Assembly (NCBI GenBank): GCA_002366835.1 | Contig: DFBZ01000060.1 | Location: 83,011 to 147,010, forward strand | Direction: 5' to 3' | DNA: 64,000 nt | Origin: Gammaproteobacteria bacterium UBA3067 | Lineage (GTDB): Bacteria > Pseudomonadota > Gammaproteobacteria > Pseudomonadales > UBA3067 | Shown here: positions 1 to 64,000 of the stretch, in pieces | Numbering within the stretch: the first letter of the stretch is position 1 | Layout: each line of letters opens with the position of its first letter | Made by a program: the position numbers and the translations under genes | The notes under the pieces: generated by a model | What the model saw: the letters and a program-made list of their open reading frames with translations, nothing else | What the model was told of the DNA's origin: nothing | The model's database searches: none

Positions 1-852
1 AATTTTGGCGACATCTCCACTCTGTTCTTCCATGTGCAGGTGATGCCCCCCGGGCAAATATTCAACACGAAGGTCTTTATGCGCATCAATCCGCTCTTGC
101 ATTTCCGCTTCATCACGAGGAACCCCCTCCTCTGCTAAAACCAAACAACTAGGCGCAGTGACCAAGCGAATATAGGAACAAAACTCATGATGACTCGCCG
201 CAGAAGAGGAGATAAAGCGCAAACGCGGATCAGAACGAAAAACCAGCCCTTCTTTATCTTGCTGCGAACCACGCTCACAAAGTAGTCGCGCTGCAGATTC
301 TTCTATTTTAAAAAAACCATTTACACGCGCTTTTGTTGCGGCATCCAAGTTCGGATAAATAGGCGCCTTTTTATGCCGCAAACCAATAGTTTTACGAAAT
401 GCCGTTTGCGCAAGAATCGGAATAGTTTCTGCTGAAACCATACTCGGAGCACCAAAACCTTCCAGCAGCATCAACTTGTTCACCAAGGTCGGCTCGGTAC
501 CCGCTGTCATTAGGGATATATGAGCACCCATGGAGTGCCCCATTAGACTGAATGTATCCCAAGATAGCTGGTTGGCGAGTTCTAGAACGTCGAACACGTA
601 CTCATTAAAATAATAATGCCCCCAACCAGGACGATGGCCACTTAAACCATGGCCTGCCAGGTCAATGGCGCAAATTCGAAGCTCAGGTAACTGGGCCGCC
701 AAAAGATCAAAGCTGGCGGCATTGTCCAGCCAACCATGAAGAGCGATCACCCGCTCTCCATCCTCCGGCCCCCAAACTTTGGCATGAATTTGTAGCCCGT
801 TTACATTAAAACTCTGTGCTTCCCAGCTCGGCCTATCACAACTTTTAGTCAT
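1..852 (-). CDS. alpha/beta-fold hydrolase, paralog 2 (C-terminus runs off the window start)
   Basis: Not in the ORF track because it has no stop in the window. My own translation of the minus strand from the ATG at 852-850 gives MTKSCDRPSWEAQSFNVNGLQIHAKVWGPEDGERVIALHGWLDNAASF...GHSMG...EYLPGGHHLHMEEQSGDVAKI, open to base 1. It has a GxSxG nucleophile elbow and is collinear with the upstream paralog. Confidence 0.75.
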   Translation of the reverse strand, partial: MTKSCDRPSWEAQSFNVNGLQIHAKVWGPEDGERVIALHGWLDNAASFDLLAAQLPELRICAIDLAGHGLSGHRPGWGHYYFNEYVFDVLELANQLSWDTFSLMGHSMGAHISLMTAGTEPTLVNKLMLLEGFGAPSMVSAETIPILAQTAFRKTIGLRHKKAPIYPNLDAATKARVNGFFKIEESAARLLCERGSQQDKEGLVFRSDPRLRFISSSAASHHEFCSYIRLVTAPSCLVLAEEGVPRDEAEMQERIDAHKDLRVEYLPGGHHLHMEEQSGDVAKI

Positions 853-861
853 TTGTTTTTA

Positions 862-1713
862 TTAATCCAAAAAATCATTAATCAGCGCGGCTACCTTTCC
901 TGACTCACCTTCAAGGTGAAGGTGATGCCGACCAGAAAGGGCCTCGATCCTTAGATCAGCGAGCTTATCTTTTCGTGTTTCCAGGCCCAAAAAAGATCGA
1001 GGAATGCCCTCTTCGCCCAGTATCAAACAAGTCGGCGCTGTTACTGCGCTAATCAAAGATTGAATCTCTTCCTCGGGGAAGCGCAGCGGAGAAGAATAGC
1101 GCAAACGCGGATCAGAGCGCCAGGCCCAGCCATCTTCGACCTCTTTCGTTCCACGCTGACACAATATCTCGGCAGCTTGGCGATTCACAACCGTCCCCCC
1201 AACCATGCGTTTTTTCACAATGGTATCCCATGCCCCATAGACTAACTGGCGCTCTGGGCGGTATGTTTTCATTTTCGCAAACGCTGAGCGCAGCTGGGAT
1301 GCAGCTACGGAAGCAGGTCGAGTATGGGGGCCGAAGCCTTCAATTAATACCAACTTTTTTACCCTCTCGGGGAAAACGCCCGCCAGCATAAGGGCGACAT
1401 TCGCACCCAAAGAATGGCCAATCAGATTAAAAGAGGGCCAAGCCAAGCTATCAGCAACGGCAATAGCATCAGCGATATAATCAGTAATGTAATAATGCGA
1501 ACCGAGGGGGCGATGATCACTAAACCCGTGCCCAGCCATATCCATGGCACGGAAATCCAAATCATTCAATTCGGGGGCTAGTTTATCGAAGGTTCCAGCA
1601 TTATCCAGCCAACCGTGTAGACCAAGGGTAGGCGTACCATCAAGCGTCCCCCAGTTCTTTAGCCCGAAATTCAAACCATTCGCACAAATTGTTTCCTCTT
1701 GGCAATTTGCCAC
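862..1713 (-). CDS. alpha/beta-fold hydrolase, paralog 1
   Basis: 283 aa. Contains HGWLDN (oxyanion region), GHSLG (GxSxG) and a C-terminal H in GRHHLHLE. GTG start preceded by AAGGAG 8 nt upstream. Only 9 nt separate its stop from the next paralog's ATG. Confidence 0.8.
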   Translation of the reverse strand: MANCQEETICANGLNFGLKNWGTLDGTPTLGLHGWLDNAGTFDKLAPELNDLDFRAMDMAGHGFSDHRPLGSHYYITDYIADAIAVADSLAWPSFNLIGHSLGANVALMLAGVFPERVKKLVLIEGFGPHTRPASVAASQLRSAFAKMKTYRPERQLVYGAWDTIVKKRMVGGTVVNRQAAEILCQRGTKEVEDGWAWRSDPRLRYSSPLRFPEEEIQSLISAVTAPTCLILGEEGIPRSFLGLETRKDKLADLRIEALSGRHHLHLEGESGKVAALINDFLD

Positions 1714-1992
1714 CCCAGCACACTCCTTCTAACAAGCAGAACAAAGCCGCCAAGTGTAAACATAAGAGCCATCCAGTAAAAGAGGCCAATGACATTTAAG
1801 ACCCCGAACAAGACGCTTCCAAATCAATACCTTGCAAACCTTGTCTGTTATTTTTGTCATGCTCCAGATAATAAAAGGCCGACCCGCTCACATATAATTT
1901 TTTACAAATCGCTATGCTAAACAGCTGCGCCATAAACTAACATTAAAACTATCGAGGGCTAGCGAGCCCACTTTGTCCTTTTATCTTTCCAC

Positions 1993-2139
1993 CTAGCAGG
2001 CTGTTAAAATTCGCTGAGTTGAGCCAGATACAAGGAAAAATTAAGCGAAAAAGCGGAGTTTACACCTGTAAATGAGCACTTTGAGCGCGATTTTTACGCT
2101 GTAGATGGCCAAGTCAGTAGAATTTCAACAACCTGCTAG
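1993..2139. repeat. Structured intergenic repeat, copy A (147 bp, MITE/ERIC-like, no ORF)
   Basis: Outer arms are CTAGCAGGCTGTTAAAATTC and GAATTTCAACAACCTGCTAG (18/20 complementary). Imperfect pairing extends to about 39 bp per arm. About 90% identical to copy B at 51018-51186. Confidence 0.85.
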
Positions 2140-3052
2140 AAACCAAATACAACAAATACACTCATACAAATCAACTGCGGACCCCCTATCAGTGAGCTCA
2201 AGTGAACTATTAACCGCCAACAAGCTAGTCGAAAGAATAGACATCCCCTCCCAACCCGAACTACTTATATCTATAAACTTAGAGGCGCAAAAGGAGCGTT
2301 GTAATTTTGATCTAGTGGCTGAAATGATCAGCAATGACATTAGTATCGCTTCCGAAGTACTGAAAACGGTTAACAGCCCGCTCTTTGGCTTACGCAAAAG
2401 TGTCACGTCCATTCAGCAGGCGGTTGGCCTGATGGGCTTACACCGGGTTATCGGACTGGTTAGAAATGTCTCTCTGAGGAAGAGCGTTAGCAAGGGCCTG
2501 AATCTCGAATCCTTCTGGCAGTCTGCTACGAAGAATGCCCAAACCTGTGCGCTAATTGCAAAAAAAACAAATCTTATTGATGCCGAAGAGGCCTACACCT
2601 TCGGCCTGTTTCACGATGCAGGCATCCCCATCCTGATGCAAAACTATTCCGACTATCAAAGCAGCCTAAAAGACGCATCAATGCAGTCAGGCTTAGAAGG
2701 CACCAAAGCAGAGGACACTATTTACAAAGTGAATCACGCCACTGTTGGCTACTACTTGTGTGACAAATGGTTTCTACCCGAGCATATCTGTAAAGCCGTG
2801 TATTACCATCACCGTAGCCATTTCATGTTCAATAAAACAAAAGCTTACGACAGCCCATTCATTATTTTATTGTCGTTACTGGTAACATCTCAGCATATTA
2901 TTGGCGCGAAGAGTCAAGTCGAAGCTGAGAGGGAATACCCAAACCTATGGAATGAAATGCAATTCCCGTTACAGGAAATATTTAAGCTTGATGAAGAAGC
3001 GTACAGCGCCCTTATCGCCGACATTAACGAACAGCTAGAAGCCACGAATTGA
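2105..3052 (+). CDS. HDOD-domain signalling protein (start uncertain)
   Basis: HDOD-type N-terminal region: LPSQPELLISINLEAQKE...DLVAEMISNDISIASEVLKTVNSPLFGLRKSVTSIQQAVGLMGL, then FGLFHDAGIPIL. The first 12 codons lie inside repeat copy A, so the ORF-track ATG at 2105 may not be the real start. Confidence 0.7.
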   Translation: MAKSVEFQQPARNQIQQIHSYKSTADPLSVSSSELLTANKLVERIDIPSQPELLISINLEAQKERCNFDLVAEMISNDISIASEVLKTVNSPLFGLRKSVTSIQQAVGLMGLHRVIGLVRNVSLRKSVSKGLNLESFWQSATKNAQTCALIAKKTNLIDAEEAYTFGLFHDAGIPILMQNYSDYQSSLKDASMQSGLEGTKAEDTIYKVNHATVGYYLCDKWFLPEHICKAVYYHHRSHFMFNKTKAYDSPFIILLSLLVTSQHIIGAKSQVEAEREYPNLWNEMQFPLQEIFKLDEEAYSALIADINEQLEATN

Positions 3053-3054
3053 GA

Positions 3055-3077
3055 TATTTGCGAAAATATCGCAAATA
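3055..3077 (+). terminator. Hairpin immediately after the HDOD stop (terminator-like, no U-tract)
   Basis: TATTTGCGA-AAATA-TCGCAAATA forms a perfect 9-bp stem 3 nt after the TGA at 3050-3052. No T-run follows it. Confidence 0.3.
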
Positions 3078-3280
3078 ATCGACGAAGGGGGGCTTACTAA
3101 GCTTGTGAGCTCCTCTACTACCATTCCCAACGCCTACCGCCGAGGCATTATTTCCAGCAAAACAGCCCCTTCAGAACATATCACCACAAGCCAAATCTCA
3201 TGTTACTGTCGCGCGCGATTCAATGTTTCATCAAATTTATTAGCGGAGGAATTTCCCATAAACGGCACCCATCATCCATA

Positions 3281-3352
3281 ATCCTAGAAACCGCAGTTGA
3301 AGTACAAAATTCTGTACAAGCTCTTGCCGCACCCAACTGAGGCTTCTAGGAT
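3281..3352. repeat. Structured intergenic repeat, copy F (72 bp), same TIR family as 60248-60414
   Basis: Arms are ATCCTAGAAACCGCAGTTGA and CCAACTGAGGCTTCTAGGAT (17/20 complementary). The right arm's reverse complement matches the left arm of copy E at 18/20 positions. Lies upstream of asnS. Confidence 0.6.
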
Positions 3353-3394
3353 AATCACTGTCAGTTGCTTAATAACAAAATATGGATGAACGCC

Positions 3395-4795
3395 ATGAAA
3401 CAAGCCATGATCAAACAGATACTTGCGGACAAATTTACCGAGGATGAAACCATCACCATCAAAGGTTGGGTCCGCACCCGCCGCGATTCAAAGGGTGGCT
3501 TTTCATTTCTCAGCATCAGTGATGGCAGCTGCTTTTCACCGTTACAAGTGATTGCAGACAATAAACTCGACAACTACTCCGATGAACTATTGCACCTTAC
3601 CGCTGGGTGCAGCGTCATTGCCACGGGAAAGCTGGTTCGCTCTCAGGGGAAAGGCCAGAGTTACGAGATTCAGGCCAGCACGATCACGGTTACTGGCTGG
3701 GTCGAAGATCCAGAAAGTTATCCCATCTCTCCCAAACATCACACCATGGAGCATCTGCGCAGTGTTGCCCACTTGCGCCCCCGCAGTAATACCTTTGGTG
3801 CGGTAACCCGTGTGCGTCACCACTTGGCTCAAGCCATTCATCGTTATTTCCACGAACAGGGTTTTTACTGGGTAAATACCCCCATCATCACAGCCAGCGA
3901 CTGCGAAGGCGCGGGGGAAATGTTTCGGGTGAGCACGCTAGATACGGCAAACCTTCCTTTCACGCCAGAAGGACACGTGGACTACAACCAGGATTTTTTT
4001 GGCAAAGAAGCCTTCCTGACAGTTTCGGGCCAACTTAACGTAGAAAGCTATTGCTTGGCCATGTCCAAGGTATATACCTTTGGCCCCACCTTCCGTGCCG
4101 AAAACTCCAACACCAGCCGACATCTGGCAGAATTTTGGATGGTGGAACCGGAAATAGCCTTCGCCGACCTGTCCGATGTCTCCAACCTGGCGGAATCCTT
4201 TCTCAAATACGTTCTGGCTGCCGTACTTGAAGAGCTACCTGATGACATGGACTTTTTCGCCAAGCGCGTTGATAAGGAAGCCGTCACTCGCATTGAATCG
4301 GTGCTGAATACCCCCTTTGAAAGAATTGAGTACAGCGACGCCATCAACATTCTCCAGCGCGCGAAACACAAGTTTGAATACCCTGTGGAATGGGGCATAG
4401 ACCTACAGTCAGAACATGAGCGTTATTTGTGCGAAAAACATGTCAAAGGCCCGACTATCGTAATGAATTACCCCAAGGATATTAAAGCGTTTTACATGCG
4501 CCTCAACGATGACGAGAAAACCTGCGCGGCCATGGATATTCTTGCGCCAGGTATTGGCGAAATTATCGGCGGCAGCCAGCGGGAAGATCGCCTGGATATT
4601 CTCACCCAGCGCATGCTACAAGCTGGGCTTAAGCCCGAAGATATGGCTTGGTACCTCGACCTGCGCCGTTACGGCAGCGTACCACACGGCGGATTTGGAC
4701 TAGGCTTTGAGCGCCTGATTAACTATATCACCGGCCTGGAGAATATTCGTGATGCGATTCCTTTTCCAAGAACCCCAAAGCATGCGCCTTATTAA
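3395..4795 (+). CDS. asnS: Asparagine--tRNA ligase
   Basis: Collinear with E. coli AsnS as I remember it: [41 protein letters not shown] and GFGLGFERL. The ORF opens at TTG 3365. The ATG at 3395 gives the N-terminal spacing seen in E. coli. ATG 3386 is an alternative. Confidence 0.95.
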
Positions 4796-4873
4796 AGAGA
4801 ATGAAGACAAAGCGGTGAGCAAACGCGATTCCCGCTTTATTTTACAAAAAATCGAAACGATTCAGCGAGCTCT

Positions 4874-4994
4874 GTAACTATTCATATCGCGCTCAAATTT
4901 GCGCAGAACAAGGCGAAAGATGTGAGTTTATAAGTATAAATGATCATTTTTTAACACAATTATGTGCAAATTTGAGCGCGATATGAATAGTTAC
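4874..4994. repeat. Structured intergenic repeat, copy C (121 bp, 32-bp arms)
   Basis: Arms are GTAACTATTCATATCGCGCTCAAATTTGCGCA and TGTGCAAATTTGAGCGCGATATGAATAGTTAC (31/32 complementary). Lies between convergent asnS and the NlpC/P60 gene. The central 57 nt carries the core shared with copies A, B and E. Confidence 0.8.
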
Positions 4995-5000
4995 AAAAGA

Positions 5001-5510
5001 TTATAAGCGGCGGGCCACCCAGTAGGAGGATTTCCAGTAAGGGTTATCCAAACGCGAAACCGTTACGCCTTTGCTAGTAGAAGCATGTAAAAAACGCCCG
5101 TCACCCATATAAATTCCAACGTGACGAGTGAAAATAGCCGTTTTAAAAAATATCAGATCCCCCGCCTGGATATTTTTTTGGCGAATCGACTTACCCAGCG
5201 AGACCTGCAGCTCTGCAGTGCGTGGTAGGTTGATGGCAAATTTATCGCGAAATGTCAGCATGACAAAACCCGAACAATCCACGCCCGACTTTGACAAACC
5301 ACCTAAGCGGTAATTCACTCCACGCCAATGAGAATATTGCCCCCGAAGTCGAGATTCAATCTGTCTGGCATTTAAGTGAGTCCATTGTTCAACACCGTCT
5401 CCCCTTAGCTTTGGGCTACTCAAGGGCACGCAGCCAGAAAATAGAAGCAAAAAGAATAATAGCCTCCCTTTCCAGCTCACAATTACTTCCGATAAAAACT
5501 TAATAGTCAC
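5001..5510 (-). CDS. NlpC/P60 (C40) peptidoglycan endopeptidase lipoprotein
   Basis: Lipobox LFSGC. Catalytic Cys context GVDCSGFV, followed by HVGIYMGDGRFLHAS, as in Spr/MepS-type enzymes. Confidence 0.85.
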   Translation of the reverse strand: MTIKFLSEVIVSWKGRLLFFLLLFSGCVPLSSPKLRGDGVEQWTHLNARQIESRLRGQYSHWRGVNYRLGGLSKSGVDCSGFVMLTFRDKFAINLPRTAELQVSLGKSIRQKNIQAGDLIFFKTAIFTRHVGIYMGDGRFLHASTSKGVTVSRLDNPYWKSSYWVARRL

Positions 5511-5746
5511 TTAGAAATTATTTCATCCATCTTGTGTTGCCCTGTGCTGAGGCTAGAAATACTTACTCATAAACGAGTATAACAGCCCCCCTTTTGGGCA
5601 CCTCAATACCCTCAGCTATCGCAAGGAAAGCAGCGCTCTACTAAACCCATGACAGCATTCCATGCTATCGCCTTTTTCCGAAACACCCGTTAGAATGATC
5701 AACGCTGCAACAGTTACCCACCTCTAAAAAATGTAAGGAGAACACC

Positions 5747-6328
5747 ATGAGCTTTGAACTTCCCCCACTACCCTACGAAATTGATGCGCTTGAGCCACAC
5801 ATCAGCAAAGAAACCTTGGAGTTTCATTACGGCAAACACCATCAAACCTACGTAACCAACCTGAACAATCTGGTGGCCGGAACTGACAACGAAGGTAAAC
5901 CTCTGGAAGACATCATTAAAAACTCCAGCGGTGGGGTTTTTAACAATGCTGCTCAAATCTGGAACCACACTTTTTATTGGAATTGCCTCAGCCCCAATGG
6001 CGGCGGTGAGCCAACAGGAGCATTGGCTCAGGCTATTAACGATACTTTTGGTTCTTTTGCAGAATTCAAAGAACAGTTCAGCAAAACCGCCATCACTACT
6101 TTCGGTTCTGGCTGGGGCTGGTTGGTTAAAAACAGCGACGGCAGCCTGGCATTAACCAGCACCAGCAACGCCGGCACACCGCTTACTGAAGGCCAAACGC
6201 CTCTACTGACTTGCGATGTATGGGAACATGCCTACTACATCGATTTTAGAAACGCGCGCCCCAAGTACGTTGAGACTTTCTGGAATCTTGTAAACTGGGA
6301 ATTTGCTTCTCAAAATTTTGCGGGCTAA
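5747..6328 (+). CDS. sodB: Iron superoxide dismutase
   Basis: [36 protein letters not shown] and [27 protein letters not shown] upstream. Confidence 0.95.
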
Positions 6329-6338
6329 TCGCAAAAAC

Positions 6339-6364
6339 AGTCAAAGGGCCTTGGCCCTTTGACT
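6339..6364 (+). terminator. Strong hairpin after sodB
   Basis: AGTCAAAGGGCC-TT-GGCCCTTTGACT forms a perfect 12-bp stem 11 nt after the stop. The U-tract is weak. Confidence 0.5.
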
Positions 6365-6372
6365 CATTCCCC

Positions 6373-7467
6373 ATGTCAAAAATCACTCGCTTCCAAAGCC
6401 CCTCCTCTTCTACGTCTTATTCACGTTTTTTCTACCCTCTTTTTTTCCTGCTCATACTGACGTACAACTCCTCTCTTCATGCAGAAGAACATAAGCCGGG
6501 CAATACCCACTTTGCACTGTGGCAAACCAATGCAGGGGGTAACGATGTTCATATTTATGACATCCAAAACCATCAGCTGATTAAACGCCTGCAAGTCGGC
6601 CCCCAACCCCACGGCATCGCATATGCTGCTAAAACAAAACAAGTGCTCATTACCCTGGAGAAAAAACAAGAAGCCTACGGGGAGCTACTGTGGATTAACC
6701 CCTTTAATTTTGAAATCACCCATCGAATTAAAGTTGGCCGAAAACCCCAGGCTTTGGCCGTTACGCCAGATGGAAAGTGGATATATATTCCCTGTAGAGA
6801 CGGCAACTACTGGGTTATAGATGGAAAGCGAAAGACGCTATTCAAAAAAATTCACACCGGCGGGCTACCCCATAACACCATTATCTCGGCCGATGGCCGC
6901 TTTGCCTATTTATCCCCCATGGGCACACGCCATCAAGTGAGCATTGTCGATATCAAAGCCGATCACAAGCTGCTGGCTACCCTGCCATTTTCTGAATCTC
7001 TGAGGCCATCTGCGTTAAGCGCCAATAGTCAGCTGTTCTTTCAGCACGTGGATAAATTAAATGGTTTTGAAGTGACAGACATCCCCAGCAGAACACTCAA
7101 GAAACGCGTGTATCACGAAAATAGCCTGGGTATTTATACTTCCATTGGCCCGCTGGGCTGGCTCAGCCAGTTTGGCTTCCAGCGCTGCCATGGTTTAGCT
7201 ATACGCCCTGACCAACAGGAAATATGGTCCACCTGCGGCAGGAACCTCAATATTCACCAACTAAGCCCTCCTTTTAGGCAGACACATACCATGCCTTTAT
7301 CGGGAAAAGGCTACTGGCTGACCTTTTCACCCGACAGCAGGCTTGCTTTTATCGCTTTAAAGGATAAAAAAACCGTTACCGTTATAGATGCGAGTTTGAA
7401 AAAAGTAATACAGCATTATCAGGCTGGGGAAAAACCAAAACGGAATATTGTTATTCCTCTGCTGTAG
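6373..7467 (+). CDS. Secreted YVTN/YncE-like beta-propeller repeat protein
   Basis: N-terminal signal peptide. Repeated ~40-aa units such as ALAVTPDGKWIYIP, NTIISADGRFAYLSP and WLTFSPDSRLAFIALKDKKTVTVID. Confidence 0.6.
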   Translation: MSKITRFQSPSSSTSYSRFFYPLFFLLILTYNSSLHAEEHKPGNTHFALWQTNAGGNDVHIYDIQNHQLIKRLQVGPQPHGIAYAAKTKQVLITLEKKQEAYGELLWINPFNFEITHRIKVGRKPQALAVTPDGKWIYIPCRDGNYWVIDGKRKTLFKKIHTGGLPHNTIISADGRFAYLSPMGTRHQVSIVDIKADHKLLATLPFSESLRPSALSANSQLFFQHVDKLNGFEVTDIPSRTLKKRVYHENSLGIYTSIGPLGWLSQFGFQRCHGLAIRPDQQEIWSTCGRNLNIHQLSPPFRQTHTMPLSGKGYWLTFSPDSRLAFIALKDKKTVTVIDASLKKVIQHYQAGEKPKRNIVIPLL

Positions 7468-7669
7468 CAATTTTGCACTGTAGCATCATCATAAAAACAT
7501 TCACCATGCTTTAACCCAGCCCACTGTTGCACTAAGACACCCTTGTACCCCAATACACTCCCTGCCCCGTTCGGTGCAATATTGCAGCTAAAGCCTGTAG
7601 CATTACAGAAAGCATGCTTTCCACTTAGACTTTACACGCTCAACTTTAAGGAGCTACTCGCCATGGCCT

Positions 7670-10114
7670 CTAAACCTCCTGCTTGTTTTTTGGAAGTATC
7701 CAGCAAGCTAAAGCCGGTAATACAATAATAGCCCCCACCATATTAATCAAAAACATAAAGGTTAATAGCACCCCCATATCTGCCTGAAACTTTAATGCTG
7801 AAAATAACCAGGTAAAAACTCCTGCCGCCAGTGTAAGACCGGTAAAAATAACCGGCTTGCCTGTAAGTCGCATCGCCTGGTAATAGGCCTCCTCAAGAGG
7901 CAAGCCCTGCTTTAGAAGCCCGTTTAAACGGCTATAAATGTAGATACCGTAGTCCACGCCTATCCCTACTCCGAGCGCAGCAACGGGCAAGGTAGACACC
8001 TTCAGACCAATATCCATTACCGCCATCAGTGCGTAACATAAAATGGAAACCAGACCCAAGGGAAGAATAATACATAGGGTTCCACGTACACTTCTAAATG
8101 TAATAAGACACAATAGGAAGATGGCAACGTAGACATAAAGCATAATGGGTAATTGTGCTTCTTCAACCGCTTCATTGGTTGCCGCAATAACGCCTACATT
8201 CCCGCTAGCCAAATTCAGTTTGAACTTTTCTTCACTTAAACCTGAGTCGAATTCTTTTATGGCCGCCATAATAGATTCCACCGTTTCGGCCTGATGATTC
8301 CGAGTAAAAATTAATACTGGCATCGCATCACAAACGGCATTTAATAAGCCAGTTTTGGTGGTAATAGGTGAAATTGATTGCGAAATCACATAACGGTTAC
8401 GTGATAGCACCTGCCATTTTGGACTGCCCTCATTGTATGCAGCATTAATTTGTTTTGCCGCAACCGGAAGGGATATCACCGATTGCACACCTGGCAAGTT
8501 GCGTGCGTACCAGCTAAAGCGATCGATTGCATCCATCACTTCATAATTAATACAACCATCTTGTTCAGTGCTGACGATGATAGATAATACATCCACGCCA
8601 ATTTCAAAATTATCGGTAATTGCACGCGTATCGAGGTTATAGCGTGAGTCTTCGTGCAACTCTGGAACGCCTTGCTGTAAGTCACCAATTTTTAAGTCCT
8701 GACTTTTCCAATACCCGGCACCCAATAATAAAGCTGTCACTATAAGAGTTGCTATAGACCAACGTGGCCGAGTAAATTTTGCCAACCAATGCCATAGCTT
8801 ATCTCGCTTATCCTCGGCTATACGCCGAGACTGCCTATAGGAATCAATATTTTTAATTTGGGTATAAGACAGTAAAACAGGCAGTAAAATAAGATTTGTG
8901 AGAATAATAACCGCCACCCCTATACTAGCAGTAATGGCCATTTCACGAATAATACCAATATCAATCAGCATGACGGTTAAAAAACCGATGGTGTCACTCG
9001 CCAGCGCCAAGGTTCCCGGAATAATAAGGCGGGCAAAAGTGCGCTTCGCTGCATCCATACTTCCTATACCGGACGTGGCATCATTAATAGCCACGAAAGC
9101 GTGCCCTTCATCTGTATCACCGCCATATAGCACTTCCCCCATCCAGCCGCTAATCATCTGTACGCCATGACTAACACCGATAGCAAATACCAGAAACGGC
9201 ACCAATATACTCATGGGGTCGATGCCATAACCCAAAAACGTGAGTAATCCAATTTGCCAAACCACAGCAATGGTAGAACAAAACAGAGGGAGAACGGTTA
9301 GGCGCAATGAGCCAGAGTACCCAAAAAGAAGCAACCCGGTAATTACAAACGCCAAGCCAAAATATAGTACGACACTTTTTACACCATCCGAAATATCGCC
9401 CACAACCTTGGCAAAACCAATGATATGAACATCAAGCTGTTGTGTTTGATACTTCTCACGAATATCCTTTTCAAGGGCAGCGGCTACCGCTTGGTAATCA
9501 ATTTTTTCTCCGGTTTCAGGGTCTCGGTCCAATAGCTCAGCCGTTATTAGCGTGCCACTGAAATCTTGAACAACTAAACGTCCAAGCTGCCCCGATTTAA
9601 TAATGTTTTGCCTTACTTGTTCGAGCATCTCATTGCTCGTATTAAAGCGCGAAGGGATAACCGGCCCACCATTAAAACCATCTTCTACAACTTCGGTGAA
9701 ACGTACATTTGGTGTAAACAGTGATGTAACGCGTGCTTTATTAATACCGTTTAAAAAGAAAACCCCGTCGGTTACATCCTTTAAGGTGTCAAAGTATTCC
9801 GGCGTAAAGATATCACCCTCTTTTTGAATAAGCGCAATAATAATCCGATTGCCTCCTCCAAACTCATCCCTGTAGTCCAGCAGGGTTTGAATATAGGGGT
9901 GCTTAAGCGGCAACATTTTTTCGTACCCAGCATCCACCTTTAAATGGGTTGCCTGGTAGGCCAGAAAAAGGCTGGTTAATACAAACATCACCAACAGAAG
10001 AGGACGAAAAGAGAACACCAGTTTTACAATCATTTCTTTTAATTTTTTTTCTAGCATCGCATTAACACCATTTACTAAGGAGGTGAATAGATAAGAAACT
10101 ATGTCGAATATCAA
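7670..10114 (-). CDS. RND/MMPL-superfamily inner-membrane transporter
   Basis: 814 aa with two blocks of ~6 hydrophobic helices, each preceded by a large soluble loop (SSD/MMPL-like topology). TTG start abuts the upstream gene's stop. The ATG at 10057 is an alternative start. Confidence 0.8.
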   Translation of the reverse strand: MIFDIVSYLFTSLVNGVNAMLEKKLKEMIVKLVFSFRPLLLVMFVLTSLFLAYQATHLKVDAGYEKMLPLKHPYIQTLLDYRDEFGGGNRIIIALIQKEGDIFTPEYFDTLKDVTDGVFFLNGINKARVTSLFTPNVRFTEVVEDGFNGGPVIPSRFNTSNEMLEQVRQNIIKSGQLGRLVVQDFSGTLITAELLDRDPETGEKIDYQAVAAALEKDIREKYQTQQLDVHIIGFAKVVGDISDGVKSVVLYFGLAFVITGLLLFGYSGSLRLTVLPLFCSTIAVVWQIGLLTFLGYGIDPMSILVPFLVFAIGVSHGVQMISGWMGEVLYGGDTDEGHAFVAINDATSGIGSMDAAKRTFARLIIPGTLALASDTIGFLTVMLIDIGIIREMAITASIGVAVIILTNLILLPVLLSYTQIKNIDSYRQSRRIAEDKRDKLWHWLAKFTRPRWSIATLIVTALLLGAGYWKSQDLKIGDLQQGVPELHEDSRYNLDTRAITDNFEIGVDVLSIIVSTEQDGCINYEVMDAIDRFSWYARNLPGVQSVISLPVAAKQINAAYNEGSPKWQVLSRNRYVISQSISPITTKTGLLNAVCDAMPVLIFTRNHQAETVESIMAAIKEFDSGLSEEKFKLNLASGNVGVIAATNEAVEEAQLPIMLYVYVAIFLLCLITFRSVRGTLCIILPLGLVSILCYALMAVMDIGLKVSTLPVAALGVGIGVDYGIYIYSRLNGLLKQGLPLEEAYYQAMRLTGKPVIFTGLTLAAGVFTWLFSALKFQADMGVLLTFMFLINMVGAIIVLPALACWILPKNKQEV

Positions 10115-11083
10115 TCACTTTAGAGAAAACCGATTGACCCCTCGCGTACCCACGATTAACAGTTCATTTTTTTCAGTTACAACGCTAGCAACCAGATCAT
10201 GAAAGCCAGGGAATTCCAATTTTTTATAATTCTTATTCTGCGCGGTCTTTTGCAATACCACGCCTCCTTGGCCCAGTAAAACAGAACCTCCATCTGCTAA
10301 CTGCACATGCCCCATTAGTCCATTGATGACCGATACAGGTTCTTTTTCCCAGTTCGTACCAAAATCCGATGAGCGATACACCTGCCCTCTAAGCCCGAAA
10401 GTGATCAGTTCGCTATCTGTCGTTTGGGACAAACCGAACATTGATCCACCATAAGGTAAGTGAAGTGTTTCCCAAGTTTCCCCGTGATTATTAGAACGAA
10501 GGAAAGTACCACTTTCTCCTACTAGAAATAACCACTCATCCATTACGAGCGCGGCATTGATATGGCGATCAAATTCATCCGGTAAGGTGCGCTCTTGCCA
10601 ACTAAGACCATGATCTTTTGTTTCCAACATTAGGCCATAAGCACCCACGGCAAAACCACAACAAGCATCATAGAAAACGATGTCTAACAGCGGGCTTTCT
10701 TTTTCTGGTGCAGCATAAACAATTTCCCAGCTTTCCCCCGCATCGCTACTTTTTAGTATCACCGCATCATGCCCCACCAACCACGCTGTATTTGCATCGC
10801 TAAAATAAATTGCGGTAAGGGTCGCTTGTGAAGGAACTGGCATTTGCTGCCAGTTTTCACCATCCTCAGAGCGGATCACGATACCCCACTCTCCTGCAGC
10901 AAAATAATTATCACCACTTTTGGTGATATCCAGCAACAATGCTTTATCCGCTAAAGGGGCAGTAATAGCAGGGCGTTGTGACGGAAATTCACTCACATTT
11001 TCGCCATAAGACCCCAAAGGGCTTACTGCAAAAAAACCAGCAAGCAAATAAGAAAGTGAGTTTTTAAATTTAAGGAAATCCAC
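10115..11083 (-). CDS. BNR/Ycf48-like beta-propeller protein (secreted)
   Basis: Signal peptide. Five SxDxGxxW (BNR/Asp-box) motifs: SEDGENWQ, SSDAGESWE, TKDHGLSWQ, SNNHGETWE and SSDFGTNWE. Confidence 0.75.
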   Translation of the reverse strand: MDFLKFKNSLSYLLAGFFAVSPLGSYGENVSEFPSQRPAITAPLADKALLLDITKSGDNYFAAGEWGIVIRSEDGENWQQMPVPSQATLTAIYFSDANTAWLVGHDAVILKSSDAGESWEIVYAAPEKESPLLDIVFYDACCGFAVGAYGLMLETKDHGLSWQERTLPDEFDRHINAALVMDEWLFLVGESGTFLRSNNHGETWETLHLPYGGSMFGLSQTTDSELITFGLRGQVYRSSDFGTNWEKEPVSVINGLMGHVQLADGGSVLLGQGGVVLQKTAQNKNYKKLEFPGFHDLVASVVTEKNELLIVGTRGVNRFSLK

Positions 11084-11122
11084 TGCACATCTCCAAACTT
11101 GGGTGTCGGAAAAAGAGGGCTA

Positions 11123-11205
11123 CTATAAGCCACTGCGACAGAGAATCACAACGGCTTATAGGAAGAATAGATATTCACGAAACCACACTATTTGGCTTCG
11201 TGAAT
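11123..11205 (-). terminator. Two intra-operon stem-loops between the DUF1329 and BNR genes (attenuator or mRNA-stability element)
   Basis: Plus-strand sequence. Hairpin 1 at 11123-11161 is CTATAAGCC...GGCTTATAG (9 bp). Hairpin 2 at 11173-11205 is ATTCACGAAACC...GGCTTCGTGAAT (11/12 bp). On the transcribed strand the second hairpin is followed by AUCUAUUCUUCC. Confidence 0.4.
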
Positions 11206-11220
11206 GGGGTAATGGAATGG

Positions 11221-12594
11221 CTAGCGAATGCCTTTTGATCGCAAACGGTTAGGCGTCCAATAAGAGGCAGGTTTTTTAAAGGTGAAATTTCGTGGCTTAT
11301 AGGCGTTATCCAAGCCTTCCACTGAGTAGCGTCCTGACTGCAAGTCGTAGGTTGCTTGTACTGTAGTAGTCATAATGGGCAAGGTGTACAGGTTGAAAAT
11401 CTGACCATCCTGATAACGCCATAGTTCACCCTGATTATCATAGATATCTACCTGTGCAATAGTCCAGCTATCTTCATCAATATAGAAAACACGCTTGGCA
11501 TAAATATGGCGCTCTTCAGGTTTAACGGTTGCTTCTACTACCCACACTCGATGTAGCTCATAACGGCACAAGTCTTGATTAATATGCCCTGGCTGAATCA
11601 TCGCATCGGTGGCAATCTCGGATTCATCCACTTGGAAGTTATAACCGTTATAGCCAATATACATTTCCCGCTTGCCCAGCAACTTCCAGTTGTAACGATC
11701 CAGCGAGCCACCAAAACCATCGGTTTGATCTCGCGTCATTAAACCATCAGCAGAGGGTGCATCATATGAGTATTCAGGCGCACGCCGAACCCGCCTTTGC
11801 CCTGGGTTATAAATCCACGCTTTCGCAGGCTCTTTTGCTTGGTTAATCGTGGCGAGAATGAGGTTCATACTGCCCGCTATCCTTGCTGGCGCTTCAGTAC
11901 GCTGAATTGCCTGCACACTAATATTACCAAACTCTTTTGGATCAGAATTAAGCTGGCCATATCCATAAGTCAATTCACGATACTGCACATTCAGCACGTA
12001 CTTACCATCAGGTTCAACAATGGCTTGGTTTGCATAGTAAATAGCACCGTCGCCACGATAGCGAATAGTATGATTCCAAATTGCCTCCGCGCCATTTTGA
12101 GGAATGGGAAAAGGAAACCCAGTGCCCACAACATTTTGTAAGCCGTAATTCCCATCGTCGCTTAACTCAACCTGTGTTGCACTTTGCAGTGTTCGGTCAT
12201 ACACATTTTGAGGGTAAGATGCAGATCTCCTTGTCGTATAAATGGGCATTTTGAATGTTTCGGGGAACTTTTTAAACATCGCTTTCGCACCTTCGGAAAG
12301 CTGCTCTTCATATTTTGAATAGTTACTGGCATCGATGGTAAAAAGAACCTTATCGTCAGCAAATTTATTCTTATGCCGCTCCCCCGGTGGCACTGTTTCC
12401 TGAGGAATTCCTCCTTGCCACGAAGGAATAGTTCCTGCCGCGTTACCCGCTTTTTCTGCACCGACTGGCGTTAACTCTTGCCCCAGCTTAGCCGATTCTT
12501 CCTGGCTGACTTTGCCGTATGCGGGCATTGTTGCAGTGAATGAAATTAAGGAGGAACCTAGTATTGTACTTGTAATTATTGTTTTAATTTTCAT
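11221..12594 (-). CDS. DUF1329-family (LolA-like) periplasmic or outer-membrane protein
   Basis: Signal peptide. The C-terminal region YELHRVWVVEATVKPEERHIYAKRVFYIDEDSWTIAQVDIYDNQGELWR is characteristic of DUF1329 as I remember it. Sits next to a DUF1302 gene. Confidence 0.75.
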   Translation of the reverse strand: MKIKTIITSTILGSSLISFTATMPAYGKVSQEESAKLGQELTPVGAEKAGNAAGTIPSWQGGIPQETVPPGERHKNKFADDKVLFTIDASNYSKYEEQLSEGAKAMFKKFPETFKMPIYTTRRSASYPQNVYDRTLQSATQVELSDDGNYGLQNVVGTGFPFPIPQNGAEAIWNHTIRYRGDGAIYYANQAIVEPDGKYVLNVQYRELTYGYGQLNSDPKEFGNISVQAIQRTEAPARIAGSMNLILATINQAKEPAKAWIYNPGQRRVRRAPEYSYDAPSADGLMTRDQTDGFGGSLDRYNWKLLGKREMYIGYNGYNFQVDESEIATDAMIQPGHINQDLCRYELHRVWVVEATVKPEERHIYAKRVFYIDEDSWTIAQVDIYDNQGELWRYQDGQIFNLYTLPIMTTTVQATYDLQSGRYSVEGLDNAYKPRNFTFKKPASYWTPNRLRSKGIR

Positions 12595-12608
12595 AGAAAT
12601 ATATCCTC

Positions 12609-14135
12609 TTAGAATGCGTATTTGGCATCAACGGTAATAATATCGCGGTCTTCATAAACACTGTCGCCAAAATAGTCGACGTAGCTGATGCTTGTTGACC
12701 AGGTGTCTACAAATTTTGCCTCAAGGCCCACTTTTATTTTTTTACTGTTATCACTAAACGGCCCCAATGTACCCTTTAGATTCCAGTCATAAGACACATT
12801 GGGCGCTAACGTGATGCCTTCATAGACATCATAATAATCCACCGTCACTAAGCCCGTCACACTCCAAGCCTCACCATCAATACCAGGATTTACGGCATCA
12901 CCTTCAAGCCAGGCCACACCCGCTTCTGCTACGACGGTGATACGGTCAGAACCGAGTACATTATTGAAAAATCGGGTTGCTGTTGTCTGCGCCTGGTAAT
13001 ACCCCATACGCTCATGGGATACCGCAGGTTGTCCAGTTAGTAACGCACCAAAAATACTCGATGATGGCATTGCTACAACAAAATTGGGACGATAGGAGAC
13101 CTCCCCTTGTAATGCTGCTTCTCCTACTTGGTAGTTATAACTTATGCCGTATAAACGTGTTTTTTCCGGATATTCCCAGAAATATGAGGCTGTACTTAAT
13201 ACCGGCACAGGACCCGCAGCAAAAGCAGTCACCGGGCTACCATTTAAGACCGGCGTTTGATTATGGTAGCGTACAAAATAAAAACCAAATTCGGCATAAT
13301 CAAGCTTTGGTATCACTGTCGAAAGCCGTATTCCGAATTGACCGTCATCACTTCCGGTATTATCGGCACCCTTCGGCACACCCCCTAACATTTCATAACC
13401 GGGAATAAACAAATCACCACCATCGCCTTCACCTAGGAGGTCGCTTGGGCTAAAGAAAGTACCCACTGGCGGCAGCTCTGTTTCATCCCATTCACTTTGG
13501 TAATAAAACTCTAAGCCGGTATAGGGAAGGATGTCAGGAAAAGAAAACCAGGCAATCGGCGCAGGAAGCAATCCTTCCTTAACCTCAGAGCCAGGCATCA
13601 GCAAACGCCCTACATCAAGGGGATTAATGGAGTTTATTCCTCCTTGAATAAAAGTACTTTCACCCCAGCTAACCACCTGATTACCAAGCCGCGCCTCAAG
13701 GGTTTTCTCTCCAATCATAAATGTTGAGAACAAGAAAGCATCCAGCAAGCGTAAATCATGGCCAAGGCGACCTTTTGCTTGTTCGGGAATTTCCGCATCA
13801 CTTTTATCTTCAATAGCTGAGTCATAAAGATAGGTGAAGCGAACAAAGGCACCACGTGTATCGTTGGCAATTTTAATATCGTTACTGCCTTTTATAGGCG
13901 AAGAAACGATGTCATTTTTTTCAAAGTTAGCGTCTCCTTTCGAGCCTGCAGCCAACACAGGATCTGGGTCTGTAGTGCGTACGCTAATACCGGCTGAAAG
14001 GCTGGTATCTATGTTTGCTTTGTAGCTGCCAATATCCATCTCAAATGAATATGCAGAGCCTGATGCAATACTCATCGTTGCCATGAACACCGCCGTCTTA
14101 AGCCTGGAAGTTGTTTTTATCGTTGTTTTATTCAT
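12609..14135 (-). CDS. DUF1302-family outer-membrane beta-barrel protein
   Basis: Signal peptide ending SAYS/FE. Alternating beta-strand pattern. Terminal ...VDAKYAF with a C-terminal aromatic residue, the OMP sorting signature. Confidence 0.75.
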   Translation of the reverse strand: MNKTTIKTTSRLKTAVFMATMSIASGSAYSFEMDIGSYKANIDTSLSAGISVRTTDPDPVLAAGSKGDANFEKNDIVSSPIKGSNDIKIANDTRGAFVRFTYLYDSAIEDKSDAEIPEQAKGRLGHDLRLLDAFLFSTFMIGEKTLEARLGNQVVSWGESTFIQGGINSINPLDVGRLLMPGSEVKEGLLPAPIAWFSFPDILPYTGLEFYYQSEWDETELPPVGTFFSPSDLLGEGDGGDLFIPGYEMLGGVPKGADNTGSDDGQFGIRLSTVIPKLDYAEFGFYFVRYHNQTPVLNGSPVTAFAAGPVPVLSTASYFWEYPEKTRLYGISYNYQVGEAALQGEVSYRPNFVVAMPSSSIFGALLTGQPAVSHERMGYYQAQTTATRFFNNVLGSDRITVVAEAGVAWLEGDAVNPGIDGEAWSVTGLVTVDYYDVYEGITLAPNVSYDWNLKGTLGPFSDNSKKIKVGLEAKFVDTWSTSISYVDYFGDSVYEDRDIITVDAKYAF

Positions 14136-14421
14136 CCAGCATTCCTCTCATTATTAATCTTAAAGCGAGCAGGCAAACAAACACCTGAGAAACTTTTCCT
14201 GATATTCATAAAGTATAATTATTACTTATAATATTGAAAGTTCAAGAAAAAAACTATTTTTCAAAGGAAAACTTCCAGTATGAGTAAAGCTTGTAGTGTA
14301 ATTGGCTAGCTCATAGCCCACGAAGAGTGCTTGGTATTACAAAAACCAGCACTAAAGCCTGGCGCTTCAACCATCAAGGATTTTATTTACGAGTTTTGCA
14401 GGGGCTGCTTAATGGAAAAAG

Positions 14422-16029
14422 CTATTTTCCGAACGTAATACCTTGCGCGAGAGGCAGTGTATCGCCGTAATTTATGGTGTTCGTTGTCCGGCGCATGTAA
14501 TTTTTCCAGGCGTCTGAGCCAGATTCTCGACCGCCTCCTGTTTCTTTTTCGCCACCAAATGCTCCGCCAATTTCTGCACCAGAGGTGCCTATGTTCACGT
14601 TGGCGATGCCACAATCAGAGCCTGCGGCAGAGAGAAATAATTCTGCTTCTTGCAACTTGTCAGTAAAAATTGCGGAAGACAAACCTTGAGGAACATCATT
14701 ATGAATGGCTAAGGCCTCGTTAAAATTTTCGTATTCAATTAAATAAAGCAGGGGCGCAAAGGTTTCTTGTTTTACGACTTCTGCACTGGCGGGTACTTTT
14801 ACCAAACCGGGCGTACAATAAACACCCTTCTTACCGACTCCCTCTTTATAACGGGAAGGACGGATAAGAATTTCTCCCCCCTGACCTACCGCTGCATCTA
14901 AAGCCGCTTCCATTTTCTGAAAGGCCTGCTCATCGATAAGCGGCCCGAGCAAGGTATTTTCCAGCCGGGGGTCACCGATGCAAATATGTTGATAGGCTTG
15001 TTTTATTTTCGCCACGCAGTTTGCAGCAATAGACTGGTGGGCGACCAGACGGCGCAGCGAGGTACAACGTTGCCCCGTGGTGCCGATTGCTGAAAAAACA
15101 ATACCCCGAATGGCCAATTCCATATTGGCGGAAGGGGTCAGCACGATGGCATTATTACCGCCCAACTCAAGCAGATAACGGCCCAGGCGCCCAGCAACTG
15201 TTTGTGCGACTGCACGCCCCATAGGGATAGAGCCGGTGGCTGAAATCAGCGGCACTTGAGGGTGGCTGGCCAATGCCTCGCCGGTGGGCTTTTGCCCCAG
15301 CAGCACAACAGACAAACCCTGCTTCACTTGGTCTGGAATTTCAGGCACTTTTTCCATTGCTTGAATCAACACGCTCTGACAAGCCAAGGCGCAAAGCGGC
15401 GCTTTTTCAGAGGGTTTCCAGATAAGCGAATCGCCACATACCAGGGCCAGCATGGCATTCCAGGCCCACACGGCCATAGGGAAATTGAATGCCGTGATCA
15501 CCCCCACCGGCCCAAGCGGATGCCATTGTTCCATCATACGGTGATCAACACGCTCGGTGGCGATGGTGAGGCCATATAACTGGCGGGATAAACCCACCGC
15601 AAATTCACAGATATCGATCCACTCTTGCACTTCACCCAGCGCTTCTTGTTTGATTTTTCCCACTTCCAGAGTAATTAATTCCGCTAGGGGTTCTTTATTC
15701 TCTTTTACCACCTGCGCTATCGCGGCCACCAGCTTACCCCGCTGAGGCGCGGGCAAACATCTCCAGGTTTTAAAGGCGATTTGGGATTGCTGAACGCCAA
15801 GGTTCACCGCCTCATTAGGCAAAGCAGAAATTTCTGCCAGCTGAGCCTTATCTATGGGAGAGCGAACGATCGCATTCTCGACGCCACTAGGAGTTGAAAC
15901 AAGAGGCTCTCCCAAGCCGTTAATGCTGGAGAGATAAACACCCTGATGTTTAAACCGGCTAAGCTGCAGTTTTTCCTCTAGCTGCAACAATGACTGTGCG
16001 CTTGATGCTTGTTCCTGTGTTGTAGACAT
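14422..16029 (-). CDS. amaB: ALDH7-type alpha-aminoadipic semialdehyde / piperideine-6-carboxylate dehydrogenase
   Basis: The C-terminal GGEKETGGGRESGSDAWKNYMRRTTNTINY matches the antiquitin (ALDH7) signature. ELGGNNA and the catalytic Cys context GQRCTSLRR are present. Confidence 0.85.
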   Translation of the reverse strand: MSTTQEQASSAQSLLQLEEKLQLSRFKHQGVYLSSINGLGEPLVSTPSGVENAIVRSPIDKAQLAEISALPNEAVNLGVQQSQIAFKTWRCLPAPQRGKLVAAIAQVVKENKEPLAELITLEVGKIKQEALGEVQEWIDICEFAVGLSRQLYGLTIATERVDHRMMEQWHPLGPVGVITAFNFPMAVWAWNAMLALVCGDSLIWKPSEKAPLCALACQSVLIQAMEKVPEIPDQVKQGLSVVLLGQKPTGEALASHPQVPLISATGSIPMGRAVAQTVAGRLGRYLLELGGNNAIVLTPSANMELAIRGIVFSAIGTTGQRCTSLRRLVAHQSIAANCVAKIKQAYQHICIGDPRLENTLLGPLIDEQAFQKMEAALDAAVGQGGEILIRPSRYKEGVGKKGVYCTPGLVKVPASAEVVKQETFAPLLYLIEYENFNEALAIHNDVPQGLSSAIFTDKLQEAELFLSAAGSDCGIANVNIGTSGAEIGGAFGGEKETGGGRESGSDAWKNYMRRTTNTINYGDTLPLAQGITFGK

Positions 16030-16031
16030 TC

Positions 16032-17132
16032 TTATATCCCCCTCCCGTTTCCCACTTGGTAATATTGACCAAAACGGTTGGCCATAAACGCATCAAAGCT
16101 CACCTGCTCCTGACGCACAAAACCCTTGGCCGGTAATTCTCCTTGCGTATGCAAATCAAGAATCGCGCACAAAGAGGCGGCAGTGGTGATCTGAATGGAA
16201 CTCCAGGGTTCATCAAAAAGTTTTCGGTTGTACACTTTTCTGACATTGCTTTCCTGCTCATAAACTCCGTCGCGCCAACCGTCTACCTCGCAGGCCACCA
16301 GCACCACATCCTGCTTGGTAATAGGCACTGCCTCTTCCAGGATTTCTTTCAGCAACTCTCTGCGGCGATTCAGCTTTAAACTACGGGTAAGAAAAGACAT
16401 CAAGTAACAATGCCCCTGGTAACGCACGGTTTTGTAATCCAGAGAAGAAACTTTACCCTCCAGGGTTTCGCACAGCGTGCCCAAACCACCCGAGGTGTTA
16501 AACGCCTCGTAATCAATACCGTCGAGGGAAAAACGCTCGAGTCCTTCGAGTGACTGAACCATCACCCTTTCACCATCGAGAATGGCTTCGCAGGGATTGC
16601 AGTATTCGTTAATCAGACCATCCGTAGACCAGGTCAGGTTGTACATCATCATATTGGAAGGAAACTGGGGTAAGGCACCAACGCGCATTTTGACTTTTGA
16701 TACGCGTTCAAATTTATTGAACATATGGTGCCCCAAAATACCGATAAAACCAGGCGCCAAACCGCATTGCGGCATAAAGACCTGCCCTTCTTTGGCCTCT
16801 CGAGCTAGTTGACGAATAGAGGTCGTGGTTTCAACATCTTCGGTCAGATCAAAATAGCTGACCCCTGCCTTGAGGGCAGCTTTGGCAATACCATGACTAA
16901 AGTTAAATGCACAGGCGGATACCACCGCATCGTGCTGGGAGAGAGCTTCGACCAAGGCTTTTTCATTTGCCACGTCGAGTATTTTTTTGCAGATCGCAAA
17001 GCGGTCTTCGAGGCGGTCTAGCGCTTGCTGCTCGGCATCCACCAGTGTCACGTGATAATCACCACACTCAGCCAGCAGTTTCGCGATAGACGTACCGATT
17101 TTCCCCGCTCCAAGAACAATGACACGCTTCAT
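16032..17132 (-). CDS. Saccharopine dehydrogenase-family enzyme (probable L-lysine 6-dehydrogenase)
   Basis: Rossmann motif VIVLGAGKIGTSIA. 366 aa. Only 2 nt upstream of the ALDH7 gene. Confidence 0.7.
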   Translation of the reverse strand: MKRVIVLGAGKIGTSIAKLLAECGDYHVTLVDAEQQALDRLEDRFAICKKILDVANEKALVEALSQHDAVVSACAFNFSHGIAKAALKAGVSYFDLTEDVETTTSIRQLAREAKEGQVFMPQCGLAPGFIGILGHHMFNKFERVSKVKMRVGALPQFPSNMMMYNLTWSTDGLINEYCNPCEAILDGERVMVQSLEGLERFSLDGIDYEAFNTSGGLGTLCETLEGKVSSLDYKTVRYQGHCYLMSFLTRSLKLNRRRELLKEILEEAVPITKQDVVLVACEVDGWRDGVYEQESNVRKVYNRKLFDEPWSSIQITTAASLCAILDLHTQGELPAKGFVRQEQVSFDAFMANRFGQYYQVGNGRGI

Positions 17133-17408
17133 AATGGATACCTCTTATTGTTTTAGTGGGCATAACCAACACCCTCGTTAAACAGGCGATTTGCGGTCTT
17201 ATTTATGAGTTTAGCAGTTCGTAAAACCTCTTCATGTTACAGCAGCTTATCGCATTGCAAACAAAGCCTTGCTTCCTTAGCCCCCTACAAAGAAGCTGGA
17301 CTGAAAATTTCATTACGGTTACAGTTAAGGGCTATTTAGACAATCAGGTCATCAGACACTTGCGCCGCAAGAACACATGCAGCGCAAATAATAAAAAAGG
17401 AGTAGTGA

Positions 17409-19331
17409 GTGTCCCACTTACCCGTCATCGTAGGCCTTGGTGGCATTAACGCAGCAGGCAGGTCTTCATTCCACAATAGCTACAAGCTGGTGGTTGCCGA
17501 CAAGCTCAGCAAAGAAGACCGGGAAAACACCTACACGGGCCTCGCATCCATGATGGGCCTAATCCGCTACGAAAATGGCGGTTTCGTTGATAATCAAGGC
17601 AATAGCATTGCGCCGGACATGATTGAAGAGCGCTTTGGCCAACATATTTCTGAAAACACCCGCCTTCGCAAAATTAACGATGAACACTATGACCCAGACA
17701 AAAAACCCTTCCAGCAACGAGCCAGCTTAAGCAATCAGGGCGAAGCCATCACCTTCACCCTTAAAACCCGCAACCTGCCCAGCACCCTACCTGATAACTG
17801 GCAAGTCAGCGCTATTGACAAGGTAAACAGCGAAGTACGCATACAAGATGGCTTGGACGTATTATTCCCCGATGGCCAAGTCTCAAAAGTTTCTACCGGC
17901 GGGCAACTCCCTACGGGCATGAAACTAAACAAGCTGTATCAATCCCGTAATCATCCGCGCGGCTTACAAATGACCGTGTACGGGTGCTCCGATGCACTGC
18001 GCTCGGTGGGAATTGACTGGGAAACTATCCAGCAGCACATTCGCCCGGACCAAGTGTCGGTCTATGCCAGTAGCGCCATGGGGCAAATGGATGAAAATGG
18101 TGGCGGTGGTTATATGTCTGCGGCCATGCGCGGCAAACGCGCCACATCCAAACAACTTCCCCTTAGCTTGGCAGACATGCCTGCTGACTTTATCAATGCT
18201 TATATTCTAGGCAGTACCGGCAATACGGGTGCTAGCCTGGGGGCCTGTGCCTCCTTTCACTACAACCTGGCGAACGGCGTACGGGATATCCAAAGTGGCC
18301 GTGCCCGCGTGGCCATCGTGGGTTCAGCGGAAGCCCCTGTAACGCCTGAAATTATCGAAGGTTATGGCGCTATGGGCGCACTGGCCACCGATGATGAAAT
18401 TGCTGAACTCGACCAATCCACAACAGGCCCAGATCGCGCACGCGCTTGTCGTCCTTTTGGTTATAACTGTGGTTTCACCATGGCCGAATCTGCACAGTTT
18501 TTTGTTTTGATGGATGATGAACTGGCCCTGGAGCTCGGCGCCAAAATCTACGGCGCAGTGCCCGATGTTTTCGTAAATGCCGATGGCTTTAAAAAATCCA
18601 TCTCCTCACCCGGCGTGGGCAACTACCTGACTTTATGGAAAGCCGCCGCTCTGGGAGAAAAACTACTGGGCCGAAAAGCTCTGCAAGAGCGTAGCTTTGT
18701 CCATGCCCACGGCACCGGCACCCCTCAGAACCGAGTAACGGAATCCCATGTTTTTAATGAAGTAGCAAAAGCCTACGACATCAATAACTGGCTGATCAGC
18801 GCCATTAAATGCTACGTTGGCCACTCACTGGCAACAGCCGGAGGCGATCAACTTAACTTCACCCTCGGCACCTGGCAACATGGCCTAGTACCTGGCATCA
18901 CCACCCTTGATGAAGTCGCAGAGGATGTACACCAATCCAACCTGCGTTTTGAACGGGAACACACAGAAGTTGGCCAAGAAGGCATGGATATGGCCTTTCT
19001 AAACTCCAAAGGTTTTGGCGGCAACAACGCCACAGCTCTGGTACTCGCTCCTCATGCAGTAAAGAAAATGCTGGCCAAAAAACACGGCAAAGAAGCCCTG
19101 CAACAATACGAAGAACGCAGCATTTCGGTTGAGGAAAAAGCCAAGCAGTACGAAACAGAGGCAACTCGGGGAACCGCGAAACCCATCTACCACTTTGATA
19201 ACAATGTATTGGTCGGTGATGACCTCGAAATCACCGATGAAAGCATTACCGTTCCCGGCCAGACGAACAAAGTTAGTTTCACGGATACCGGGCATTTCGA
19301 CGATATCTGCCTGAGTGATGGAGAGTTATAA
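17409..19331 (+). CDS. fabY: FabY-type beta-ketoacyl synthase (KAS I/II-domain initiating condensing enzyme)
   Basis: GTG start after AAAAGGAG. (M)SHLPVIVGLGGINAAGRSSFH, HPRGLQMTVYG, GACASF (active-site Cys), FVNADGFKKSISSPGVGNYLT and HAHGTGTP are collinear with P. aeruginosa FabY (PA5174) as I remember it. Confidence 0.8.
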   Translation: MSHLPVIVGLGGINAAGRSSFHNSYKLVVADKLSKEDRENTYTGLASMMGLIRYENGGFVDNQGNSIAPDMIEERFGQHISENTRLRKINDEHYDPDKKPFQQRASLSNQGEAITFTLKTRNLPSTLPDNWQVSAIDKVNSEVRIQDGLDVLFPDGQVSKVSTGGQLPTGMKLNKLYQSRNHPRGLQMTVYGCSDALRSVGIDWETIQQHIRPDQVSVYASSAMGQMDENGGGGYMSAAMRGKRATSKQLPLSLADMPADFINAYILGSTGNTGASLGACASFHYNLANGVRDIQSGRARVAIVGSAEAPVTPEIIEGYGAMGALATDDEIAELDQSTTGPDRARACRPFGYNCGFTMAESAQFFVLMDDELALELGAKIYGAVPDVFVNADGFKKSISSPGVGNYLTLWKAAALGEKLLGRKALQERSFVHAHGTGTPQNRVTESHVFNEVAKAYDINNWLISAIKCYVGHSLATAGGDQLNFTLGTWQHGLVPGITTLDEVAEDVHQSNLRFEREHTEVGQEGMDMAFLNSKGFGGNNATALVLAPHAVKKMLAKKHGKEALQQYEERSISVEEKAKQYETEATRGTAKPIYHFDNNVLVGDDLEITDESITVPGQTNKVSFTDTGHFDDICLSDGEL

Positions 19332-19377
19332 ACAAACGCTCACCCTGTCACACCAGCACTAACCAAGCACCTCATAA

Positions 19378-19410
19378 GGCGGACTATAGCAATATAGCCC
19401 GCCTTTTTTA
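19378..19410 (+). terminator. Rho-independent terminator of fabY
   Basis: GGCGGACTATA-GCAA-TATAGCCCGCC followed by TTTTTT. Confidence 0.7.
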
Positions 19411-19667
19411 TGCCGAATGCACCCACACTAAGCCCTTATTGAACTTACCCCCGTCTGACTCGTCTATAATTATAGTGTGCGGAAAAGCCCATAAGGCGTC
19501 CTCCATCACTCTGAACTCAATGCTCACAAAGCATAACTGGCTTTATTGATACACCACCCCAGTATCAACAAAAGCACCAAGCTTGGCCCTGCCCTCGGTA
19601 GTTGTCGCTGTATCGACTACCCAGACACTGACGCTGCAACCGAAGATGTTACCCCCTAGCAAAGGAC

Positions 19668-20429
19668 GTGAGTTACAAAGCCGCGCTGGCTAAACGCATG
19701 CAAATCGACCTCGACACCATACAGTCCAGCGGAGAACATGGCTTAATTACCGCAGAAGATGTAGAACACGCAGCACAACTTCACGATGAAAAAGGCGCAT
19801 TAATCAAGCTGCGCGGCGTGCGTCGATCCATGGCAAAAAACATGGCTAGAGCGCATGCAGAAGTAGTTCAAGTGACTATTTTCGACGACGTAGATGTGCA
19901 TGAATGGGGCGAGGGGAACGACCCCACCATGCGCCTCGTAAGAGCTATTGCCGTCGCCTGCGAGGCAGAGCCCTTTTTAAACGCATGGTATGATGGTAAA
20001 ACAATGGCGTTAAGGCCGCTAAAAACCATCGACTTGGGCATTGCTGTCGATACGCCTGACGGACTTTTTGTACCGGTTCTCAGGGACATTGGCAACCGCC
20101 CCATAGAAAACCTCCGCAAGGGCCTGGGCAACCTTAGATCTGCCGTTAGATCCCGCGCCATTCCACCATCAGAGTTAATTAATCCAGGTATCACCCTTTC
20201 TAATTTCGGAACCATCGTGGGCAAATACGCTAATCCCGTCGTTGTTCCTCCGACCGTTTGTATTATTGGCTCTGGAGCAATACGCGAAGCGGTCACAGCC
20301 GTAAATGGTTCTGCACAGGTACGCCGCATTATACCCATATCCTTAAGCTTCGATCATCGTCCCATTACCGGAGGTGAAGCTGCGCGCTTTTTTAGTGCAT
20401 TCCAGGACGACCTAAAATTACCTGAATGA
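19668..20429 (+). CDS. 2-oxoacid dehydrogenase E2-type acyltransferase: E3-binding and catalytic domains only, no lipoyl domain
   Basis: GTG start. PSBD-like AALAKRMQIDLDTIQSSGEHGLITAEDVEHAA. Catalytic core with ITLSNFGTIVG and SLSFDHRPITGGEAARF (DHRxxxG motif intact). Confidence 0.7.
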   Translation: MSYKAALAKRMQIDLDTIQSSGEHGLITAEDVEHAAQLHDEKGALIKLRGVRRSMAKNMARAHAEVVQVTIFDDVDVHEWGEGNDPTMRLVRAIAVACEAEPFLNAWYDGKTMALRPLKTIDLGIAVDTPDGLFVPVLRDIGNRPIENLRKGLGNLRSAVRSRAIPPSELINPGITLSNFGTIVGKYANPVVVPPTVCIIGSGAIREAVTAVNGSAQVRRIIPISLSFDHRPITGGEAARFFSAFQDDLKLPE

Positions 20430-20714
20430 TTTCACCGTTTCACTTGATGCAAGTCACAGGCTCACCTAAAAAGAGCCTGTAAAAAACATATTAGCCATAA
20501 ACCCTCCTACAATTAATAAACACAGTGTTAATTTCTTTCTAAGTGCTGCAAGCAAGGAAACCTGATCGACCTGCTACATTTGGTAACCGAGAAGAACAGC
20601 ATCGTTACTGAATGATCTGCTCACCTATGTAATAACCTTATTTATTCTTGTGCAACGATAAGATCAAAAAATATCTGTCCGTCGCGTTACCTTAAGGAAG
20701 CTCTAAAACAAGCC

Positions 20715-21833
20715 ATGATAGATCAGCAGCGCACCCATTCCACGGCAGCAGATCATACGATACCTGATCATGTTAATTCGATGCTGGCACGCGCTAAGCG
20801 AGATGCCATATTGCAAGCAGCGAGCGGTGCGCTTATCGTGCTGGATGCCAATGGCACTATTATTTCTTTCAACAGCCGTGCCGAAGAACAGTTTGCCATA
20901 CCAAAAAGGAAAGCAATCGGGGCGCAAGTTGATAAAATTCTGAATGTATGCGAATTAACAAGTAGTTCGTTCTACGAGTGGATCAAATTACTGGATCTGG
21001 AAACCGAAGTTGCACATAACGTGGTACTGAATTTTAATAAAGCCGATGGTTCCACAGAGATGGCGGAGGTCACTGTCGGGAAAGCTCCCCTGGAGAGTTT
21101 CACTGTAGAAAAAAGTACCGAAAATTCATCCGCAGCAAAAGGCCCATGCTATCAATATATTTGCGTCATCCGACCCGTCTCCACCTTTAAAGACAGTCAA
21201 ATTGAAGATGCCTTAAAATATCTAAGTCATACCCTCAAAACACCTTTATTCGGAATGCTTGGTCTCATCTCGCTTGCTCTCAGCGAAAAGCGCCTACCTG
21301 CTCGTTCGAGGCGTTACCTTGAGCGGGCAAACAAATCGGGCGAGGCGCTTGCCCAAGTTATTGAGCGCACGCTGAATAAACTTCAAGCCCACCCCCCCAA
21401 CCAGGATGCAGCCCAGAACAAGGCAGAACAGGCTGAAGACGAGCTTGCTTACAAAGGAAGGTTTAGCGGGAACAATATTCTGGTAGTCGAAGACAACCTA
21501 ACCAACCAAATTATTGCCAAAGGCATGTTAAAGAAATTTGGGGTAAACCCCCACACCGTAGAAAACGGCGAGGAAGCCATTGCCGAGATAAAAAGAAACA
21601 ACTACGACCTGATTCTGATGGACTGCAACATGCCTGTTATGGATGGTTATACTGCAGCAAAAATGATTCGCGAATTGCCTGCACCAAAAAGCAACATCCC
21701 TATTATCGCTATCACTGCGACACAGGTCTCTGACAAAGAAACATTTTGCAAAACAAATAAAATGGACGGTTATATTGCGAAACCTTACCGCCTTGACGAC
21801 ATCTATCACACGCTCCATCTTTGGCTAAGCTAA
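20715..21833 (+). CDS. PAS - HisKA(DHp) - receiver protein lacking a HATPase catalytic domain
   Basis: PAS-like LIVLDANGTIISFNSRAEEQF. H-box LSHTLKTPLFGMLG. Receiver domain ILVVEDNLTNQ...DLILMDCNMPVMDG...IIAITA...YIAKP. Only ~80 aa separate the H-box from the receiver, and no N/G1/G2 boxes are visible. Confidence 0.7.
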   Translation: MIDQQRTHSTAADHTIPDHVNSMLARAKRDAILQAASGALIVLDANGTIISFNSRAEEQFAIPKRKAIGAQVDKILNVCELTSSSFYEWIKLLDLETEVAHNVVLNFNKADGSTEMAEVTVGKAPLESFTVEKSTENSSAAKGPCYQYICVIRPVSTFKDSQIEDALKYLSHTLKTPLFGMLGLISLALSEKRLPARSRRYLERANKSGEALAQVIERTLNKLQAHPPNQDAAQNKAEQAEDELAYKGRFSGNNILVVEDNLTNQIIAKGMLKKFGVNPHTVENGEEAIAEIKRNNYDLILMDCNMPVMDGYTAAKMIRELPAPKSNIPIIAITATQVSDKETFCKTNKMDGYIAKPYRLDDIYHTLHLWLS

Positions 21834-21863
21834 AAGCATAATTTCTAACTTATTCACTATTGT

Positions 21864-23015
21864 TCAGCCAGAGCTTTTACTTTTCAATATCTCTAACTTT
21901 TTAATCACTTTTTTCACCCTATCAACATACTCTCGTGCTTGCTTATGATTCGGTTGTAGCTTGAGCGCAGCCTGCCAGATATCCAGCGCTTTTTGATAGT
22001 GCTCCCGTTTATAGTAGGAATAACCCAGCTCAAGCTGAATATCGACGTGATTGGCAAGTTTCTCCTGAAAACTCGCTTCTTTTTCGTCTAAATCCTGGGG
22101 TTTCCACGTATTCTTTTTCAGCAAAGACAGGGTTTTTTTCGCGTCGCTATAATTATCCTGTGACAAAAAATCATTATATTCCGACAGCAAAGCTTGCCCT
22201 CGCTGCTTTGCCTTCCTTATCTTTTTCTTCTGTGCATATTCCAACGCGGCGTTTTTCTTCTTATTCCGGAGCTTAATGCTTACTAATACTCTTGATTTCA
22301 GCGCACCTGCCTGTTCACTAGGATGAAGTCGATAGGCTAAATTGGCCATTTTTTTAGCTCTATTTAGTTCCTTTTTTTCAAGGTCTATTTCAGCAAACAC
22401 CAATAACTCAGCAGAGACTTTTTGGGCTTCGATTGTTTTATCTTTTAAATTTTCTGTAATGCTTACGTTACGAGGATCAACCTGAGATAGCTCACGATTA
22501 TAGGAAATCTCTTTCTCCAACATTTCGCCTTTCGCAAACAGCACTTTTTGCTCCGCCTTATGGATCTTGATTTTTTGCTTTGTAACGATATTATTATATT
22601 CGGCAGTTAAACGCTGGCTCTTTGGTAGTTTCTTTAGGGCAATATCATAACGGTCCAATACCGCACGCCAGTTATTGCGACGCACGTCTTTCTTGCCTAC
22701 CTCTATAACTTCATTTTCATATTCTTTTGCCAGGCCAGATATGCTTATACGCTTTTTTTGGATGTGCTTATAACGTGGATTTTCTTTATCCACTGAGTCG
22801 ATCGCCACCAACGCCTTACCATACTCCTGCTCTCCCACCCAGCGATCAATGCGGCCCTCTAGATCTGTTCCCACGCCACTGGTGGAAAGGCAGCCAGACA
22901 GAATGACCAACAGAACGCCTAATAAGGCATAGGGAGCCATAAACAAAAGTTGATGTACGATGGTGTCTTTTAATGGCACTAATACGACTAGTTTAGGCTC
23001 TGAAGTTTCATCCAT
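21864..23015 (-). CDS. Lys-rich coiled-coil / TPR lipoprotein
   Basis: Lipobox ILSGC. Long K/E-rich helical region. C-terminal TPR-like YYKREHYQKALDIWQAALKLQPNHKQAREYVDRV. Starts 18 nt downstream of the cyclase stop. Confidence 0.5.
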   Translation of the reverse strand: MDETSEPKLVVLVPLKDTIVHQLLFMAPYALLGVLLVILSGCLSTSGVGTDLEGRIDRWVGEQEYGKALVAIDSVDKENPRYKHIQKKRISISGLAKEYENEVIEVGKKDVRRNNWRAVLDRYDIALKKLPKSQRLTAEYNNIVTKQKIKIHKAEQKVLFAKGEMLEKEISYNRELSQVDPRNVSITENLKDKTIEAQKVSAELLVFAEIDLEKKELNRAKKMANLAYRLHPSEQAGALKSRVLVSIKLRNKKKNAALEYAQKKKIRKAKQRGQALLSEYNDFLSQDNYSDAKKTLSLLKKNTWKPQDLDEKEASFQEKLANHVDIQLELGYSYYKREHYQKALDIWQAALKLQPNHKQAREYVDRVKKVIKKLEILKSKSSG

Positions 23016-23032
23016 GCTTTATGCGTTTTTTC

Positions 23033-24706
23033 CTATTCATTATCGGCGAGAAGCTCCTTTATTCTCTCGAGCATTTCGTGCCGAAAGGGATCGCTTATAT
23101 TTTCAAGAGAAAAAATACGACTGGGTTTCGATTTCCCTCTGAGTTGAATTTCACCACGGGCACTTGTCGCTATTTTGTCGCGTACTGAACGGTGAGCAAG
23201 CACCTCACTCGTTAAAATAATTTCTCCTGAGCCTCCGGCATGAGATAAACGCGATGCCAGGTTGACGGCATCGCCCACCACTGTATATTCCATGCGGTTT
23301 TTAGAGCCAATATTGCCCGCCAACATTGTCCCGCTGTTCGCACCAATGCGGAACTCCACTACTGGTAAACCTTTCGCTTTTCGAACCGCGTTGATTTGCT
23401 CAACCACTTGCAGAATCATCCAGGCACAACTTAGTGAATTAAAACGATGATCATCCACCTCATAGGGAACACCAAACACAATCATTGCGCAGTCCCCCAT
23501 GTATTTATCGATATAACCGTGGCAAAAATCAGAAGTTTTTTCAATCAATGAAAAATAATAGTTCAGTAGCTCGCTCACCTCATCGGCTGGCATACTTTCT
23601 GACAAAGAAGTGAAGCCAACGATATCCGCAAACAACACACTGGCATCAATATGTTTTCCACCCAGCTTTACTTCTTCCAAGCTGGTGAGATCACCAATGG
23701 CCTTGCGTGCAACTTGCGGCGATACATAACGGGAAAACACCTCTTCAACCTGCTGTTTCTGTAAAAGACCTTGCCCCATCTGATTCATTGAGCTCATTAA
23801 AATACCAAGCTCATCATTTCTACGCTCCGAAAGATTCACATCGTAACGCCCTTCTGAGATGGCCTTACTCGCATTTAAGATCTGATTAATTGGTTTTGTC
23901 AGCCAATAACTTAAATACACAGACACCAGCATTCCACTCAACGCCATTAAAACGGTCACCAACGTTATGGTAAAAATAGTGTCGCGCCGCGCCTTGGTAA
24001 GATTGGATTTATCAAATACCAGCAAGACATAACCCGCGATCAAATCTTTGGAATAAATGGGATAAAGGTATGCAATGGTCGCTTGTTTCGCGAACGCATC
24101 TTGCTTTTGCGGCAGGATAAAGAACTCAGCACCACCGCTGTGCTTTAAGCCCAGCACGACCTCTTCCACAGAAGTGGAAGCCTGTTTCCCCGAAACAGCC
24201 AGAATCAGACCGTCGTCATCATAAATTGCAGACCCTTCGATTCCTTCATGCTTCGTCACGCCATGGGTAATCATATCCAAGCTTAATTTATCACCCGCCA
24301 GCAAAGGCTCTTTTGCCGAGTCAGACATTTGTTGCAATAAAGTCAGTGCAAATTTATTCAGCTCTGCCTCCAACAAGCGAATCTGATTAGTTCCCACTGT
24401 AATTCCCACCACAAGAATACCCAGCGTCACCAAGCCGGTGATCGCTATAGCCAGCTTTGAGGCAATAGGAATGTATTGTGGTAGTTGCTTTCTTATTACC
24501 TGATAGGCGTCAAGTGGTTCCAACTTAAAAAACGCGGCGGCACTCGTGCAGTATTTTTCGAGCGCCAAAAGCTGCTGCCGCGAAGTGCGCGGCGTGACAG
24601 GGGCACTTTTTTTCAAGTTTGGGTTCCAAACCATGGATTTCTGCTTATGCGCAATACGTAAATTTATATAGGATTCAACCGTGACAACGCCATTTCGGCG
24701 GCACAC
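23033..24706 (-). CDS. Membrane-bound class III adenylate/guanylate cyclase with periplasmic sensor and HAMP domain
   Basis: Two TM segments flank a ~140-aa periplasmic region. HAMP: WLTKPINQILNASKAISEGRYD...NDELGILMSSMNQM. Cyclase: ASVLFADIVGFTSLSE...DKYMGDCAMIVFG...IGANSGTMLAGNIGS..MEYTVVGDAVNLASRL. The ATG at 24634 is a likely alternative start. Confidence 0.8.
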   Translation of the reverse strand: MCRRNGVVTVESYINLRIAHKQKSMVWNPNLKKSAPVTPRTSRQQLLALEKYCTSAAAFFKLEPLDAYQVIRKQLPQYIPIASKLAIAITGLVTLGILVVGITVGTNQIRLLEAELNKFALTLLQQMSDSAKEPLLAGDKLSLDMITHGVTKHEGIEGSAIYDDDGLILAVSGKQASTSVEEVVLGLKHSGGAEFFILPQKQDAFAKQATIAYLYPIYSKDLIAGYVLLVFDKSNLTKARRDTIFTITLVTVLMALSGMLVSVYLSYWLTKPINQILNASKAISEGRYDVNLSERRNDELGILMSSMNQMGQGLLQKQQVEEVFSRYVSPQVARKAIGDLTSLEEVKLGGKHIDASVLFADIVGFTSLSESMPADEVSELLNYYFSLIEKTSDFCHGYIDKYMGDCAMIVFGVPYEVDDHRFNSLSCAWMILQVVEQINAVRKAKGLPVVEFRIGANSGTMLAGNIGSKNRMEYTVVGDAVNLASRLSHAGGSGEIILTSEVLAHRSVRDKIATSARGEIQLRGKSKPSRIFSLENISDPFRHEMLERIKELLADNE

Positions 24707-24967
24707 CTTCCACTAAAGTATAGAAGCGGCTACTAAAGAACATAGGACAGAATCGCCGCTGTTAAGTTACAAGATGTCAGCGAACGGTTGCGCCATTCAC
24801 GAAATGAATACCAGATATAGCATTCATTAGCTGTATAAATTATGGGAATAGTTTTATTATAGCGCCCGTCTTAATCAGGAGTTAGCCCTCCTTATTGAGG
24901 AAAGCGAGCACCACTGAAGAATATGGCGCTTGTTTACGAATCAAATTTCACTTTTTGAGGACCGATC

Positions 24968-26560
24968 ATGTCACAGTACCAAAAAGATATCGAAGCAGTA
25001 GCCGCTTTGCGCGAAACCAATGGCAGCGCCTGGAATGCAATCAATCCAGAATCAGCAGCTCGCATGCGATTACAAAACCAGTTTAAAACAGGCCTGGATA
25101 TCGCCAAATACACTGCCGGCATCATGCGTGCAGATATGGCAGCTTACGACGCTGACCCTTCCCAGTACACCCAGTCCCTGGGCTGCTGGCACGGTTTTAT
25201 CGGTCAACAGAAAATGATCTCCATCAAAAAGCACTTTGAAAACACAGACCGTAAGTACCTTTACCTTTCTGGTTGGATGGTTGCTGCGCTGCGCTCTGAC
25301 TTTGGCCCACTTCCTGACCAATCAATGCACGAAAAAACATCTGTTGCTGGTCTTATCGAAGAGCTATATACCTTTCTTCGTCAAGCAGATGCGCGTGAAC
25401 TAGGCGGCTTATTCCGCGCCCTAGACGCAGCGAGAGAAGCTGGCGACGCAGCGAAAGAAGCTGAAGTTCAAGCTTCTATCGACGGCTACGTAACACATGT
25501 AGTACCTATTATTGCTGATATTGATGCTGGTTTTGGTAATGCTGAAGCGACTTACCTAATGGCTAAGCAAATGATTGAAGCCGGTGCATGCTGTATCCAG
25601 ATCGAAAACCAAGTATCTGATGAGAAGCAGTGTGGTCACCAGGACGGTAAGGTAACCGTTCCTCATGAAGACTTCCTCGCTAAAATCCGCGCTGTTCGTT
25701 ACGCCTTCCTTGAGCTAGGTATTGATGACGGTGTTATCGTCTCACGTACTGATTCACTGGGTGCCGGCCTTACTAAGCAAATCGCTGTAACGAATGAGCC
25801 AGGCGACCTTGGCGACCAATACAACGCTTTCCTTGATTGCGAAGAAGTGACTGCCGACAATATGAGCAACGGCGACGTTGTTATCAAGCAAGACGGTAAG
25901 CTGGTTCGCCCTAAGCGTTTGCCTTCTAACTTATTCCAGTTCAAGAAAGGCACAGGTGAAGCTCGCTGTATTCTAGATTGCATCACTTCCTTGCAGAACG
26001 GTGCTGATCTTCTTTGGATTGAAACCGAGAAGCCGCATGTGGCACAAATCGGCGGCATGGTTAACGCTATCCGCGAAGTAGTTCCTAACGCCAAGCTTGT
26101 CTATAACAACTCTCCTTCTTTTAACTGGACGCTTAACTTCCGTCAGCAAGTATTTGACGCAATGCAAGAATCCGGCAAGGATGTATCTGCATACGATCGC
26201 GCAGACTTGATGAACGCTAAGTACGACGACACTGACCTGTCTACCGAAGCTGACGAAAAGATCCGCACTTTCCAAGCAGATGCTGCTCGCGAAGCTGGAA
26301 TCTTCCACCACTTGATCACTCTACCTACTTACCACACTGCAGCCTTGTCTACTGACAACCTCGCAAAAGAGTACTTTGGTGAGCAAGGAATGCTGGGTTA
26401 TGTTGCTGGCGTTCAGCGTAAAGAGATCCGTCAAGGCATCGCTTGCGTTAAGCACCAGAACATGGCTGGATCTGACATGGGTGACGATCACAAAGAGTAC
26501 TTCTCTGGTGATGCGGCTCTGAAAGCATCTGGTAAAGACAACACAATGAACCAGTTCTAA
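24968..26560 (+). CDS. aceA: Isocitrate lyase (long, Pseudomonas-type)
   Basis: 530 aa. ICL signature EKQCGHQDGKV. The N-terminus MSQYQKDIEAVAALRE...SLGCWHGFIGQQKMISIKKHF resembles P. aeruginosa AceA as I remember it. Confidence 0.95.
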   Translation: MSQYQKDIEAVAALRETNGSAWNAINPESAARMRLQNQFKTGLDIAKYTAGIMRADMAAYDADPSQYTQSLGCWHGFIGQQKMISIKKHFENTDRKYLYLSGWMVAALRSDFGPLPDQSMHEKTSVAGLIEELYTFLRQADARELGGLFRALDAAREAGDAAKEAEVQASIDGYVTHVVPIIADIDAGFGNAEATYLMAKQMIEAGACCIQIENQVSDEKQCGHQDGKVTVPHEDFLAKIRAVRYAFLELGIDDGVIVSRTDSLGAGLTKQIAVTNEPGDLGDQYNAFLDCEEVTADNMSNGDVVIKQDGKLVRPKRLPSNLFQFKKGTGEARCILDCITSLQNGADLLWIETEKPHVAQIGGMVNAIREVVPNAKLVYNNSPSFNWTLNFRQQVFDAMQESGKDVSAYDRADLMNAKYDDTDLSTEADEKIRTFQADAAREAGIFHHLITLPTYHTAALSTDNLAKEYFGEQGMLGYVAGVQRKEIRQGIACVKHQNMAGSDMGDDHKEYFSGDAALKASGKDNTMNQF

Positions 26561-26622
26561 TTACTGGTTTTAGTAAGATACGCTGATGGAACCCTGCTTA
26601 GATAGAGGGTTTCATTAGAAAT

Positions 26623-26656
26623 AAAAACGGCCGCATTTGCGGCCGTTTTTATTTTA
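26623..26656 (+). terminator. Rho-independent terminator of aceA (bidirectional geometry)
   Basis: AAAAACGGCCGC-ATTT-GCGGCCGTTTTT followed by ATTTT. Confidence 0.8.
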
Positions 26657-26764
26657 GTTTTAAGCTTTAGATGGCTTCAAGGTAAAGGCACCAGGAACTA
26701 CATCTCCCTAAAGAAGGAGTCTAAACCAGTTGTTGCATCTACCTCCCACCAGTGAGCGGGGTTA

Positions 26765-29700
26765 TCAGGGCAGCTTGAAAAAAGGATCCAGATAATAGGC
26801 CCCCAAGCCGGAAGTCACATCTTTCTCCCACCAGATGTTAAACATATAGACCTCTTCTTCCCTATCCTCATCTGAATCAAAGTCTCCGCTGTCTGCCGTA
26901 ATACTCTCCAAAGAGTACATCTTAGGACTTGTTCCACCCAGATCAACACTGATGTAATCTGTCGTTAAGTCAATTGTCCACGCACCTGCTTCCTCAACAG
27001 AGCCGTTTGACAACCACTCATAGGTGTTAGGCGAGCCTTGAGCAAAGAGCATACGTTCCGTTTGACCCCATACGATTGCAAATTCCCCCACAATGTCTGC
27101 CTCTGCTGTGATATCAACACCATTCGCCGATTCTGCTATGAACGCATCGAAGGGAACGAGACGTAAAGTTAAATAAGAGAGATCCATCGCACCGTTTTGA
27201 ATCACCACCACCTCCGGATGATAAGTATCATTAAACTCAGCCAAGGCAATTTGGTGCTTATCACCGCTACTGGCAATAGTAATTTGCAGGTTTCCATCCC
27301 CATCCACCAACCATGTCATCGCTTCATCTATCGAACCATCATCAGCCCCGTTAGAAAGCAACTCTTGCTCACGCACCCATCGACCACCATCACCGCTGCC
27401 ATCAAACACGTAGTTATCAATAACGAAATGGATATCCGTAACAAACTCTCGTCCAATTCCAAAACCCGCCACACCAAAGCTGCTACCACTGGTTATTGTG
27501 CTATTGGCAGCAAAATCAACGCCGTTACCACTGGCTGCAAGAAATTCGGCAGGCAAAGGTGCTGGTGCCGTGTAGCTAAAGGCTGTTTTAAACTGATCCA
27601 GCGCAACAGTATTGAACATCAGATCCTGCTCAACCGATCCCGCTGCAAAGACGGCTCCGCTGCGAACAATATTTCCGTATCCACCGAGCTCAGTAATGGT
27701 ATCCACAAAGAAGAAATGCTTAAGATCGCCATCCTCAATATCAACATTACTTAGGTCAACCACTGCCTGCGGCGTAACGAACTCAACGACCTCTACGCCA
27801 CCTTTGTGTATCACTTCGTAGCTAACGGTAATACCTGTGTCGACATAGGAGTTTTTGTAGAAGCGCACCGTGGGGTTGGCCCCAGCCACCGTACCATCGC
27901 TTGAAACAAGGTAAGCATTAACGTCATATTCATTACTACCATCATTGCCACGACCGACCCATATACCCACTCCATTACCGTTAGCTGGGTCGAAACTGGC
28001 AGAGCTGCTTATAATGTCACTCAATGTGGTTGCCGGCACAGGCTCCCAGTTACCACTGCCAACAGGCTTTTCTAACTGGTCTACGGGCACAATACCTTCG
28101 CAGGAAAGTCCCGTTTCATCAAACCAGTCATCCCAACGACTCCAGTTATTGTCACACCAAAAAATATAGGCCTCAGCAGTATTACTTTCGCTTGCTAGGT
28201 AAGCTCGCGCACCTGTGGCAAAGGAGGGGTTTCCAGGAAGGCCATCTGCAAAATTACCGTCGAGAATATCCAGCATGATCCTGTCTTCAATGTTGTATTC
28301 CTCAAGGTCTACATGCCTTATTAGGTGATCAACAATTACTCCAGATTTTGTTAATTTCAGAACAGCCGTTTCAGGTGCTGCGGCATAACCATCAATTTGT
28401 AATATGTCGTCGGCAATATCTACATCTCCACTGCTGCTCAGATAACCTTCTTCGCCCACCGCATTCGCTGTTGAGTCGACCCATACCGTATCGATCTCAT
28501 CCCAGGAGAACTGGGTTTCCAGAGCATCGGAAATAACTCCGTATTTAAAACCCCAGTCTCTATCAGCTTCCAGCCAAACAATGCCACTGGCACCAATGGG
28601 CTGCTCTCTGACGTCTACTGGCAGGGTCGCACTGACGTTAAATATTGCCGTACACGCTGAGCCGCCAGTATTCGTATTGCCGGTCCAAGTTCCGGTAAAT
28701 TTGCCAGCGCCCTCGCTGAATGTTCCGGTAAAGCTGTCTGAAACATTAGCCGTAGCATCCACGCCCGAAAAGGTAAAAGTGCCATCAGGCTGTATGGTTC
28801 CTGTGTATAGCCAGTCATCATTCATGTTACTAACGGTCAGAGCAGTACCAACCTGTTCAAACTGCCAGAACTCGGAACCGCTTTCACCAACAACACTCAG
28901 GCAACTACTACTGTCGACATCCCACTCGGTGCCCGAATCAGCACTGTAGTCTTGCAGGTAAATACCGCTCATGTCAGGGATTGCTGCTTCACAGGCATCG
29001 CCTATGCCATCGCCGTCATCAACACCGTTGGTATCTAGCTGATCTGAGTTAGAAACTAAAGGACAGTTATCAGTAGCATCACCGACGGTATCGCTGTCGG
29101 TATCTTCATTAAACGGGTCGGTGCCTAGACCTAGCTCATCAACATCCAACACGCTATCGTTGTCGTCATCGGCATCACAGGCATCGCCTTCGGTATCACC
29201 GTCGTTGTTAACCTGGTTAGTATTGGCAATCTCTGGGCAGTTATCCAGATCATCAATCACTGTGTCTAAGTCAGTGTCCAATTCACATGCATCGCCTATG
29301 CTATTTGAGTTCAAATCAGCTTGATCTGCATTAGCTGTAAATTGACAGTTATCAGGGGCAGCATCCAGCACGCCATCATTGTCATCATCGGTATCACAGG
29401 CATCACCTTCGGCGTCGCCGTCGTTGTTAGCCTGATCGGTGTTTGCATCAACCGAGCAGTTATCACCATTGTCGCCCACGGTATCGCTGTCGGTATCAAC
29501 TGTTTCAGCTGGATCTGCTGGGAAGGCATCAGCATTATCACCCACGCCATCGCTGTCAGTATCCGTAGTTTCAGCCGGGTCTGCTGGGAAGGCATCGGCG
29601 TTATCACCTACACCATCACTGTCGGTATCAGTTGTTTCAGTCGGATTTACCGGGAAAGCATCGGCGTTATCACCTACACCATCGCTGTCGGTATCTGCAG

Positions 29701-31696
29701 TTTCAGCTGGATCTGCTGGGAAGGCATCAGCATTATCACCCACGCCATCGCTGTCGGTATCCGCAGTTTCAGTCGGATCTACCGGGAAGGCATCGGCATT
29801 ATCACCCATACCATCGCTGTCGGTGTCCGCAGTTTCAGCTGGATCGGCTGGGAAAGCATCAGCATTATCACCCACGCCATCGCTGTCGGTATCCGCAGTT
29901 TCAGTTGGATCTGCTGGGAAGGCATCAGCATTATCACCCACGCCATCGCTGTCAGTATCCGTAGTTTCAGCCGGGTCTGTTGGGAAGGCATCTGAATTGT
30001 TGCCCACGGTGTCGCTATCTGTATCTAGGGCCTCTAAAGGGTCGGTGGGGAATTGATCTACACCATCAGAAAAACCATCCGAGTCTGTATCCCACAGTAA
30101 AGGATCAGTTCCATCCAAACCTTCCTGGGTATCAGAAACACCGTCTCCATCTTTGTCGGTGTCACTGTTATCGCCTATATTATCACCATCCAAATCGCTG
30201 TCTTCGGCACTATCCAAGGGAAACAAATCATCTACATCGAGCACACTGTCCTCATCATCATCGCCATCACAGACATCACCACCGTCGCCTAAACCATCGG
30301 TGTTCAGCTGGTCAGGGTTAGCGTTCAATGGACAGTTATCTGTACCGTCATTGATAACGCCATCGCCGTCGGCATCGTTTGAGCAGGCATCGCCTTCGCC
30401 ATTCGCATCCGTATCTATTTGATCCGTATTGGCAGCCAATGGACAGTTATCAACTCCGTTATTTATAGTATCGGAATCACGATCCAGGGCTGGATCTAAA
30501 AAGGCACTGTTATCAAGGGGGTAGTCATCATCATTATCCGCCCAACCGTCATTATCGTCATCAGTGTCGGCATTGTTACCAATAAAGTCTCCATCCGTAT
30601 CAAGCTGTTCGGCTGGATCTTCTGGAAACGCGTCATCAGCATTTAGCACTGAGTCGCCGTCAAGATCAGAGTTTGTTTCTGCTGGCTCTGACTCCACATT
30701 AATCGTGTCAAGCGCGGTAGTGTCTGTTGTTTCTCCAGTAACGGTAGTTTCGTCTCGCAACTCTTGCTCAATATCAGCAACCAGAATAGTCGTGTTAGGA
30801 ATGGTCAAAGTTGCTGGATCCTGGCTTAACACGTCTAGTGCAGGTGCTTCGTAGACCGTACTCGCAACTCCACCGACGGTTCCATCAATTTCACCATCGG
30901 CCAAATCATTGGCCAGCTCAGTTAAAATTTCACCTGTATCACCAGTAACAGATAACTTTTGCATCTCATAAGCTATAGCCGTTAATGCTTCTATAGCAGT
31001 TCGGTATGCGGCCACGGAAGCCTGCTCTTCTGTTGTGTCAGTCGTACTGTCAATCAAAGGAGGCGTATCAAAAATATCAACCGTTTCATCCAAACCAAAA
31101 CCCATGGTGGATTTGACCTGAGAAGCAGCGGTAAGCAAGGCGGCTTCAAAAGAAGCGCCATCAAGCGAAGCTGGGTCTGCAATGGCAATATCCACCGCCA
31201 TGGTTGTCAGCGGTGTTGCATAAATCTGTTCACCGGAATCCAGCAATGCCTGGGTTACCACCGTTCGCATAGTAGTGATAACAGGCGCCAGACCTGTAGT
31301 AATGTCGGTTGTATCAGTATCGGAGGTAACTTCTAGAATATAAGGAGGGGCCAAAGGAAAAGCTAAAGATAGATTCTGTATCTGCGCCTGTGCATTGGTA
31401 GAGCCGCTTCCTGCAACACTGCCTTTCATTCCAGGCCCTGATGGTTCAATGTTGTAGACAGTCACCACGGCGTTGGCCAGCGGCCCTTTAATGCCACCCC
31501 CTGTTAGTGCGAGTGTCGCGGTATCGGCGTTGGTATTACCGCCAGTATTATTCGTACCGTTTTCTTCTGCAGCAGGATCATTGCGGTGCGAATCGCTACA
31601 CCCTGCGAAAAAAGAAAGCAGCACTAGATAAGTAATTACGTGAACCAGACTGCGGGTTGGTACACATTGAGCTAGGCGCATTATAAATCCCCTCAC
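26765..31696 (-). CDS. Giant (1643 aa) surface lipoprotein with thrombospondin type-3 (TSP3) Ca-binding repeats and an uncharacterised ~780-aa C-terminal region
   Basis: Lipobox LSFFAGC followed by S. Dozens of DxDxDGxxDxxD motifs, both the cysteine-containing form (DNCPLxxNxDQxDxDxDGxGDAC) and a Cys-free form (DTDSDGVGDNADAFPADP). Confidence 0.8.
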   Translation of the reverse strand: MRGFIMRLAQCVPTRSLVHVITYLVLLSFFAGCSDSHRNDPAAEENGTNNTGGNTNADTATLALTGGGIKGPLANAVVTVYNIEPSGPGMKGSVAGSGSTNAQAQIQNLSLAFPLAPPYILEVTSDTDTTDITTGLAPVITTMRTVVTQALLDSGEQIYATPLTTMAVDIAIADPASLDGASFEAALLTAASQVKSTMGFGLDETVDIFDTPPLIDSTTDTTEEQASVAAYRTAIEALTAIAYEMQKLSVTGDTGEILTELANDLADGEIDGTVGGVASTVYEAPALDVLSQDPATLTIPNTTILVADIEQELRDETTVTGETTDTTALDTINVESEPAETNSDLDGDSVLNADDAFPEDPAEQLDTDGDFIGNNADTDDDNDGWADNDDDYPLDNSAFLDPALDRDSDTINNGVDNCPLAANTDQIDTDANGEGDACSNDADGDGVINDGTDNCPLNANPDQLNTDGLGDGGDVCDGDDDEDSVLDVDDLFPLDSAEDSDLDGDNIGDNSDTDKDGDGVSDTQEGLDGTDPLLWDTDSDGFSDGVDQFPTDPLEALDTDSDTVGNNSDAFPTDPAETTDTDSDGVGDNADAFPADPTETADTDSDGVGDNADAFPADPAETADTDSDGMGDNADAFPVDPTETADTDSDGVGDNADAFPADPAETADTDSDGVGDNADAFPVNPTETTDTDSDGVGDNADAFPADPAETTDTDSDGVGDNADAFPADPAETVDTDSDTVGDNGDNCSVDANTDQANNDGDAEGDACDTDDDNDGVLDAAPDNCQFTANADQADLNSNSIGDACELDTDLDTVIDDLDNCPEIANTNQVNNDGDTEGDACDADDDNDSVLDVDELGLGTDPFNEDTDSDTVGDATDNCPLVSNSDQLDTNGVDDGDGIGDACEAAIPDMSGIYLQDYSADSGTEWDVDSSSCLSVVGESGSEFWQFEQVGTALTVSNMNDDWLYTGTIQPDGTFTFSGVDATANVSDSFTGTFSEGAGKFTGTWTGNTNTGGSACTAIFNVSATLPVDVREQPIGASGIVWLEADRDWGFKYGVISDALETQFSWDEIDTVWVDSTANAVGEEGYLSSSGDVDIADDILQIDGYAAAPETAVLKLTKSGVIVDHLIRHVDLEEYNIEDRIMLDILDGNFADGLPGNPSFATGARAYLASESNTAEAYIFWCDNNWSRWDDWFDETGLSCEGIVPVDQLEKPVGSGNWEPVPATTLSDIISSSASFDPANGNGVGIWVGRGNDGSNEYDVNAYLVSSDGTVAGANPTVRFYKNSYVDTGITVSYEVIHKGGVEVVEFVTPQAVVDLSNVDIEDGDLKHFFFVDTITELGGYGNIVRSGAVFAAGSVEQDLMFNTVALDQFKTAFSYTAPAPLPAEFLAASGNGVDFAANSTITSGSSFGVAGFGIGREFVTDIHFVIDNYVFDGSGDGGRWVREQELLSNGADDGSIDEAMTWLVDGDGNLQITIASSGDKHQIALAEFNDTYHPEVVVIQNGAMDLSYLTLRLVPFDAFIAESANGVDITAEADIVGEFAIVWGQTERMLFAQGSPNTYEWLSNGSVEEAGAWTIDLTTDYISVDLGGTSPKMYSLESITADSGDFDSDEDREEEVYMFNIWWEKDVTSGLGAYYLDPFFKLP
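29475..30046 (-). repeat. In-frame 66-bp tandem repeat, about 8.5 units (22-aa unit DTDSDGVGDNADAFPADPAETA)
   Basis: Units begin at 29475, 29541, 29607, 29673, 29739, 29805, 29871 and 29937, an exact 66-bp phase. Most are roughly 85-95% identical at the nucleotide level by eye. Confidence 0.9.
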
Positions 31697-32049
31697 TTCT
31701 TTCCTTAAAAATGAATTTTAGATAGCCAAAAGCATTAACGCTGCCCACATTAGAGCGAACGCCAGCAGCCTTAGACTAGATGATAAAATGGACTTTTCCA
31801 GAGTTTCTATAAAGTTTTCTTGTTTCTAAAAAGCGGCGTCATTTTAGTGACTCATTACCCTTCAACATGCGATATAAAATTGACACATGAAACCACTCCT
31901 TGCCTCCGCGTAACGAAGGCAGATCAAGCGAAGCTATACCCCTTCTATAAAGCATCGTGCTAGAATGCGCCGTCGCGCTTGACTCAGGCTTTCATAATGT
32001 GAAAAAGCTAGGGCACCTCGCGACAGCGTGCGATTAAAGTGGAAACAAT

Positions 32050-32247
32050 ATGGAATTTATGGACTGGCGCCTTTTTGGAACTGCCATAGGCTTAATGTTT
32101 ATTTTTGAGGGCATCATGCCTTTCCTGATTCCTAATAGACTTCGTGGAATGGCTCTAATGGTACTTAAATTGGGCGATAACACCATTCGCGGCATGGGCT
32201 TGTTCAGTATGGTCATGGGCTTGATTATCCTGTCATTAACGAGATAA
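32050..32247 (+). CDS. DUF2065 (YjeT-like) small membrane protein
   Basis: 65 aa with two hydrophobic helices. The pattern FEGIMPFLIPNRLR...DNTIRGMG resembles E. coli YjeT. Sits immediately upstream of hisZ-purA, as in Pseudomonas. Confidence 0.6.
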   Translation: MEFMDWRLFGTAIGLMFIFEGIMPFLIPNRLRGMALMVLKLGDNTIRGMGLFSMVMGLIILSLTR

Positions 32248-32319
32248 CAGCCTCACTTTAAAACTAGCGCACAACGAACACCCTTCTCACCCCAACAACA
32301 CAAATTTCGAGTTATATGC

Positions 32320-33495
32320 ATGGCGACAGCGGATCAGTGGTTACTCCCAGATGGCATTGAAGAACTGTACCCCAAACAGGCAACTGCCATCGAAGCACTT
32401 AGAAGAGAGCTTCTCGACCTCTATCAATCATGGGGTTATGACTTAGTCCTGCCACCACTTCTGGAGTATCTTGAGTCGCTCAACACCGGCATGGGAAATG
32501 ACTTCAAACTACAAACGCTGAAAGTAACAGACCAGTTAAGTGGTCGCCAAATGGGCTTGCGAGCCGACATCACCCCGCAGGTCGCTCGTATTGATGCCCA
32601 CGGGTTAAAGAACGAAGGGCCCACTCGGCTTTGTTATGCGGGCTCTGTTCTCCATGCGAAGCCCAACCTTTCCGGCTCTCGATCATTAATCCAGGTGGGT
32701 GTTGAACTTTTTGGTCACGCCAACACCGATAGCGATACGGAAGTGATCGAGCTCATGCTTCGCACGCTGCGAGCAGCAGGCTGCACTTCTATCACCCTGG
32801 ACCTCGGCCATGTGGGTATCTGCCAAAGTCTGCTGGAAAAAAGCGAACTACCCGAAGAACAAATATCACGCTTATTCGATATTTATCAGCGCAAAGCGAC
32901 CGTTGAGCTGGATGATTTTCTGGGAGCTCATGTCCACAACCAGGAATTAGGCAACATCTTGCAACGCCTGCCAAAACTCTCTGGAAGCGCGGAGTGCCTA
33001 GAAGAAGCCCGCCAACTGTTGAGCGTCTACCCTGAAGCAATCACCGCGGTGAACGAGCTGGAAGTCATCGCACAGCAAACCAAAGCGGCTTTCCCAGAAA
33101 TCAACATCTACTATGATCTGAGCGAACTACGGGGCTACCGTTATCATACTGGCGTGGTTTTCGCAGCTTATACACCCAGCCACGGCCAGGCCATTGCCAA
33201 GGGCGGGCGCTACGATGACGTCGGCGAAAAGTTCGGTCGCTCGCGCCCAGCCACCGGCTTCAGCACAGACATCAAAACATTGGTAAACCTGACACAATAC
33301 CGGGCAAACCCCGTAAGCAAAATTTTTGCACCCTCCGACACCGACCCAACGCTGCGAGATAAAATAAATAGTCTTCGTAGTGATGGTGAAGTGGTTATCA
33401 AAAGCCTGCTAGGGCAAAAGGAAGGTGCTAACGAGTGTGGCTGCAACCGTCAGCTGGTAAACAGGAACGGTCAATGGGTTCTGGAAGAACTTTAA
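32320..33495 (+). CDS. hisZ: ATP phosphoribosyltransferase regulatory subunit
   Basis: HisRS-like catalytic core without an anticodon domain: LPDGIEELYP, LRADITPQVARI, GGRYDDVGEKFGR. Located upstream of purA. Confidence 0.9.
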   Translation: MATADQWLLPDGIEELYPKQATAIEALRRELLDLYQSWGYDLVLPPLLEYLESLNTGMGNDFKLQTLKVTDQLSGRQMGLRADITPQVARIDAHGLKNEGPTRLCYAGSVLHAKPNLSGSRSLIQVGVELFGHANTDSDTEVIELMLRTLRAAGCTSITLDLGHVGICQSLLEKSELPEEQISRLFDIYQRKATVELDDFLGAHVHNQELGNILQRLPKLSGSAECLEEARQLLSVYPEAITAVNELEVIAQQTKAAFPEINIYYDLSELRGYRYHTGVVFAAYTPSHGQAIAKGGRYDDVGEKFGRSRPATGFSTDIKTLVNLTQYRANPVSKIFAPSDTDPTLRDKINSLRSDGEVVIKSLLGQKEGANECGCNRQLVNRNGQWVLEEL

Positions 33496-33538
33496 GCGCA
33501 CACCCAGTTTTTGTTTGTGCAAAGTTTCTAATTTATAG

Positions 33539-34828
<1,290 letters not shown>

Positions 34829-34967
34829 TTAAACCACGCTTCTGGTGGGTTTTATAAACGCCGATTAGCAGCTAAGCTATTTGTATCAATCATGGATACA
34901 CATGCCTCACAGAGACTCATCTGCTGAGGCAGTCCCCCCTCTAAATCGCCCTCAGAAGTTCACAACT

Positions 34968-37166
34968 ATGAGCACCACCACACCTCGTCTTTTAAATGAT
35001 TACCCAAAATATTGGGCAGAGTGCTACGGCACTGCGCCATTTCTCCCTACCTCAAAAAAGGAAATGGAAGAGCTAGGCTGGGACAGTTGCGATATTATTA
35101 TGGTGACAGGGGATGCCTACGTCGACCACCCCAGCTTTGGCATGGCCGTGATTGGTCGCACACTTGAAGCTCAAGGCTTTCGGGTCGGCATCATCACCCA
35201 ACCCGACTGGCAAAGCAAAGAACCCTTCCAAATTCTTGGCCGCCCAAACCTCTACTTTGGTGTCACCGCTGGCAACATGGACTCCATGATCAACCACTAT
35301 ACGGCTGATAAGCGTATTCGCAGTGATGATGCCTACACACCGAACAGTGAAGCCGGCAAACGACCCGATCGGGCAGTAAACGTATACTCCCAACGCTGCA
35401 AAGAAGCCTACAAAGGTGTAACAGTTGTGATTGGCGGCATCGAGGCCAGCTTACGCAGAATCGCCCACTACGATTACTGGTCAGACAAAGTTCGCCCCTC
35501 TGCCCTGCTGGACTCCAAGGCCGATATATTGCTTTACGGTAATGCGGAAAGGGCCATGATAGAGCTCAGCCACCGCTTGGCCCGTGGCGACAATATTAGT
35601 GACATTCATGACTTGCGTGGCAGCGCTTTTATTCCCAAGGAGCTACCCGCAGACTGGCTGGAAGTGAACTCAAGCAGCGTTGACCTCCCTGGTGTCGTTC
35701 CACCTATATCAAACCCCTACGATGTACCCCATGACCAGCAACAAGATCCCGCTAGCTGCGAACAAAACCCAAGAAATAATACGCCAACAGAGGAAGCGCC
35801 TCAGCCTCTGCGAATTATTTCCTCACACAAGGCAGCAAAGGCAGGTAAAAAGAGCTACATTCGCCTTCCTTCCTATGAAAAGGTGAGAAATGACAAGGTT
35901 CTCTATGCTCATGCCTCCCGTGTGATGCATCAAGAAACAAACCCCCACAATGCGCTGGCTTTAGTGCAACGACATGGTCAGCGTGAGATTTGGATCAACC
36001 CGCCGCCCATCCCTCTCAGCACAGAGGAGCTGGACAATACCTTTGAACTCCCTTACCAGCGAGTGCCGCACCCCAAATACGGTGATGCAAAAATCCCTGC
36101 CTACGAGATGATTCGGTTTTCCATCAACATTATGCGTGGCTGCTTTGGCGGTTGTACTTTTTGCTCTATTACAGAACACGAAGGGCGTATTATCCAAAGC
36201 CGCTCCGAAGAAAGCATACTGCGTGAGATCGAAGCCGTTCGCGATAAAACCCCCGGCTTTAGCGGAAATATTTCTGACCTTGGTGGCCCCACAGCCAACA
36301 TGTACCGCCTTAACTGCAAAAGTGATGCAATACAAGAAGTTTGCCGCCGCCCTTCTTGCGTTTTTCCTAAAATCTGCGAGAACCTGATTACCGACCACAG
36401 CCCCACCACCCAGCTTTATCGTAAGGCGCGGGCAATACCTGGTATCAAACGCATTCTGATTGCCTCAGGCTTACGTTACGACCTTGCCGTACGGGACCCT
36501 GAATACGTCAATGAGTTAGTCAGTCACCATGTGGGCGGCTATCTTAAAATTGCGCCAGAGCATACCGAAGCAGAACCCCTTAACAAAATGATGAAACCAG
36601 GGGTCAGTACTTATTATGAATTCAAAAAAATGTTTGATCACTTCTCCAAAGAAGCAGGCAAACAGCAATTTCTGATCCCCTACTTTATTGCCGCCCACCC
36701 AGGTACTCGCGATACAGACATGCTAAACCTTGGCTTATGGTTAAAACGAGAAGGGTTTCGCCTTGATCAAGTGCAAAATTTTTACCCCTCCCCCATGGCC
36801 CTCGCTACTACCATGTATCACTCGGAAAAAAATCCTTTAAAGAAACTGGGCTATAAAAGCGAAGCCGTTCTCACCCCGCGTAAAGGCCGACAACGCCGTT
36901 TACATAAAGCATTTTTACGTTATCACGATGCTAAAAACTGGCCAGAGATTCGCGAAGCTCTTAAAAAAATGGGCCGGGCTGATCTTATCGGCTCGGGCAA
37001 AAACCACTTAGTTCCAGAAGAAAGTAAAAGCACACAACACAAAAATAGTCGGCCGCTTAAAAAGGAACAACCCGGTTCAAAAAATACAAACCGCAGGAAA
37101 GGCTCTGTTCAAGGAAAAACCGGAAGTAAAATAAGACGCTCACCTACAACACGAAAAAGAAAATAA
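34968..37166 (+). CDS. ygiQ: YgiQ-family radical SAM protein (UPF0313)
   Basis: [40 protein letters not shown]. Radical-SAM cluster motif CFGGCTFCS. Basic K/R-rich tail. The ORF opens at 34881 and the ATG at 34968 is the more plausible start. Confidence 0.85.
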
Positions 37167-37217
37167 CCGAGACTGGTCTTTCAGATAACTGCACATCAGC
37201 AGACAGGAAAAATTCGT

Positions 37218-37259
37218 GCAAAACAAAAACTGAGTTTAAGCTTGTGAAATAAACGGCAC
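37218..37259. repeat. Core-only copy (H) of the intergenic repeat core
   Basis: GGAAAAATTCGTGCAAAACAAAAACTGAGTTTAAGCTTGTGAAATAAACGGCAC aligns, with gaps, to copy A's GGAAAAATTAAGCGAAAAAGCGGAGTTTACACCTGTAAATGAGCAC. I saw no convincing flanking inverted repeat. Confidence 0.35.
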
Positions 37260-37310
37260 CACTTAAGCTTGCCGTCTCACTGTTCAGGTTTGGAAGAAGG
37301 CGAATTATCC

Positions 37311-37781
37311 ATGATATCAGCAGACACCTTAATGCAACTCGCTATCGATGCGGCAAAACAGGGAATCACCAGAGGTCAAAGCCCCTTTGGCTGCGCTATC
37401 GCCATTGGTGAAAGGGTCATCACCGCCACCCATAATCATGTATTAGCGCATACGGATATCACCGCCCACGCGGAAATACATGCCTTGCGCTTGGCTTGCA
37501 AAGAAGAGAATAGTATTTTTCTTGAGAATGCGCATGTCGCCGCCACCTGCGAGCCCTGCCCCATGTGTATGGCCGCGCTCCATTGGGCACGGGTCGATAC
37601 CGTCTACTACGGTGCCAGCATCTCTGATGCAGAAAAGGCCGGGTTTAATGAGTTGAATGTGCCTGCCCAGCAATTGCTACAACTAGGGAATAGCCCTGTA
37701 AAACTCATTAAGAACATTCGCCAGGAAGATTGCAAAGCGCTGTTTACCGAATGGCGTCACAACACGCCAATGCCTTACTAA
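37311..37781 (+). CDS. CDA-fold zinc deaminase, guanine deaminase (GuaD)-like
   Basis: TAHAEIHALRLACKE and CEPCPMCMAALHWARVDTVYYGASISDAEKAGFNE (H-A-E / PCxxC zinc site). The tail resembles B. subtilis GuaD more than TadA. The ATG at 37311 is chosen over the TTG ORF opening at 37269. Confidence 0.7.
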   Translation: MISADTLMQLAIDAAKQGITRGQSPFGCAIAIGERVITATHNHVLAHTDITAHAEIHALRLACKEENSIFLENAHVAATCEPCPMCMAALHWARVDTVYYGASISDAEKAGFNELNVPAQQLLQLGNSPVKLIKNIRQEDCKALFTEWRHNTPMPY

Positions 37782-37805
37782 GCCTGAGCACCTCTGAGTA
37801 ACTTT

Positions 37806-37947
37806 AGGGCACCTCTAAAAATTGCCTTTTTACCCGATAGCGGCGTCAGTTCCATACTCAACTCCTCATGTAGCCCTTGTACACTGAGGGTTTCCGTGCG
37901 GTGCTTCCTTGCTCTCGAATAAAAGATCTAATTTTTAGAGATGCCCT
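37806..37947. repeat. Structured intergenic repeat, copy D (142 bp, 18-bp arms)
   Basis: Arms are AGGGCACCTCTAAAAATT and AATTTTTAGAGATGCCCT (17/18 complementary), separated by 106 bp. Fills the gap between convergent genes. Confidence 0.6.
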
Positions 37948-37953
37948 TGATGA

Positions 37954-38745
37954 TCAAATAGCCAAAGCAAGCCGGTTTAAACCATTACTTTTAATAATAC
38001 TGCGTATAGCGAGCACATAGCTTTTACCCATTTCCGAATAGCTGCTTAGGCCATCGGCGAGCTCTTCGCCGGAAACCACTTGGTTTTTCAACGTATACTG
38101 ATGACGCAGCTCACGTAAGCGAGCATAGGCAGGATGACTGTTGATGTTTTTCATATAAGCCCGCACCGATTCAGCCGGGCTGGCAAAGCGGCGCACTTCA
38201 TGGTTTTTACCTTCTGCTCGGTTCTTAGGCACTAGGCCACAACCCCTCTTAAAGCACCACTGCCCAAAGTAATTATTGATTTCGCTAGCAAACCTGGATG
38301 TCCCCCAAGAGCTTTCCATTGCAGCCTGCGCCAAAATCAAATCAGCGGGCAAAACATCCACATGAAGTAACAGTGCCTCAACCAGCTGCCGCTCATCTAA
38401 GCCATTAGCTCCCACACGGTATTCCTCGGCCAACCTTGCCAGAAAAACACGATCATACTCCGCCAGGGAGGCTTTCCTTGTCATTAACAAAAGCGTGGCC
38501 CGTTCCGCGAGAACAGCATTATTTTCCCGTTTAATGAGGGGCAACAAAGATTGAATAAAGCGCTGTTTGCGCCCAGACAAAGCAGGAGCTATCTCTTGAG
38601 AAACATTTAATTCAGCATGACTTGATTTTTCCCGGTTATCTGGCAGCGCCTTGGCATAAGCCGGCTTCCCCCCCAAATAGAACCCACCTACACTCAATAC
38701 CGAAACTCCCAGCAGAGACGCAGTAAAGATAAGCTTATACAGCAT
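37954..38745 (-). CDS. Bax-like glucosaminidase-domain protein
   Basis: N-terminal membrane anchor. ILAQAAMESSWGTSRFASEINNYFGQWCF matches the mannosyl-glycoprotein endo-beta-N-acetylglucosaminidase (FlgJ/Bax) motif. Confidence 0.7.
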   Translation of the reverse strand: MLYKLIFTASLLGVSVLSVGGFYLGGKPAYAKALPDNREKSSHAELNVSQEIAPALSGRKQRFIQSLLPLIKRENNAVLAERATLLLMTRKASLAEYDRVFLARLAEEYRVGANGLDERQLVEALLLHVDVLPADLILAQAAMESSWGTSRFASEINNYFGQWCFKRGCGLVPKNRAEGKNHEVRRFASPAESVRAYMKNINSHPAYARLRELRHQYTLKNQVVSGEELADGLSSYSEMGKSYVLAIRSIIKSNGLNRLALAI

Positions 38746-38977
38746 TGCCCCCTCCTCTATTTCAAGAATGCATAAAAATCAACCTTTCAAATCAAAATCA
38801 TCTAAAAGGAGCTTTTTCGTTATTTATACCTCCTCACAAATGAACATATACTTAACACTACGTTTTTAATAAGAATTTATGTTACGCCGGTAGAATTAGA
38901 ACCTTGCGACTTTATAGAGCCCCCCGAAAAGCGCCCTATTAACAAGAAAAAAACCGACGATACAAGGGACTGTTATT

Positions 38978-39193
38978 ATGAGAAATACATCTTCCGCCAT
39001 ACGCGTTGGCAATAAGACTTATAAAACCAATGAGATGATTAAGCGCGTCTCTGAAGAGATTAACCTCTTAGGCTCAAGACTTGAGGAGGTTGATTCCTAT
39101 GGCCCTTGCTCAAGCGAGCAGCAGGGCAAGATTGTGGACATGATCAAGATACGGTGCGAGCTGCTCGGCTCACTGTCCAAGAGTTTCGATTAG
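38978..39193 (+). CDS. Hypothetical 71-aa protein
   Basis: Stand-alone ORF with its own downstream hairpin terminator. Predicted helical. No family recognised and the RBS is weak. Confidence 0.3.
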   Translation: MRNTSSAIRVGNKTYKTNEMIKRVSEEINLLGSRLEEVDSYGPCSSEQQGKIVDMIKIRCELLGSLSKSFD

Positions 39194-39262
39194 CCAAAGC
39201 TTCACCCTGAAGCAGGCAAAATGAAGATGCTGACGTCAGCTTAAAATTTACAGTCATCCACA

Positions 39263-39312
39263 AAAAAGCCACTCAACCAAGCGTAAAACTACGCATAGCA
39301 GAGTGGCTTTTT
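39263..39312. terminator. Bidirectional terminator-like nested hairpin
   Basis: AAAAAGCCACTC...GAGTGGCTTTTT (12-bp stem with A- and T-tracts on both sides), plus an inner GCGTA-AAAC-TACGC stem. Lies between convergent genes. Confidence 0.6.
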
Positions 39313-39327
39313 ATTGCTGAATAAATA

Positions 39328-39349
39328 ATCCTAGAAACCGCAGTAGGAT
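39328..39349. repeat. Minimal 22-bp derivative (copy G) of the copy-F/E repeat
   Basis: ATAATCCTAGAAACCGCAGT at 39325-39344 is identical over 20 nt to 3278-3297. It then jumps directly to the right end, ...TAGGATAA. Confidence 0.5.
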
Positions 39350-39354
39350 AACAA

Positions 39355-40263
39355 CTACTTATTCATCGCCTGTATCATCAAGCCCATTTCTTCAGTGGCG
39401 TTCCCAGGAACGATATAACCCTCTTCGTTTCTGATTTGCGCAAAGTTATCACGAACTTTTTCAGCCGTTAATTCTTTATCAAAAATACCCGGAGTAGCGC
39501 CGATAAATACACGCCCCACTCGGCCTGCCGCAGCAGAATAGATTTCTGATGATACGGGGCAGTCTTCATGCGCAAGATATGCAACAATCGGCGTAACCAA
39601 AGCAGGGTCCATATCAAACTGATCTGCCATGGGGCCCAGAAGATCTTTGGTCATGCGCGTTTTAGCGCCAGGTGCCAATATGTTTGCCTTAATGTTGTAT
39701 TTTGCGCCTTCAAGAGCAACAACATTGGTAAAACCAACAATACCCATTTTTGCGGCACCATAGTTAGCTTGACCAAAGTTACCGAAGATACCAGCAGCAG
39801 AAGACGTATTAATAATACGGCCATAGTTCTGCTCACGCATGATTTCCCAGGCTGCCTGAGTAACCCAGACCGTTCCCATTAAATGCACAGCCATAACGGG
39901 ATCAAACAATTCTGGCGTCATATTGCGAAATGATTTATCACGCAGGATACCGGCGTTATTAATCACAATATCTACACCGCCGAAGTTATCAACGGCAGTT
40001 TTAATAATTGCAGCGGCAGAATCCCTATTGGCAACGTTATTTCCGTCAACAACCGCTTCGCCACCCGCCTCTTTAATTTCAGCAACAACTTGCTCAGCAG
40101 GGCTAACAGATCCGTCTCCTGATCCGTCAACAGAGCCACCCAAGTCATTCACTACAACTTTTGCACCACGTGATGCAAGAAACAAGGCGTGAGAACGACC
40201 CAAGCCTCCGCCGGCTCCAGTTACTACTGCAACTTTGCCATCATATCGTAATTCGTCAGACAT
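39355..40263 (-). CDS. SDR-family 3-hydroxyacyl-CoA dehydrogenase-like oxidoreductase (MFE-2 N-terminal type)
   Basis: VAVVTGAGGGLGRSHAL...VVVNDLGG, NNAGILRD, and the YGAAK catalytic YxxxK. Confidence 0.85.
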   Translation of the reverse strand: MSDELRYDGKVAVVTGAGGGLGRSHALFLASRGAKVVVNDLGGSVDGSGDGSVSPAEQVVAEIKEAGGEAVVDGNNVANRDSAAAIIKTAVDNFGGVDIVINNAGILRDKSFRNMTPELFDPVMAVHLMGTVWVTQAAWEIMREQNYGRIINTSSAAGIFGNFGQANYGAAKMGIVGFTNVVALEGAKYNIKANILAPGAKTRMTKDLLGPMADQFDMDPALVTPIVAYLAHEDCPVSSEIYSAAAGRVGRVFIGATPGIFDKELTAEKVRDNFAQIRNEEGYIVPGNATEEMGLMIQAMNK

Positions 40264-40324
40264 GCTTCCCTCTCCTAATGAGTCGTTTGGGCAGAATATC
40301 TACCCAAACAGCTTGTATTTATTA

Positions 40325-40726
40325 TTATGCAATTTCAAAAACAGGCAGGTTTTTGCCGCTACCGGCATCTTCCCAGGCTACTTTTACTTTATCGCCAACC
40401 TTTGCTGTATGCACATCCTCCAAACCAACAATATTGGTCATCATGCGAGGGCCTTCAGCAAGATCAACAAGTGCTACAGCATAAGGGACGGATGCAGCCA
40501 TAGTGGGTAAACCAGGCTTATGACAAACCGTTATTGCGTAGATAGTGCCCTCACCTGAGGCATCTTTCCACTCTAGGTTTTCACCATGGCAATGTGGGCA
40601 GAAGTTACGTGGGTAGTGGTGCGCTTTACCGCAGTCTTTGCAGAACTGTACACGTAATATTTTTTCTTCAGTGCCTTTCCAGAATGGCTCAGCTACTTGG
40701 GATGTTCCCATTAACATGCGACTCAT
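40325..40726 (-). CDS. DUF35 Zn-ribbon / OB-fold protein
   Basis: Zn ribbon CKDCGKAHHYPRNFCPHCHG, then an OB-fold region. Its ATG at 40726 overlaps the thiolase stop in an ATGA arrangement. The ORF-track start at 40783 would overlap the thiolase gene. Confidence 0.8.
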   Translation of the reverse strand: MSRMLMGTSQVAEPFWKGTEEKILRVQFCKDCGKAHHYPRNFCPHCHGENLEWKDASGEGTIYAITVCHKPGLPTMAASVPYAVALVDLAEGPRMMTNIVGLEDVHTAKVGDKVKVAWEDAGSGKNLPVFEIA

Positions 40727-41919
40727 AGTGCATCCTCCGTTCCAAGAATCAGTGTAGAAGTACAGGAAAGAACGCCACCACAACCGTGAGCGACAGCGAT
40801 ATTAACATCATCAACTTGACGGTCAGCTGCCTGGCCAGATACCTGACGAGCGGCTTCAACCAGCAAGAACATACCGTACATACCAGGGTGGGTATAAGAA
40901 AGACCACCGCCATTGGTGTTTGTTGGCAGTGCACCGCCAGGCCCTAAGCGACCATCAGCGACAAATGCACCCGCTTCACCTTTTTCGCAGAAGCCAAGAT
41001 CTTCAAGAGCCAAGGCAACTGTAATGGTAAAGGAGTCATAAGTTTCAACAACATCCACATCATTGGGTGTAACACCCGCCATGCTGAATGCCTCACGACC
41101 GGAAATTACTCCAGGAGTTGTACAGATATCAGGCATTTCAGAGATCATCATTGAATGATCATGTGCTGTACCCGCACCCAATACATAAACAGGCTTTTGC
41201 TTGAGGTCTTTTGCGCGTTCAGCGGAAGTCAGAACCACTGCACCAGCACCGTCAGTAACCAAGCAGCAGTCAAGACGACGCAAAGGTGTTGCTACCATAG
41301 GCGAATCCAGTACGTCCTGGACTGTAATAGGGTCTTGGTGCCGCGCGTTAGGATTTTTTGATGCCCAGTCACGAGTTGAAACGGCAATCTGAGCCAGTTG
41401 CTCAGAAGTAGTGCCGTACAAAGCCATATGGCGGCTTGCTGCCAAAGAATATGCACCAGAAGGCATAAGGTTTCCGTAAGGAACTTCCCACTCAACCATC
41501 GGCATTGGGTTCTTGGGATCCATCATACCCATCATGGCAGACATATCACCTAAGCCTTTTCCGCGAGCACGTGGAGTCGAAGCAAAATATACCACCGCTA
41601 CTTCACACATACCTGCAGCGATAGCTAGAGCAGCATGCTGAACATGTACTTCAAAGCTCGAACCGCCAGTCATAGTACTGTCTGTATAACGTGGAGTAAT
41701 GCCCATGTGCTCTGCAAGCTCCATGGTTGGCATCATCATACCTGTACCAAACAGGCCGTCTACATCAGATACTTTTAAGCCTGCGTTATCCAATGCCCCT
41801 TTTACCATTTGCACTTCAAGGTCGCGTTCGCTAATCCCTAGCACACCGGTGGGGGATACGGCATCGATTGCGCCGACAATCGCCACCTTTCCTCTAAAAT
41901 CGCTCGGTTTATATGTCAT
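40723..41919 (-). CDS. Thiolase-fold protein of the DUF35-associated (SCP-x / Ltp-like) group
   Basis: GKVAIVGAIDA, VQHAALAIAAG, NTNGGGLSYTHPG and VAHGCGGV. No Cys is visible where the thiolase nucleophile is expected (see findings). Confidence 0.85.
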   Translation of the reverse strand: MTYKPSDFRGKVAIVGAIDAVSPTGVLGISERDLEVQMVKGALDNAGLKVSDVDGLFGTGMMMPTMELAEHMGITPRYTDSTMTGGSSFEVHVQHAALAIAAGMCEVAVVYFASTPRARGKGLGDMSAMMGMMDPKNPMPMVEWEVPYGNLMPSGAYSLAASRHMALYGTTSEQLAQIAVSTRDWASKNPNARHQDPITVQDVLDSPMVATPLRRLDCCLVTDGAGAVVLTSAERAKDLKQKPVYVLGAGTAHDHSMMISEMPDICTTPGVISGREAFSMAGVTPNDVDVVETYDSFTITVALALEDLGFCEKGEAGAFVADGRLGPGGALPTNTNGGGLSYTHPGMYGMFLLVEAARQVSGQAADRQVDDVNIAVAHGCGGVLSCTSTLILGTEDAL

Positions 41920-42070
41920 GATCTTCCTACTCTGTTTTCATGATTATTGTTTACTGGTAACCCCACCCCCTAACCAATACTAAAAGCTGGAGCTAGCAGC
42001 GAGGAATTTAGGTTCTGGAATATATCTATTCCTAAGATAGAAACCAGGGGACCAGAATCTCTAATAATTA

Positions 42071-42092
42071 CTTTCAAACGTTTGTTTGAAAG
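42071..42092. promoter_or_regulatory. Candidate operator palindrome upstream of the thiolase operon
   Basis: CTTTCAAAC-GTTT-GTTTGAAAG forms perfect 9-bp arms about 150 bp upstream of the thiolase ATG, inside the 447-bp gap after the AraC-family gene. Confidence 0.3.
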
Positions 42093-42366
42093 CTGAGGGC
42101 GCAGGCTACGGGATATTTATTCTAAAGACAAGTAGGGTAAGTAAATCTCTAGTGACAATAGATGCGACATGAGACGACAAAACGCAAATATAACGCGCCA
42201 AAAAAAGAGAGGGAAATATATTATCAAGCAAATTCAATTATTTATAACTTTGTCGCCACAGCAAAGCAGCCAAACCATAAGTCCAACCACGGAGTTTCAA
42301 TAGCGGCTACTTCCTGTAGAAACAGGACCGTACCCACCTTTATTGAGCCGATCTTTAGAGCCCAAA

Positions 42367-43404
42367 TTATGACTGAAGCTCCAACTCTCGCCCATTAATA
42401 AAGTGTTTACGATATCCGCCAGGAGAAACCCCTTCCCAACGCTTAAACGCATGATAGAAGGTCGAAGCATCTGAAAATCCAAGCCTGGAGGCCAACACCC
42501 CCATGCTAACACTGGAGTTCTGCAGCTGGGTCTTCGCCAGCTCATGGCGAAGCTCATCCCGTAATTCGGCGAAAGAAGCGCCTTCCTGTTTTAACTTCCG
42601 TTGCAGGGTGCGCGACGTCATATTGAGATGGCTTGCGACATATTCAACACCCACCGCACCGCACCCTATGTTCGTATTAAGGTAGTCCACCACCTGACGC
42701 GTAATCTTATAACCGGCAGCTAGTCTATTTAACTGCTCCTCAGCCATCAGCCCTACACGCTCATGGTATTCAGGAAGGGAGCCAGACAACGGCAGATCAA
42801 GCACATCTTTCCTGAATATCAGCTCATTATTGGCACAATTAAAATAGACGGGAACCTGAAAAACACGGTTATATTCATTTATATAAATAGGCTGGGGGTG
42901 AGAGAAGCGCACCTCTTCCAAAGGAAAATCCCCGCCCGTCAACCATCGGAAAATACTGAATAGGCGAGATATAACCAGCTCATTAAACGCAACCTGATTT
43001 TCACGCAAGGAGGCAAGCCCCGACTGGTAAGAAAGGCTTGCTTGCTTATCACCTACGACAAGCTGGAATTGCGCACTGGGGGCAAGCAGGTCTTTAAACT
43101 TCACCAGCTCTCTCAGAGCCTCTCTTAGTGTGCGCGCAGAATAAACCAGCTCCATCACAGTGGAACGGCTGTTATAGCGCGTATTTTCACCAAAATGAAG
43201 GCCAAAAGCGGGATCACTTGACGCCTTAATTAAGGCCGTCAGTAAATTTTCAAACTGCTGCGAGGTCAGAAATTCGTCCTGAGATCCGACAAATGCCGGA
43301 TCTATATCTGCACTAGCCAGCAGCTCTTCCATATTTAGCTGCTTACTCACCGCGAGATCAAAAACACCTGACAATATCGATGCAGGAATTAGTTGTTGAT
43401 TCAT
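42367..43404 (-). CDS. AraC-family transcriptional regulator
   Basis: C-terminal double HTH: VEYVASHLNMTSRTLQRKLKQEGASFAELRDELRHELAKTQL...SRLGFSDASTFYHAFKRWEGVSPGGYR. Confidence 0.85.
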   Translation of the reverse strand: MNQQLIPASILSGVFDLAVSKQLNMEELLASADIDPAFVGSQDEFLTSQQFENLLTALIKASSDPAFGLHFGENTRYNSRSTVMELVYSARTLREALRELVKFKDLLAPSAQFQLVVGDKQASLSYQSGLASLRENQVAFNELVISRLFSIFRWLTGGDFPLEEVRFSHPQPIYINEYNRVFQVPVYFNCANNELIFRKDVLDLPLSGSLPEYHERVGLMAEEQLNRLAAGYKITRQVVDYLNTNIGCGAVGVEYVASHLNMTSRTLQRKLKQEGASFAELRDELRHELAKTQLQNSSVSMGVLASRLGFSDASTFYHAFKRWEGVSPGGYRKHFINGRELELQS

Positions 43405-43947
43405 TTTTATTGTACCGATTCTTGTCTCTTACCTACATTTTATATCTAGGCGAAAAGACATTTATTTTTTTTATGTAAGGTACATCCTTATCCAATAAGC
43501 GCTGCTCTGCTCGCCTACCTTCTAATTACGCAGACCCCACCCAACGCGACAAATTAAGTACTTTATTATTTTTATGCGCTGGACAAAATTAAAGCAACTT
43601 GCGTTATTCTTATTGCCTATCACCCTATTGTCAATCAAATCTCTTCATGTTTAACAAAAACTGCTTATGCGAACTATTTCACCACACCACAAATGTCACA
43701 TTTTCACACATGGCAATCAACTAACGCCCATTTCTCCATAACTAGTGATTAAACAAACCTGCACTATCACAACTAAACAGATAAATAACTCGTATTCAGC
43801 AAACTCAATATAATATATGACAGGTGAAGGCACCCCGATTAGACTATGCCAACTTAATCTACGCTACAAAATAGCCTGTAAAGATCAGTAACAACAAACT
43901 GACACCCAGACAATAGCATCCACATACGCACTTAAAGCATCGCTCAT

Positions 43948-47975
<4,028 letters not shown>

Positions 47976-48116
47976 AAAGAGCTTAACGTTATAGAAAATA
48001 ACAATTGCCAAATTAATTACCGCCTAGATCAGCAGGTTAGTAAAAGCACGCAAGCCTTCATATAAGCTCTAACATAGCTAGGCTTGCGCCTCCCCTGTGT
48101 GCAACAAGGATGTTCA

Positions 48117-50978
48117 ATGCAAGCACATGTTCAGCCCCCCACACCACAACACTTAAGCTATTCCCCCCGCTCACTCCAGCTCCGTCTTTTTATTTTTTTA
48201 GCGTTACTGCCTTGTCTGCTGCACCCAACAAATAGCCATGCAATTGATCCACGACTAGACTGGTTTAGCTTAGCAACGCCGCATTTTATTATTCACTTCC
48301 CTGAAGAAAACGAGGCGCTTGCTGAGCTTATTGCCGAAAGAGCCGAGAGCGCCCACAAAGAACTCTCCCCCTGGTTTAATTGGCAGCCAAAAGAAAAAAC
48401 CCACATCGTCCTTAATACGAGTGAAAGCCGAGCAAACGGTTCCGCTTTCGCCATCCCTTATAATCGCATCGAACTAAACATGGTCATTCCCGAAGCAGGA
48501 GGCAACCTGTCAGACTTTGCTGATTGGTGGACACTGCTAATCACCCATGAGTACGCACACATCCTCCACCTAGATAAAAAAGTGGGAGTTCCTCTTTTCC
48601 TGCGCCAAACCCTTGGCCGTGTTCCAGCATTTTATCCCAACCTGTTTCAACCTCGCTGGATTATTGAAGGCCTCGCCACCTATATTGAAACCGATAATGA
48701 AAATCAAACCGGCCGCGGCCAAAGCAGCGCCTTCAATATGATGATCAACGAAGAACTCGGCCAGGGTTTAAAATCACTGCGCCAAATCAACATTCATGAA
48801 AGCAACTGGCCCTACAGCAGCGCCTACCTGTATGGCAGCTATTTTTTTGAATTTCTTGAACAGGAATATGGTGAAGAAAAAACCAAAGCCTTTATTGCTG
48901 AATACAGCAACAACATCATCCCCTTCGCACTGAATACCACCAGCAGCACTGTTTTTGACAAATCTCTTTACAGCTTGTGGAAAGACTATGAACACTATTT
49001 AAAAACCAATATCGCCATCCCCGCCTTAGCTGGAGACAAACAACAGGCGCTTACCGAAAAAGGATACCTACAAGGCCCATTACAAAGCGACAATGACAGG
49101 GCGCTATTATTTATTCAAAACAATGGTGAACGTCACACAGCACTATGGAAAATAAACCAACAGGGAGACAAAGAGAAAATAACAGAACTGCAATCAGGTG
49201 CATCCTTCGACTTCCACAAGCGCGGTGGTTTCATCATCAGCCAAGCGGAAGTCTGCGAAGAATATAACGTATATTATGACCTCTTTATTCTCACCAAGAA
49301 CGACACTACTCCACAACAAATTACGCACTGCGCACAATACCACTACGCCAGCTGGCACCCATCGGGAAATAAAATTGCAGCCATAAAGGTAAACCCTTTA
49401 TACAGCCAAATCGACCTACTTAAAAAAGATGGCTCCTTCATAAAGACCCTCTGGAAAAGCAATAAAAACGAGCGCCTCAGTGCTTTAGACTGGAATCAAG
49501 ATGGCAGCAAAATAATCACCTCTTTACATAAAACTAATACTGGATGGAACCTTTATGAGCTAGATACTAACAAAGGCTCTATGCGCAGCCTGACAAATGA
49601 CTGGGCGGAAAAGTCTGCGCCACGGTACCAGAAAAATGGGCACATCATCTATTCCGCCGATTACGATGGCGTGAGTAATATCTATAAAATAAATTCGACA
49701 AGCGGAAAGGTTTTAAAACTTAGCCAGGGAAATAAAGGCAAATTCCACCCCCTATTGACTGAAAAAAACGAAACGTCACACCTAAGCTATATGCAATATG
49801 GCCCCACAGGCCTCAACATATACCAACAAAAAGAAATCATCGCTAATGCCTACACCGTTAAACCTGATTTACGGATAACAGAAAATAAAAAGGCAACAGA
49901 AAAAGTTACGCCATATTCACCAGCAAACACAGCACAGGGCTACTCCCCATGGCCATCTTTAATCGCACCCAGCTGGATACCGAATTTTTTTGTTTCCAGT
50001 GATCAAAGTTTTATTGGAGCGATACTTATGGGTGCCGATGCACTGCAAAACCATAAGTACGAAATCTCCCTCGCCTACGAGGCGCAATATGAACAGCTCT
50101 ACAGCAATATAAACTATCAATACAATGACCGCCTATTTATCAACTATGAACATGATAAGCGTTATTTTTTCTCACAGGAAAGGCTCGACTTCATTCTCAA
50201 CACAGACCAGATCGAAGCTTACTACCTCGTCCCAAGTTCAACACTGGAAGCACAATGGAATATTCTGCTCGGTGGCGAGTTTATTTATAATTCATGGGAT
50301 CAATTCTCACCTTTTTTTATTAAGCCGGATTCATCACGAAGCCAGCTACTTGGCGTTGCTGTTTTATACAACAGTAGCCACCGCTATTTACGAGGTATTA
50401 GCGATACTGAAGGGCGACAAGTTTATGTGGCGGCGGAAAATATCCGTCTATTTGACAATAATATCCGTGGCGATAGCCTGACATTTGACTGGCGCGAATA
50501 TATCCCCCTTAGCGACGCTCACACTCTTGCGTTGCGTGGCGTCCATGCCCGAAGCTCCTCACCCAGTGTTCGCTATTTTCTTGGCGATGATTTCAGCGAT
50601 CCTTTCAATAATATCGGCAACATATTCAATCGCCAAGATTACCCCTTAAGGGGATACGATCAGTCTCTCGAAAAACTCAGCGGGAATCGCTTATTCCTAG
50701 GCAGTGCCGAGTGGCGCTTCCCCATTACCAATATCGAACGCACACTTATGTCTCCTCCGGTGGGAATACAAAAAGTACATGGCAAGCTGTTTATAGAATC
50801 TGGCGCAGCCTGGACAGCGGGTATCAATGAGAGGGAGTTCTACAGCAGCAGGGGCGTCGAACTAATCGCTGAAGCAAGATTATTTTATTACTACCCCGTT
50901 AATCTGCGCTTGGGTTACGCAAAAACAGAAGAAAAAGACGGGGATAACTTTTATGGCAGTCTTGGGGTATCCTTCTAA
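48117..50978 (+). CDS. Predicted outer-membrane protein: HExxH metalloprotease-like region, TolB-like beta-propeller and Omp85-type barrel
   Basis: Signal peptide ...PTNSHA/ID. THEYAHILH with a downstream IIEGLATYIE. WD40-like/TolB repeats (SWHPSGNKIAAIK, DWNQDGSKIITS, YSADYDGVSNIYKIN). DYPLRGYD, an Omp85 L6-like (V/L)RG(F/Y) motif. C-terminal ...GSLGVSF. The ORF opens at TTG 48084. Confidence 0.6.
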   Translation: MQAHVQPPTPQHLSYSPRSLQLRLFIFLALLPCLLHPTNSHAIDPRLDWFSLATPHFIIHFPEENEALAELIAERAESAHKELSPWFNWQPKEKTHIVLNTSESRANGSAFAIPYNRIELNMVIPEAGGNLSDFADWWTLLITHEYAHILHLDKKVGVPLFLRQTLGRVPAFYPNLFQPRWIIEGLATYIETDNENQTGRGQSSAFNMMINEELGQGLKSLRQINIHESNWPYSSAYLYGSYFFEFLEQEYGEEKTKAFIAEYSNNIIPFALNTTSSTVFDKSLYSLWKDYEHYLKTNIAIPALAGDKQQALTEKGYLQGPLQSDNDRALLFIQNNGERHTALWKINQQGDKEKITELQSGASFDFHKRGGFIISQAEVCEEYNVYYDLFILTKNDTTPQQITHCAQYHYASWHPSGNKIAAIKVNPLYSQIDLLKKDGSFIKTLWKSNKNERLSALDWNQDGSKIITSLHKTNTGWNLYELDTNKGSMRSLTNDWAEKSAPRYQKNGHIIYSADYDGVSNIYKINSTSGKVLKLSQGNKGKFHPLLTEKNETSHLSYMQYGPTGLNIYQQKEIIANAYTVKPDLRITENKKATEKVTPYSPANTAQGYSPWPSLIAPSWIPNFFVSSDQSFIGAILMGADALQNHKYEISLAYEAQYEQLYSNINYQYNDRLFINYEHDKRYFFSQERLDFILNTDQIEAYYLVPSSTLEAQWNILLGGEFIYNSWDQFSPFFIKPDSSRSQLLGVAVLYNSSHRYLRGISDTEGRQVYVAAENIRLFDNNIRGDSLTFDWREYIPLSDAHTLALRGVHARSSSPSVRYFLGDDFSDPFNNIGNIFNRQDYPLRGYDQSLEKLSGNRLFLGSAEWRFPITNIERTLMSPPVGIQKVHGKLFIESGAAWTAGINEREFYSSRGVELIAEARLFYYYPVNLRLGYAKTEEKDGDNFYGSLGVSF

Positions 50979-51017
50979 AGTACCAAGGTATTGAGAACAG
51001 GGAAACAAGCTTTTCTG

Positions 51018-51186
51018 CTAGCAGGCTGTTGAAATTCGCTGAATTGAGTCAGATATAAGGCAAAATCAAGCGAAAAAGCGGAGTTTACACGTGTAAATGA
51101 GTACTTTGAGTGCGATTTTACCGAGAGTAGGCGCCTTAAGCGACGCAGTAGATGGCCAAGTCAGTAGAATTTCAACAGCCTGCTAG
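51018..51186. repeat. Structured intergenic repeat, copy B (169 bp)
   Basis: Perfect 20-bp arms CTAGCAGGCTGTTGAAATTC and GAATTTCAACAGCCTGCTAG. About 90% identical to copy A, plus a ~22-nt internal insertion (CGAGAGTAGGCGCCTTAAGCGA). Confidence 0.85.
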
Positions 51187-51220
51187 AAAAGCCCTGTGGT
51201 TTATTAATAGAGGAAACAAA

Positions 51221-51913
51221 ATGCTTAACTGGCAAGACATTGATACCGTATTACTGGATATGGATGGCACCCTGCTGGATTTGCACTTTGACAACTATTT
51301 CTGGCTTCAGTACCTGCCTGAAAAATATGCCTCGACACAAAACATTTCACTGGATGACAGCAAAGAAGCGCTGCGGCAACGCTACCAGAGCCAAAGTGGC
51401 AAACTGAATTGGTACTGCCTTGATTTTTGGGGCAAGGAGCTGGCATTAGATATTCTGGAGCTAAAACGAGACATTCGCCACTTGATCGCGTTCCGGCCCC
51501 ATACCGAACACTTTCTGAAGCACTTAGAGGCCAACAATAAAAAGCGCATTTTACTCACTAATGCACACCCAGATAGCCTGCAGCTCAAGCTCGAACACAC
51601 CCAGCTGCATGAATATCTGGACGTCATACATAGCAGTCATCACTTCAACAAACCCAAAGAAGACCAGCAATTCTGGCCAGCTTTCCTAAAAAAAGAACAC
51701 CTGGATATTTCCCGCACGCTGCTTATCGATGACAGCATCGCGGTACTGGATAACGCCCGCGAATTTGGCTTTCAACACCTCCTTACAATAGGCCAACCGG
51801 ATAGCCAGCAAGCGCCAAAATCCAACGAAAATTATAAAACCATTCACTGTTTTACCCATATCACGCCAAACACTGGAGATAGCCTGCCTGTCCAGAAGCC
51901 AGCATCCCAATGA
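51221..51913 (+). CDS. yrfG: HAD-family GMP/IMP nucleotidase
   Basis: From MLNWQDIDTVLLDMDGTLLDLHFDNYFW... to RILLTNAHP and LLIDDS, collinear with E. coli YrfG as I remember it. The ORF-track start at 51152 lies inside repeat copy B and is rejected. Confidence 0.75.
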   Translation: MLNWQDIDTVLLDMDGTLLDLHFDNYFWLQYLPEKYASTQNISLDDSKEALRQRYQSQSGKLNWYCLDFWGKELALDILELKRDIRHLIAFRPHTEHFLKHLEANNKKRILLTNAHPDSLQLKLEHTQLHEYLDVIHSSHHFNKPKEDQQFWPAFLKKEHLDISRTLLIDDSIAVLDNAREFGFQHLLTIGQPDSQQAPKSNENYKTIHCFTHITPNTGDSLPVQKPASQ

Positions 51914-52314
51914 CAGAAAAAAACAACCCAGAAACAAGCTCTGTTCGCATCGACAAATGGCTATGGGCAGCCCGTTTCTTCAAATCCCGCTCCATCGCCC
52001 ATGATGCCGTCACCGGAGGCAAGGCCCACCTCGCTGGACAGCGCGTCAAAGCCAGTCGGGCCGTACGAGTCGGCGATACCCTGCAAATACGCCAAGGCTA
52101 TGACGAAAAAACAATTATTGTCACCGGGCTTTCAGAAAAACGCGTATCAGCCACACTGGCCGCATTACTTTATGAAGAGACCTCAGAAAGCATCAGTAAA
52201 AGAGAGTCCGAGCGGCAACAGCGCCAATCCCTACCTAATCACTCGCCCAGCAAAAGACCAAACAAAAAAGAACGCCGACAGATAAAAGGCTTTCGCCAGA
52301 ACAACCAGGACTAA
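51910..52314 (+). CDS. hslR: Ribosome-associated heat shock protein Hsp15 (S4 domain)
   Basis: VRIDKWLWAARFFKSRSIAHDAVTGGKAHLAGQRVK...LLYEETSESISKRE. ATGA overlap with yrfG. Confidence 0.85.
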   Translation: MTEKNNPETSSVRIDKWLWAARFFKSRSIAHDAVTGGKAHLAGQRVKASRAVRVGDTLQIRQGYDEKTIIVTGLSEKRVSATLAALLYEETSESISKRESERQQRQSLPNHSPSKRPNKKERRQIKGFRQNNQD

Positions 52315-52490
52315 GTCCTTCAAGCTCGAAAACAGTGTCGTCCAGGCAAATAATCGGGGGGATTAATCCTCCTCAGCATCTGTGTCCGTTACAAAAAACA
52401 GCCGCGTATTCACAGCCTGCACGTTTATCAAACAGTCTAATTTTGGTAGCATCCCTTCCCCCGAAATGAGATCAGATTTGCATTTATCTT

Positions 52491-53390
52491 ATGAACAACA
52501 AAGACTACAGCCAGCGTTTTATTTTTGAAGACCTCGATATCAGAGGAGAGTTTGTTCACCTAGAGAGCAGCTATCAGGCCGTCCTGTCAAATGGCGACTA
52601 CCCTGAAGTCATACAGCGTCTGCTGGGCGAACTGGTCTGCGCATCTGTTCTGCTCAGCTCCATCCTTAAATATGAAGGTCGTCTCGCGATTCATGCCCAA
52701 AGTGAAGGCCCCGTAAAGCTCCTGGTGGCAGAATGCAGTGATAAAAACGGCGTCAGAGCCATCGCACACTTTGATGAAGAGCGCCTGACAGACTTCGATC
52801 AAAACACCCCTTTAAGCGCCTTAATTACCGGCGGACAACTCGCCATCATGATTCAGCCCGCCAAGGGAAAGCAGTACCAAGGTATCGTCCCCCTTAGTGG
52901 TAATACCCTTGCGGAATGCTTAGAAGGTTACTTCGAGCAGTCCGAGCAGCTGCCAACCCGAATTTACCTTGCAGCGGATCAACAAAAAGCCGGCGGGCTC
53001 TTGCTTCAACAACTACCCGGGAGCCCTGACGGCGTAACGGAAGAAGCCAGCAACCAGTGGGAACACATCACCACACTGGCAAACACTACCCGCTCCCAGG
53101 AGCTAACCGAACTCTCTGCAGACACCCTGCTCAGCAGGCTATTTGTAGAAGAAAGCATTCGCGCCTTTGAAGTTCAGAGTGTCAACTTCCAGTGCCGTTG
53201 CTCAAAAGAAAAAACCCGCTTTGCACTTTCCGCCATGAAGCGCCAAGAGCTGGAGGATATTCTTGAAAAGAAACAATGCATTGCAGTGGACTGCCAGTTC
53301 TGCACCACCCGATACGAGTTTACACGTGACGACCTGAAGCTCCTGGATCAACAAGAAGCACCTCAGAACCAGACTGCCACCCTCCACTAA
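52491..53390 (+). CDS. hslO: Redox-regulated chaperone Hsp33
   Basis: RFIFEDLDIRGEFVHL. C-terminal zinc centre CRCS...CQFC. Confidence 0.9.
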   Translation: MNNKDYSQRFIFEDLDIRGEFVHLESSYQAVLSNGDYPEVIQRLLGELVCASVLLSSILKYEGRLAIHAQSEGPVKLLVAECSDKNGVRAIAHFDEERLTDFDQNTPLSALITGGQLAIMIQPAKGKQYQGIVPLSGNTLAECLEGYFEQSEQLPTRIYLAADQQKAGGLLLQQLPGSPDGVTEEASNQWEHITTLANTTRSQELTELSADTLLSRLFVEESIRAFEVQSVNFQCRCSKEKTRFALSAMKRQELEDILEKKQCIAVDCQFCTTRYEFTRDDLKLLDQQEAPQNQTATLH

Positions 53391-53786
53391 AACCCATTCA
53401 GGCAGGGTACATACTGCCACCCTGAATATGGAGGAGTAAAAGCACCTACAGATGCCAATGCACTAAGATTAAGCAAACCTTGTCTTCTTTAGCAATTTCC
53501 AATTTTTTTTGGCATAATAAGCGCCCATTTAAACAGATCAAGCGGTCGTGGTGTAAAGAGAACAGCCTTGAATCTCGGCCACGCGCCTTAACAGGCAACG
53601 AAGACCACTATCCAGGTTAGCGCTAGCAGTCTCAACACTGCATAGGAAGTATTCGGGTTAACACTCACATGGCCGCAAAAATCACCCCAAAATGGTTTGC
53701 TCAGCACCTGCACGGAGCAAGCGTTACACGACTTGACCACTCAACCGTAAAATATAGATAGCTCAAAGCTAAAGGATCAAATCGCA

Positions 53787-55340
53787 ATGACTCGTCACTC
53801 AGAAACCCCTTCTGTTTACCAAGATCTCAGCCCAGCGCAGCTTCAGGAACTAGCCATCTTGCGCGGAGAAGGACGCCTGTCCGACACTGGCGCATTGGTT
53901 GTAAATACCGGCGCTCGTACTGGTCGCTCACCGAAAGACCGCTTCATCGTTGACGAGCCAAGCACTGCCGAGCACATTCACTGGGGCCCAGTAAACCGTC
54001 CTTTCCCAACTGACAAATTTGATGCTCTTTGGGAGCGCGTTGAAGAGTTCACCTCCGCAGACACTGTTTTTAAGGCAGACCTCCACGTCGGTGCCGACCC
54101 TGATCACTACCTGGCCGTTAAGGTCAGCACCCAAACTGCTTGGCACAACATGTTCGCCCAAACCATGTTTATTCGCCCAACGCATTTCAACCCGAAAGGT
54201 AAAGAGCCGTGGCAAATTCTGCATGCACCTGAATTCATCTGCGAGCCAGAGCGCGATGGCACCAACAGCGAAGGCTGCGTCATCATCAACTTTGCCCAGC
54301 GCAAAGTACTGCTCGCAGGCATGCGATATGCTGGCGAAATGAAGAAAGCCATGTTCTCTGTACAGAACTTCCTCCTTCCCGAAAAAAATGTTTTGCCAAT
54401 GCACTGCGCAGCAAATGTTGGCGAAGATGGCGGGGTTGCATTGTTTTTTGGACTATCAGGAACCGGAAAAACCACCCTTTCGGCAGACCCTGAGCGCTAC
54501 TTGATTGGTGACGATGAGCATGGCTGGGACAAAGGCAGCGTGTTCAATATCGAAGGCGGCTGCTATGCAAAGTGCATTAACCTAAGCAAAAAAAATGAGC
54601 CTGTAATCTGGGACGCCATCAAATTCGGCACCGTACTTGAGAATGTAATCGTTGATGAAGAGGCTCGCACCTCTGATTATAACGATGTATCCCTCACCCA
54701 GAATACCCGCGCTGCCTACCCGCTTGAGCACGTAGAAATGCGCCAGGAGGCCAACCGCGCAGGTGAGCCCAAGCACGTTATCTTCCTGACATGCGACCTG
54801 ACCGGCGTACTTCCTCCCGTATCCAAGTTAAGTAATGAAGCTGCGGCTTATCACTTTCTGAGTGGTTACACTGCGCTAGTTGGCAGCACTGAAATCGGCT
54901 CATCTGCCGAAATCAAATCCACCTTCAGCACCTGCTTTGGCGCACCCTTCTTCCCCCGCCCTGCCAAAGATTACGCAGAGTTACTGATAAAACGTATCAC
55001 TGAGTTCAACTCCAGCGTATTCCTAGTAAATACTGGCTGGACTGGCGGGCCCTACGGCGAAGGTGAGCGCTTCGACATCCCCACCACACGAGCCATTATT
55101 CGCGGTATTCTTACCGGCACCCTTGATAATGTAAAAACCACGCACATTGACAAAATAAACCTTGATGTCCCGGTTGCGGTGCACGGTGTAGAAACGGAAT
55201 TACTGATTCCTCAGAACACCTGGAAAGACCCGAAAGCCTACGAAGAAAAAGCGAACGACCTGGCCAAACAGTTCCAGGAAAACTTCGCGAAATACGACGT
55301 ACCTGAAGAAATCGTTAAAGCCGGCCCTCAAGTCGACTAA
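53787..55340 (+). CDS. pckA: Phosphoenolpyruvate carboxykinase (ATP)
   Basis: [35 protein letters not shown]. Confidence 0.97.
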
Positions 55341-55362
55341 AAACAAGCTCATCAGCGACCCC

Positions 55363-55400
55363 AAAGCTGCTCATACATAATGAGCAGCTTTCCCGCCTTT
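55363..55400 (+). terminator. Terminator hairpin after pckA
   Basis: AAAGCTGCTCA-TACATAA-TGAGCAGCTTT followed by CCCGCCTTTT. Confidence 0.65.
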
Positions 55401-55730
55401 TATATCCAGACAAAACATCCCAAGCACCTCCTCGAATCAATCACACGCCTTCAGAAAAAACCCTTCTCGCGCCGCCAAGTTTCGTTAAAAAATCATAAAA
55501 CCCCCTTGCAGCTATTATTAGCCTATAACACTCCGGCTTACACCCCGTCCTTTTTTCAACCCCATTTTGTCAGCAACTACCCCACTGCAACCAAGATACC
55601 TACACCCGTTCGCCGAATATCTCCCTTCGATGACACTATTACTGACTGACCCCAGGAAAGGCTTACGCTATAATCGAGTCGCTCACCTCAGGCACCCGCA
55701 ACCCCCGTTAACTTAATAAGTGTTTTCCAG

Positions 55731-58073
55731 ATGACAAGTATCCCTCAGCAAATTGCCCAAGAATTACAAGTTTCCGAAAAACAGGTCAATGCGGCCATCA
55801 AACTCCTCGATGAAGGAGCCACCGTTCCCTTTATCGCTCGTTACCGCAAGGAAGCAACAGAGGGCCTAACAGACACCCACTTACGCCACCTAGAAGAACG
55901 CCTCGTATACCTTCGCGAGCTAGAAGAGAGAAGACAGAGCATTCTCAAAAGTATCGATGAGCAAGGCAAGCTTGATGACAGACTAAAGAACGAAATTCTT
56001 AACGCTGATACAAAAACCCGCCTAGAAGACCTCTACCTCCCCTATAAACAGAAGCGCCGCACCAAAGCACAAATTGCCCGCGAAGCAGGGCTCACTCCCT
56101 TGGCAGAGGCCCTTTACCAAAATCCAGACCTCAGCCCCGAACAAGAAGCAGAGAAATATCTCAATAAGGAAATGAAGATAGAAGACACGACTGCTGCACT
56201 CGCTGGCGCCAAGCAGATCCTTATGGAAAACTTTAGTGAAGATGCAGACCTGCTGGAAAAATTAAGAAATGAGCTAAAGGAATGTGGCCAGGTTATCGCT
56301 AAAGGCGTTAAAGGAAAAGAAGAAGAAGGGAAGAAATTCAGCAACTACTTCGACCATATTGAGGCGGTGAATAAAGTACCCTCCCACCGTGCGCTTGCCA
56401 TGTTTAGAGGCAGAAAGGCCGGTTTTCTACAAATCAGCATCCAGCACAAAAACCTGACGGATAGTAGCGACCCCTGCATCGGCCTAATCGCCCAGCACGC
56501 ACAAATTTCTGACCAGGGCAGAGCAGCTGACGCCTGGCTAAATGAAGCGGTACTCTGGACATGGAAAGTCAAACTACACAACCAGATAGAAAGCGAGCTA
56601 CTCTCCCAGATCAGAGAACGCAGTGACGAAGAGGCCATCAAGGTTTTCGCCAAAAACCTTGAAGACCTCCTTATGGCCGCTCCTGCTGGTGGGCGCGCCA
56701 TACTCGGCCTCGACCCTGGTCTAAGAACAGGCGTAAAGGTAGCCGTCACCGACACAACCGGCGAGCTGCTGGCACACAGCACTATCTTCCCCCACGCCCC
56801 GAAAAACCAGTGGCAGCAATCCATTGATAAGCTTGCCCAACTGTGTAAAAAACATCATGTCGACTTAATCAGCATTGGTAACGGTACTGCTTCGCGGGAA
56901 ACAGACAAGCTGGCCGGAGATCTCATAAAACAACACCCCGATCTCAAACTGAAAAAGGTCGTTGTCAGCGAAGCTGGCGCATCGATTTACTCTGCTTCCG
57001 AATATGCGGCAAAAGAGTTTCCTGATCTTGACGTTAGCATCAGAGGTGCCGTATCCATCGCCCGGCGCTTGCAAGACCCACTTGCCGAGCTGGTGAAAAT
57101 TGATGCGAAATCCATCGGTGTTGGACAGTACCAGCATGACGTTAGCCAGTCTCGTCTCGCTCGCTCTCTCGACGCAGTGGTTGAGGACTGTGTAAATGCT
57201 GTCGGCGTTGATGTGAACACTGCCTCAGCCCCGCTTATGAAACGCGTGGCCGGCCTAAGCCAAACCATTGCCAATAACATCGTCACATTCCGTTCCAAAA
57301 ATGGCCCCTTTAAAAATAGAGCGCAGCTGAAACAAATCCCCCGTTTTGGTGAAAAAACCTTTGAACAATCTGCCGGTTTTCTACGCGTTATAAATGGTGA
57401 GAACCCACTGGATGGCTCCGCTGTTCACCCCGAAAGTTACTCCATCGTAGAAAATATCGCCAAATACTGTGAGCGCCCCGTTGAAAACTTAATCGCCAAC
57501 GGTGAGGCACTTAAAGCCCTTAACCCGGATGAATTTACAACAGAGAAATTTGGCCTGATCACTGTTCAGGACATTCTCTCTGAGCTTGAAAAGCCCGGCC
57601 GTGACCCAAGGCCAGAGTTCAAAGCACCTGAGTTTAAAGAGGGCGTTGAAACCCTCAAAGACCTCAAAGAAGGCATGATTCTAGAGGGCGTAATTACCAA
57701 TGTCACAAACTTTGGCGCGTTCGTTGATGTCGGCGTACATCAAGATGGCCTAGTACACATATCTGCACTGGCGAATAAGTTTGTAAAAGACCCAAGAGAA
57801 GTCGTCAAAACGGGGGATATCGTTAAAGTAAAAGTACTTGAGGTGGATATCTCACGCGCTAGAATCGCTCTCACCATGCGCCTAGAGGAGCAGCCAGAAC
57901 AAAAGGTTTCAGGCAAACCCGCACAAAACACCAGACCAACCGGAAATAAATCTCGGCCAAACAAAGCTGGTAAAAGCCAGACTAATACAAATAAGAGCCA
58001 CACATTACCACCCGGAAAAACCGGCACCATGGCAGACCTTTTTGCCAATGCAAAAACATTAAAGAAAAAGTAA
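55731..58073 (+). CDS. tex: Transcription accessory protein Tex (YhgF), C-terminal S1 domain
   Basis: IAQELQVSEKQVNAAIKLLDEGATVPFIARYRKEATEGL, a YqgF-like region GLDPGLRTG, and an S1 domain GMILEGVITNVTNFGAFVDVGVHQDGLVHIS. Confidence 0.93.
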   Translation: MTSIPQQIAQELQVSEKQVNAAIKLLDEGATVPFIARYRKEATEGLTDTHLRHLEERLVYLRELEERRQSILKSIDEQGKLDDRLKNEILNADTKTRLEDLYLPYKQKRRTKAQIAREAGLTPLAEALYQNPDLSPEQEAEKYLNKEMKIEDTTAALAGAKQILMENFSEDADLLEKLRNELKECGQVIAKGVKGKEEEGKKFSNYFDHIEAVNKVPSHRALAMFRGRKAGFLQISIQHKNLTDSSDPCIGLIAQHAQISDQGRAADAWLNEAVLWTWKVKLHNQIESELLSQIRERSDEEAIKVFAKNLEDLLMAAPAGGRAILGLDPGLRTGVKVAVTDTTGELLAHSTIFPHAPKNQWQQSIDKLAQLCKKHHVDLISIGNGTASRETDKLAGDLIKQHPDLKLKKVVVSEAGASIYSASEYAAKEFPDLDVSIRGAVSIARRLQDPLAELVKIDAKSIGVGQYQHDVSQSRLARSLDAVVEDCVNAVGVDVNTASAPLMKRVAGLSQTIANNIVTFRSKNGPFKNRAQLKQIPRFGEKTFEQSAGFLRVINGENPLDGSAVHPESYSIVENIAKYCERPVENLIANGEALKALNPDEFTTEKFGLITVQDILSELEKPGRDPRPEFKAPEFKEGVETLKDLKEGMILEGVITNVTNFGAFVDVGVHQDGLVHISALANKFVKDPREVVKTGDIVKVKVLEVDISRARIALTMRLEEQPEQKVSGKPAQNTRPTGNKSRPNKAGKSQTNTNKSHTLPPGKTGTMADLFANAKTLKKK

Positions 58074-58186
58074 ATAGCGCGAGCAGTCTATCGGGGTTTC
58101 TCACTGGTATTTCTGTTAGCACCCATTTTTTCTGCGAGAGTTCTTCTCTCGCGCCCACCCTTTGGCATTGTTAACGAGTAAATGAT

Positions 58187-59758
58187 TTGAGCGACTTATT
58201 TGATCAATATATCAACGGGCTGAGCCAAACGCGGGGCCTGCAGTCTATCCAGGGCATTCGTCGAGGCATTGAAAAAGAAAGTCTGCGGGTCAGCCCTGAT
58301 GGACACCTCGCTCAAACTCCCCACCCTCGCGGACTCGGCTCAGCACTCACCCACCCTGCCATCACCACCGACTACTCCGAAGCACTGCTGGAGCTGATTA
58401 CACCAGCATTCACACGCATTGAGGAGACCCTGGGCTATCTTAAAAACACGCATATCTTTACCTATCAAAACATCCCTGATGAATTACTATGGGTAAACAG
58501 CATGCCCTGCATTATGGGTGAAGAACATACAATTCCCATCGCGCAATATGGCTCCTCCAACATTGGCAAGATGAAAAGCATTTACCGCAAAGGCCTTGGT
58601 CACCGTTATGGGCGTTTAATGCAAACCATATCAGGCATCCACTATAATTTTTCTTTTCCAGAAGAGTTTTGGCTTCACTACCAGGACGTACTGAAAAACC
58701 GCCAGCCGCTGGAAAATTTCACGTCTCAGCAGTACTTTCATTTAATCAGAAACTTTCAGCGCTTCAGCCCACTGCTTATTTATCTTTTTGGTGCCTCACC
58801 AGCAGTATGCGCATCCTTCCTTTCCGGGCGTAGCCATACACTTCAGCAGCACACGTCTCCCGGCACCTTATACCAACCATTCGCAACCTCATTACGCATG
58901 AGTGACCTCGGTTACCAGAACGATACGCAGTCAGGTCTTAATATTTCCTATGACTCAGTACAGGACTATGCCGCCACGCTACGCGCTGCCATGGGCACGC
59001 CCTACGCTCCTTATGAAAAGTTAAATGCAGGTATCGGGCAAACACCCCAACAACTCAGCAGCCATATTTTACAGATTGAAAATGAATATTATGGGCAAAT
59101 CAGGCCAAAACGAAACGCAAAAAGTGGCGAGCGACCCACGACGGCACTGATGCAACGAGGCGTTGAATATATTGAAATGCGTTGCATCGACCTTAACCCC
59201 TTCCTGGACGTTGGGATTGACGCCGAGCAAATGCGCTTTTTAGACAGTTTTGCGCTGTATTGCCTGCTGCATCCCAGCCCCCCTTTTGATGCACAAGAAC
59301 TGAAAGACATTAAGGCAAACAACCAACAGGTCGTCCTGGAAGGTCGAAATCCGCAGGCAAACTTCCTACTTAACGGAAAACAAAGTTCTATCACAAGCTG
59401 GGCGAAAGGAATCTGGCCAGAGCTGGAGGGTATCGCTGAACTGCTCGACCAGGCCCATGATAATGGCGAGTTGTACCGCTCTGCCCTGAAAGCCCAACAT
59501 CAAAAGCTGGAAAACCTTGAGTTAACACCCTCCTCAAGAATTTTGAGAATACTAGAGGAGGAGAACATCAATTTTTTTGATTTCGCCATCGACAGGGCAG
59601 CCCAGAGTGCCAAGGCCTTTCGAGCAAAAAAACTTAAGCCCGGAGATCAGGCGTATTTCGAGCAATTGGCAAAGACTTCACTCGACCAGCAAGATCTGCT
59701 GGAACAACAGAATGAACCACCCTTCGAGACTTACTTACACAACTATCTTAATACGTAG
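58187..59758 (+). CDS. gshA: Glutamate--cysteine ligase
   Basis: GIRRGIEKESLRV, GSALTHPAITTDYSEALLELITP, MQTISGIHYNFS. TTG start. Confidence 0.9.
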   Translation: MSDLFDQYINGLSQTRGLQSIQGIRRGIEKESLRVSPDGHLAQTPHPRGLGSALTHPAITTDYSEALLELITPAFTRIEETLGYLKNTHIFTYQNIPDELLWVNSMPCIMGEEHTIPIAQYGSSNIGKMKSIYRKGLGHRYGRLMQTISGIHYNFSFPEEFWLHYQDVLKNRQPLENFTSQQYFHLIRNFQRFSPLLIYLFGASPAVCASFLSGRSHTLQQHTSPGTLYQPFATSLRMSDLGYQNDTQSGLNISYDSVQDYAATLRAAMGTPYAPYEKLNAGIGQTPQQLSSHILQIENEYYGQIRPKRNAKSGERPTTALMQRGVEYIEMRCIDLNPFLDVGIDAEQMRFLDSFALYCLLHPSPPFDAQELKDIKANNQQVVLEGRNPQANFLLNGKQSSITSWAKGIWPELEGIAELLDQAHDNGELYRSALKAQHQKLENLELTPSSRILRILEEENINFFDFAIDRAAQSAKAFRAKKLKPGDQAYFEQLAKTSLDQQDLLEQQNEPPFETYLHNYLNT

Positions 59759-59814
59759 CAGGAATGGAGCTCTTAACTGCCATGGCAGGCCGGGTATTCC
59801 GCTCAGCCTTTGCA

Positions 59815-60207
59815 TTACTTCTGAATTATAAAGTTGGTAAAGAGCAAATCCTCAATCATAGGAGCCCCCTCTTCCTCCTGCAACACTTTCTGAACCGCTT
59901 CTAAAGCCTGCTGCCGAAGCCCCTCTTTACCCTCCCTGGTTGTGAGTGCCGCCTCATCCTGCCGACTAAACAAGGAAACCAACTCACTGCGAATATAGGG
60001 TAAATGCCACACCACTCTTTCTTTATCCGAGCTTACAATACGCAGGGATATATCCGACTTGAAATAACGCAATTTCCCCACCCCACCATAATTGGTGACA
60101 ATGGACGGTTTAACCTCCAGATAAGAGGTGCTTACTTTTTCTTCTTCCGCCATAGCAATAGTGACAAAAACAAAAAAACACCCCAAAAGAACAACTATTT
60201 GTCGCAT
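59815..60207 (-). CDS. FliL-like membrane protein (orphan)
   Basis: From MRQIVVLLGCFFVFVTIAMA (one TM segment), then YLEVKPSIVTNYGG...RYFKSDISLRIV...LFTNFIIQ, resembling the FliL pattern. The ATG at 60207 is preferred over the ORF opening at 60237. Confidence 0.5.
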   Translation of the reverse strand: MRQIVVLLGCFFVFVTIAMAEEEKVSTSYLEVKPSIVTNYGGVGKLRYFKSDISLRIVSSDKERVVWHLPYIRSELVSLFSRQDEAALTTREGKEGLRQQALEAVQKVLQEEEGAPMIEDLLFTNFIIQK

Positions 60208-60247
60208 ATCTATCCTCCAGCTAGCACCCCGCCCCAAACAAACCTTA

Positions 60248-60414
60248 AACCTAGAAACCTCAGTTGGGCGCGAAAAAGATGTGCAAGATATTGGCGTGAA
60301 TAGGGAATTTTAAAAATTCGTGTTCACCTTATTGGTGATGAGAACTTTTTAAAATTTTCTAGATGCGTCAAGGGCTTGTACAGACTTTCGTGATCCAACT
60401 GAGGTTTTTAGGTT
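60248..60414. repeat. Structured intergenic repeat, copy E (167 bp, 20-bp arms)
   Basis: Arms are AACCTAGAAACCTCAGTTGG and CCAACTGAGGTTTTTAGGTT (19/20 complementary). The arms are related to copies F and G. The interior carries the GCGAAAAAGATGTG... core shared with A, B and C. Lies in the divergent fliL-like/dsbB promoter region. Confidence 0.7.
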
Positions 60415-60547
60415 AAACCTAGCGGGATAATGAACTGTAAGCATAGTTACAATTACAGAATCCTTCCTTACACTTCGTCCCTTAGAAAGCTTGTCACCGA
60501 GTTAAAATTATCTTAATGTCATTATTGATGTTAGATGAGGATTAAAA

Positions 60548-61066
60548 ATGAAAGCTCTTAGTTGCCGCTCCTGTAACTGCTTGGCATTTTTTGCCGCAGT
60601 AGGTGCCATGGCATTTGCTCTGTACTTAGAACACGTCGATGGTTTAGAACCCTGCCCACTTTGCGTATTTCAGCGGGTAGCAATGATAGCAACCGCCCTT
60701 ATTTTTCTTACTGCCTTTGCTCATAACCCAAAAATCATTGGGCAGCGCATCTATTCCGTGCTTGCGATCATTGCATCGGGCACTGGCGTCGCTATTGCCG
60801 CAAGGCATTCTTGGTTGCAACACCTCCCTCCTGATGAAGTCCCTGCCTGTGGGCCTGGGCTGAACTACCTGCTCGAAGCCTTCCCCATGGTAGATGTGTT
60901 TCAAATTGTTTTTAACGGTTCGGGGGAGTGTGCGTCAATTAGCTGGCGTTTTCTTGGGCTGACCCTACCAGAGGCAACTTTGCTTGTTTTTGTTAGCTTT
61001 ATTCTCTTTGCCGTATTCCAATTCTTTTACACAAAGGTTTGCCACTTAAAGGAAACAACCCAGTAA
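60548..61066 (+). CDS. dsbB: Disulfide bond formation protein B
   Basis: Four TM segments. CPLCVFQR (CxxC) in loop 1 and a second Cys pair (C...C) in loop 2. Confidence 0.9.
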   Translation: MKALSCRSCNCLAFFAAVGAMAFALYLEHVDGLEPCPLCVFQRVAMIATALIFLTAFAHNPKIIGQRIYSVLAIIASGTGVAIAARHSWLQHLPPDEVPACGPGLNYLLEAFPMVDVFQIVFNGSGECASISWRFLGLTLPEATLLVFVSFILFAVFQFFYTKVCHLKETTQ

Positions 61067-61085
61067 GTATTTTTGACGAAATTCT

Positions 61086-61112
61086 AAAAAAGCCGCTTAG
61101 AGCGGCTTTTTT
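61086..61112 (+). terminator. Rho-independent terminator of dsbB
   Basis: AAAAAAGCCGCT-TAG-AGCGGCTTTTTT. Confidence 0.8.
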
Positions 61113-61122
61113 ATTGCTTTAT

Positions 61123-61152
61123 TAATATGCTGTACCTATAGGCAGCATATTA
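61123..61152. promoter_or_regulatory. Perfect 10-bp inverted repeat upstream of rsd (operator or second hairpin)
   Basis: TAATATGCTG-(10 nt)-CAGCATATTA, located 11 nt after the dsbB terminator and ~190 nt upstream of rsd. Confidence 0.3.
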
Positions 61153-61343
61153 CCTAATATCTAGTTCCTTCATTTTCTTAGATAATAATCTACTTTGATG
61201 TGAAACCTTTTTTTGTCTATCTTGAAGCCTAGTGCTGACAAATATGAGCCAGCGACAAAGTTCCTGCATATCAATTCAGGAAAATGAGTGCCACAGACGC
61301 CTCTAATATAAACGGGTTAGACAAACCAGAAGGAAAACTAATC

Positions 61344-61820
61344 ATGCTAAATATGGAAAAACCAGCTAACGAAATTTGGGAAACTGTCGATAGTCACATT
61401 GTACGCTGGCTTGAGGAGCGACAAGCACTCATTAGCAGCTACTGTGATTTAAGTGGCGTAAAAGCCTACAGCAAGTCCAGCTCCCCCAGCTATCGCAAAC
61501 TGCAAGCCTTCTGTGAACAGCTCGTAGACTACGTTTCAAAAGGCCATTTTGAGATCTATCAAGAGCTTCAATTGGAAGCCCAAGCATTTAGCCTCGACCA
61601 AAGCCAGCTTCAACACATCTACCACAAGATTGAAATTACCACAGAGATCGCACTTGAATTTAACGACAAGTACGATGCTGAACCAGAGCACCTTGTTCAA
61701 GTCATCTCCAGCCTCACGCGAGACCTTTCAAAGCTTGGTGAAGCAGTTGCTCTGAGATTTGAACTTGAAGACCAGTTAATCGATCTTTCACACAAACAAA
61801 ATACCAAAAAAGTTGCCTAA
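61344..61820 (+). CDS. rsd: Anti-sigma-70 factor Rsd/AlgQ
   Basis: MLNMEKP...IVRWLEERQALISSYCDL...FCEQLVDYVSKGHFEIYQEL...ALRFELEDQLI is collinear with E. coli Rsd as I remember it. The ORF opens earlier, at 61284. Confidence 0.8.
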   Translation: MLNMEKPANEIWETVDSHIVRWLEERQALISSYCDLSGVKAYSKSSSPSYRKLQAFCEQLVDYVSKGHFEIYQELQLEAQAFSLDQSQLQHIYHKIEITTEIALEFNDKYDAEPEHLVQVISSLTRDLSKLGEAVALRFELEDQLIDLSHKQNTKKVA

Positions 61821-62010
61821 TAGGTCACCTACTTTTATCCCGCGACTACGAATTAGACGAGCCACTTCATGTGGCTCAGTTCTCTCACGTACTGAGTAAA
61901 AAGTCATACACCTTACGCCCCAACCCCTTTCACAGGAGCAGTTAAACGAGAGCCTCCAGGGTATACAGATTCCTTCTCAGCCACAGAAAAACATTATTAG
62001 CCATTCTAAA

Positions 62011-62169
62011 ATGGCACTAGAGATTAACGAAAGCCACAAAAAACTGGGCGGTAAATCGGCAAAAAACATCGAGTGGGAGAATTACGGCGAAGAAATCCTG
62101 GAATATATGGGGCTAAGCCACTACGACTTCGAGACGCTTAAGGACAATATTCTCGAACTCGCCGGATAG
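62011..62169 (+). CDS. Possible 52-aa small protein (not in the ORF track)
   Basis: My own translation: MALEINESHKKLGGKSAKNIEWENYGEEILEYMGLSHYDFETLKDNILELAG*. No convincing RBS and no family recognised. Confidence 0.2.
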   Translation: MALEINESHKKLGGKSAKNIEWENYGEEILEYMGLSHYDFETLKDNILELAG

Positions 62170-62204
62170 CCTAGCCCACTCTTTGCTTACGTCAGCCAGC
62201 CTCT

Positions 62205-63695
62205 TTACGTTTTGTTATTTTCCCACACCAGATCCAGCTCCCTGGCCGCCTTCACGTCATCAAGCCGGTTTACAGGCTGGGTGTAGGGTGCCGCCCTGAC
62301 CATATCGCCGTCCGTTTCCGCTTCCTGCTGAATGGCGGCCATCGCGTTAATAAAGTTATCCAGTTCCGCCTTCGTTTCTGTTTCGGTGGGCTCAATCAGC
62401 AGGCATTCAGGGATGAGCAGTGGAAAGTAGGTGGTGGGGGCATGTACACCGTAGTCAAGCAGGCGTTTCGCAAAGTCCATGGCGGTCACATTGAGCTCTT
62501 TCGCCTGCCGACTCAGCGTCACGATAAACTCATGGGTTGCGCGTCGCTCTGGATACGCAAGCTGAAAACCCGCTTTCTCAAGCTGAATAGCCATATAGTT
62601 GGCATTCAGTGTGGCGTATTCTCCAACACGATGCATACCATCACGGCCTAAAGTACGTGCGTAAAAATAGGCGCGCAATAGAACACCAGCATTTCCCATA
62701 AAAGCAGAAAGACGGCCAATGGTCTGAGGAATATCGTCCTTATCCAACCAATGATAATTTTTTTCACCGCCACTTTCTTCCATACCCACCACGGGACTTG
62801 GCATGTAGGGCAATAAACGCTCACCCACACCAATTGGCCCGGCGCCGGGGCCACCACCACCGTGAGGGGTGGCAAAGGTTTTGTGTAAGTTCATATGCAG
62901 AACGTCAAAGCCCATATCTCCCGGTTTTACTTTTCCGAGAATGGCATTCAGATTTGCGCCATCGTAATACAACAAACCGCCTGCATCGTGTACCGTTTTG
63001 GAAATCTCTTCAATTTGGCGCTCAAAAACGCCACAGGTAGATGGGTTGGTCATCATAAGGCCCGCAGTTTGCGGCCCAACTGCGGCCTTTAAGGCATCAA
63101 GGTCTACATCACCCTCACTGTTTACAGGCAGCTCTTTCACTTTATAACCACACATCACCGCCGTAGCGGGGTTTGTGCCATGGGCCGCACTGGGAATCAA
63201 AATTTCCGTACGCTCATTATCATCACGCGCCTCATGGTACGCACGAATCATCGCGACACCGGCGAACTCCCCCTGAGCTCCGGCCATCGGCGTGAGGGAA
63301 ACGCCTTTCATACCCGTCACATCCTTAAGGATTTCCTGCAGCTCGTAAAAACAAGACAGCAAACCCTGACTATGGCTTTCAGGAGCGAGAGGATGCCGCT
63401 GCTGAAAACCCGGTAAACTTGCTGCCTTATGGGCTCCCCGCGGGTTATATTTCATTGTGCAAGAACCAAGGGGGTAAAAATTCGTATCGATGGAAAAGTT
63501 CTTACGCGATAGCTGTGTATAGTGACGCACCACCTGCATTTCCGAAACTTCCGGAAGATCAGCCGCTTTTTTTCGAAGCAAAGAAGAAGGAATTTCTGAT
63601 TTAATATCCTCTTGTGTCGTGACGTTCTGTGCAGTTGCTCGACGGCCGTGACGGCTCTGTTCAAATATCAACATGTTATCTTTTGCTCCCGACAA
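62205..63695 (-). CDS. gcvPB: Glycine dehydrogenase (decarboxylating) subunit 2
   Basis: [13 protein letters not shown] and [19 protein letters not shown] (the PLP-Lys region of the P-protein C-terminal half). Confidence 0.93.
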
Positions 63696-64000
63696 CTACT
63701 TCACTTGCTTGCGCCGATAGTGCAAAGGCCAAGGCCTCTGCAAAGCGAGCAATATCCGCATCGGTTTTTGTTTCCGTGACACAGACTAAGAAAGAATTAT
63801 CCCATCCGTAGTCTGCCGCCAGTTCGTAACCACCCAAAACCCCCATTCCAGCCATTTTCTCCAGCACCTGTTTGGCAGGCTGATTGAGCTCCACCACCAA
63901 TTCGTGGAAACCCGGCGTAGAAAAACGCAAGGCTGCTCCTTCTGTCTGAGCGATTGCCTGCTTTAACTTTTGCAGGTTTTGATGGCTAGATAACGCCACC
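63676..64000 (-). CDS. gcvPA: Glycine dehydrogenase (decarboxylating) subunit 1, C-terminal fragment (continues beyond the window)
   Basis: ...[60 protein letters not shown]. 20-nt overlap with the gcvPB start. Confidence 0.85.

Follow-up and report, generated by a model that had tools for sequence, protein, structure and literature searches.

Two intergenic palindromes of a gammaproteobacterial contig as probable MITEs of an ISButh5-type insertion sequence

What are two closely similar palindromes, neither of which encodes anything, doing 49 kb apart in the same 64,000 nucleotides of gammaproteobacterial DNA, and how did they come to be there? That whole 64-kb stretch is called the window here. 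The original prediction placed the palindromes at 1993–2139 (copy A) and 51018–51186 (copy B) and described them as about 90% identical. Both are present at those positions, both are intergenic, and their identity comes to 87% as a mean over the alignment columns. Copy A measures 147 bp including the CTAG at either end (a 139-bp element plus 2 × 4 bp), and copy B measures 169 bp counted in the same way (161 bp plus 2 × 4 bp). The two lie in the same orientation, on the + strand. The main difference between them is that copy B carries a 22-bp internal insertion relative to copy A and to the 147-bp consensus (51120–51141, +), which interrupts the right side of the central core in both the pairwise and the CM alignments. 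Neither copy has coding capacity of its own, and the only ORFs are read-through artefacts that start at an ATG in the right arm.

Each copy folds on either strand into one long hairpin, with −59.7 kcal/mol and z = −7.4 for copy A and −68.4 kcal/mol and z = −8.0 for copy B; over both strands, the z-scores range from −6.7 to −10. The arms had been described as pairing for about 39 bp per side. The pairing is real, but that limit is not, since base pairing spans the entire element. Searched at 0–1 mismatches, the window contains four occurrences of the 20-nt terminus, namely both ends of each copy; the chance expectation is 0 in 100 dinucleotide shuffles. A fifth terminus-like match at 45789–45808 has 3 mismatches, falls within a 972-aa ORF and lacks a partner, and it was discarded as chance.

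An alternative foreseen in the original prediction was that the copies belong to a larger duplication, so that they would be remnants of segmental duplication or recombination and not insertions. That there are only two copies in the window, in the same orientation, would suit such an origin. However, the match between them runs exactly from the left CTAG to the right CTAG, with unrelated sequence beyond; therefore, the pair is not a segmental duplication. Two further observations go against it, namely a precise empty site with a single CTAG at copy B and the hundreds of related copies in unrelated genomes. This explanation is already refuted, and the probability that we leave to it is close to nil.

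The CTAGs themselves are at 1993–1996 and 2136–2139 in copy A and at 51018–51021 and 51183–51186 in copy B. They had been counted into the inverted repeat, with the statement that no clear target-site duplication was visible. That statement was wrong: the terminal CTAGs are the duplicated 4-bp YTAR target and not part of the inverted repeat. The duplication was missed because a CTAG target is a palindrome. The empty site for copy B is found in a contig from another metagenome (L121), which has the same two flanking genes with near-identical flanks. There, the spacer is 77 bp and contains a single CTAG (AAGCTTTTCTG-CTAG-AAAAGCC). At the same place in the window, 161 bp stand between two CTAGs, making it 165 bp longer. 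This occupied/empty polymorphism shows an insertion or a precise loss since the divergence of the two strains.

Duplication of 4 bp and duplication of TA leave the same sequence when the target is CTAG, and the 4-bp reading rests on relatives whose flanks are not palindromic. ISButh5, the closest named relative discussed below, is flanked directly by CTAA/CTAA, and an element on a Thiolapillus plasmid by TTAG/TTAG. In Microbulbifer, MITEs whose left end is the same show direct CTAA/CTAA flanks twice and TTAG/TTAG once. A sample anchored on the core, and so unbiased for ends, gave TTAA/TTAA twice, TTAG/TTAG once and CTAG/CTAG once versus three imperfect pairs. The Halomonas and Pseudomonas veronii copies have TTAA on each side. 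The flanks of several full-length elements from a CTAG-biased scan differ at one position. Since the flanks of the relatives are direct and not inverted, the tetranucleotide is target DNA, and the true ends begin CAGG. The IS5-type group behaves in this way, duplicating 4 bp at a YTAR target.

For copy A, the two duplications are assigned by analogy with the empty site of copy B and with the direct YTAR flanks of the relatives. No empty site for copy A was found; the only other contig that has the upstream gene (L122) stops 30 bp short of the element. That contig ends at window position 1962, at GGGCTAG, before copy A and not inside it. A small GC hairpin at window 1956–1969, where L122 ends, scored as terminator-like.

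Inside the CTAGs, copy A has its left terminal inverted repeat at 1997–2012 (+, CAGGCTGTTAAAATTC) and its right one at 2120–2135 (−; GAATTTCAACAACCTG on the + strand). In copy B, the left repeat is at 51022–51037 (+, CAGGCTGTTGAAATTC), and the right one, located by the terminus match and the inverted repeat search, is at 51167–51182 (−); these two ends are 100% complementary (inverted repeat I2). The 16-bp ends CAGGCTGTTGAAATTC, contained in the 20-nt terminus, are identical to those of IS5-family insertion sequences of 1.27–1.5 kb, and the element closes with their reverse complement. A scan for the exact 20-mer terminus in one genome per species found at least 114 genome loci in many phyla. 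Among the matches listed, the spacing of paired ends falls into two size classes, 91–201 bp and 1270–1518 bp. The long class has a single ORF of 362–374 aa, which scores 264–268 bits on NCBIfam IS5_4 (NF033581; cut-off 140) and has DUF772 and DDE_Tnp_1 domains. By tblastn, the transposase is in 27 of the examined loci, including the reference elements L118 and L119, and about 20 of the matches are full-length. Its closest named relative among annotated plasmids, at 63% amino-acid identity, is ISButh5 (so named by PGAP), which has the ends CAGGCTGTTGAAAT.

IS5-family ends without any gene make a MITE by definition. We are therefore confident that copies A and B are MITEs of an ISButh5-type IS5-family element, and thus another case of a known kind of element. 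The MITE part of the original MITE, ERIC or Correia-type proposal is borne out by the ends, the 4-bp duplication and the signs of multicopy status. The absence of a transposase from the window was also correctly called as far as the cognate IS5-family enzyme is concerned, with tblastn finding no homologue of it in the 64 kb. Presumably, a DDE transposase from a full-length element with the same ends, either elsewhere in the genome or formerly there, cuts and pastes the MITE in trans. Insertion is at a YTAR tetranucleotide, in this case CTAG, and leaves a copy of it on each side. Because the window lacks the cognate transposase, we infer the mobilization in trans, and likewise which transposase moves the MITE in the source organism; mobility in this host is attested only by the empty-site polymorphism. 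A simpler origin was considered, in which the MITE is an internal-deletion derivative of one of the sampled insertion sequences. Beyond the ~20-bp ends, the similarity of the MITE interior to the subterminal regions of the sampled full-length elements is only at background level, and CM R1, the covariance model that recognizes the core of the MITE, finds no core inside the full-length loci. Therefore, the MITE is not a simple internal deletion of any sampled insertion sequence, and this origin was rejected.

The elements appear to be multicopy in their host genome. In three independent assemblies of the same organism (L116, L117 and L120), the contigs break within the right arm. Multicopy repeats interrupt short-read assemblies, and the element thus explains contig breaks in assemblies of the source organism. 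A third copy, 90% identical to copy A, is on another contig (L223) of the metagenome that also carries copy B. The copies most like those of the window, at 86–91% identity, are in Proteobacteria bacterium UBA2770, in Gammaproteobacteria bacterium 50_400_T64 and on metagenome contigs. The G+C content of the source organism is about 47%.

The two insertions have different surroundings. Copy A is between a divergent pair, consisting of a gene at 862–1713 (−) with alpha/beta-hydrolase Pfam matches and an ORF ending at 3052 (+), which may encode an HDOD-domain protein. Copy B is between a 964-aa ORF (+), which stops at 50978, and a HAD hydrolase gene (+) with its start at 51221, so that the element begins 40 bp past a stop codon and ends 34 bp ahead of a start codon. 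Scans found no sigma-70-like promoter and no intrinsic-terminator-like site inside either copy. The right-arm ATG of both copies opens a frame (MAKSVEFQQPAR; window 2105–2140 and 51152–51187) that continues, with no stop codon, into the gene downstream, giving ORFs at 2105–3052 and 51152–51913. On related contigs, gene callers start the HAD gene at the later ATG at 51221. No record was found of the 315-aa product that would start at 2105, inside the MITE. The only other in-frame start seen for the gene downstream of copy A is a GTG at ~2192 with no obvious ribosome-binding site, and from the reading frame, copy A might therefore supply or alter the start of that gene. Copy B, judging by the gene arrangement, is probably cotranscribed with the HAD/Hsp15 genes. 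By analogy with ERIC and Correia, for which effects on processing or stability have been reported (PMC10969869), its hairpin could affect the processing or stability of that transcript. Copy B is the site of a recent insertion polymorphism, immediately upstream of the HAD-hydrolase/Hsp15/Hsp33 gene cluster.

The relationship between ends and interiors is modular, and it is so in both directions. The same ends are found with at least four unrelated interiors. The 147-bp interior class of the window is shared by MAGs labelled Thiotrichaceae and Ca. Thiodiazotropha, by a Ca. Endoriftia persephone assembly and by further genomes, most of them gammaproteobacterial. Other interiors with the same ends are of ~170 bp in Microbulbifer, 120 bp in Cellvibrio and 158 bp in Alphaproteobacteria. 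The core detected by CM R1 is in 21 of 100 terminus-sharing loci; none of these is a full-length insertion sequence, and none belongs to the other three interior classes. In the window, CM R1 scores copy A at 78.7 bits and copy B at 68.3 bits. The core of copy A occupies 2017–2113 (+), is a full-length match to the model and reads in order CAAGG. / stem / GA / stem / GCGGAG / TTTAC / 4-nt loop / GTAAA / TGAGCA / stem / GA / stem /.ACGC.

In the other direction, the core is found on many different ends. A metagenome scan by the element centre, AGCGSAGTTTAC-N4-GTAAATGAG (20 specified bases), returned at least 120 loci. Among the matches listed, only 6 of the 107 copies with enough flank carry the window terminus at 3 or fewer mismatches. 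The remaining copies have other inverted-repeat ends, mostly adjoining CTAG, TTAA or TTAG, of which GAGGCTGTCCGAGAA, GGGAACCTCTAAAAAC, GGAACCTCTCATTAAG, GAGATTTCAGCATAAC, GGGTGCCTCCGG, TAGAGTCTGTCTATAGAGTC and GGAGCCTCTGATTAAC are examples. Altogether, a hairpin core of ~75 bp is carried by elements with at least ten different ends.

Some of the metagenome elements have further peculiarities. Four of them (L163, L167, L180 and L208) have an extra GC-rich hairpin insert of ~40–60 bp (...TCGTTTCACTCGCCCTTCGGGCC...) right after GTAAATGAGCATTAC, which looks like a second small element nested at a fixed point of the core. The 22-bp insert of copy B is at a different position from these. In L195, L213 and L231, core elements of the TAGAGTCTGTCTATAGAGTC class come in groups of two or three that lie head to tail or overlap, all within a few hundred bases.

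Beyond the 20 bases required by the search, conservation in the core extends to a left-hand CAAGGC, a right-hand AACGC, a GA/GA mismatch pair, and GC / GCA. Between them, the stems vary by family in a compensatory manner. In 45 distinct elements with a named structure, 90% of cells pair, compared to no more than 48% when the partners are slid. In the variable helix, 12 of 16 pairs have changed on both sides. Compensatory cells number 131, as opposed to 44 ± 6 in shuffles, and none of 500 shuffles reached 131, although in a palindromic transposon such covariation could be produced by repair templated by the other arm and not by selection alone. No strand preference was seen; G-U versus A-C pairs number 14 to 9, which is uninformative. 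We infer that selection maintains the conserved central hairpin. Our best guess for its role is that it helps bring the ends of a very short element together, or that it allows harmless persistence as an RNA or DNA hairpin at gene ends.

A rival reading is that these elements are primarily host-selected structured RNAs or cis-regulatory hairpins (an sRNA, a terminator or attenuator, or an mRNA-stabilizing 3' hairpin), with the transposon-like ends being incidental. The conserved unpaired nucleotides between covarying stems speak for this. So does the positional bias of the core elements, which are commoner downstream of genes: by counts made with a crude home-made ORF caller, 107 flanking genes read into the element versus 65 that read away from it, and 22 contexts are convergent versus 6 divergent. 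The location of copy B inside a co-directional gene pair, close to both genes, also fits. However, the same counts show no orientation bias of the elements relative to the flanking genes (52 forward versus 55 reverse for incoming genes; 37 versus 28 for outgoing genes). Neither is there an excess of G-U over A-C pairs, nor a promoter-like or terminator-like site within the elements, nor a match in Rfam at either the gathering threshold or E ≤ 10. Copy B is missing from an otherwise near-identical strain and is therefore dispensable, and elements that do carry a transposase have identical ends. On balance, we consider it unlikely that host-selected RNA or regulatory function is the primary nature of these elements.

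A second rival takes the hairpin as what a transposase recognizes. In this proposal, the elements would be REPIN-like and moved by a single-strand transposase of the HUH/RAYT or IS200/IS605 type that reads the hairpin and not the ends. It would accommodate the observations that the whole element forms a hairpin on both strands, that the core is conserved while the ends change, and that the interior is unrelated to IS5-type elements. It does not accommodate the 4-bp direct duplications, a typical product of staggered DDE cuts that HUH transposases do not make, or the identity of the 16-bp ends to those of DDE IS5-family elements. No RAYT/IS200-type gene was noticed beside the copies in a casual, unsystematic look. 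We regard hairpin-directed movement of this type as very improbable. Membership in the REP/REPIN class proper was also considered and rejected, that class having paired short REP hairpins, a linked RAYT gene and no target duplication as opposed to the long DDE-type ends and 4-bp duplication of the window elements.

With the copies taken as IS5-family MITEs, they are routine genome furniture, and what matters more widely is their modular make-up, in which one set of ends goes with several interiors and one core with many ends. We tentatively entertain a stronger version of that point, which we consider possible but less likely than not. It is that the ~75-bp core is an independently conserved, exchangeable module in which invariant loops (CAAGGC / AACGC; the GA/GA tandem mismatch; GSAG / TGA with a bulged A) are set between covarying stems. 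The core is mounted on ten or more unrelated termini of IS5-like type, in metagenomes from a wide range of environments as well as in Halomonas and Pseudomonas from culture, and is distantly shared with ERIC. If true, ERIC-type elements would be part of a large, previously unrecognized superfamily that swaps ends to exploit different IS5-family transposases, and the core itself would be under selection for a role in the propagation or persistence of MITEs. Within an incomplete coverage of the literature, no published description of the core sequence or of a MITE superfamily sharing it was found.

Two further palindromes in the window are also recognized by CM R1. In a run without filters, the scores following copies A and B and these two drop to 15.1 bits, for a match inside yet another palindrome, and then to 10.2 bits. 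The first of the two, at 4873–4995 (+), is intergenic and 123 bp long, with 36-nt arms (TGTAACTATTCATATCGCGCTCAAATTTGCGCAGAA) that are 94% complementary (inverted repeat I1); it scores 31.9 bits (E 3e-5) and has a hairpin z of −12.6. It has a shortened ERIC-like version of the core (CAAGGCGAAAGATGTGAGTTTATAAGTATAAATGATCATTTTTTAACAC), and its ends bear no relation to those of copies A and B. The second, at 37806–37947 (−), is intergenic and 142 bp long, with a diverged core that scores 26.3 bits (E 7e-4) and a hairpin z of −5.4. It has a third kind of ends, AGGGCACCTCTAAAAATT (inverted repeat I6), which resemble the metagenome classes GGGAACCTCTAAAAAC and GGGCATCTCCGAAAAT. No relative of it was found in the plasmid collection. 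A further family of palindromes, at ~60240–60425 and 3278–3355, has the terminus CCTAGAAACC(T/G)CAGTTG in common. Its long copy, at ~60240–60425, is 89% identical over 119 nt to 5604–5721 of a Gammaproteobacteria bacterium 50_400_T64 contig (L033) and reaches only 15.1 bits with CM R1. In total, the 64-kb window contains at least six MITE-like palindromes with at least four terminus classes.

How do these elements compare to known systems? The original prediction could not match them to a known family, and there is none in Rfam: over the whole window, nothing reaches the gathering threshold, and E ≤ 10 adds only a chance match to mir-351. The nearest autonomous elements are ISButh5 and its unnamed relatives, members of the IS5-type group of the IS5 family that are ~1.3 kb long. 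They have the same 14–16-bp ends (CAGGCTGTTGAAAT..) and the same 4-bp YTAR duplication as the MITE. They differ in encoding a transposase of ~360 aa and in being without a MITE-like interior and without the core hairpin. The nearest counterpart in kind is MITEPsy1 of Pseudomonas syringae, an IS5-type MITE that targets CTAG/YTAA with a 4-nt duplication and was trapped transposing (PMC3189936). Like the window elements, it is short and non-coding; it has the ends of the IS5-family ISPsy2 and is mobilized in trans. It differs in being 100 nt long with different ends, GGAAGGTCTGAAAAAGCC, and in that its transposition is experimental, as compared to only an empty site for the window element.

The Correia element (CREE or nemis) of Neisseria is a palindromic intergenic MITE of 105–155 bp with a directional core, and its mobilizing transposase was never identified (PMC2649163). 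By eye, it shares GACAAGGC..GCCGCAG..GTAC and ..GAGGCAACGC with the window element (sequences from the supplement of PMC2649163), and it differs in its ends (TATAGYGGATTA..) and in having a TA duplication. A Correia copy in a 40-kb N. gonorrhoeae stretch scores 10.9 bits with CM R1 (E 1.6), which is background. With CM R1 at background and nhmmer finding nothing, no kinship to Correia is claimed, and that part of the original proposal is not supported. No Correia copy was found in the phage collection. Two PLSDB "plasmids" of 2.17 Mb from Neisseria gonorrhoeae (NZ_CP119140.1 and NZ_CP119142.1) are evidently chromosomes and have at least 40 Correia copies each.

This leaves ERIC (IRU or RU-1 of Enterobacteriaceae and Vibrionaceae), which, at 127 bp, is an intergenic palindromic MITE of a size similar to the window copies. 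We know of no transposase for it. A genuine E. coli ERIC scores 25 bits with CM R1 (E 6.5e-5 in 3 kb), and the match is centred on the element; the best background scores in the window and in 40 kb of Neisseria are 10–12 bits, or 15.1 bits if the match inside another window palindrome is counted. A sequence-only profile of the core, run with nhmmer, matched none of ERIC, SeRU-1, YPAL and Correia. Since nhmmer is blind to ERIC, the link is a distant one that rests on structure and a few motifs. The ERIC consensus reads CAAGGC / stem / GGAG / CTTAC / ATAA / GTAAG / TGA / stem / AACGCAGC (PMC2759123), and its skeleton in common with the core of the window elements is CAAGGC / stem / GGAG / YTTAC / 4-nt loop / GTAAR / TGA / stem / AACGCAG. 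The window elements differ in having an extra segment of helix (GA / AAAAGC ... GCATTTT / GA), and the palindrome at 4873–4995 is closer to the ERIC layout than copies A and B. The ends also differ: ERIC ends in TATACCC.. and has a reported TA duplication, as opposed to CAGGCTGTTGAAATTC and the 4-bp YTAR duplication of the window copies. The model match thus suggests a distant relationship to ERIC at the level of the central hairpin only, and to that extent the ERIC part of the original proposal survives. A family with an ERIC-like core and the ends of a known, clonable transposase offers an experimentally tractable model for how such elements move and for what their hairpin does.

Follow-up and report, generated by a model that had tools for sequence, protein, structure and literature searches.

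A palindromic hairpin core probably shared by intergenic MITEs with different transposon ends in Gammaproteobacteria

Three long imperfect palindromes in the 64,000-nt stretch of DNA analyzed here (the window) share a central core, and it is likely that these copies, A, B, and C, are modular MITEs of two end classes carrying a homologous central hairpin module of ~55-75 nt, with a single-strand hairpin that is kept in propagating lineages. MITEs are a well-known kind of element and the ends of the A-type copies match a described family; what is unusual is one core shared by different transposon ends. The first-pass annotation had described a conserved centre within differing closing helices, which holds for A and B compared to C, and had proposed a structured-RNA family rather than a simple MITE. 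The latter proposal is contradicted by terminal inverted repeats, target-site duplications, and empty or decayed sites in relatives, and the alternative it had offered, modular or nested repeat assembly, is nearest to the data. The features of the three copies are as follows:

4874..4994, + strand: copy C, a C-type MITE, short-form body GTAACTATTCAT...ATGAATAGTTAC, a 121-nt hairpin
4912..4950, + strand: shared core in C, with the apical palindrome TTTATAAGTATAAA at 4927-4940
4854..4873, + strand: degenerate outer 5' module of the long form at C, GAAACGATTCAGCGAGCTCT, by comparison with L003, L018, and other long-form copies
4846..4853, + strand: possible left copy of a degenerate 8-bp target duplication of C, AAAAAATC; candidate right copy at 4995-5002, AAAAGATT, 6/8 identical
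4809..4845, + strand: terminator-like hairpin and U-run 3' of asnS, upstream of C; context, outside the element
1997..2135, + strand: copy A, an A-type MITE of 139 nt, CAGGCTGTTAAAATTC...GAATTTCAACAACCTG, which aligns with 19 A-type copies
1993..1996: left copy of the CTAG target duplication of A; right copy at 2136-2139
2044..2082, + strand: shared core in A, with the apical palindrome TTTACACCTGTAAA
51022..51182, + strand: copy B, an A-type MITE of 161 nt
51018..51021: left copy of the CTAG target duplication of B; right copy at 51183-51186
51069..51107, + strand: shared core in B, with the apical palindrome TTTACACGTGTAAA

The core GCGAAAnnnnnGAGTTTAYAnnTRTAAATGA, which can also be written GCGAAAnnnnnGAG-TTTAYA-nn-TRTAAA-TGA, is common to copies A, B, and C and constitutes the exact apex of each palindrome. 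RNA-fold z-scores for the palindromes were -8.0 (A), -6.9 (B), and -12.4 (C); the 36-nt arms of copy C are 94% complementary, with a fold energy of -63.6 kcal/mol, and this copy aligns over its full length with 56 copies found in other genomes. Two core-derived patterns matched only A, B, and C in the 64 kb, against 0.12-0.17 matches expected, a test that is not independent, as both patterns were made from these copies themselves. To provide an independent test of the window copies, covariance model R1 was trained solely on C-type copies from other genomes. This model scored copy C at 129.7 bits on the + strand and 72 bits on the - strand (+ better by 58 bits), copy A at 35.3 bits (E 2e-6), and copy B at 25.8 bits (E 5.5e-4). 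The sequences that the first-pass annotation gave for the three copies were thus found in place, and the core it saw in them is supported by R1. A further string that it reported as common to A and C, TTTGAGCGCGAT, is present in both, but occupies non-homologous positions in the two family alignments, and its occurrence in A and C appears inseparable from chance or local recombination.

We also scanned public genomes, one genome per species, with the pattern GCGAAANNNNNGAGTTTANANNTNTAAA. Among the matches listed, the core was present at >115 loci in ~45 genomes, with at least 10 loci in several of them; because the listing is a lower bound and the pattern demanded the core, these counts under-represent relatives that lack it, as well as the full variety of end types. 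The derivation of the first patterns from the copies themselves would be compatible with the likeness of the A and C cores being chance, or a local recombination artifact of this genome, but this explanation is refuted by the recurrence of the same core at these loci of other genomes, with both end types, and by the ability of a model built without A-type sequences to find A and B.

The core module is widespread in Gammaproteobacteria. Hosts include Methylococcales (among them sponge symbionts), Thiotrichaceae, Chromatiaceae, Thiomicrorhabdus, Granulosicoccus, Candidatus Endobugula, Cellvibrionaceae, Marinomonas, Halomonas, Billgrantia, Stutzerimonas stutzeri, Nitrosomonas europaea, and two Desulfobacteraceae bins, and BLAST searches detected A-type copies on plasmids of Pseudomonas amygdali, P. 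tremae, and P. veronii, as well as in Halomonas sp. PA16-9. The conserved centre has the consensus CAAGGCGAAAAATGTGAGTTTACAnGTGTAAATGATCATTTTTTAACGC and is flanked by arms that vary between lineages yet remain complementary. The elements are small (121-173 nt), non-coding, multi-copy, and solely intergenic, with 0/122 cores inside an ORF. No copy was found in viral contigs, and a half-match in Phyllobacterium, which falls inside an ORF, was dismissed as chance.

Two other regions of the window, E and H, had been put forward as carrying the core, and neither proved to be within 3 mismatches of it. Model R1 gave the E region 11.2 bits (E 2.7), level with unrelated hairpins, and did not match H. 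Short strings in the long E-type insert (GCGAAAAAGATGTG ... ATGAGAACTTTTT, found in L128 as well) do recur in the outer helix of the core, but E has a different apex and its membership lacks statistical support. Copy E represents a second repeat family, with ends CCTAGAAACCnCAGTTG...CAACTGnGGTTTCTAGG and two forms, a short one of ~68 nt and a long one in which ~95 nt are inserted internally, found at the following sites:

60250..60412, + strand: copy E, not a member of the core family; a different CTAG-bordered palindromic repeat with a ~95-nt internal insertion
3283-3350: short copy of the second repeat family
39325-39345: fragment of the second repeat family
L128, 1276-1479: site of the second repeat family in a relative

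A long copy of this second family occupies the B locus of the close relative L128. In the long E-type insert, the start (GCGAAAAA.A.GTG) and the end (ATGAGA..TTTTT) faintly resemble the outer helix of the core. Elsewhere in the window, an unrelated inverted repeat at 37806-37947, with 18-nt arms that are 94% complementary and lie 106 nt apart, sits between the convergent ORFs 37269-37781 (+) and 37954-38745 (-), and a 1643-aa ORF at 26765-31696 (-) contains at least 9 tandem repeats of 66 nt (22 aa) at ~29300-30150 (GATACCGACAGCGAT...), rich in Asp, Gly, and Ser codons.

Comparison with relatives revealed insertion polymorphism at the window loci. At the B locus, L128 (95% identity in the flanking HAD gene) carries one CTAG without any element, constituting a precise empty site (...TTCTG-CTAG-[B]-CTAG-AAAAGCCCTGTGGTTT in the window versus ...TTCTG-CTAG-AATCGGCCTGTGGTTT in L128), with an E-type element a few bases downstream. 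Copy A is absent from the relatives L123 and L126 (NlpC 89% and 84% identical, respectively). At the C site, the 89% relative, L123, has kept the element and lost 53 nt that include the core, and in the 84% relative, L126, the outer 5' module alone is left. The target duplication of copy C is degenerate, and an alternative pairing places one copy of it at 4856-4863 (AAACGATT, 7/8 identical). Copy C is an old insertion, shared with both L123 and L126 and decaying in these sister lineages. These comparisons show that the elements are mobile and that resident copies drift and decay after insertion.

Several additional observations were made on individual copies. The remnant in L126 (4453-4539, the orthologue of window 4796-5000) consists of the outer 5' module GAAACGATTCAGCGTACCTTTAAC joined to the right flank, and may be the footprint of short-form excision from a long-form copy. 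In L002, an SRA assembly of the same organism from short reads, the contig starts after a break ~25 nt past copy C, at window position 5020, which fits a repeat disrupting assembly. Relative to A, copy B has a private 22-nt insertion at 51121-51142 (CCGAGAGTAGGCGCCTTAAGCG), and close to that position a 16-nt insertion is found in L121, a copy from Halomonas. The arms of copy C pair at 34/36 positions, even where the family consensus has a mismatch or G-U, and carry unique paired changes (CATATCG/CGATATG compared to CAGATTG/GAGCTGA in the family), as though one arm had served as the template for the other.

The A-type copies have terminal inverted repeats of 10-20 nt, and the duplicated target at their borders is CTAG (A, B, and P. 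amygdali), CTAA (Nitrosomonas), or TTAA (P. veronii). One A-type subfamily has GAGACC ends and 5-nt duplications (TTATA, TATTA). MITEPsy1 from Pseudomonas syringae pv. phaseolicola is an IS5-family, ISPsy2-related MITE, with the terminal repeat GGAAGGTCTGAAAAAGCC, that duplicates CTAG or YTAA and for which transposition has been demonstrated experimentally (PMC3189936). MITEPsy1 and the A-type are alike in the type of terminal repeat (compare GGAAGGTCTGAAAAAGCC with, for example, GGAACCTCTGAAAAACG and GGTCTGTACGAAAAGTCG of the A-type), in insertion at CTAG/YTAA with a 4-nt duplication, and in being small and devoid of an ORF. In contrast, MITEPsy1 is 100 nt in length and its interior (L122, 16480-16579) lacks the core, whereas the A-type is 139-165 nt with a conserved interior of ~110 nt. 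An IS630-family element was considered as the mobilizer of the A-type and rejected, since the copy on plasmid pCOR2250 of P. amygdali has merely inserted into the TA of the bordering CTAG; this element (L118, 1830-3002) lies upstream of the coronafacic acid gene cluster.

The C-type has the ends GTAACTnnTCAG...CTGAnTAGTTAC (GTAAC...GTTAC), with GTAACTnnTCAG/CTGAnnAGTTAC as the inverted-repeat pair; an IS with these ends would be bounded by GTAACTACTCAGC...GCTGAGTAGTTAC. Many copies have an extra 5' module with a second GTAACTACTCAGCG repeat (GTAAC...TCAGCG), and in other genomes this outer 5' module of the long form reads GTAACnnnTCAGCGnnCTCT. The flanking 8-mers match at 7 or 8 of 8 positions in 47/67 copies scored, and at least 33 of the 8-bp duplications are perfect and lie directly outside GTAAC...GTTAC, at AT-rich targets (e.g., AATATAAC, GATTAAAG, and TATTGTTT). 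Core-less deletion derivatives of the C-type exist and are frequent. Immediately 3' of the apical hairpin, some C-type copies contain structured insertions (45-95 nt) that members of a lineage share, and in two copies from sponge symbionts a TTAGTC microsatellite replaces the 3' arm (copies listed for these insertions or the microsatellite are L019, L083, L109, L093, L041, and L070; L023, L084, and L100; and L006 and L104).

As for the source of transposase for the C-type, IS66 has inverted repeats that begin GTAAGCG and produces 8-bp direct repeats (PMC11946415). The IS66 family and the C-type are therefore alike in the GTAA start and the 8-bp target duplication, but they differ in that IS66 continues as GTAAGCG and the C-type as GTAACTACTCAGC, with GTAA alone shared of the 7-nt signature. 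Based on these two shared traits, we infer that an IS66-like DDE transposase may mobilize the C-type in trans. The link to IS66 is put as an inference because searches for an autonomous partner were negative: neither an autonomous element with GTAAC ends nor an IS66-type transposase with C-type ends was present in the 0.9 Mb of loci searched or in plasmids. Lone GTAAC ends in L006, L054, and L092 turned out to be truncated copies without a transposase. A 1.8-kb DDE_5 IS near several Methylococcales copies was likewise rejected as the mobilizer, its ends (TAACTCGTCAGTCACGAGTT) being unrelated to those of the MITEs. This IS (L039, 2293-4105; also L026, L052, and L093) encodes a 480-aa transposase with a weak DDE_5 match, and four copies of it, >99% identical, are located near MITEs in one Methylococcales genome.

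The same centre is thus found between IS5-like, GAGACC, and GTAAC ends, with duplications of 4, 5, and 8 nt, respectively, and backbones without the module are represented by MITEPsy1 and a short F-type repeat. One central module lies between the ends of at least two transposon classes, and probably three. BOX elements of Streptococcus pneumoniae are modular, with modules in tandem and no defined target duplications; the present elements resemble them in that a conserved module is combined with other modules, but differ in having one central module between transposon ends. ERIC, Correia (CREE), and REPIN sequences are similar to the A-type and C-type elements in being intergenic and multi-copy, ~100-170 nt in length, with long hairpins and internal indel variants. 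The elements had no match in E. coli, to ERIC or other E. coli repeats, and aligned no better than shuffles did (p 0.03-0.98) to a Correia sequence that was verified against the literature at its ends. REPINs, which are REP doublets with a conserved GTAG-type motif, are moved by RAYT enzymes and have no target duplication, in contrast with the fixed target duplications of the elements described here. In the searchable literature and Rfam, we found no description of the core module, of the GTAAC 8-bp class, or of one structured core across end classes and orders; literature searches by sequence strings returned nothing relevant, and those by keywords returned the MITEPsy1 and IS66 facts alone.

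The pairing of the arms was analyzed in 57 C-type copies, for which RNAalifold predicted 41 pairs. A standard pair is present in 96.6% of cells, and 23/41 pairs change on both sides, compared to 15.3 +/- 1.4 in shuffles (0/500 reaching the observed value). Among the 20 copies of the A-type, 15/30 pairs change on both sides, again with 0/500 shuffles reaching the observed values. Sliding the partners lowers pairing (37-47% for the C-type; 32-47% over the C-type and A-type controls). At the apex, TTTACA..TGTAAA versus TTTATA..TATAAA is a true compensatory pair, which in the C-type family is CG in 45 copies, UA in 11, and UG in 1. The compensatory evolution of the arms that had been suggested from the window copies is therefore borne out in both types. 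Departures from Watson-Crick pairing are strongly biased in the C-type, with G-U:A-C ratios of 335:24 over all cells, 80:8 in subfamily consensuses, and 28:6 in the freely varying stem of those consensuses (p 2e-4); the bias is weaker in the A-type (40:11, or 20:11 minus an invariant G-U). In a duplex or cruciform, G-T and A-C would be equivalent, and the excess of G-U therefore implies that one particular single strand is kept folded. Additionally, the unpaired bases of the internal loop and core are conserved across orders.

These data bear directly on whether the core might be a double-stranded DNA site, either a palindromic operator or a site for a host factor such as IHF or Fis, with symmetric changes reflecting a dimeric protein. 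The apex TTTAYAnnTRTAAA is a near-perfect palindrome conserved in sequence, as such a site would be, and some known MITEs carry host-factor sites. However, a duplex site predicts equal G-T and A-C departures rather than 335:24, both Y-R variants occur in one genome (A and B versus C in the window), and the pairing spans ~40 positions of freely varying sequence, all of which make this explanation highly improbable.

Covariation and a fold on one strand, as expected of a structured RNA family, are both present in these elements. Alternatively, the core itself could function as a structured RNA that the MITEs merely spread, be it a small RNA or a cis-acting mRNA element such as a hairpin for processing or stability, in which case the covariation would reflect selection on a transcript. 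Strong covariation in both types, the excess of G-U over A-C that marks one strand, the cross-order conservation of internal-loop bases, and the 58-bit advantage of the + strand for copy C all agree with this idea. On the other hand, orientation relative to flanking genes is random, with 25 sense and 25 antisense among tandem-gene contexts across the family (simple ORF calls), and the earlier impression that cores lie upstream of + strand genes in the same orientation as the gene is accordingly not general. Scans for promoter- and terminator-like signals within the elements found none above shuffles, and Rfam 15 contained no family at gathering score, the sole matches being generic hairpins with E 0.19 or worse. 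Copy C, moreover, lies downstream of the terminator-like hairpin of asnS (-12 kcal/mol, z -2.8, followed by UUUAUUUU), which is conserved in L123 and L126, and the core has been deleted at the orthologous C locus of the close relative L123; core-less derivatives are frequent. Finally, pairing is not conserved in resident copies: the rate of substitutions private to one copy is 1.0 per column among paired columns and 1.15 among unpaired ones, and private changes to Watson-Crick pairs yield GU in 19 cases, AC in 11, and other combinations in 18, so that no purifying selection on pairing in individual copies was detected from copy-private substitutions. Overall, we consider a structured RNA to be an unlikely explanation.

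Given that pairing is kept in the lineages that spawn new copies and not in resident copies, it is probably a feature of propagation rather than of a host RNA gene, as the reading of A, B, and C as modular MITEs with a shared hairpin module would have it. In a mechanism of this kind, the whole element, in both types, is predicted to fold on the GCGAAA..GAGTTTACA strand to form a single long hairpin capped by the core, and this hairpin and its conserved apex would serve the element's own propagation and not a host function of each insertion. The folded single strand may juxtapose the two ends, or a conserved host factor may recognize the apex, a step in which our confidence is moderate. Pairing would also force both ends to change together, through which the module could gain new perfect terminal repeats and switch transposase. 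Several points count against this best explanation: the searches for an autonomous partner with GTAAC ends were negative, the IS66 link has two shared traits behind it, copy C of the window has a degenerate target duplication, strand-specific pairing is no expected requirement of cut-and-paste DDE transposition, and a function in RNA or in protein binding would likewise be compatible with the strong conservation of unpaired core bases across orders. Orientation relative to replication, with flank GC skew as a proxy, was 62:49, which is not significant.

A more far-reaching possibility, and one that we hold only tentatively as somewhat doubtful, is that the module is a portable single-strand structure, RNA or ssDNA, that has become joined to at least three unrelated transposon end classes and is kept because it boosts the propagation or persistence of the MITEs that carry it. 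The cause would be either a host factor acting at the apex or a strand-specific folded transposition intermediate, and obligate pairing would lead the ends to co-evolve, allowing the transposase to be switched.

The finding raises the question of whether a strand-specific folded intermediate or a host factor is needed by some DDE-mobilized MITEs. For annotation, this repeat, which fragments short-read assemblies and is scattered through the intergenic DNA of many marine and symbiotic Gammaproteobacteria, now has a named model, with which annotators can avoid taking its hairpins for small RNAs, terminators, or candidate riboswitches. Moreover, a core conserved across orders inside different transposon ends, with pairing kept between subfamilies and not in resident copies, gives a clear-cut natural example in which selection acts on the lineage of the element and not on the host.

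Follow-up and report, generated by a model that had tools for sequence, protein, structure and literature searches.

A DUF1302/DUF1329/propeller/RND gene quartet in a gammaproteobacterial genome: a PhnJKLM/AmeABCD-type envelope system that probably transports hydrophobic cargo

The closest described relatives of the locus are the phnJKLM genes of Delftia sp. Cs1-4, named in 2012 (PMC3318190), and AmeABCD of Castellaniella defragrans, which received its name in 2018 as a 'tetrapartite RND transporter' in a study that also described the phenotype of a deletion mutant and assayed Nile red (PMC6394551). The ORM2a cluster, published in 2026, is a further case of the system. Price et al. found the genes to be cofit, as a conserved group, in Shewanella, Kangiella, and Pseudomonas (bioRxiv 10.1101/072470), and they stay cofit where they are unlinked (bioRxiv 10.1101/072470; 10.1101/2020.07.04.188060). 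In 2024, all four proteins were co-folded by AlphaFold and clustered together, with a strong pump–propeller contact and with DUF1329 touching both barrel and pump; the authors concluded that there are two alternative complexes (PMC10866462). These predicted contacts come from Pseudomonas homologues, and some were described as weak. A barrel–DUF1329 co-fold of 2026 gave an ipTM of 0.84 (PMC13499233), and DUF1302 and DUF1329 proteins co-purify in outer-membrane vesicles (PMC3110197). This four-gene system is thus already recognized in the literature, with several reports since 2012, and the copy described here very probably belongs to it as an ordinary new member. A sequence-only reading of this DNA had called the literature link only indirect, which was right in spirit but understated in view of the two names, the deletion phenotype, and the Nile-red assay. 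AlphaFold co-folding, which it suggested as a check, is what the 2024 study did for all four proteins and the 2026 study for barrel and DUF1329. It also held that no mechanism or structure was known, in agreement with a literature that contains no experimental structure, cargo, or direction for the system (PMC13499233).

The window, i.e., the whole 64,000-nucleotide stretch of contig DFBZ01000060.1 that was analyzed, carries the four co-oriented genes claimed for it as four minus-strand open reading frames at exactly the positions proposed, with a later start codon preferred for the pump.

12609..14135, minus strand: DUF1302 outer-membrane beta-barrel protein (508 aa; AmeA/PhnJ/PP_0765 equivalent)
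11221..12594, minus strand: DUF1329 periplasmic protein (457 aa; AmeB/PhnK/PP_0766 equivalent)
10115..11083, minus strand: Ycf48-like BNR beta-propeller (322 aa, GTG start; AmeC/PhnL/PP_2018 equivalent)
7670..10057, minus strand: HAE3/MMPL-type RND inner-membrane transporter (795 aa; AmeD/PhnM/PP_2019 equivalent)

The families named for all four proteins were each borne out by Pfam/NCBIfam HMM search, and the barrel, DUF1329, and propeller were read as carrying Sec-type signal peptides that lack a lipobox cysteine. The pump frame can be read from a TTG at 10114 (7670-10114), which had given it 814 aa and a 0-nt gap to the propeller. Gene calls made independently on the identical public contig place the start at ATG 10057, and this form aligns with homologues over its entire length, so that 795 aa and a 57-nt gap are most likely; the RND/MMPL family and the other two gaps, 14 and 137 nt, stand as first described. 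AmeABCD and PhnJKLM, compared by family and order, show the same four families, order, orientation, and predicted locations, both lacking a membrane-fusion protein (MFP) or outer-membrane factor (OMF), and their propeller is likewise a Ycf48-like COG4447 protein. The suspected absence of MFP/OMF partners was also found here, as no MFP or TolC-like gene occurs among 20 scanned neighbours (862 to 33495). The window barrel is about 100 aa shorter than AmeA (605 aa). The two named clusters are substrate-induced and lie in catabolic islands for monoterpenes and phenanthrene, whereas the window quartet is flanked by housekeeping genes (lysine catabolism, Fe-SOD, NlpC/P60). Housekeeping surroundings (pepN, gdhB, pyrD, zapC), which are compatible with a general envelope role, were seen here and at most loci; Sama_1588-1591 of Shewanella amazonensis and the Kangiella cluster share both the quartet and such a chromosomal context. 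No paralogues of the quartet were found elsewhere in the window.

Recurrence of the quartet as a unit, which had been proposed, was examined by neighbourhood conservation and is evident in loci chosen by either propeller or pump. Neither of the two outcomes that the sequence-only reading had named as refuting it, in the family searches or in quartet conservation, was observed. The pump adjoins the propeller in 80/80 propeller-selected genome loci, the propeller adjoins the pump in all 60 pump-selected metagenome loci, and the complete quartet with order and orientation kept was present in 40/40 pump-selected metagenome loci. Titled records of quartet loci come from Alpha- and Gammaproteobacteria, Binatia, Acidobacteriota, and Desulfobacterota, across which no further gene was conserved with the quartet. 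With all gaps taken as lower bounds, the DUF1329–propeller gap is at least 50 nt in 18 of 29 and 20 of 40 quartets, a value reached at the remaining junctions in only 0/29, 1/29, and 1/40. The quartet is two tight pairs, and DUF1329–propeller is its only loose junction. The same junction is where P. putida, P. fluorescens, and P. stutzeri are split, with the pairs at separate loci (also bioRxiv 10.1101/072470); PP_0765/0766 and PP_2018/2019 of P. putida stand apart, whereas the window pairs are joined by a structured spacer.

11084..11220, minus strand: structured spacer between DUF1329 and propeller, i.e., between the gene pairs (137 nt, two long hairpins)

Hairpin 1 (11205-11173, 13 bp) was flagged as terminator-like, and hairpin 2 (11161-11123, 17 bp) is followed by UAGCCCUCUUUUU. 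The spacer RNA folds at -46.7 kcal/mol (shuffles -26.0 +/- 3.1; z = -6.67), a GGAG ribosome-binding site lies ahead of the propeller GTG at 11083, and neither a further copy in the window nor a matching Rfam family was found. This possible terminator, the loose junction, the unlinked pairs of many Pseudomonas genomes, and the opposite phenotypes of the two groups on tyrosine in P. stutzeri (bioRxiv 10.1101/072470) would suit pairs that are mere neighbours with two unrelated envelope functions. We regard this as very unlikely, since order and orientation are constant in the 40 pump-selected loci, titled quartet loci occur in several phyla, cofitness persists without linkage, and the modules are predicted to touch each other (PMC10866462).

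The barrel matches Pfam PF06980 over its full length (E 1.5e-118, profile positions 2-541 of 541), its C-terminus ...DAKYAF reads as typical for an outer-membrane protein, and it shares 52% identity with the barrel of one related quartet. No PDB relative was found for it by sequence; DUF1302 is structurally like porin-like barrels (AlgE, Occ-type; TM about 0.55) and itself lacks a long periplasmic tunnel (PMC13499233). DUF1329 matched PF07044 (E 5.8e-133) and LolA_like (E 1.8e-11), and its named relatives closest to the window protein are from Kangiellaceae/Aliikangiella (~50% identity). Its AF2 model (pLDDT 89.4, pTM 0.89) retrieved LolA3 9TP6 (TM 0.83 on target), 4Z48, 3BK5, and 3BUU by Foldseek. 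As modeled, the C-terminal half is a LolA fold, and an N-terminal domain of ~150 residues is present. One close relative has four tandem DUF1329 paralogues with one barrel and one pump, as expected if DUF1329 is a cargo-specific subunit. Thompson et al. (2020) instead read DUF1302 and DUF1329 as an outer-membrane fatty-ester esterase separate from the pump–propeller pair, because P. putida needs the genes on Tween 20 and butyl stearate, can do without them on free fatty acids, and shows a fitness defect for no further esterase gene (bioRxiv 10.1101/2020.07.04.188060). That proposal appears scarcely tenable: no hydrolase domain was detected in either protein (Pfam; structure comparison for DUF1329), one belonging over its full length to a barrel family and the other having a LolA fold, the strict quartet order ties them to the pump in every one of the 40 loci, the genes are cofit also on non-ester substrates (bioRxiv 10.1101/072470), and the same group later took the proteins to be parts of a transport system (PMC10866462).

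The pump matched Pfam MMPL (E 8.2e-25), while ACR_tran scored 26.7 bits, slightly below the 28-bit cut-off; its nearest NCBIfam model is the HAE3 subfamily TIGR00921 (E 4.7e-43, under the trusted cut-off of the model). It has 12 TM helices and two periplasmic domains of ~175 aa each. D702-Y703 in TM10 is invariant among 79 homologues and aligns with the Asp-Tyr found in both halves of MmpL4. An internal-repeat alignment places an invariant S296-H297 at the counterpart position in TM4, where MmpL-type RNDs have Asp-Tyr; since the canonical relay's Asp in TM4 is absent, proton coupling is assumed. Foldseek with the AF2 model (pLDDT 84.5) listed MmpL5/MmpL4 (TM 0.74-0.79), then MmpL3, NPC1, Patched, and HpnN, with NPC1L1 also matched, so the modeled pump resembles lipid-type RNDs such as MmpL4/5, MmpL3, NPC1, and HpnN. 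The siderophore exporters MmpL4/MmpL5-MmpS4/5, MmpL3, and HpnN share its fold (TM 0.64-0.79), 12 TM helices, two small periplasmic domains, the TM10 Asp-Tyr, and the use of accessory periplasmic partners with no AcrA/TolC pair. Sequence similarity to these lipid-type transporters is marginal (E 6e-9 to 1e-3) and confined to the C-terminal TM bundle, and none of the MmpL/HpnN systems has a propeller, LolA-fold, or outer-membrane barrel protein as partner.

AcrAB-TolC-type HAE1 pumps also combine an RND inner-membrane part with an outer-membrane barrel, and an efflux phenotype was reported for AmeABCD. The present system differs in having no membrane-fusion protein or TolC-family channel and a pump ~250 aa shorter, from whose size, MmpL/NPC1-type structural matches, and sub-threshold ACR_tran score the TolC-docking domain is presumed absent. 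For AmeABCD, a static, continuous efflux channel was nevertheless proposed, a sealed duct in which propeller and DUF1329 take the place of the membrane-fusion protein and DUF1302 that of TolC. It draws on the parallel of a barrel, two periplasmic proteins, and an RND with the four-part HAE1 pumps CusCFBA and TriABC-OpmH (PMC6394551) and on the clustering of all four proteins in co-folding (PMC10866462). Such a duct is unlikely, as the DUF1302 barrel has no long periplasmic tunnel (PMC13499233), the 795-aa pump models as MmpL/NPC1-type and not HAE1, DUF1329 has the fold of a carrier and not a coiled-coil hairpin, and the co-folding authors themselves arrived at two alternative complexes (PMC10866462). 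In addition, the stacked periplasmic parts are shorter than the usual periplasmic width on a rough domain-size estimate, and the modules are often unlinked in genomes.

The propeller matched PSII_BNR (Ycf48-like; E 9.8e-24) and BNR/Sortilin in Pfam, and its family profile matched the Ycf48 structure 2XBG (E 5.5e-32). The family of the supposed secreted five-Asp-box propeller therefore holds, but four boxes are canonical (S/T-x-D/N-x-G-x-x-W), the fifth, 'SEDGENW', being by eye one residue short. Across 24 homologues, 46 columns are invariant. The photosystem II assembly factor Ycf48/HCF136 shares this sequence family; the window propeller reaches 81.9 bits against the Ycf48 equivalog cut-off of 326 bits (NCBIfam) and, unlike Ycf48/HCF136, its type is invariably paired with an RND pump in the loci examined. 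No photosystem genes were seen in the window. The propeller may be non-obligatory, because one close relative has none alongside.

Trans-envelope transport of hydrophobic cargo, in either direction, is probable for this locus. It would be a PhnJKLM/AmeABCD-type four-component transporter of two modules, for which families, folds, conserved residues, gene-unit conservation, and the two-pair architecture were established in this analysis. In the inner membrane, a proton-motive-force-driven, lipid-handling RND (MmpL/HpnN/NPC1-like, without a TolC-docking domain) would bear a soluble, seven-bladed Ycf48-like periplasmic propeller seated on its periplasmic domains; the outer-membrane module would consist of the DUF1302 barrel and periplasmic DUF1329. 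Cargo would be passed from the inner-membrane module to DUF1329, whose LolA-type half-barrel may keep it away from water, and then to or through the barrel, with DUF1329 either shuttling or staying bound to the barrel as an adaptor that touches the pump–propeller complex. Protein contacts, cofitness data, and phenotypes in this scheme are taken from the literature, and energy coupling, carrier role, and direction are what we infer. Net transport is most likely outward, either efflux or export of envelope lipids, and we lean slightly toward the full mechanism with this direction included. Lol (LolCDE-LolA-LolB) and Mla (MlaFEDB-MlaC-MlaA/OmpC) combine, by the same logic, an energized extractor in the inner membrane with a soluble periplasmic carrier that has a hydrophobic cavity and an acceptor in the outer membrane. 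DUF1329 has the fold of LolA, but is twice its size and has the extra N-terminal domain; the energizer would be an RND proton antiporter here versus an ABC ATPase in Lol/Mla, and the acceptor an integral barrel.

The same machinery run in reverse could serve as an uptake route for nutrients of low solubility such as fatty esters, terpenes, aromatic hydrocarbons, or sterol-like lipids, a possible reading that we hold to be doubtful. Here, the DUF1302 barrel would admit cargo, DUF1329 carry it across the periplasm, and the RND–propeller pair insert it into the inner membrane, as in a retrograde reading of the Mla pathway or in the NPC2 to NPC1 hand-over of cholesterol. The NPC2-NPC1 sterol hand-off mechanism is established in eukaryotes and, like the scheme proposed here, pairs an RND-superfamily protein with a small soluble protein that carries lipid on the extracytoplasmic side; the soluble partners are non-homologous, and NPC1 takes cargo into the membrane, with no further membrane to be crossed. 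The matches of NPC1, NPC1L1, and Patched to the pump model give a superfamily precedent for inward sterol handling, the tandem DUF1329 paralogues look like several substrate-binding proteins for one importer, and in one related locus an acyl-CoA-synthetase-like gene lies downstream of the pump. To our knowledge, all characterized bacterial RNDs move cargo outward, which counts against uptake, and insertion of a hydrophobe into a membrane is downhill, for which a strictly conserved Asp-Tyr relay is not obviously needed. Mutants fail specifically on hydrophobic carbon sources and are normal on the matching free acids or acetate (bioRxiv 10.1101/2020.07.04.188060; PMC6394551), and this failure on Tween 20, butyl stearate, and monoterpene hydrocarbons, the most common mutant phenotype, fits uptake as well as export. 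So do the induction by phenanthrene and the high expression in a benzene degrader, and the location in catabolic islands is in line with uptake (PMC3318190; PMC13101534). Deletion of ameABCD, however, raised Nile red accumulation and lowered limonene tolerance even with acetate present, and the Nile red test in de-energized cells is the one direct transport assay, though of small effect (PMC6394551). The mutant phenotypes are pleiotropic in Shewanella and P. stutzeri (bioRxiv 10.1101/072470), and most quartets, including that of the window, lie amid housekeeping genes without a catabolic partner; both points count against uptake.

A consensus scan of the 286 nt that precede the first gene gave a promoter-like site, a weak candidate since such matches are no commoner here than in shuffled sequence.

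14218..14245, minus strand: promoter-like site (TTGAAC, 16 nt, AATAAT)

A GAGAGGA ribosome-binding site stands ahead of the barrel ATG at 14135.

Open reading frames were read out of the window, and their products were searched against Pfam and NCBIfam. Four co-oriented genes were found at exactly the coordinates proposed in an earlier sequence-only reading by a model, and all four of its family placements held in these HMM searches:

Genes of the quartet in the window, with lengths and family matches
12609–14135, minus strand: DUF1302 barrel gene, 508 aa; PF06980 at E 1.5e-118 over all 541 profile positions
11221–12594, minus strand: DUF1329 gene, 457 aa; PF07044 at E 5.8e-133, and a LolA_like hit toward the C-terminus
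10115–11083, minus strand: Ycf48-type BNR propeller gene, 322 aa; PSII_BNR at E 9.8e-24
7670–10114, minus strand: pump ORF, 814 aa from TTG; MMPL at E 8.2e-25

NCBIfam gave no model for the DUF1302 or the DUF1329 protein of the window. The pump ORF stands as proposed, but its start does not; on the public contig of identical sequence, the gene is called from an ATG at 10057, which shortens the product from 814 to 795 aa and opens a gap of 57 nt where none had been proposed, and the 795-aa form aligns end to end with its homologues. Similarly, four of the five Asp-boxes counted in the propeller are canonical, but the fifth is one residue short. Sec-type signal peptides without a lipobox Cys were recognized on the barrel, the DUF1329 protein, and the propeller by direct reading of the sequences, without a predictor, and the C-terminus of the barrel reads ...YAF. 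The order of barrel, DUF1329, propeller, and pump on one strand is that of the system named PhnJKLM in Delftia and AmeABCD in Castellaniella defragrans. As in that system, the window encodes a signal-peptide-bearing outer-membrane DUF1302 protein, a periplasmic protein of the DUF1329/LolA superfamily, a COG4447 Ycf48-like propeller directly upstream of the pump, and an RND of the HAE3 lineage that has 12 TM helices and a pair of periplasmic loops. The window locus is a further member of this already known system.

The literature on this system had been outlined correctly in the sequence-only reading, but its links to hydrophobic substrates were described there as only indirect, while papers from 2011 to 2026 document it better than that. 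DUF1302 and DUF1329 proteins were detected in purified outer-membrane-vesicle nanopods in 2011 (PMC3110197), and phnJKLM of Delftia was found in 2012 to be induced by phenanthrene and noted to be widespread in Alpha-, Beta-, and Gammaproteobacteria (PMC3318190). [quoted passage not shown] The name AmeABCD was given in 2018, when deletion caused poor growth on monoterpene hydrocarbons and slightly higher accumulation of Nile red (PMC6394551), and in 2020 P. putida was found to depend on the genes when given Tween 20 or butyl stearate, and an esterase role was suggested (bioRxiv 10.1101/2020.07.04.188060). AlphaFold co-folding in 2024 gave strong contact between pump and propeller, and placed DUF1329 in alternative complexes with either the barrel or the pump-propeller pair (PMC10866462). 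In 2026, an ipTM of 0.84 was reported for barrel and DUF1329 (PMC13499233), and the proteins of the cluster were among those expressed most strongly by an anaerobic benzene degrader (PMC13101534).

Whether the quartet is kept as a unit in other genomes had been set beforehand as a test on which the reading could fail. A genome scan seeded by a propeller alignment gave 80 loci; its pattern needed GW[AV]VGHD, where the window propeller has AWLVGHD, so that the genome of the window itself was missed. An RND gene lies directly downstream of the propeller in 80/80 of these propeller-selected loci, and the full quartet in the same order was recovered in 29 of them under strict gene calling. Among the taxa named in the record titles are Pseudomonas and its allies, Azospirillaceae, Inquilinaceae, Binatia, Thermoanaerobaculia, Ectothiorhodospiraceae, and Sinimarinibacterium. 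Three of the four genes are retained in a locus from Desulfococcaceae that is truncated by the contig end. Because the genome set was chosen through the propeller, the converse test was performed with the pump against metagenome contigs. Among pump-selected loci with enough upstream sequence, the propeller adjoins the pump in 60/60 and the ordered quartet is present in 40/40. The unit is hence conserved in other genomes; the quartet is real, far beyond chance, and the interpretation offered in the sequence-only reading is supported. Interdependence of the four proteins, through cofitness, co-expression, and predicted complex formation, is known for homologues only (bioRxiv 10.1101/072470; PMC6394551; PMC10866462). 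Mere adjacency of two unrelated systems is poorly supported. The system is widespread, with hundreds of loci per collection scanned and several phyla represented; an exhaustive representative search with the propeller gave 3,313 matches at E ≤ 1e-30, a number inflated by giant multi-propeller BNR proteins and unusable as a family size.

Clustering of all flanking ORFs revealed no further gene conserved across taxa, whether regulator, esterase, or catabolic enzyme. Flank synteny is only lineage-specific and of housekeeping type, namely pepN, DUF2797, and rhomboid genes in Pseudomonas, and pepN, NAD-glutamate dehydrogenase (gdhB), pyrD, and zapC in the metagenomic lineage. In 29 genome loci of Pseudomonas type, pepN precedes the quartet or the pump-propeller pair, and it also does so in 14 metagenome loci, where the other three genes lie downstream; the arrangement resembles conserved synteny of the core genome more than a link in function. 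The flanks in the window are housekeeping genes as well, encoding among others L-piperidine-6-carboxylate dehydrogenase, a saccharopine-dehydrogenase-like protein, Fe-SOD, NlpC/P60, a class II tRNA synthetase, and isocitrate lyase. A LuxR-type regulator reportedly stands beside DUF1302/DUF1329 pairs of Pseudomonas; none was detected among the window genes scanned. One related quartet, whose DUF1329 is 67% identical, has a gene for an AMP-binding protein resembling acyl-CoA synthetases (15329–17152 of its own contig) directly after the pump on the same strand, a single case that could hint at a fatty-acid-type cargo.

The four genes fall into two pairs. Taking a gap of at least 50 nt as the threshold, with intergenic distances as lower bounds, the junction of barrel and DUF1329 is open in 0/29 genome and 1/40 metagenome quartets, that of DUF1329 and propeller in 18/29 and 20/40, and that of propeller and pump in 1/29 genome quartets. 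The middle junction is also the site at which the two pairs have become separate loci in the groups of fluorescens, putida, and stutzeri, as seen in our genome loci and in published work (bioRxiv 10.1101/072470), and two extra genes are inserted there in the benzene degrader ORM2a (PMC13101534). In the window, it is occupied by the sole sizeable gap of the cluster, a 137-nt spacer (11084–11220, minus strand) containing perfect 13-bp and 17-bp hairpins, of which the second is followed by a U-run. Its folding energy is −46.7 kcal/mol, with z = −6.67 against shuffled sequences. Rfam gave no match for the spacer, nor anywhere in the window, and the hairpin has no second copy within the window; a role as terminator, attenuator, or processing site is consequently a candidate only. 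Consensus-site scans of the window gave no more sites than shuffled sequence. We infer that the spacer may be a partial terminator or stabilizer that sets the ratio of the outer-membrane module (barrel and DUF1329) to the inner-membrane module (propeller and pump). A short, GC-rich hairpin followed by TTTTT (ccagg-cttta-gtgctgg-ttttt) was located at 14330–14421 on the minus strand, just past the stop codon of the upstream aldehyde dehydrogenase gene, which suggests that transcription of the quartet is separate from that of the lysine-catabolism genes.

The pump was assigned to the HAE3 lineage through its best NCBIfam match, TIGR00921, at E 4.7e-43, which is under the subfamily cut-off. It scores 26.7 bits against ACR_tran (cut-off 28 bits) and 15–20 bits against the RND_permease models (cut-off 1,250 bits), and it fails all curated MmpL, HpnN, and BstA models, with 102.7 bits for TIGR00833 (MmpL; 874.7 needed), 60.3 for HpnN (751.85), and 31.1 for BstA (1,400). 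Its homologues are 56–71% identical, including those of Deferrisomatales, Desulfuromusa, and Inquilinaceae, and sit in quartets in the pump-selected loci; the best named relatives are from Pseudomonadales MAGs (61–62% identity). Conservation among the pump homologues is thus unusually high. In an AF2 model (pLDDT 84.5), the pump has 12 TM helices together with two domains in the periplasm, each of approximately 175 aa. Foldseek matched it in the PDB to MmpL5 and MmpL4 (TM 0.74–0.79), followed by MmpL3, NPC1/NPC1L1/Patched, and HpnN (0.64); as modeled, the pump's structural matches are the lipid- or amphiphile-handling branch of the RND superfamily. A sequence search of the PDB with the pump gave only marginal matches confined to the C-terminal bundle, and no solved member of its subfamily. 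Two residue pairs, D702-Y703 in TM10 and S296-H297 in TM4, are invariant across 79 pump sequences. The former was aligned by HMMER with the Asp-Tyr of both MmpL4 halves, and an internal-repeat alignment of the pump places S296-H297 over D702-Y703. This indicates that one canonical relay pair is kept and the other replaced by Ser-His, whereas the MmpL3-type signature has Asp-Tyr in both TM4 and TM10.

The AF2 model of DUF1329 (pLDDT 89.4, pTM 0.89) superposed by Foldseek over approximately 270–295 alignment columns on LolA-superfamily structures, and this part agrees with the C-terminal β-sheet part and the Pfam LolA_like match at residues 347–425. The fold matches were P. gingivalis LolA3 (9TP6, target TM 0.83), 4Z48, 3BK5, and 3BUU, with weaker ones to LolA and RseB/MucB. 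Among these, 4Z48 is a half-length protein labeled ‘DUF1329 family’, to which DUF1329 was linked by fold search only; PDB sequence searches with DUF1329 and with the barrel gave nothing meaningful, despite that label. LolA3 is itself without an established function (PMC13103446). An extra N-terminal region of approximately 150 residues, including a highly conserved mature N-terminus, has no counterpart in the fold matches. The best named relatives of DUF1329 are from Kangiellaceae/Aliikangiella, at approximately 50% identity. For the barrel, an 18-stranded architecture like that of AlgE and the Occ channels was described in 2026 for a P. aeruginosa homologue, in a study noting that no experimental structure exists (PMC13499233). 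Identities to one related quartet are 65–66% for the pump, assuming that the 25,159-bp contig of the matched pump is that of the quartet, 67% for DUF1329, 52% for the barrel, and 40% for the propeller; divergence rates hence differ widely between subunits in this one genome pair, and the soluble propeller evolves fastest. A variant locus in the MAG GCA_002408105.1, a close relative (contig positions 5376–17805; DUF1329 73% identical), carries one pump of the same subfamily on the opposite strand, followed by one barrel and four tandem DUF1329 paralogues that are 59–70% identical to the window protein. This fits DUF1329 as a cargo-specific subunit. The propeller gene is absent within 17.8 kb of that locus, indicating that it is not always encoded alongside.

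The usual partners of RND pumps had been described as missing, and this was borne out: the quartet and 16 other neighbor genes scanned (862–33495) contain no MFP/OMF partner and no HlyD-family membrane-fusion protein, and the barrel, which is DUF1302, gave no OEP match expected of a TolC/OEP-family channel. Pumps of HAE1 (AcrAB-TolC type) possess a porter and a docking domain and comprise approximately 1,040 aa, whereas the window pump has 795 aa; a rigid AcrAB-TolC-like duct is thus poorly supported. The 12-TM fold with two small periplasmic domains is instead common to MmpL/HpnN. The Lol pathway shares with DUF1329 the LolA/LolB carrier fold, at the fold level only, and its partner is the ABC transporter LolCDE, whereas the partner in the window is an RND pump and the cluster has no ABC gene. 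With respect to Ycf48/HCF136, the propeller family profile matched the Ycf48 structure 2XBG at E 5.5e-32, but the window propeller reached 81.9 bits against the 326-bit equivalog cut-off (NF010237), and no photosystem gene was found among the 20 window genes scanned. Two other candidates were rejected as unrelated: the alkane-uptake proteins AupA/AupB of Marinobacter, considered as possible DUF1302/DUF1329 members, of which AupA is FadL-like, and PahS/PahP, a TonB-dependent receptor with a classic binding protein.

The evidence best supports a system of two modules that would together form a trans-envelope conduit for hydrophobic cargo. At the inner membrane, a PMF-driven lipid-type RND would operate with its propeller partner, and at the outer membrane, the DUF1302 barrel with its LolA-fold partner; DUF1329 would be the cargo binder that joins the two modules. 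An outward direction is favored because, to our knowledge, every characterized bacterial RND exports, because the strictly conserved proton-relay residue implies energy-requiring extraction, and because of the Nile-red and tolerance data. It is further favored since most quartets, including that of the window, lie in core-genome contexts and the phenotypes of homologues are pleiotropic. The main rival, less probable but plausible, is inward uptake resembling NPC2/NPC1 or retrograde Mla, which agrees with the carbon-source phenotypes and with the copies inside catabolic islands. The suggested esterase role is poorly supported. A bolder proposal, which we regard as possible though rather unlikely, is that the quartet is a fourth diderm trans-envelope machine for lipids or hydrophobes beside Lol, Lpt, and Mla/AsmA, inward in its boldest form and with cargo set by the DUF1329 copies. 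Such a machine may consist of a propeller-capped, proton-driven RND that exchanges cargo with an outer-membrane barrel via an oversized LolA-fold protein, and its interchangeable or multiplied DUF1329 subunits may set cargo specificity. Its inward form may represent the first bacterial RND-dependent nutrient uptake, a prokaryotic counterpart of NPC2/NPC1.

The passage of insoluble molecules through the Gram-negative periplasm has been worked out in the case of lipoproteins and LPS and partly in that of phospholipids, but not in that of hydrocarbons, esters, terpenes, or many lipids of the envelope. The few organisms examined need the present system to grow on hydrophobic compounds or to tolerate them. 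Solving it would be of use in bioremediation and for solvent-tolerant or ester- or terpene-consuming strains, and possibly for a Pseudomonas envelope target. The window locus adds a compact example outside catabolic islands, with a short barrel, but does not make the question easier to approach than do the existing models in Pseudomonas, Shewanella, and Castellaniella. The family-level additions, namely the arrangement in two pairs around a structured spacer, the Ser-His/Asp-Tyr asymmetry of the relay, and the multi-DUF1329 variants, refine the picture of the system without changing it.

Three further genes of the window were noted. A 640-aa β-ketoacyl-synthase-like protein (17409–19331, plus strand) scores 123 bits against the FabF cut-off of 494 and has an N-terminal extension of approximately 180 aa. 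It is followed by a 253-aa ORF (19668–20429, plus strand) that contains no more of a 2-oxoacid dehydrogenase E2 acyltransferase than its E3-binding and catalytic domains, and these two genes may constitute an unusual lipid or secondary-metabolite pair. The gene at 26765–31696 (minus strand) encodes 1,643 aa with thrombospondin type 3 (calcium-binding) repeats as the sole Pfam match (E 6.8e-40); the product is large and probably either secreted or displayed on the cell surface.

Follow-up and report, generated by a model that had tools for sequence, protein, structure and literature searches.

Thrombospondin type 3 (TSP3) repeats have been described in several kinds of bacterial proteins. In Myxococcus xanthus, the adhesin CglD is an outer-membrane lipoprotein, one half of which is COMP-like TSP3, and it is proposed to act at the surface in a Ca-dependent way (10.1101/2023.10.19.562135). 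In S. degradans, TSP3 repeats are reported in enzymes, and lipobox-anchored surface proteins carry TSP3 modules (PMC2386152). The OmpA-family protein 5wtl, TraB and MtsC contain bacterial TSP3 repeats as Ca-binding spacers, and Ca binding by such repeats is described as depending on the intra-repeat disulfide (Dai et al., 2017, via PMC12045341; 10.1101/2023.11.21.568195). Here we describe a protein from the uncultured marine Gammaproteobacteria bacterium UBA3067, encoded in a 64,000-nt stretch of DNA that was analyzed as a whole (the window), which is the one-copy minimal form and the shortest complete member of a rare family of giant lipoproteins. Like CglD, it is a lipoprotein in which a long COMP/thrombospondin-like DxDxDG Ca-binding region precedes a globular, putatively binding region. 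The head of CglD, in contrast, is a beta-integrin-like VWA region, while Pfam detects no VWA in the protein studied here. CglD also belongs to another phylum, and in a comparison made by description only, the N-terminal domain (N-domain) and the two C-terminal modules (A and B) of our protein are missing from CglD. What is new here is the domain families within a familiar kind of protein, TSP3 already being common in bacteria.

The open reading frame (26765..31696, minus strand; stop codon at 26765-26767) encodes 1643 aa when read from a GTG codon. Downstream of this GTG, an ATG at residue 6 (nt 31681) carries a GAGG Shine-Dalgarno sequence, and a public copy of the protein (P0068) begins at the same ATG and is identical to residues 6-1643; the ATG is probably the real start, giving a product of 1638 aa. 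The signal peptide and lipobox, read from the sequence, span residues 1-33 (31598..31696, minus strand) and end in VLLSFFAG/C33 with Ser at +2. Lipoproteins were recognized by a lipobox of the form [LVI/F][ASTG][GA]C within the first ~35 residues. FFAG/C33-S fits the PROSITE-type lipobox pattern, MRLAQCVPTRSLVHVITYLVLLSFFAG/CS has the positive n-region, hydrophobic h-region and lipobox of an SPase II substrate, and when 50 homologues are aligned, at least 90% conservation is seen in the column of the lipobox Cys. Lipoboxes of the ...ACGGGGG type occur in homologues. The sequence-only reading that preceded this work had called a lipoprotein from its lipobox, and these features bear that out: the protein is, by sequence, of the Sec/SPII type, with predicted lipidation at C33. 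The mature protein is very acidic (347 Asp+Glu vs. 38 Lys+Arg).

Low model confidence (the N-domain model starts with 20 residues at pLDDT 59-65) marks a flexible tether directly after the lipidated Cys (residues 34-57, SDSHRNDPAAEENGTNNTGGNTNA; 31526..31597, minus strand), and homologues have poly-Gly/Ser at this position. Surface lipoproteins of Neisseria show a similar tether after the lipidated Cys. This likeness, together with the Cys-poly-Gly of family members, would suit a Slam-type surface lipoprotein analogous to TbpB or HpuA. In such a protein, export would be signalled by the C-terminal beta-barrel of module B, and the barrels would serve to capture a nutrient, for example a metal complex. 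Foldseek does return weak matches to TbpB (3hol, probability 0.63; 4o3z, probability 0.54), but with TM-scores of 0.10-0.16 and an rmsd of about 20 A these are not real matches. Furthermore, no DUF560/Slam gene was found among the Pfam-scanned ORFs of the window or in four homologue contexts, and no TonB-dependent receptor lies beside the gene or its homologues. Assignment to the Slam-dependent TbpB class was rejected on the TM-scores and the lack of DUF560, and we regard this explanation as very improbable.

The tether leads into the N-domain (residues 58-339; 30680..31525, minus strand), which was delimited from homologues and an AF2 model, with boundaries taken from the HMM. This region had earlier been characterized as Thr/Ala-rich, and its composition agrees (T 15.7%, A 13.1%), but it is a conserved fold rather than a low-complexity linker: the model shows a beta-sandwich of transthyretin-like form and, after it, a helical bundle (AF2 pLDDT 93.5, pTM 0.89). 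The PDB provides a weak match for the sandwich only, to HIU hydrolase/transthyretin-like proteins (probability 0.96, E 0.1). Searches with the N-domain recovered 66 homologues in marine Gammaproteobacteria (E down to 3e-85), which are lipobox-led and mostly fused to TSP3; none of the matches listed exceeds 583 aa, yet several giant family members carry the N-domain. Of the folded domains in the protein, this one, next to the anchor, is conserved most widely. Short marine gammaproteobacterial lipoproteins, with examples in Shewanella scandinavica, Ketobacter, Zhongshania and Spongiibacter (P0036, P0045, P0046, P0058), likewise combine a lipobox, an N-domain (37-43% identity) and a TSP3 array, and are true homologues of the first half of the protein. 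They differ in length (~540-570 aa) and in their own short W..FNWxDGSTWQ tail, which replaces modules A and B. A short relative of this type (Shewanella scandinavica etc.) is annotated as a 'thrombospondin type 3 repeat-containing protein'.

The TSP3 array occupies residues 341-904 (564 aa; 28985..30676, minus strand) and is identified by Pfam TSP_3 and PDB phmmer matches. Pfam TSP_3 (PF02412) scores 134.9 bits (E 6.8e-40) over 13 stretches, against a cutoff of 25 bits, and the array is 28% Asp, with 180 Asp+Glu vs. 2 Lys+Arg. Six Cys-bearing units of the form DNCPxxxNxDQ...GDAC have paired Cys ~20 residues apart (418/438, 455/476, 747/767, 784/804, 820/840 and 878/902), and there are at least nine Cys-free 22-aa units of the form DTDSDGVGDNADAFPxDPxET; both the length of the array and the coexistence of the two forms had been noticed in the sequence-only reading, and both hold. 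A regex count gave 16 Ca-binding motifs of the DxDxDGxxDxxD type. The Cys-free units are encoded by a tandem DNA repeat of 66 bp x 8 (29462..29992, minus strand), for which Tandem Repeats Finder gives a period of 66, 8.0 copies and 85% matches without indels. By phmmer the array matches the PDB chains of thrombospondin-2 (2rhp, 1yo8; E 5e-30), COMP (3fby; E 1.5e-29) and the bacterial OmpA-family chain 5wtl (E 8e-5). Sequence comparison establishes these as genuine repeats and as homologues of the Ca-loaded 'wire' in thrombospondin and COMP, and, judging from 1yo8, 3fby and 5wtl, they would bind Ca2+. Their earlier description as 'eukaryote-like' is misleading: TSP3 is a normal bacterial module, represented by Pfam TSP3_bac, the NCBIfam MtsC model, 5wtl, S. 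degradans and Myxococcus, where TraB and CglD carry it.

Homology to the eukaryotic thrombospondins and COMP (1yo8, 2rhp, 3fby, 1ux6; E 5e-30 to 1e-14) extends to the Cys-pair form of the repeat, and the PDB matches are confined to the type 3 repeat region. Thrombospondins and COMP have EGF repeats and a C-terminal lectin-like domain, whereas Pfam finds neither here; moreover, most of the repeats here are the Cys-free 22-aa bacterial variant, and the protein is lipid-anchored. An orthologue of thrombospondin or COMP was rejected on the lack of EGF-like repeats and of a C-terminal L-lectin-like domain at Pfam E <= 1. Similarly, the best NCBIfam match, MtsC (NF047638, 200.4 bits), covers profile positions 63-240 of 428, within the repeats only, and falls below the equivalog cutoff of 350, so that without a full-length match identity with MtsC was rejected. 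Unlike the OmpA-family proteins, TraB and MtsC, the protein has no MYXO-CTERM, OmpA domain or beta-barrel anchor, and its flanking domains are unrelated to theirs. T1SS adhesins of the RTX/LapA type share with it a beads-on-a-string, Ca-dependent design of highly acidic repeats in variable copy number, but it has an N-terminal lipobox in place of their retention module. An adhesin of this type was rejected because Pfam gave no HemolysinCabind or other RTX match and no T1SS signal, and the scanned neighborhood had no T1SS, LapG or LapD gene.

After the TSP3 array, from residue 905, comes a tail of 739 aa that had been put at ~780 aa, without assignable motif, and treated as one functional domain. 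Its lack of an assignable motif survives searches of Pfam, NCBIfam, PDB sequences and PDB structures by Foldseek, where no match to a characterized domain, which had been set beforehand as a refutation of that reading, was found. Nor is the gene one of a common, annotated family of known role, which had been named as a further refutation. The length does not stand, and instead of a single domain there are two separable modules, both common to the giant lipoprotein family. The C-terminal AF2 model is all-beta and confident (pLDDT 82). Module A (residues 905-1384, about 477 aa; 27545..28984, minus strand) was delimited by repeats in homologues, conservation and AF2; its model is all-beta with pLDDT mostly 82-96 and begins with a ~120-aa all-beta subdomain (905-1026) without assignment. 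Its conserved disulfide pairs are C932/C1015 and C1181/C1199, and across 58 copies of the module the conservation of these residues is 97% (C932), 98% (C1015) and 100% (C1181 and C1199), which implies an oxidizing compartment. R1345 (100%), G1347 (98%), N1362 (95%) and E1060 (88%) are also conserved in these copies. Of all the conserved positions, the protein differs from the consensus at two only, having D1138 where the consensus is G and G1201 where it is N (97%). Module B (259 aa, residues 1385-1643; 26768..27544, minus strand) was delimited as a terminal module in relatives, by conservation and by AF2. It consists of a disordered linker and then two beta-rich halves, each with some eight strands; the pLDDT is 70-90 once the disordered stretch (475-505 in the numbering of the C-terminal model) is past. 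D1602-x-x-D1605-x-D1607 forms an acidic loop, and the C-terminal end (...GW..D..(S/T)GLG..(F/Y)..D...) is conserved.

Modules A and B have no match in Pfam, NCBIfam or PDB sequences. PDB sequence searches of the tail, with both the single sequence and a profile, returned nothing, Pfam at E <= 1 on the whole protein returned TSP_3 only, and when the first subdomain of module A was searched in ten copies, Pfam at E <= 10 gave only noise. Weak Lipocalin_4 Pfam matches appeared in 3 of 32 homologues. Foldseek searches of the whole C-terminal model against PDB and BFVD gave low-TM, generic beta-rich matches only, and the propeller, teneurin and TbpB matches were not accepted as assignments. No internal repeats were found in the tail by self-BLAST or by hhalign of subdomains (all probabilities <= 7%), nor in a self-comparison of the module A core by hhalign, results that give no support to a propeller with repeated sequence. 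Module A, module B and the N-domain are three new domain families absent from Pfam, NCBIfam and the PDB.

These searches bear on whether the protein could be a surface-anchored enzyme, for example a polysaccharide-degrading one, in which the catalytic part would be a novel fold, in module A or B, and TSP3 a linker. S. degradans offers a precedent, since it has carbohydrases anchored by a lipobox and secretes a laminarinase that carries TSP3 modules (PMC2386152), the top Foldseek matches include beta-propeller and sialidase/arabinanase-type proteins, though at TM <= 0.12, and hydrocarbon- and lipid-type catabolic genes lie near the gene. In Pfam and NCBIfam, however, neither the protein nor 31 homologues has a GH, PL, CE or CBM match, and a glycoside hydrolase, lyase or CBM-type surface enzyme was rejected for want of a recognizable catalytic or carbohydrate-binding module. 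The residues conserved at >=95% across the 58 copies of module A are Cys, Gly, Ala, Pro, Arg and Asn, with no acid/nucleophile set of catalytic type evident among the highly conserved positions of either module; tandem multiplication of a 477-aa module would be unusual for a catalytic domain, and the Pfam-scanned window has no adjacent sugar-utilization genes. We consider an enzymatic role quite unlikely.

An exhaustive HMMER search placed modules A and B in 59 protein clusters, including the identical protein; a word-index search with the C-terminal 739 aa had found nothing, a false negative by comparison. Many of these clusters are lipoproteins of 2000-4150 aa composed of an N-domain, TSP3 and one to five units of module A plus TSP3, and module B sometimes closes them as a terminal module (P0067, P0069, P0070, P0072-P0077). 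Membership of the family, as we define it, requires a lipobox, an N-domain, spacers of TSP3 and one or more copies of module A with two conserved Cys pairs and the C-terminal motifs R-x-G and N-x-x-A; a terminal module B is optional. All of these features are present in the protein, and local HMMs match it over their full lengths (N-domain 1-282/282, module A 1-477/477, module B 1-259/259). Compared with P0067, its module A has 67% identity to copy 4 but just 29% to the terminal copy, while its module B has 70% identity to the module B there. Together with the 85% identity of the 66-bp repeats, these values suggest recombination-driven change in copy number. With one copy of each part in 1638 aa, it lends itself better than any other member to expression, structure determination and ligand screening.

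The sequence-only reading had proposed a Ca-dependent surface or matrix protein, which is a reasonable inference. More specifically, the protein may be an outer-membrane-anchored, stalked, Ca2+-dependent binding protein, either an adhesin or a receptor for matrix or particles, a proposal for which we find belief and doubt evenly balanced. The head formed by modules A and B would then consist of non-enzymatic binding modules on a Ca2+-stiffened stalk, by analogy with CglD of Myxococcus. Once lipidated, the protein would be delivered to the outer membrane, and in Ca-rich seawater the TSP3 array would fold around Ca2+ and form, with its disulfides, a semi-rigid acidic spacer holding modules A and B at a distance from the membrane, where they could bind an external ligand such as a polymer, a particle or a host surface. 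Recombination would alter how many copies of module A and how many 22-aa repeats there are, and these numbers would set reach and avidity. To be exposed at the surface, the protein would depend on a general export route, for example type II secretion, like other surface lipoproteins of Gammaproteobacteria.

Outer-membrane lipoproteins of Gammaproteobacteria face the periplasm by default, which counts against surface exposure, as does the presence of bacterial TSP3 repeats in periplasmic linkers (OmpA-family proteins, TraB). In an outer-membrane lipoprotein facing the periplasm, TSP3 would either buffer Ca within the envelope or act there as a Ca2+-dependent spacer, and the targets of modules A and B would be envelope components, for instance peptidoglycan, lipid or a partner protein. 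Ser at +2 predicts Lol delivery to the outer membrane only and not surface exposure, the TSP3 region also matches 5wtl, the TSP3 repeats of TraB join an outer-membrane barrel to an OmpA-like domain (PMC12045341), and no exporter lies near the gene in the Pfam-scanned window. In module B, weak local Foldseek matches to double-barrel or lipocalin-like proteins (BFA1 5yvf, probability 0.96; kievitone hydratase; MoaF) would suit binding of lipids or small ligands. Relatives of more than 4000 aa, however, with up to five copies of module A and long TSP3 spacers, are hard to fit into the periplasm, their architecture being typical of extracellular fibrillar proteins, and Pfam detects no peptidoglycan-binding domain (OmpA, LysM). 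We judge a periplasmic location rather unlikely. Were the protein periplasmic or an ordinary binding protein, there would merely be three new domain families to curate. Were it a surface adhesin, its lipoprotein-anchored, TSP3-spaced design would join the RTX, autotransporter and pilus adhesins, and one would then have to ask by what means lipoproteins of this size get across the outer membrane. A bolder proposal is that modules A and B are new folds or families serving as ligand-binding heads of undescribed giant lipid-anchored fibrils on a calcium wire, which would reach the surface of deep-sea and symbiotic Gammaproteobacteria by a route so far unrecognized for lipoproteins of 2000-4000 aa and attach them to particles or hosts; we hold this to be possible but doubtful.

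The surroundings of the gene include isocitrate lyase, hisZ, purA and an adenylate cyclase. A Pfam scan of the window's ORFs of >=200 aa, covering all but the two at its right-hand end (58187-59758 and 62205-63695), turned up no gene for secretion, a glycosyltransferase or adhesin export, and this upholds the earlier remark that none is adjacent. The scanned part likewise has no exporter, Slam (DUF560), T1SS or T2SS gene, and ORF 48084-50978 has no Pfam match. Five contexts of the gene and its homologues had no genes in common, and a conserved neighborhood was rejected. Without counterpart in the window or in L001/L002, two related contigs carry a small barrel-like protein and a PilZ protein downstream.

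Querying genome contigs with the protein gave no match, and a degenerate DNA pattern for FWCDxxWxxWF run over the same kind of sequence gave 18 loci, five of them true members of the family. The genuine members come from Colwellia piezophila, Colwellia sp. 75C3 and three other marine gammaproteobacterial genomes. Carriers of the family include piezophilic Colwellia and lineages related to tubeworm symbionts.

The lipoprotein gene occupies 26765-31696 on the minus strand as an ORF of 1643 codons that opens with GTG. An ATG at nt 31681, five codons 3′ of the GTG, is preceded by GAGG, and the public copy of the protein (P0068, 1638 aa) begins at this ATG and is otherwise identical to the window protein. 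The N-terminus, MRLAQCVPTRSLVHVITYLVLLSFFAG|CS, combines a charged n-region, a hydrophobic core and a lipobox, with Ser directly after the lipobox Cys33. The feature is real and was correctly observed; the window carries only one copy of the family, and GC content is unremarkable. The sequence-only interpretation was partly right: we take the protein to be modular, Ca-binding and lipid-anchored, located in the envelope or at the surface, while the "eukaryote-like" label and the description of the N-terminal region needed correction.

Residues 341-904 form an array of thrombospondin type-3 (TSP3) repeats in which Asp makes up 28% and acidic residues outnumber basic ones 180 to 2. The Pfam TSP_3 scan that the sequence-only reading had suggested was positive (134.9 bits, 13 stretches), and both motif forms it had described are present: six Cys-bearing units (DNCPxxxNxDQ...GDAC, one Cys pair each) and nine Cys-free 22-aa units (DTDSDGVGDNADAFPxDPxET), the latter encoded by a tandem DNA repeat (29462-29992; 66 bp x 8, 85% matches). 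Among solved structures, the array matched thrombospondin-2 (E 5e-30), COMP (1.5e-29) and thrombospondin-1, as well as a bacterial OmpA-family TSP3 structure (5wtl). Judged by sequence, it is truly homologous to the Ca-binding "wire" of thrombospondins and COMP; "eukaryote-like" is uninformative, given how common TSP3 modules are in bacteria. The lipoprotein is no thrombospondin, since EGF and TSP_C domains are missing.

The region preceding the array is a folded domain (the N-domain) and no mere linker. Searching with residues 6-340 returned 66 homologous proteins (best E 3e-85) from Colwellia, Shewanella, Ketobacter, Zhongshania, Spongiibacter, Leucothrix, Ridgeia and Lamellibrachia symbionts and many marine metagenomes. 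The majority are lipoproteins of 320-580 aa, and complete ones run from a lipobox (often ...ACGGGGG) through the N-domain and TSP3 repeats to a short W..FNWxDGSTWQ tail. Among the matches listed by this search none exceeded 583 aa, and word-index negatives on long repetitive proteins are unreliable. The AlphaFold2 model (51-sequence alignment; pLDDT 93.5, pTM 0.89) predicts a beta-sandwich followed by a helical bundle. By Foldseek against the PDB, the sandwich weakly matched transthyretin-like/HIU-hydrolase folds (prob 0.96, E 0.1) and the helical part had no match; the N-domain went unrecognised in Pfam, NCBIfam and PDB sequence searches.

The C-terminal region described as unassigned is present, at 739 aa rather than the claimed ~780, because it starts at residue 905. 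A word-index search with these 739 aa (26768-28984) gave no match, a false negative, as the collection searched contains the identical protein and relatives 40-51% identical. When 1.84 billion cluster representatives were searched exhaustively with HMMER, 59 proteins matched, of which 36 had E-values below 1e-30. Domain mapping by local phmmer and hmmsearch divided the tail into module A (residues 905-1384, 27545-28984; ~477 aa) and module B (residues 1385-1643; 259 aa). Full-length relatives, usually 2000-4150 aa, consist of lipobox, N-domain, TSP3, one to five units of module A plus TSP3, and an optional terminal module B. P0067 has five A copies and P0070 and P0074 three each, all with module B, while the window protein and P0069 (1464 aa) are minimal one-copy forms. 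Pfam recognises only TSP_3 and TSP3_bac in these relatives, and the three domain families (N-domain, A and B) are absent from current databases. Screening DNA with a degenerate pattern for FWCDxxWxxWF, a motif of module A, and checking the matches with the HMMs located true members in Colwellia piezophila ATCC BAA-637, Colwellia sp. 75C3, Gammaproteobacteria bacterium 42_54_T18, one Ketobacteraceae MAG and one Moraxellaceae MAG. The window's module A shares 67% identity with the fourth P0067 copy and only 29% with the last, which abuts module B there, and the B modules are 70% identical. Hence, the family evolves by module gain, loss and recombination, and these comparisons suggest that the one-copy form derived from a multi-copy ancestor by recombination or deletion. 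The window protein is a handy minimal model for a giant marine lipoprotein family and merits curation; none of the findings suggests a new biological principle.

In 58 copies of module A, two Cys pairs (C932/C1015 and C1181/C1199) show 97-100% conservation; R1345, G1347, N1362 and a number of Gly, Trp and Phe residues are conserved as well. This is by its sequence a structural pattern, and no catalytic residue set is evident among the conserved positions; a novel surface enzyme is improbable. Conserved features of module B are a DxxDxD loop, which is acidic, and the motif GLG..(F/Y)..D at its C-terminus. The AF2 model of the tail (32 aligned sequences; pLDDT 82.4, pTM 0.71) comprises, in C-terminal numbering, a nine-strand all-beta subdomain (1-120), a large beta-rich core (121-470), a disordered linker (475-505) and two beta-rich halves of roughly eight strands apiece. 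Whole-tail Foldseek against PDB and BFVD gave no convincing match (query-normalised TM ≤ 0.12, rmsd 17-35 Å). The higher-probability local matches were only double-barrel or lipocalin-like proteins (among them BFA1, kievitone hydratase and MoaF), TbpB and small viral barrels; we regard a Slam/TbpB-type nutrient receptor as very improbable, and the protein did not qualify as a Slam substrate or as an RTX adhesin.

What is shown is a signal and lipobox, a base domain that is conserved and folded, a homologous TSP3 Ca-wire that includes Cys pairs, beta modules bearing disulfides, and beads-on-a-string expansion among relatives. The protein may be an adhesin or receptor, a reading to which we give about an even chance. 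It would be lipidated and sent to the outer membrane, Ca2+ loading would stiffen the array into an acidic spacer, modules A and B would form the binding head, and reach and avidity would rise with copy number. The main rival, an envelope protein facing the periplasm, is favoured by the topology that lipoproteins adopt by default and by the TSP3 linkers that OmpA and TraB use in the periplasm (PMC12045341), but relatives of 4000 aa speak against it and we consider it unlikely. For an outer-membrane adhesin or receptor, the closest known system, by description, is Myxococcus CglD, a lipoprotein of the outer membrane that pairs a COMP-like TSP3 half with a binding head (10.1101/2023.10.19.562135); surface proteins of S. 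degradans are similarly designed, with lipobox anchors and TSP3 modules (PMC2386152). The lipoprotein belongs to neither group. Nor is it MtsC, as it scores 200 bits where the cutoff is 350.

The gene stands alone, between isocitrate lyase, with which it converges, and hisZ-purA, from which it diverges; also in the neighbourhood are genes for a HAMP adenylate cyclase, a TPR protein and a YgiQ-type radical SAM protein, as well as tadA. As had been noted from the sequence, no secretion system or exporter lies nearby: Pfam scanning of window ORFs of at least 200 aa, two at the right-hand end excepted, revealed no secretion system, Slam or adhesin exporter, and one large ORF had no Pfam match. No neighbour is common to five homologue contexts. 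Window PurA is 89-97% identical to Gammaproteobacteria MAG proteins, and Spongiibacter, Zhongshania and Motiliproteus, its nearest named genera, reach only ~76%, so the host is an uncultured marine gammaproteobacterium. Downstream of isocitrate lyase lies a signalling cluster (20715-24706) of a HisKA and receiver protein (20715-21833, +), a TPR protein (21864-23015, -) and a class III adenylate/guanylate cyclase with HAMP (23033-24706, -); nothing was found to connect this cluster with the lipoprotein gene. Elsewhere, the Pfam scan identified a minus-strand cluster (7670-14135) of DUF1302 (12609-14135), DUF1329/LolA-like (11221-12594), BNR/YCF48-like beta-propeller (10115-11083) and MMPL/RND transporter (7670-10114) genes, adjoined by aldehyde dehydrogenase and saccharopine-dehydrogenase-like genes; the cluster resembles an envelope system that transports hydrophobic substrates. 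The large ORF without Pfam match at E ≤ 1e-5 (48084-50978, +; 964 aa) encodes another uncharacterised protein and lies after genes for a 972-aa protein with DUF349 (43948-46866) and for a zinc alcohol dehydrogenase.

Giant homologues P0070 and P0073 are followed by two convergent genes on their contigs, which are metagenomic and related to each other (L021 18144-19207, L022 4553-5614). The first encodes a 246-253-aa protein with a signal peptide and C-terminus ...RLN(V/I)(V/A)F that looks like a small outer-membrane beta-barrel, the second a PilZ protein of 87-96 aa; between contigs the pairs are 50% and 72% identical, respectively, and neither gene has a counterpart in the window or on homologue contigs L001 and L002. 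Upstream of the P0067 gene, L001 (1-7926) carries a type I-F-variant CRISPR-Cas set (Cas2-3, Cas7fv, Cas5fv, Cas6f/Csy4). Because the N-domain of P0067 is called as a separate 659-aa gene in another reading frame (L001 5947-7926), the real gene probably encodes ~4650 aa and is split by a frameshift or assembly error.

Follow-up and report, generated by a model that had tools for sequence, protein, structure and literature searches.

The gene at positions 48117..50978 of the DNA analyzed here (a stretch of 64,000 nucleotides, referred to as the window) raises the question of whether a single polypeptide combines a zinc protease, a β-propeller and an outer membrane barrel of the Omp85 type and, if so, on which side of the outer membrane the first two modules would act. 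The open reading frame itself is genuine. It is a complete coding sequence for a WD40-like Omp85 family protein of 953 amino acids, followed by a stop codon, on the forward strand (as are all features described below), and belongs to an uninterrupted frame that spans 48084-50978 in the ORF list. The opposite strand contains stops throughout, a Shine-Dalgarno-like AAGGA (48106..48110) is located 6 nt upstream of the ATG at 48117, and a protein identical to the predicted product is present in public metagenome assemblies. Scans for promoters and terminators in the vicinity of the gene gave no useful information. The motifs quoted in the first-pass annotation, namely THEYAHILH (H144, E145, H148), IIEGLATYIE (E184, E191), LRGY and SLGVSF, are all found in the translation. 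In an alignment of 52 full-length homologs with identities down to ~23%, from which all conservation figures given here are derived, H144, E145, H148, E184, G185, E191 and G846 are invariant and L844, R845 and Y847 are conserved in at least 92% of the members. Given this degree of conservation in the alignment, HExxH and the other quoted motifs are not fortuitous.

The three-part architecture proposed for this protein is confirmed by family profiles, Pfam matches in homologs, hhalign, Foldseek and the full-length AlphaFold2 model (pLDDT 87.9, pTM 0.89), in which a single outer membrane protein unites a predicted gluzincin zinc protease with a TolB-like propeller and a barrel of the BamA type; each of the structural claims withstood the refuting conditions that the first-pass annotation had set. 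With the query alone, Pfam detects neither an Omp85 domain nor a peptidase domain, and a PDB sequence search yields no peptidase or Omp85 match; these blanks reflect a limit of sensitivity, not absence, because the folds were found with family profiles and structure. Among the 52 homologs, Pfam recognizes Omp85 (PF01103) in 17, with the best match at 1.3e-12, PD40 (PF07676) in 37, and Peptidase_MA_2 in 4. Columns that are at least 90% conserved make up 14% of the peptidase domain, 6.9% of the barrel and 1.8% of the propeller, so that conservation is highest in the peptidase domain. The signal peptide that had been proposed for the N-terminus is plausible from its sequence features: the probable Sec leader (aa 1-42; 48117..48242) consists of a basic n-region, the hydrophobic stretch LFIFLALLPCLL and then SHA|ID, with likely cleavage after SHA, just ahead of approximately residue 43. 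Residues 1-42 are not conserved among the homologs and are modeled with low pLDDT; conservation in the family begins at about aa 43. A lipoprotein reading of the 'LLPC' in the leader was rejected, the lipobox being poor and the cysteine lying within the unconserved region.

The first of the three modules (aa 43-306; 48243..49034) is predicted to be an M1-like gluzincin metallopeptidase of the MA clan, as indicated by the domain model (pLDDT 89.7, AlphaFold2), by Foldseek and by the Pfam matches in homologs. All 50 of the 50 PDB matches listed by Foldseek for this domain are peptidases of the M1, M9 or M61 families (probability 1.00). The putative zinc-binding and catalytic motif HEYAH (H144, E145, H148; 48546..48560) is invariant in 52 of 52 sequences and is registered by hhalign on HEYFH of Escherichia coli PepN; from the composition of the protein itself, only 0.05 HExxH motifs are expected by chance. 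Further downstream, EGLATYIE (48666..48689), which includes the probable third zinc ligand E184 along with E191 (E184, G185 and E191 are invariant), shows the E-G-x-x-x-Y-x-E spacing of the M1 motif WLNEGFTSYVE and is aligned both with 3cia, an M1 aminopeptidase, and with the KEGLT of PepN. The third motif, YLYG (48825..48836; Y237, L238 and G240 invariant), is aligned with 'pYvkG' of the M1 peptidase 3cia, and its tyrosine, Y237, is a candidate for transition-state stabilization, a role that is presumed here from the general features of M1 enzymes. The combination of HExxH with a downstream glutamate on a thermolysin-like fold, which defines gluzincins, is thus found in the model, and zinc binding is predicted. 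The metalloprotease-like region of the earlier reading accordingly holds as a gluzincin fold.

The relationship of this domain to M1 aminopeptidases, such as PepN, LTA4H, ERAP/IRAP and the tricorn-interacting factor F3, has clear limits. The thermolysin-like catalytic fold, HExxH, the E-G-x-x-x-Y-x-E motif that includes the third zinc ligand, and the downstream conserved tyrosine are shared. However, the second histidine and the ligand glutamate are separated by 33-35 residues in this family (35 in 35 of the 52 members and 33 in 13, counted from H148 to E184 in the query) as opposed to 18 in M1; the position aligned to the glutamate of GxMEN, the exopeptidase motif of M1, shows no conserved glutamate, the family having ANGSA instead; and both the N-terminal β-domain and the C-terminal helical domain of M1 enzymes are missing. 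Assignment to peptidase family M1 was rejected on the first two of these grounds, and the domain, as modeled, is M1-like in fold and motif and lies outside that family. Sequence similarity to M1 is marginal (E 0.053 for the N-domain profile against PDB and E 0.035 for hhalign against PepN, both used for motif registration only); it is the predicted structure, together with the motifs, that carries the fold assignment. The invariance of H144, E145, H148, E184, E191 and Y237, together with the strongest constraint in the protein, makes peptidase activity likely as a prediction from sequence conservation.

The second module (aa 307-582; 49035..49862) is a six-bladed TolB/PD40-like β-propeller, identified by profiles, Foldseek and DSSP, which assigns to it approximately 24 strands in six groups. 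The family profile matches the TolB structures in PDB with an E-value of 2e-36, TolB is among the Foldseek matches of the full-length model, and, taken together with the PD40 matches in homologs, these results bear out the TolB-like propeller that had been suspected. TolB is the closest relative of the query propeller in both sequence and structure. Nevertheless, the protein differs from TolB in lacking its N-terminal α/β domain, in being located outside a tol-pal operon, and in being covalently joined to both a peptidase and a barrel. The match to the NCBIfam TolB model (TIGR02800; 1.4e-15) is partial, covers the propeller only and reaches 57 bits where the cut-off is 343; classification as TolB was rejected given this score, the restriction to the propeller and the neighboring genes, which are not those of tol-pal.

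The propeller is connected to the barrel by a short linker (aa 583-618; 49863..49970) at the place where POTRA domains would be expected. The linker is modeled with low pLDDT at residues 587-596 and contains two short helices only; no β-α-α-β-β unit is seen in its ~36 residues, and across the family its length has a median of 36 aa and a range of 33-66. Likewise, the 52 members match 22 Pfam families, none of which is POTRA, in agreement with the proposal that protease and propeller replace the POTRA domains. The barrel itself (aa 619-953; 49971..50975) comprises 16 long strands by DSSP on the model, as anticipated for the last ~330 residues, and is of the Omp85 type: Foldseek matches it to TamA, BamA and Sam50 with probability 1.00, and hhalign aligns it to residues 502-808 of E. 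coli BamA (E 1.6e-5), with the alignment reaching the C-terminus. The full-length family profile finds BamA and TamA in PDB only at E 0.14-0.32, and the Omp85 domain, recognized by Pfam in homologs, is below Pfam detection in the query alone.

The hallmarks of BamA and TamA barrels are present as well. The sole long loop in the DSSP assignment, loop 6 (aa 814-857; 50556..50687; 44 residues), lies between strands 11 and 12 and carries LRGY (aa 844-847; 50646..50657; L in 51, R in 48, G in 52 and Y in 49 of 52 sequences), a form of (V/L)RG(F/Y). Strand 13 (residues 882-899) contains FIESG (aa 892-896; 50790..50804), a variant of the FxD/ExG motif with E for D in the query (F in 48, D/E in 47 and G in 48 of 52). 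In BamA-type barrels, this motif docks loop 6 onto strand 13. The last strand (50946..50975), which ends in SLGVSF, has the terminal aromatic residue of an OMP β-signal (F in 45, Y in 4 and W in 1 of 52), and Y946 is conserved in 47 of 52 homologs. The conservation of the loop 6 and strand 13 motifs suggests that the barrel may be more than a passive anchor. Unlike BamA and TamA, the protein is devoid of POTRA domains and its gene does not lie in a bam or tam context, so OMP-insertase activity is not implied; classification as a BamA/TamA orthologue was rejected for want of POTRA, and the protein is an Omp85-barrel protein all the same.

This architecture is not new, contrary to what the first-pass annotation implied. 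Heinz & Lithgow (2014; Front Microbiol 5:370, PMC4104836) defined a 'WD40-like Omp85' subfamily for which their Table S3 lists N-terminal M1/M9 'aminopeptidase' structural matches (1z5h, 4kxd, 3qnf, 4ar1), PD40/WD40 repeats with TolB as the best match (2w8b, 2ivz), barrel matches to 4k3b and 4c00, and no POTRA. The query shows identical domain order and content with no architectural difference: a 16-strand barrel, a propeller with TolB as its best match, an aminopeptidase structural match and no POTRA. On domain content, therefore, it is a member of this already catalogued subfamily. The profile and Foldseek searches performed here independently recovered the same relatives, including 3qnf among the listed matches of the N-domain, and full-length homologs were found in Gallionellaceae and Myxococcales, taxa that are also in the 2014 list, whose UniProt members include D5CSQ4 and A9FGN9. 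Literature searches for functional work on this subfamily found catalogue mentions only. The invariant catalytic site and the argument for a periplasmic topology go beyond what the 2014 paper contains.

In the main text of Heinz & Lithgow, discussion of this subfamily is limited to the WD40 part and a platform role resembling a BamA-BamB fusion (PMC4104836), and such a role favors a non-catalytic scaffold in which the N-terminal domains would be interaction platforms, either as a BamA-BamB-like fusion or as a TolB-like tether to Pal or peptidoglycan, with HExxH vestigial or binding a merely structural zinc. That the closest relative of the propeller, TolB, is a non-enzymatic binding protein is consistent with this interpretation. 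Against it, HExxH, the glutamate ligand, the general-base glutamate and the tyrosine are all retained without change even in very divergent members, and no other region is as conserved as the peptidase domain, whereas pseudo-enzymes usually lose their catalytic residues; a pure scaffold is thus considered very unlikely.

The topology of the barrel bears directly on where the enzymatic module would act. In the model, the LRGY loop, located between strands 11 and 12 of 16, is the sixth odd-numbered, that is, extracellular, loop; with this loop on the extracellular side, parity means that strand 1 begins, and the N-terminal module is attached, on the periplasmic side. By analogy, PlpD offers the best functional precedent for this topology. 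Both proteins carry an N-terminal enzymatic module that replaces the POTRA array of an Omp85 barrel, the difference being that PlpD keeps one POTRA, carries a phospholipase and forms homodimers whereas the query has a metallopeptidase and a propeller. The enzymatic module of PlpD has been shown experimentally to be periplasmic (PMC11116518). From the barrel topology, the short linker and this precedent, we infer that the protease-propeller module is periplasmic rather than surface-exposed, and the earlier notion of a 'self-inserting surface protease' is not supported. In its strongest form, that notion would have the barrel export the peptidase-propeller module in a type V-like manner for degradation of extracellular proteins or peptides, an activity useful to the environmental chemolithotrophs and Myxococcota that are among the carriers, and translocation was indeed raised for non-POTRA Omp85 proteins by analogy with PlpD (PMC4104836). 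This analogy has, however, been overturned by the periplasmic location of the PlpD enzymatic domain (PMC11116518). Moreover, a module of about 540 folded residues, attached by a linker of 36 residues, would have to pass a barrel whose lumen is filled by loop 6, and no autotransporter-like linker helix or cleavage motif is seen, so that, combined with the strand and loop parity, export to the surface appears improbable.

The family is large: at E <= 1e-30 it comprises 2,639 clusters at 50% identity, and at least 586 species genomes contain relatives. The query is a divergent member whose identity to GTDB species representatives does not exceed 36%. Environmental chemolithotrophs and Myxococcota account for many of the carriers, and those that can be cultivated include Pleionea mediterranea, Alcanivorax limicola and Myxococcus. 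At the present locus, the gene is surrounded by genes for DUF349, Zn-ADH, HAD, Hsp15 and Hsp33 proteins. No conserved gene neighborhood was detected in 80 loci, each neighbor from the window recurring in 0-2 of these; the most frequent neighbor, a ubiB-like gene, is found in 11 of 80, which we attribute to lineage synteny. Nor is an association with bam, tam or chaperone genes conserved in these 80 loci. The lack of conserved neighbors is counted in favor of an autonomous function.

Taken together, these features are best reconciled, with somewhat better than even confidence, by an outer membrane-tethered, propeller-gated periplasmic metallopeptidase, for which we infer activity, gating, substrate class and location. 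The barrel would anchor the M1-like gluzincin peptidase and the six-bladed propeller on the periplasmic face through the ~36-residue linker. The propeller would most likely select or gate unfolded polypeptides or peptides for the peptidase, a role modeled both on the PD40 propellers of prolyl-oligopeptidase-type and tricorn-type proteases and on the binding of disordered peptides by TolB. Such a protein could be an anchored periplasmic protease, probably involved in turnover or quality control of envelope proteins.

The strong conservation of both Omp85 hallmarks, LRGY in loop 6 and FxD/ExG on strand 13, neither of which a mere anchor would need, invites an alternative in which the barrel itself is functional. 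In this case, the protein would be an OMP quality-control machine that accepts the β-signals of stalled or misfolded OMPs at the lateral seam of the barrel for degradation by the propeller-peptidase, in analogy to BepA at BAM but within one polypeptide. The greater share of at least 90% conserved columns in the barrel than in the propeller (6.9% vs 1.8%) and the BamA-BamB-fusion-like appearance remarked on by Heinz & Lithgow are further points in its favor. The precedent is BepA, which is reported to be a periplasmic metalloprotease working at BAM, an Omp85 machine (PMC13655028). The parallel is that of a periplasmic zinc metalloprotease at an Omp85 machine, a functional analogy with no homology claimed; BepA differs in that it is soluble and separate, combining an M48 fold with a TPR domain, and is not fused to a barrel. 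The query, however, is devoid of the POTRA domains that BamA and TamA use to handle substrates and partners and shows no conserved bam, tam or chaperone gene association, and the loop 6 and strand 13 motifs may serve barrel stability alone. A quality-control machine of this kind is therefore viewed as unlikely, and the more specific version, in which an active barrel seam passes captured β-signal OMPs to its own propeller-gated zinc peptidase within a self-contained device, as slightly less likely still. The 'substrate-capturing OM machine' of the first-pass annotation is neither shown nor excluded.

The proposed tethered periplasmic metallopeptidase belongs with other POTRA-less Omp85 proteins equipped with enzymatic modules, in which the BamA-type barrel has been re-used beyond membrane-protein insertion. 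To our knowledge, experimental study of these types is limited to the patatin type (PlpD). Another such type carries PF00149, which we take to be the calcineurin-like metallophosphoesterase family and not an HExxH peptidase. This is the Metallo-Omp85 subfamily, which has no propeller (Heinz & Lithgow 2014, PMC4104836); it resembles the present family in combining a POTRA-less Omp85 barrel with an N-terminal metal-dependent hydrolase domain and is a separate family. The present locus adds one more divergent member and no new principle. Nevertheless, the subfamily comprises thousands of clusters at 50% identity, its catalytic site is fully conserved, and the confident model together with the clear set of residues (E145, H144, H148, E184 and Y237) makes the protein directly testable. 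If the less probable version with an active barrel seam were true, a self-contained form of OMP quality control would be widespread in environmental Proteobacteria, Myxococcota and Nitrospirota.

The gene at 48117-50978 (+) lies within one single ORF (48084-50978) and encodes a protein of 953 aa from the ATG at 48117, with a Shine-Dalgarno sequence (AAGGA) 6 nt upstream; the opposite strand contains stops throughout, and the exact protein is found in two Logan assemblies. The motifs quoted in the first-pass annotation are all present in the translation, and their conservation confirms the observation: 52 full-length homologs with identity down to ~23% all share H144, E145, H148, E184, G185 and E191, and LRGY (844-847) is almost invariant among them. 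By chance, ~0.05 HExxH motifs are expected given the protein's own composition.

Searches with the single sequence are nearly blind: Pfam yields just weak propeller matches, NCBIfam a partial TolB match (1.4e-15), and a PDB sequence search no useful match. Among indexed candidates, 262 homologs were recovered at E <= 1e-3, nearly all of them ~950 aa long and matching the query over its full length. A Pfam scan of the 52 aligned members detects PD40 in 37, Omp85 (PF01103) in 17 (best 1.3e-12), Peptidase_MA_2 in four, and none of the POTRA families. The family profile matches TolB structures (E 2e-36) and, in hhalign, E. coli BamA (E 1.6e-5), with the last ~260 columns paired with BamA residues 502-808 of 810. 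The precomputed Pfam labels PF26549 (Tricorn_N) and PF26550 on family proteins are faint propeller-family matches that stem from the PD40 propeller and do not count as evidence for a tricorn protease.

The AlphaFold2 model built on the family alignment (mean pLDDT 87.9, pTM 0.89) consists of an alpha/beta domain (43-306), a six-bladed propeller with ~24 strands in six groups (318-579), a short, partly disordered linker (583-618) and a barrel of 16 long strands (619-950). The sole long barrel loop, between strands 11 and 12 (814-857), carries LRGY and sits where loop 6 (L6) is located in BamA. The FIESG sequence on strand 13 represents the FxD/ExG motif (F in 48, D/E in 47 and G in 48 of the 52 aligned members), and the C-terminal residue is aromatic in 50 of the 52. 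With the whole model, Foldseek retrieves TamA, BamA and Sam50 barrels together with TolB propellers, all at probability 1.00. The protein has a bona fide Omp85 barrel without POTRA, preceded by a TolB-like propeller, as had been proposed from the sequence. The three-module architecture is nearly certain; profile searches and structure comparison together recovered both the barrel and the metalloprotease fold.

The peptidase domain is the most constrained part of the protein: in the 52 members, conservation reaches at least 90% in 14% of its columns, versus 6.9% of those in the barrel and 1.8% of those in the propeller. Modelled separately, residues 43-306 (pLDDT 89.7) match exclusively MA-clan gluzincins among the 50 Foldseek matches listed, at query-normalised TM 0.5-0.6; these are M1 enzymes (IRAP, ERAP1/2, ColAP, LTA4H, APN), M9 collagenase G and an M61 peptidase. 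The sequence-level matches of the N-domain profile are marginal, yet the motifs are in register: WxIEGLATYxE and YLYG pair with WLNEGFTSYVE and pYvkG of the M1 peptidase 3cia, and HEYxH and EGLA with HEYFH and KEGLT of PepN. However, the His-to-Glu-ligand spacing is 33-35 residues in this family compared to 18 in M1, and the Glu of the M1 GxMEN motif has no counterpart because the family has ANGSA there; on these grounds, assignment to family M1 was rejected. The protein is a probably secreted polypeptide with the complete gluzincin catalytic set, invariant HExxH and E184 included; a role as a non-catalytic scaffold appears improbable.

Among the ten bacterial Omp85/TpsB subfamilies of Heinz and Lithgow (2014), one, 'WD40-like' (WD40-Omp85), is described as containing a TolB-like propeller and is likened to a BamA-BamB fusion (PMC4104836). 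Their Table S2 contains PF01103 architectures with one or more PF07676 repeats, and Table S3 gives BamA or TamA barrel matches and TolB matches for dozens of members, along with a 'best aminopeptidase hit' at ~99% Phyre confidence (1z5h, 4kxd, 3qnf, 4fgm, 4ar1). The relatives in Table S3 are the same as those recovered here, and all tested architectural features of the subfamily are found in the protein. BamA or TamA identity was rejected (no POTRA), as was TolB identity (no N-domain, no operon and a sub-threshold score). The protein is a divergent new member of an already catalogued family and nothing categorically new. In later papers, the subfamily is mentioned as uncharacterised (PMC5582053, PMC11358297, PMC11116518), and our literature searches found no functional study of it.

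The family is widespread. The N-domain profile recovers 9,364, 6,478 and 2,639 representatives (50% clusters) at E <= 1e-3, 1e-10 and 1e-30, respectively. In the top 150, nearly all complete proteins are 920-1010 aa long with an N-terminal peptidase domain, so that members normally have the three-part design; shorter entries probably come from truncated contigs. In a scan for a degenerate motif across one genome per species, at least 586 genomes contained a relative, most of them Gammaproteobacteria (Chromatiales, Ectothiorhodospiraceae, Acidiferrobacterales, Thioalkalispiraceae, Pleionea, Alcanivorax, Marinospirillum) and also Gallionellaceae, Burkholderiales and Mariprofundus; the nearest relative shows ~36% identity. 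Myxococcales, Nitrospirota and Bradymonadaceae are represented among the metagenomic relatives.

The window is a stretch of ordinary gammaproteobacterial chromosome with the gene order DUF349, Zn-ADH, the fusion gene, HAD, S4/Hsp15-like, Hsp33, PEPCK, Tex and GshA, and further housekeeping genes elsewhere. None of these flanking genes is conserved beside homologs in 80 loci, and no neighbour is common beyond lineage-local blocks (maximum 11 of 80); the gene behaves as an independent unit. In about 10 of the 80 loci (L005, L013, L015, L069 and others), the homolog lies directly 3' of a same-strand ubiE/ubiJ/ubiB-like block, named by reading the ORF sequences and not present in the window. The order HAD phosphatase, S4-domain (Hsp15-like), Hsp33 and PEPCK at 51152-55340 (+) resembles E. 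coli yrfG-hslR-hslO...pckA; hslR or hslO homologs occur within 6 kb of the homolog in three of the 80 loci (L006, L065, L067), which probably reflects lineage synteny and no functional link. Two genes upstream of the fusion gene lies the gene for a 972-aa protein with four DUF349 repeats (43948-46866, +; E 1.5e-34); its stop overlaps the beginning of the gene for the Zn-dependent alcohol dehydrogenase (46863-47975), which suggests translational coupling. The window also contains a 1,642-aa ORF (26765-31696, -) with thrombospondin type-3 calcium-binding repeats (TSP_3, E 5.9e-40), which probably encodes a giant repeat protein that is secreted or located at the surface, and a minus-strand cluster (7670-14135) of an MMPL/RND-like transporter (7670-10114) and a DUF1302 protein (12609-14135).

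In the model, the barrel has an even number of strands and LRGY occupies the sixth odd-numbered loop, which is extracellular in BamA; therefore, strand 1 would begin at the periplasmic face. Connected to this strand by ~36 residues, the protease-propeller module would thus be periplasmic unless threaded through the L6-occupied lumen. In PlpD, the sole tested analogue, the enzymatic module stays periplasmic, against an earlier secretion model (PMC11116518). Both this precedent and the strand and loop parity make the surface protease suggested in the first-pass annotation a distinctly unlikely topology. In prolyl-oligopeptidase, DPP-IV, acylaminoacyl-peptidase and tricorn enzymes, PD40 propellers control which substrates reach the active site, and the TolB propeller binds disordered peptides; by analogy, the propeller of the fusion protein would gate access to the peptidase. 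Together, the predicted topology and these precedents moderately favor a periplasmic, propeller-gated metallopeptidase tethered to the outer membrane. The main rival, in which the barrel is active and OMP substrates captured by it are degraded in the manner of BepA at BAM, would be consistent with the conserved L6 and strand-13 motifs but seems rather unlikely. The WD40-like Omp85 family is worth experimental study and readily tested.
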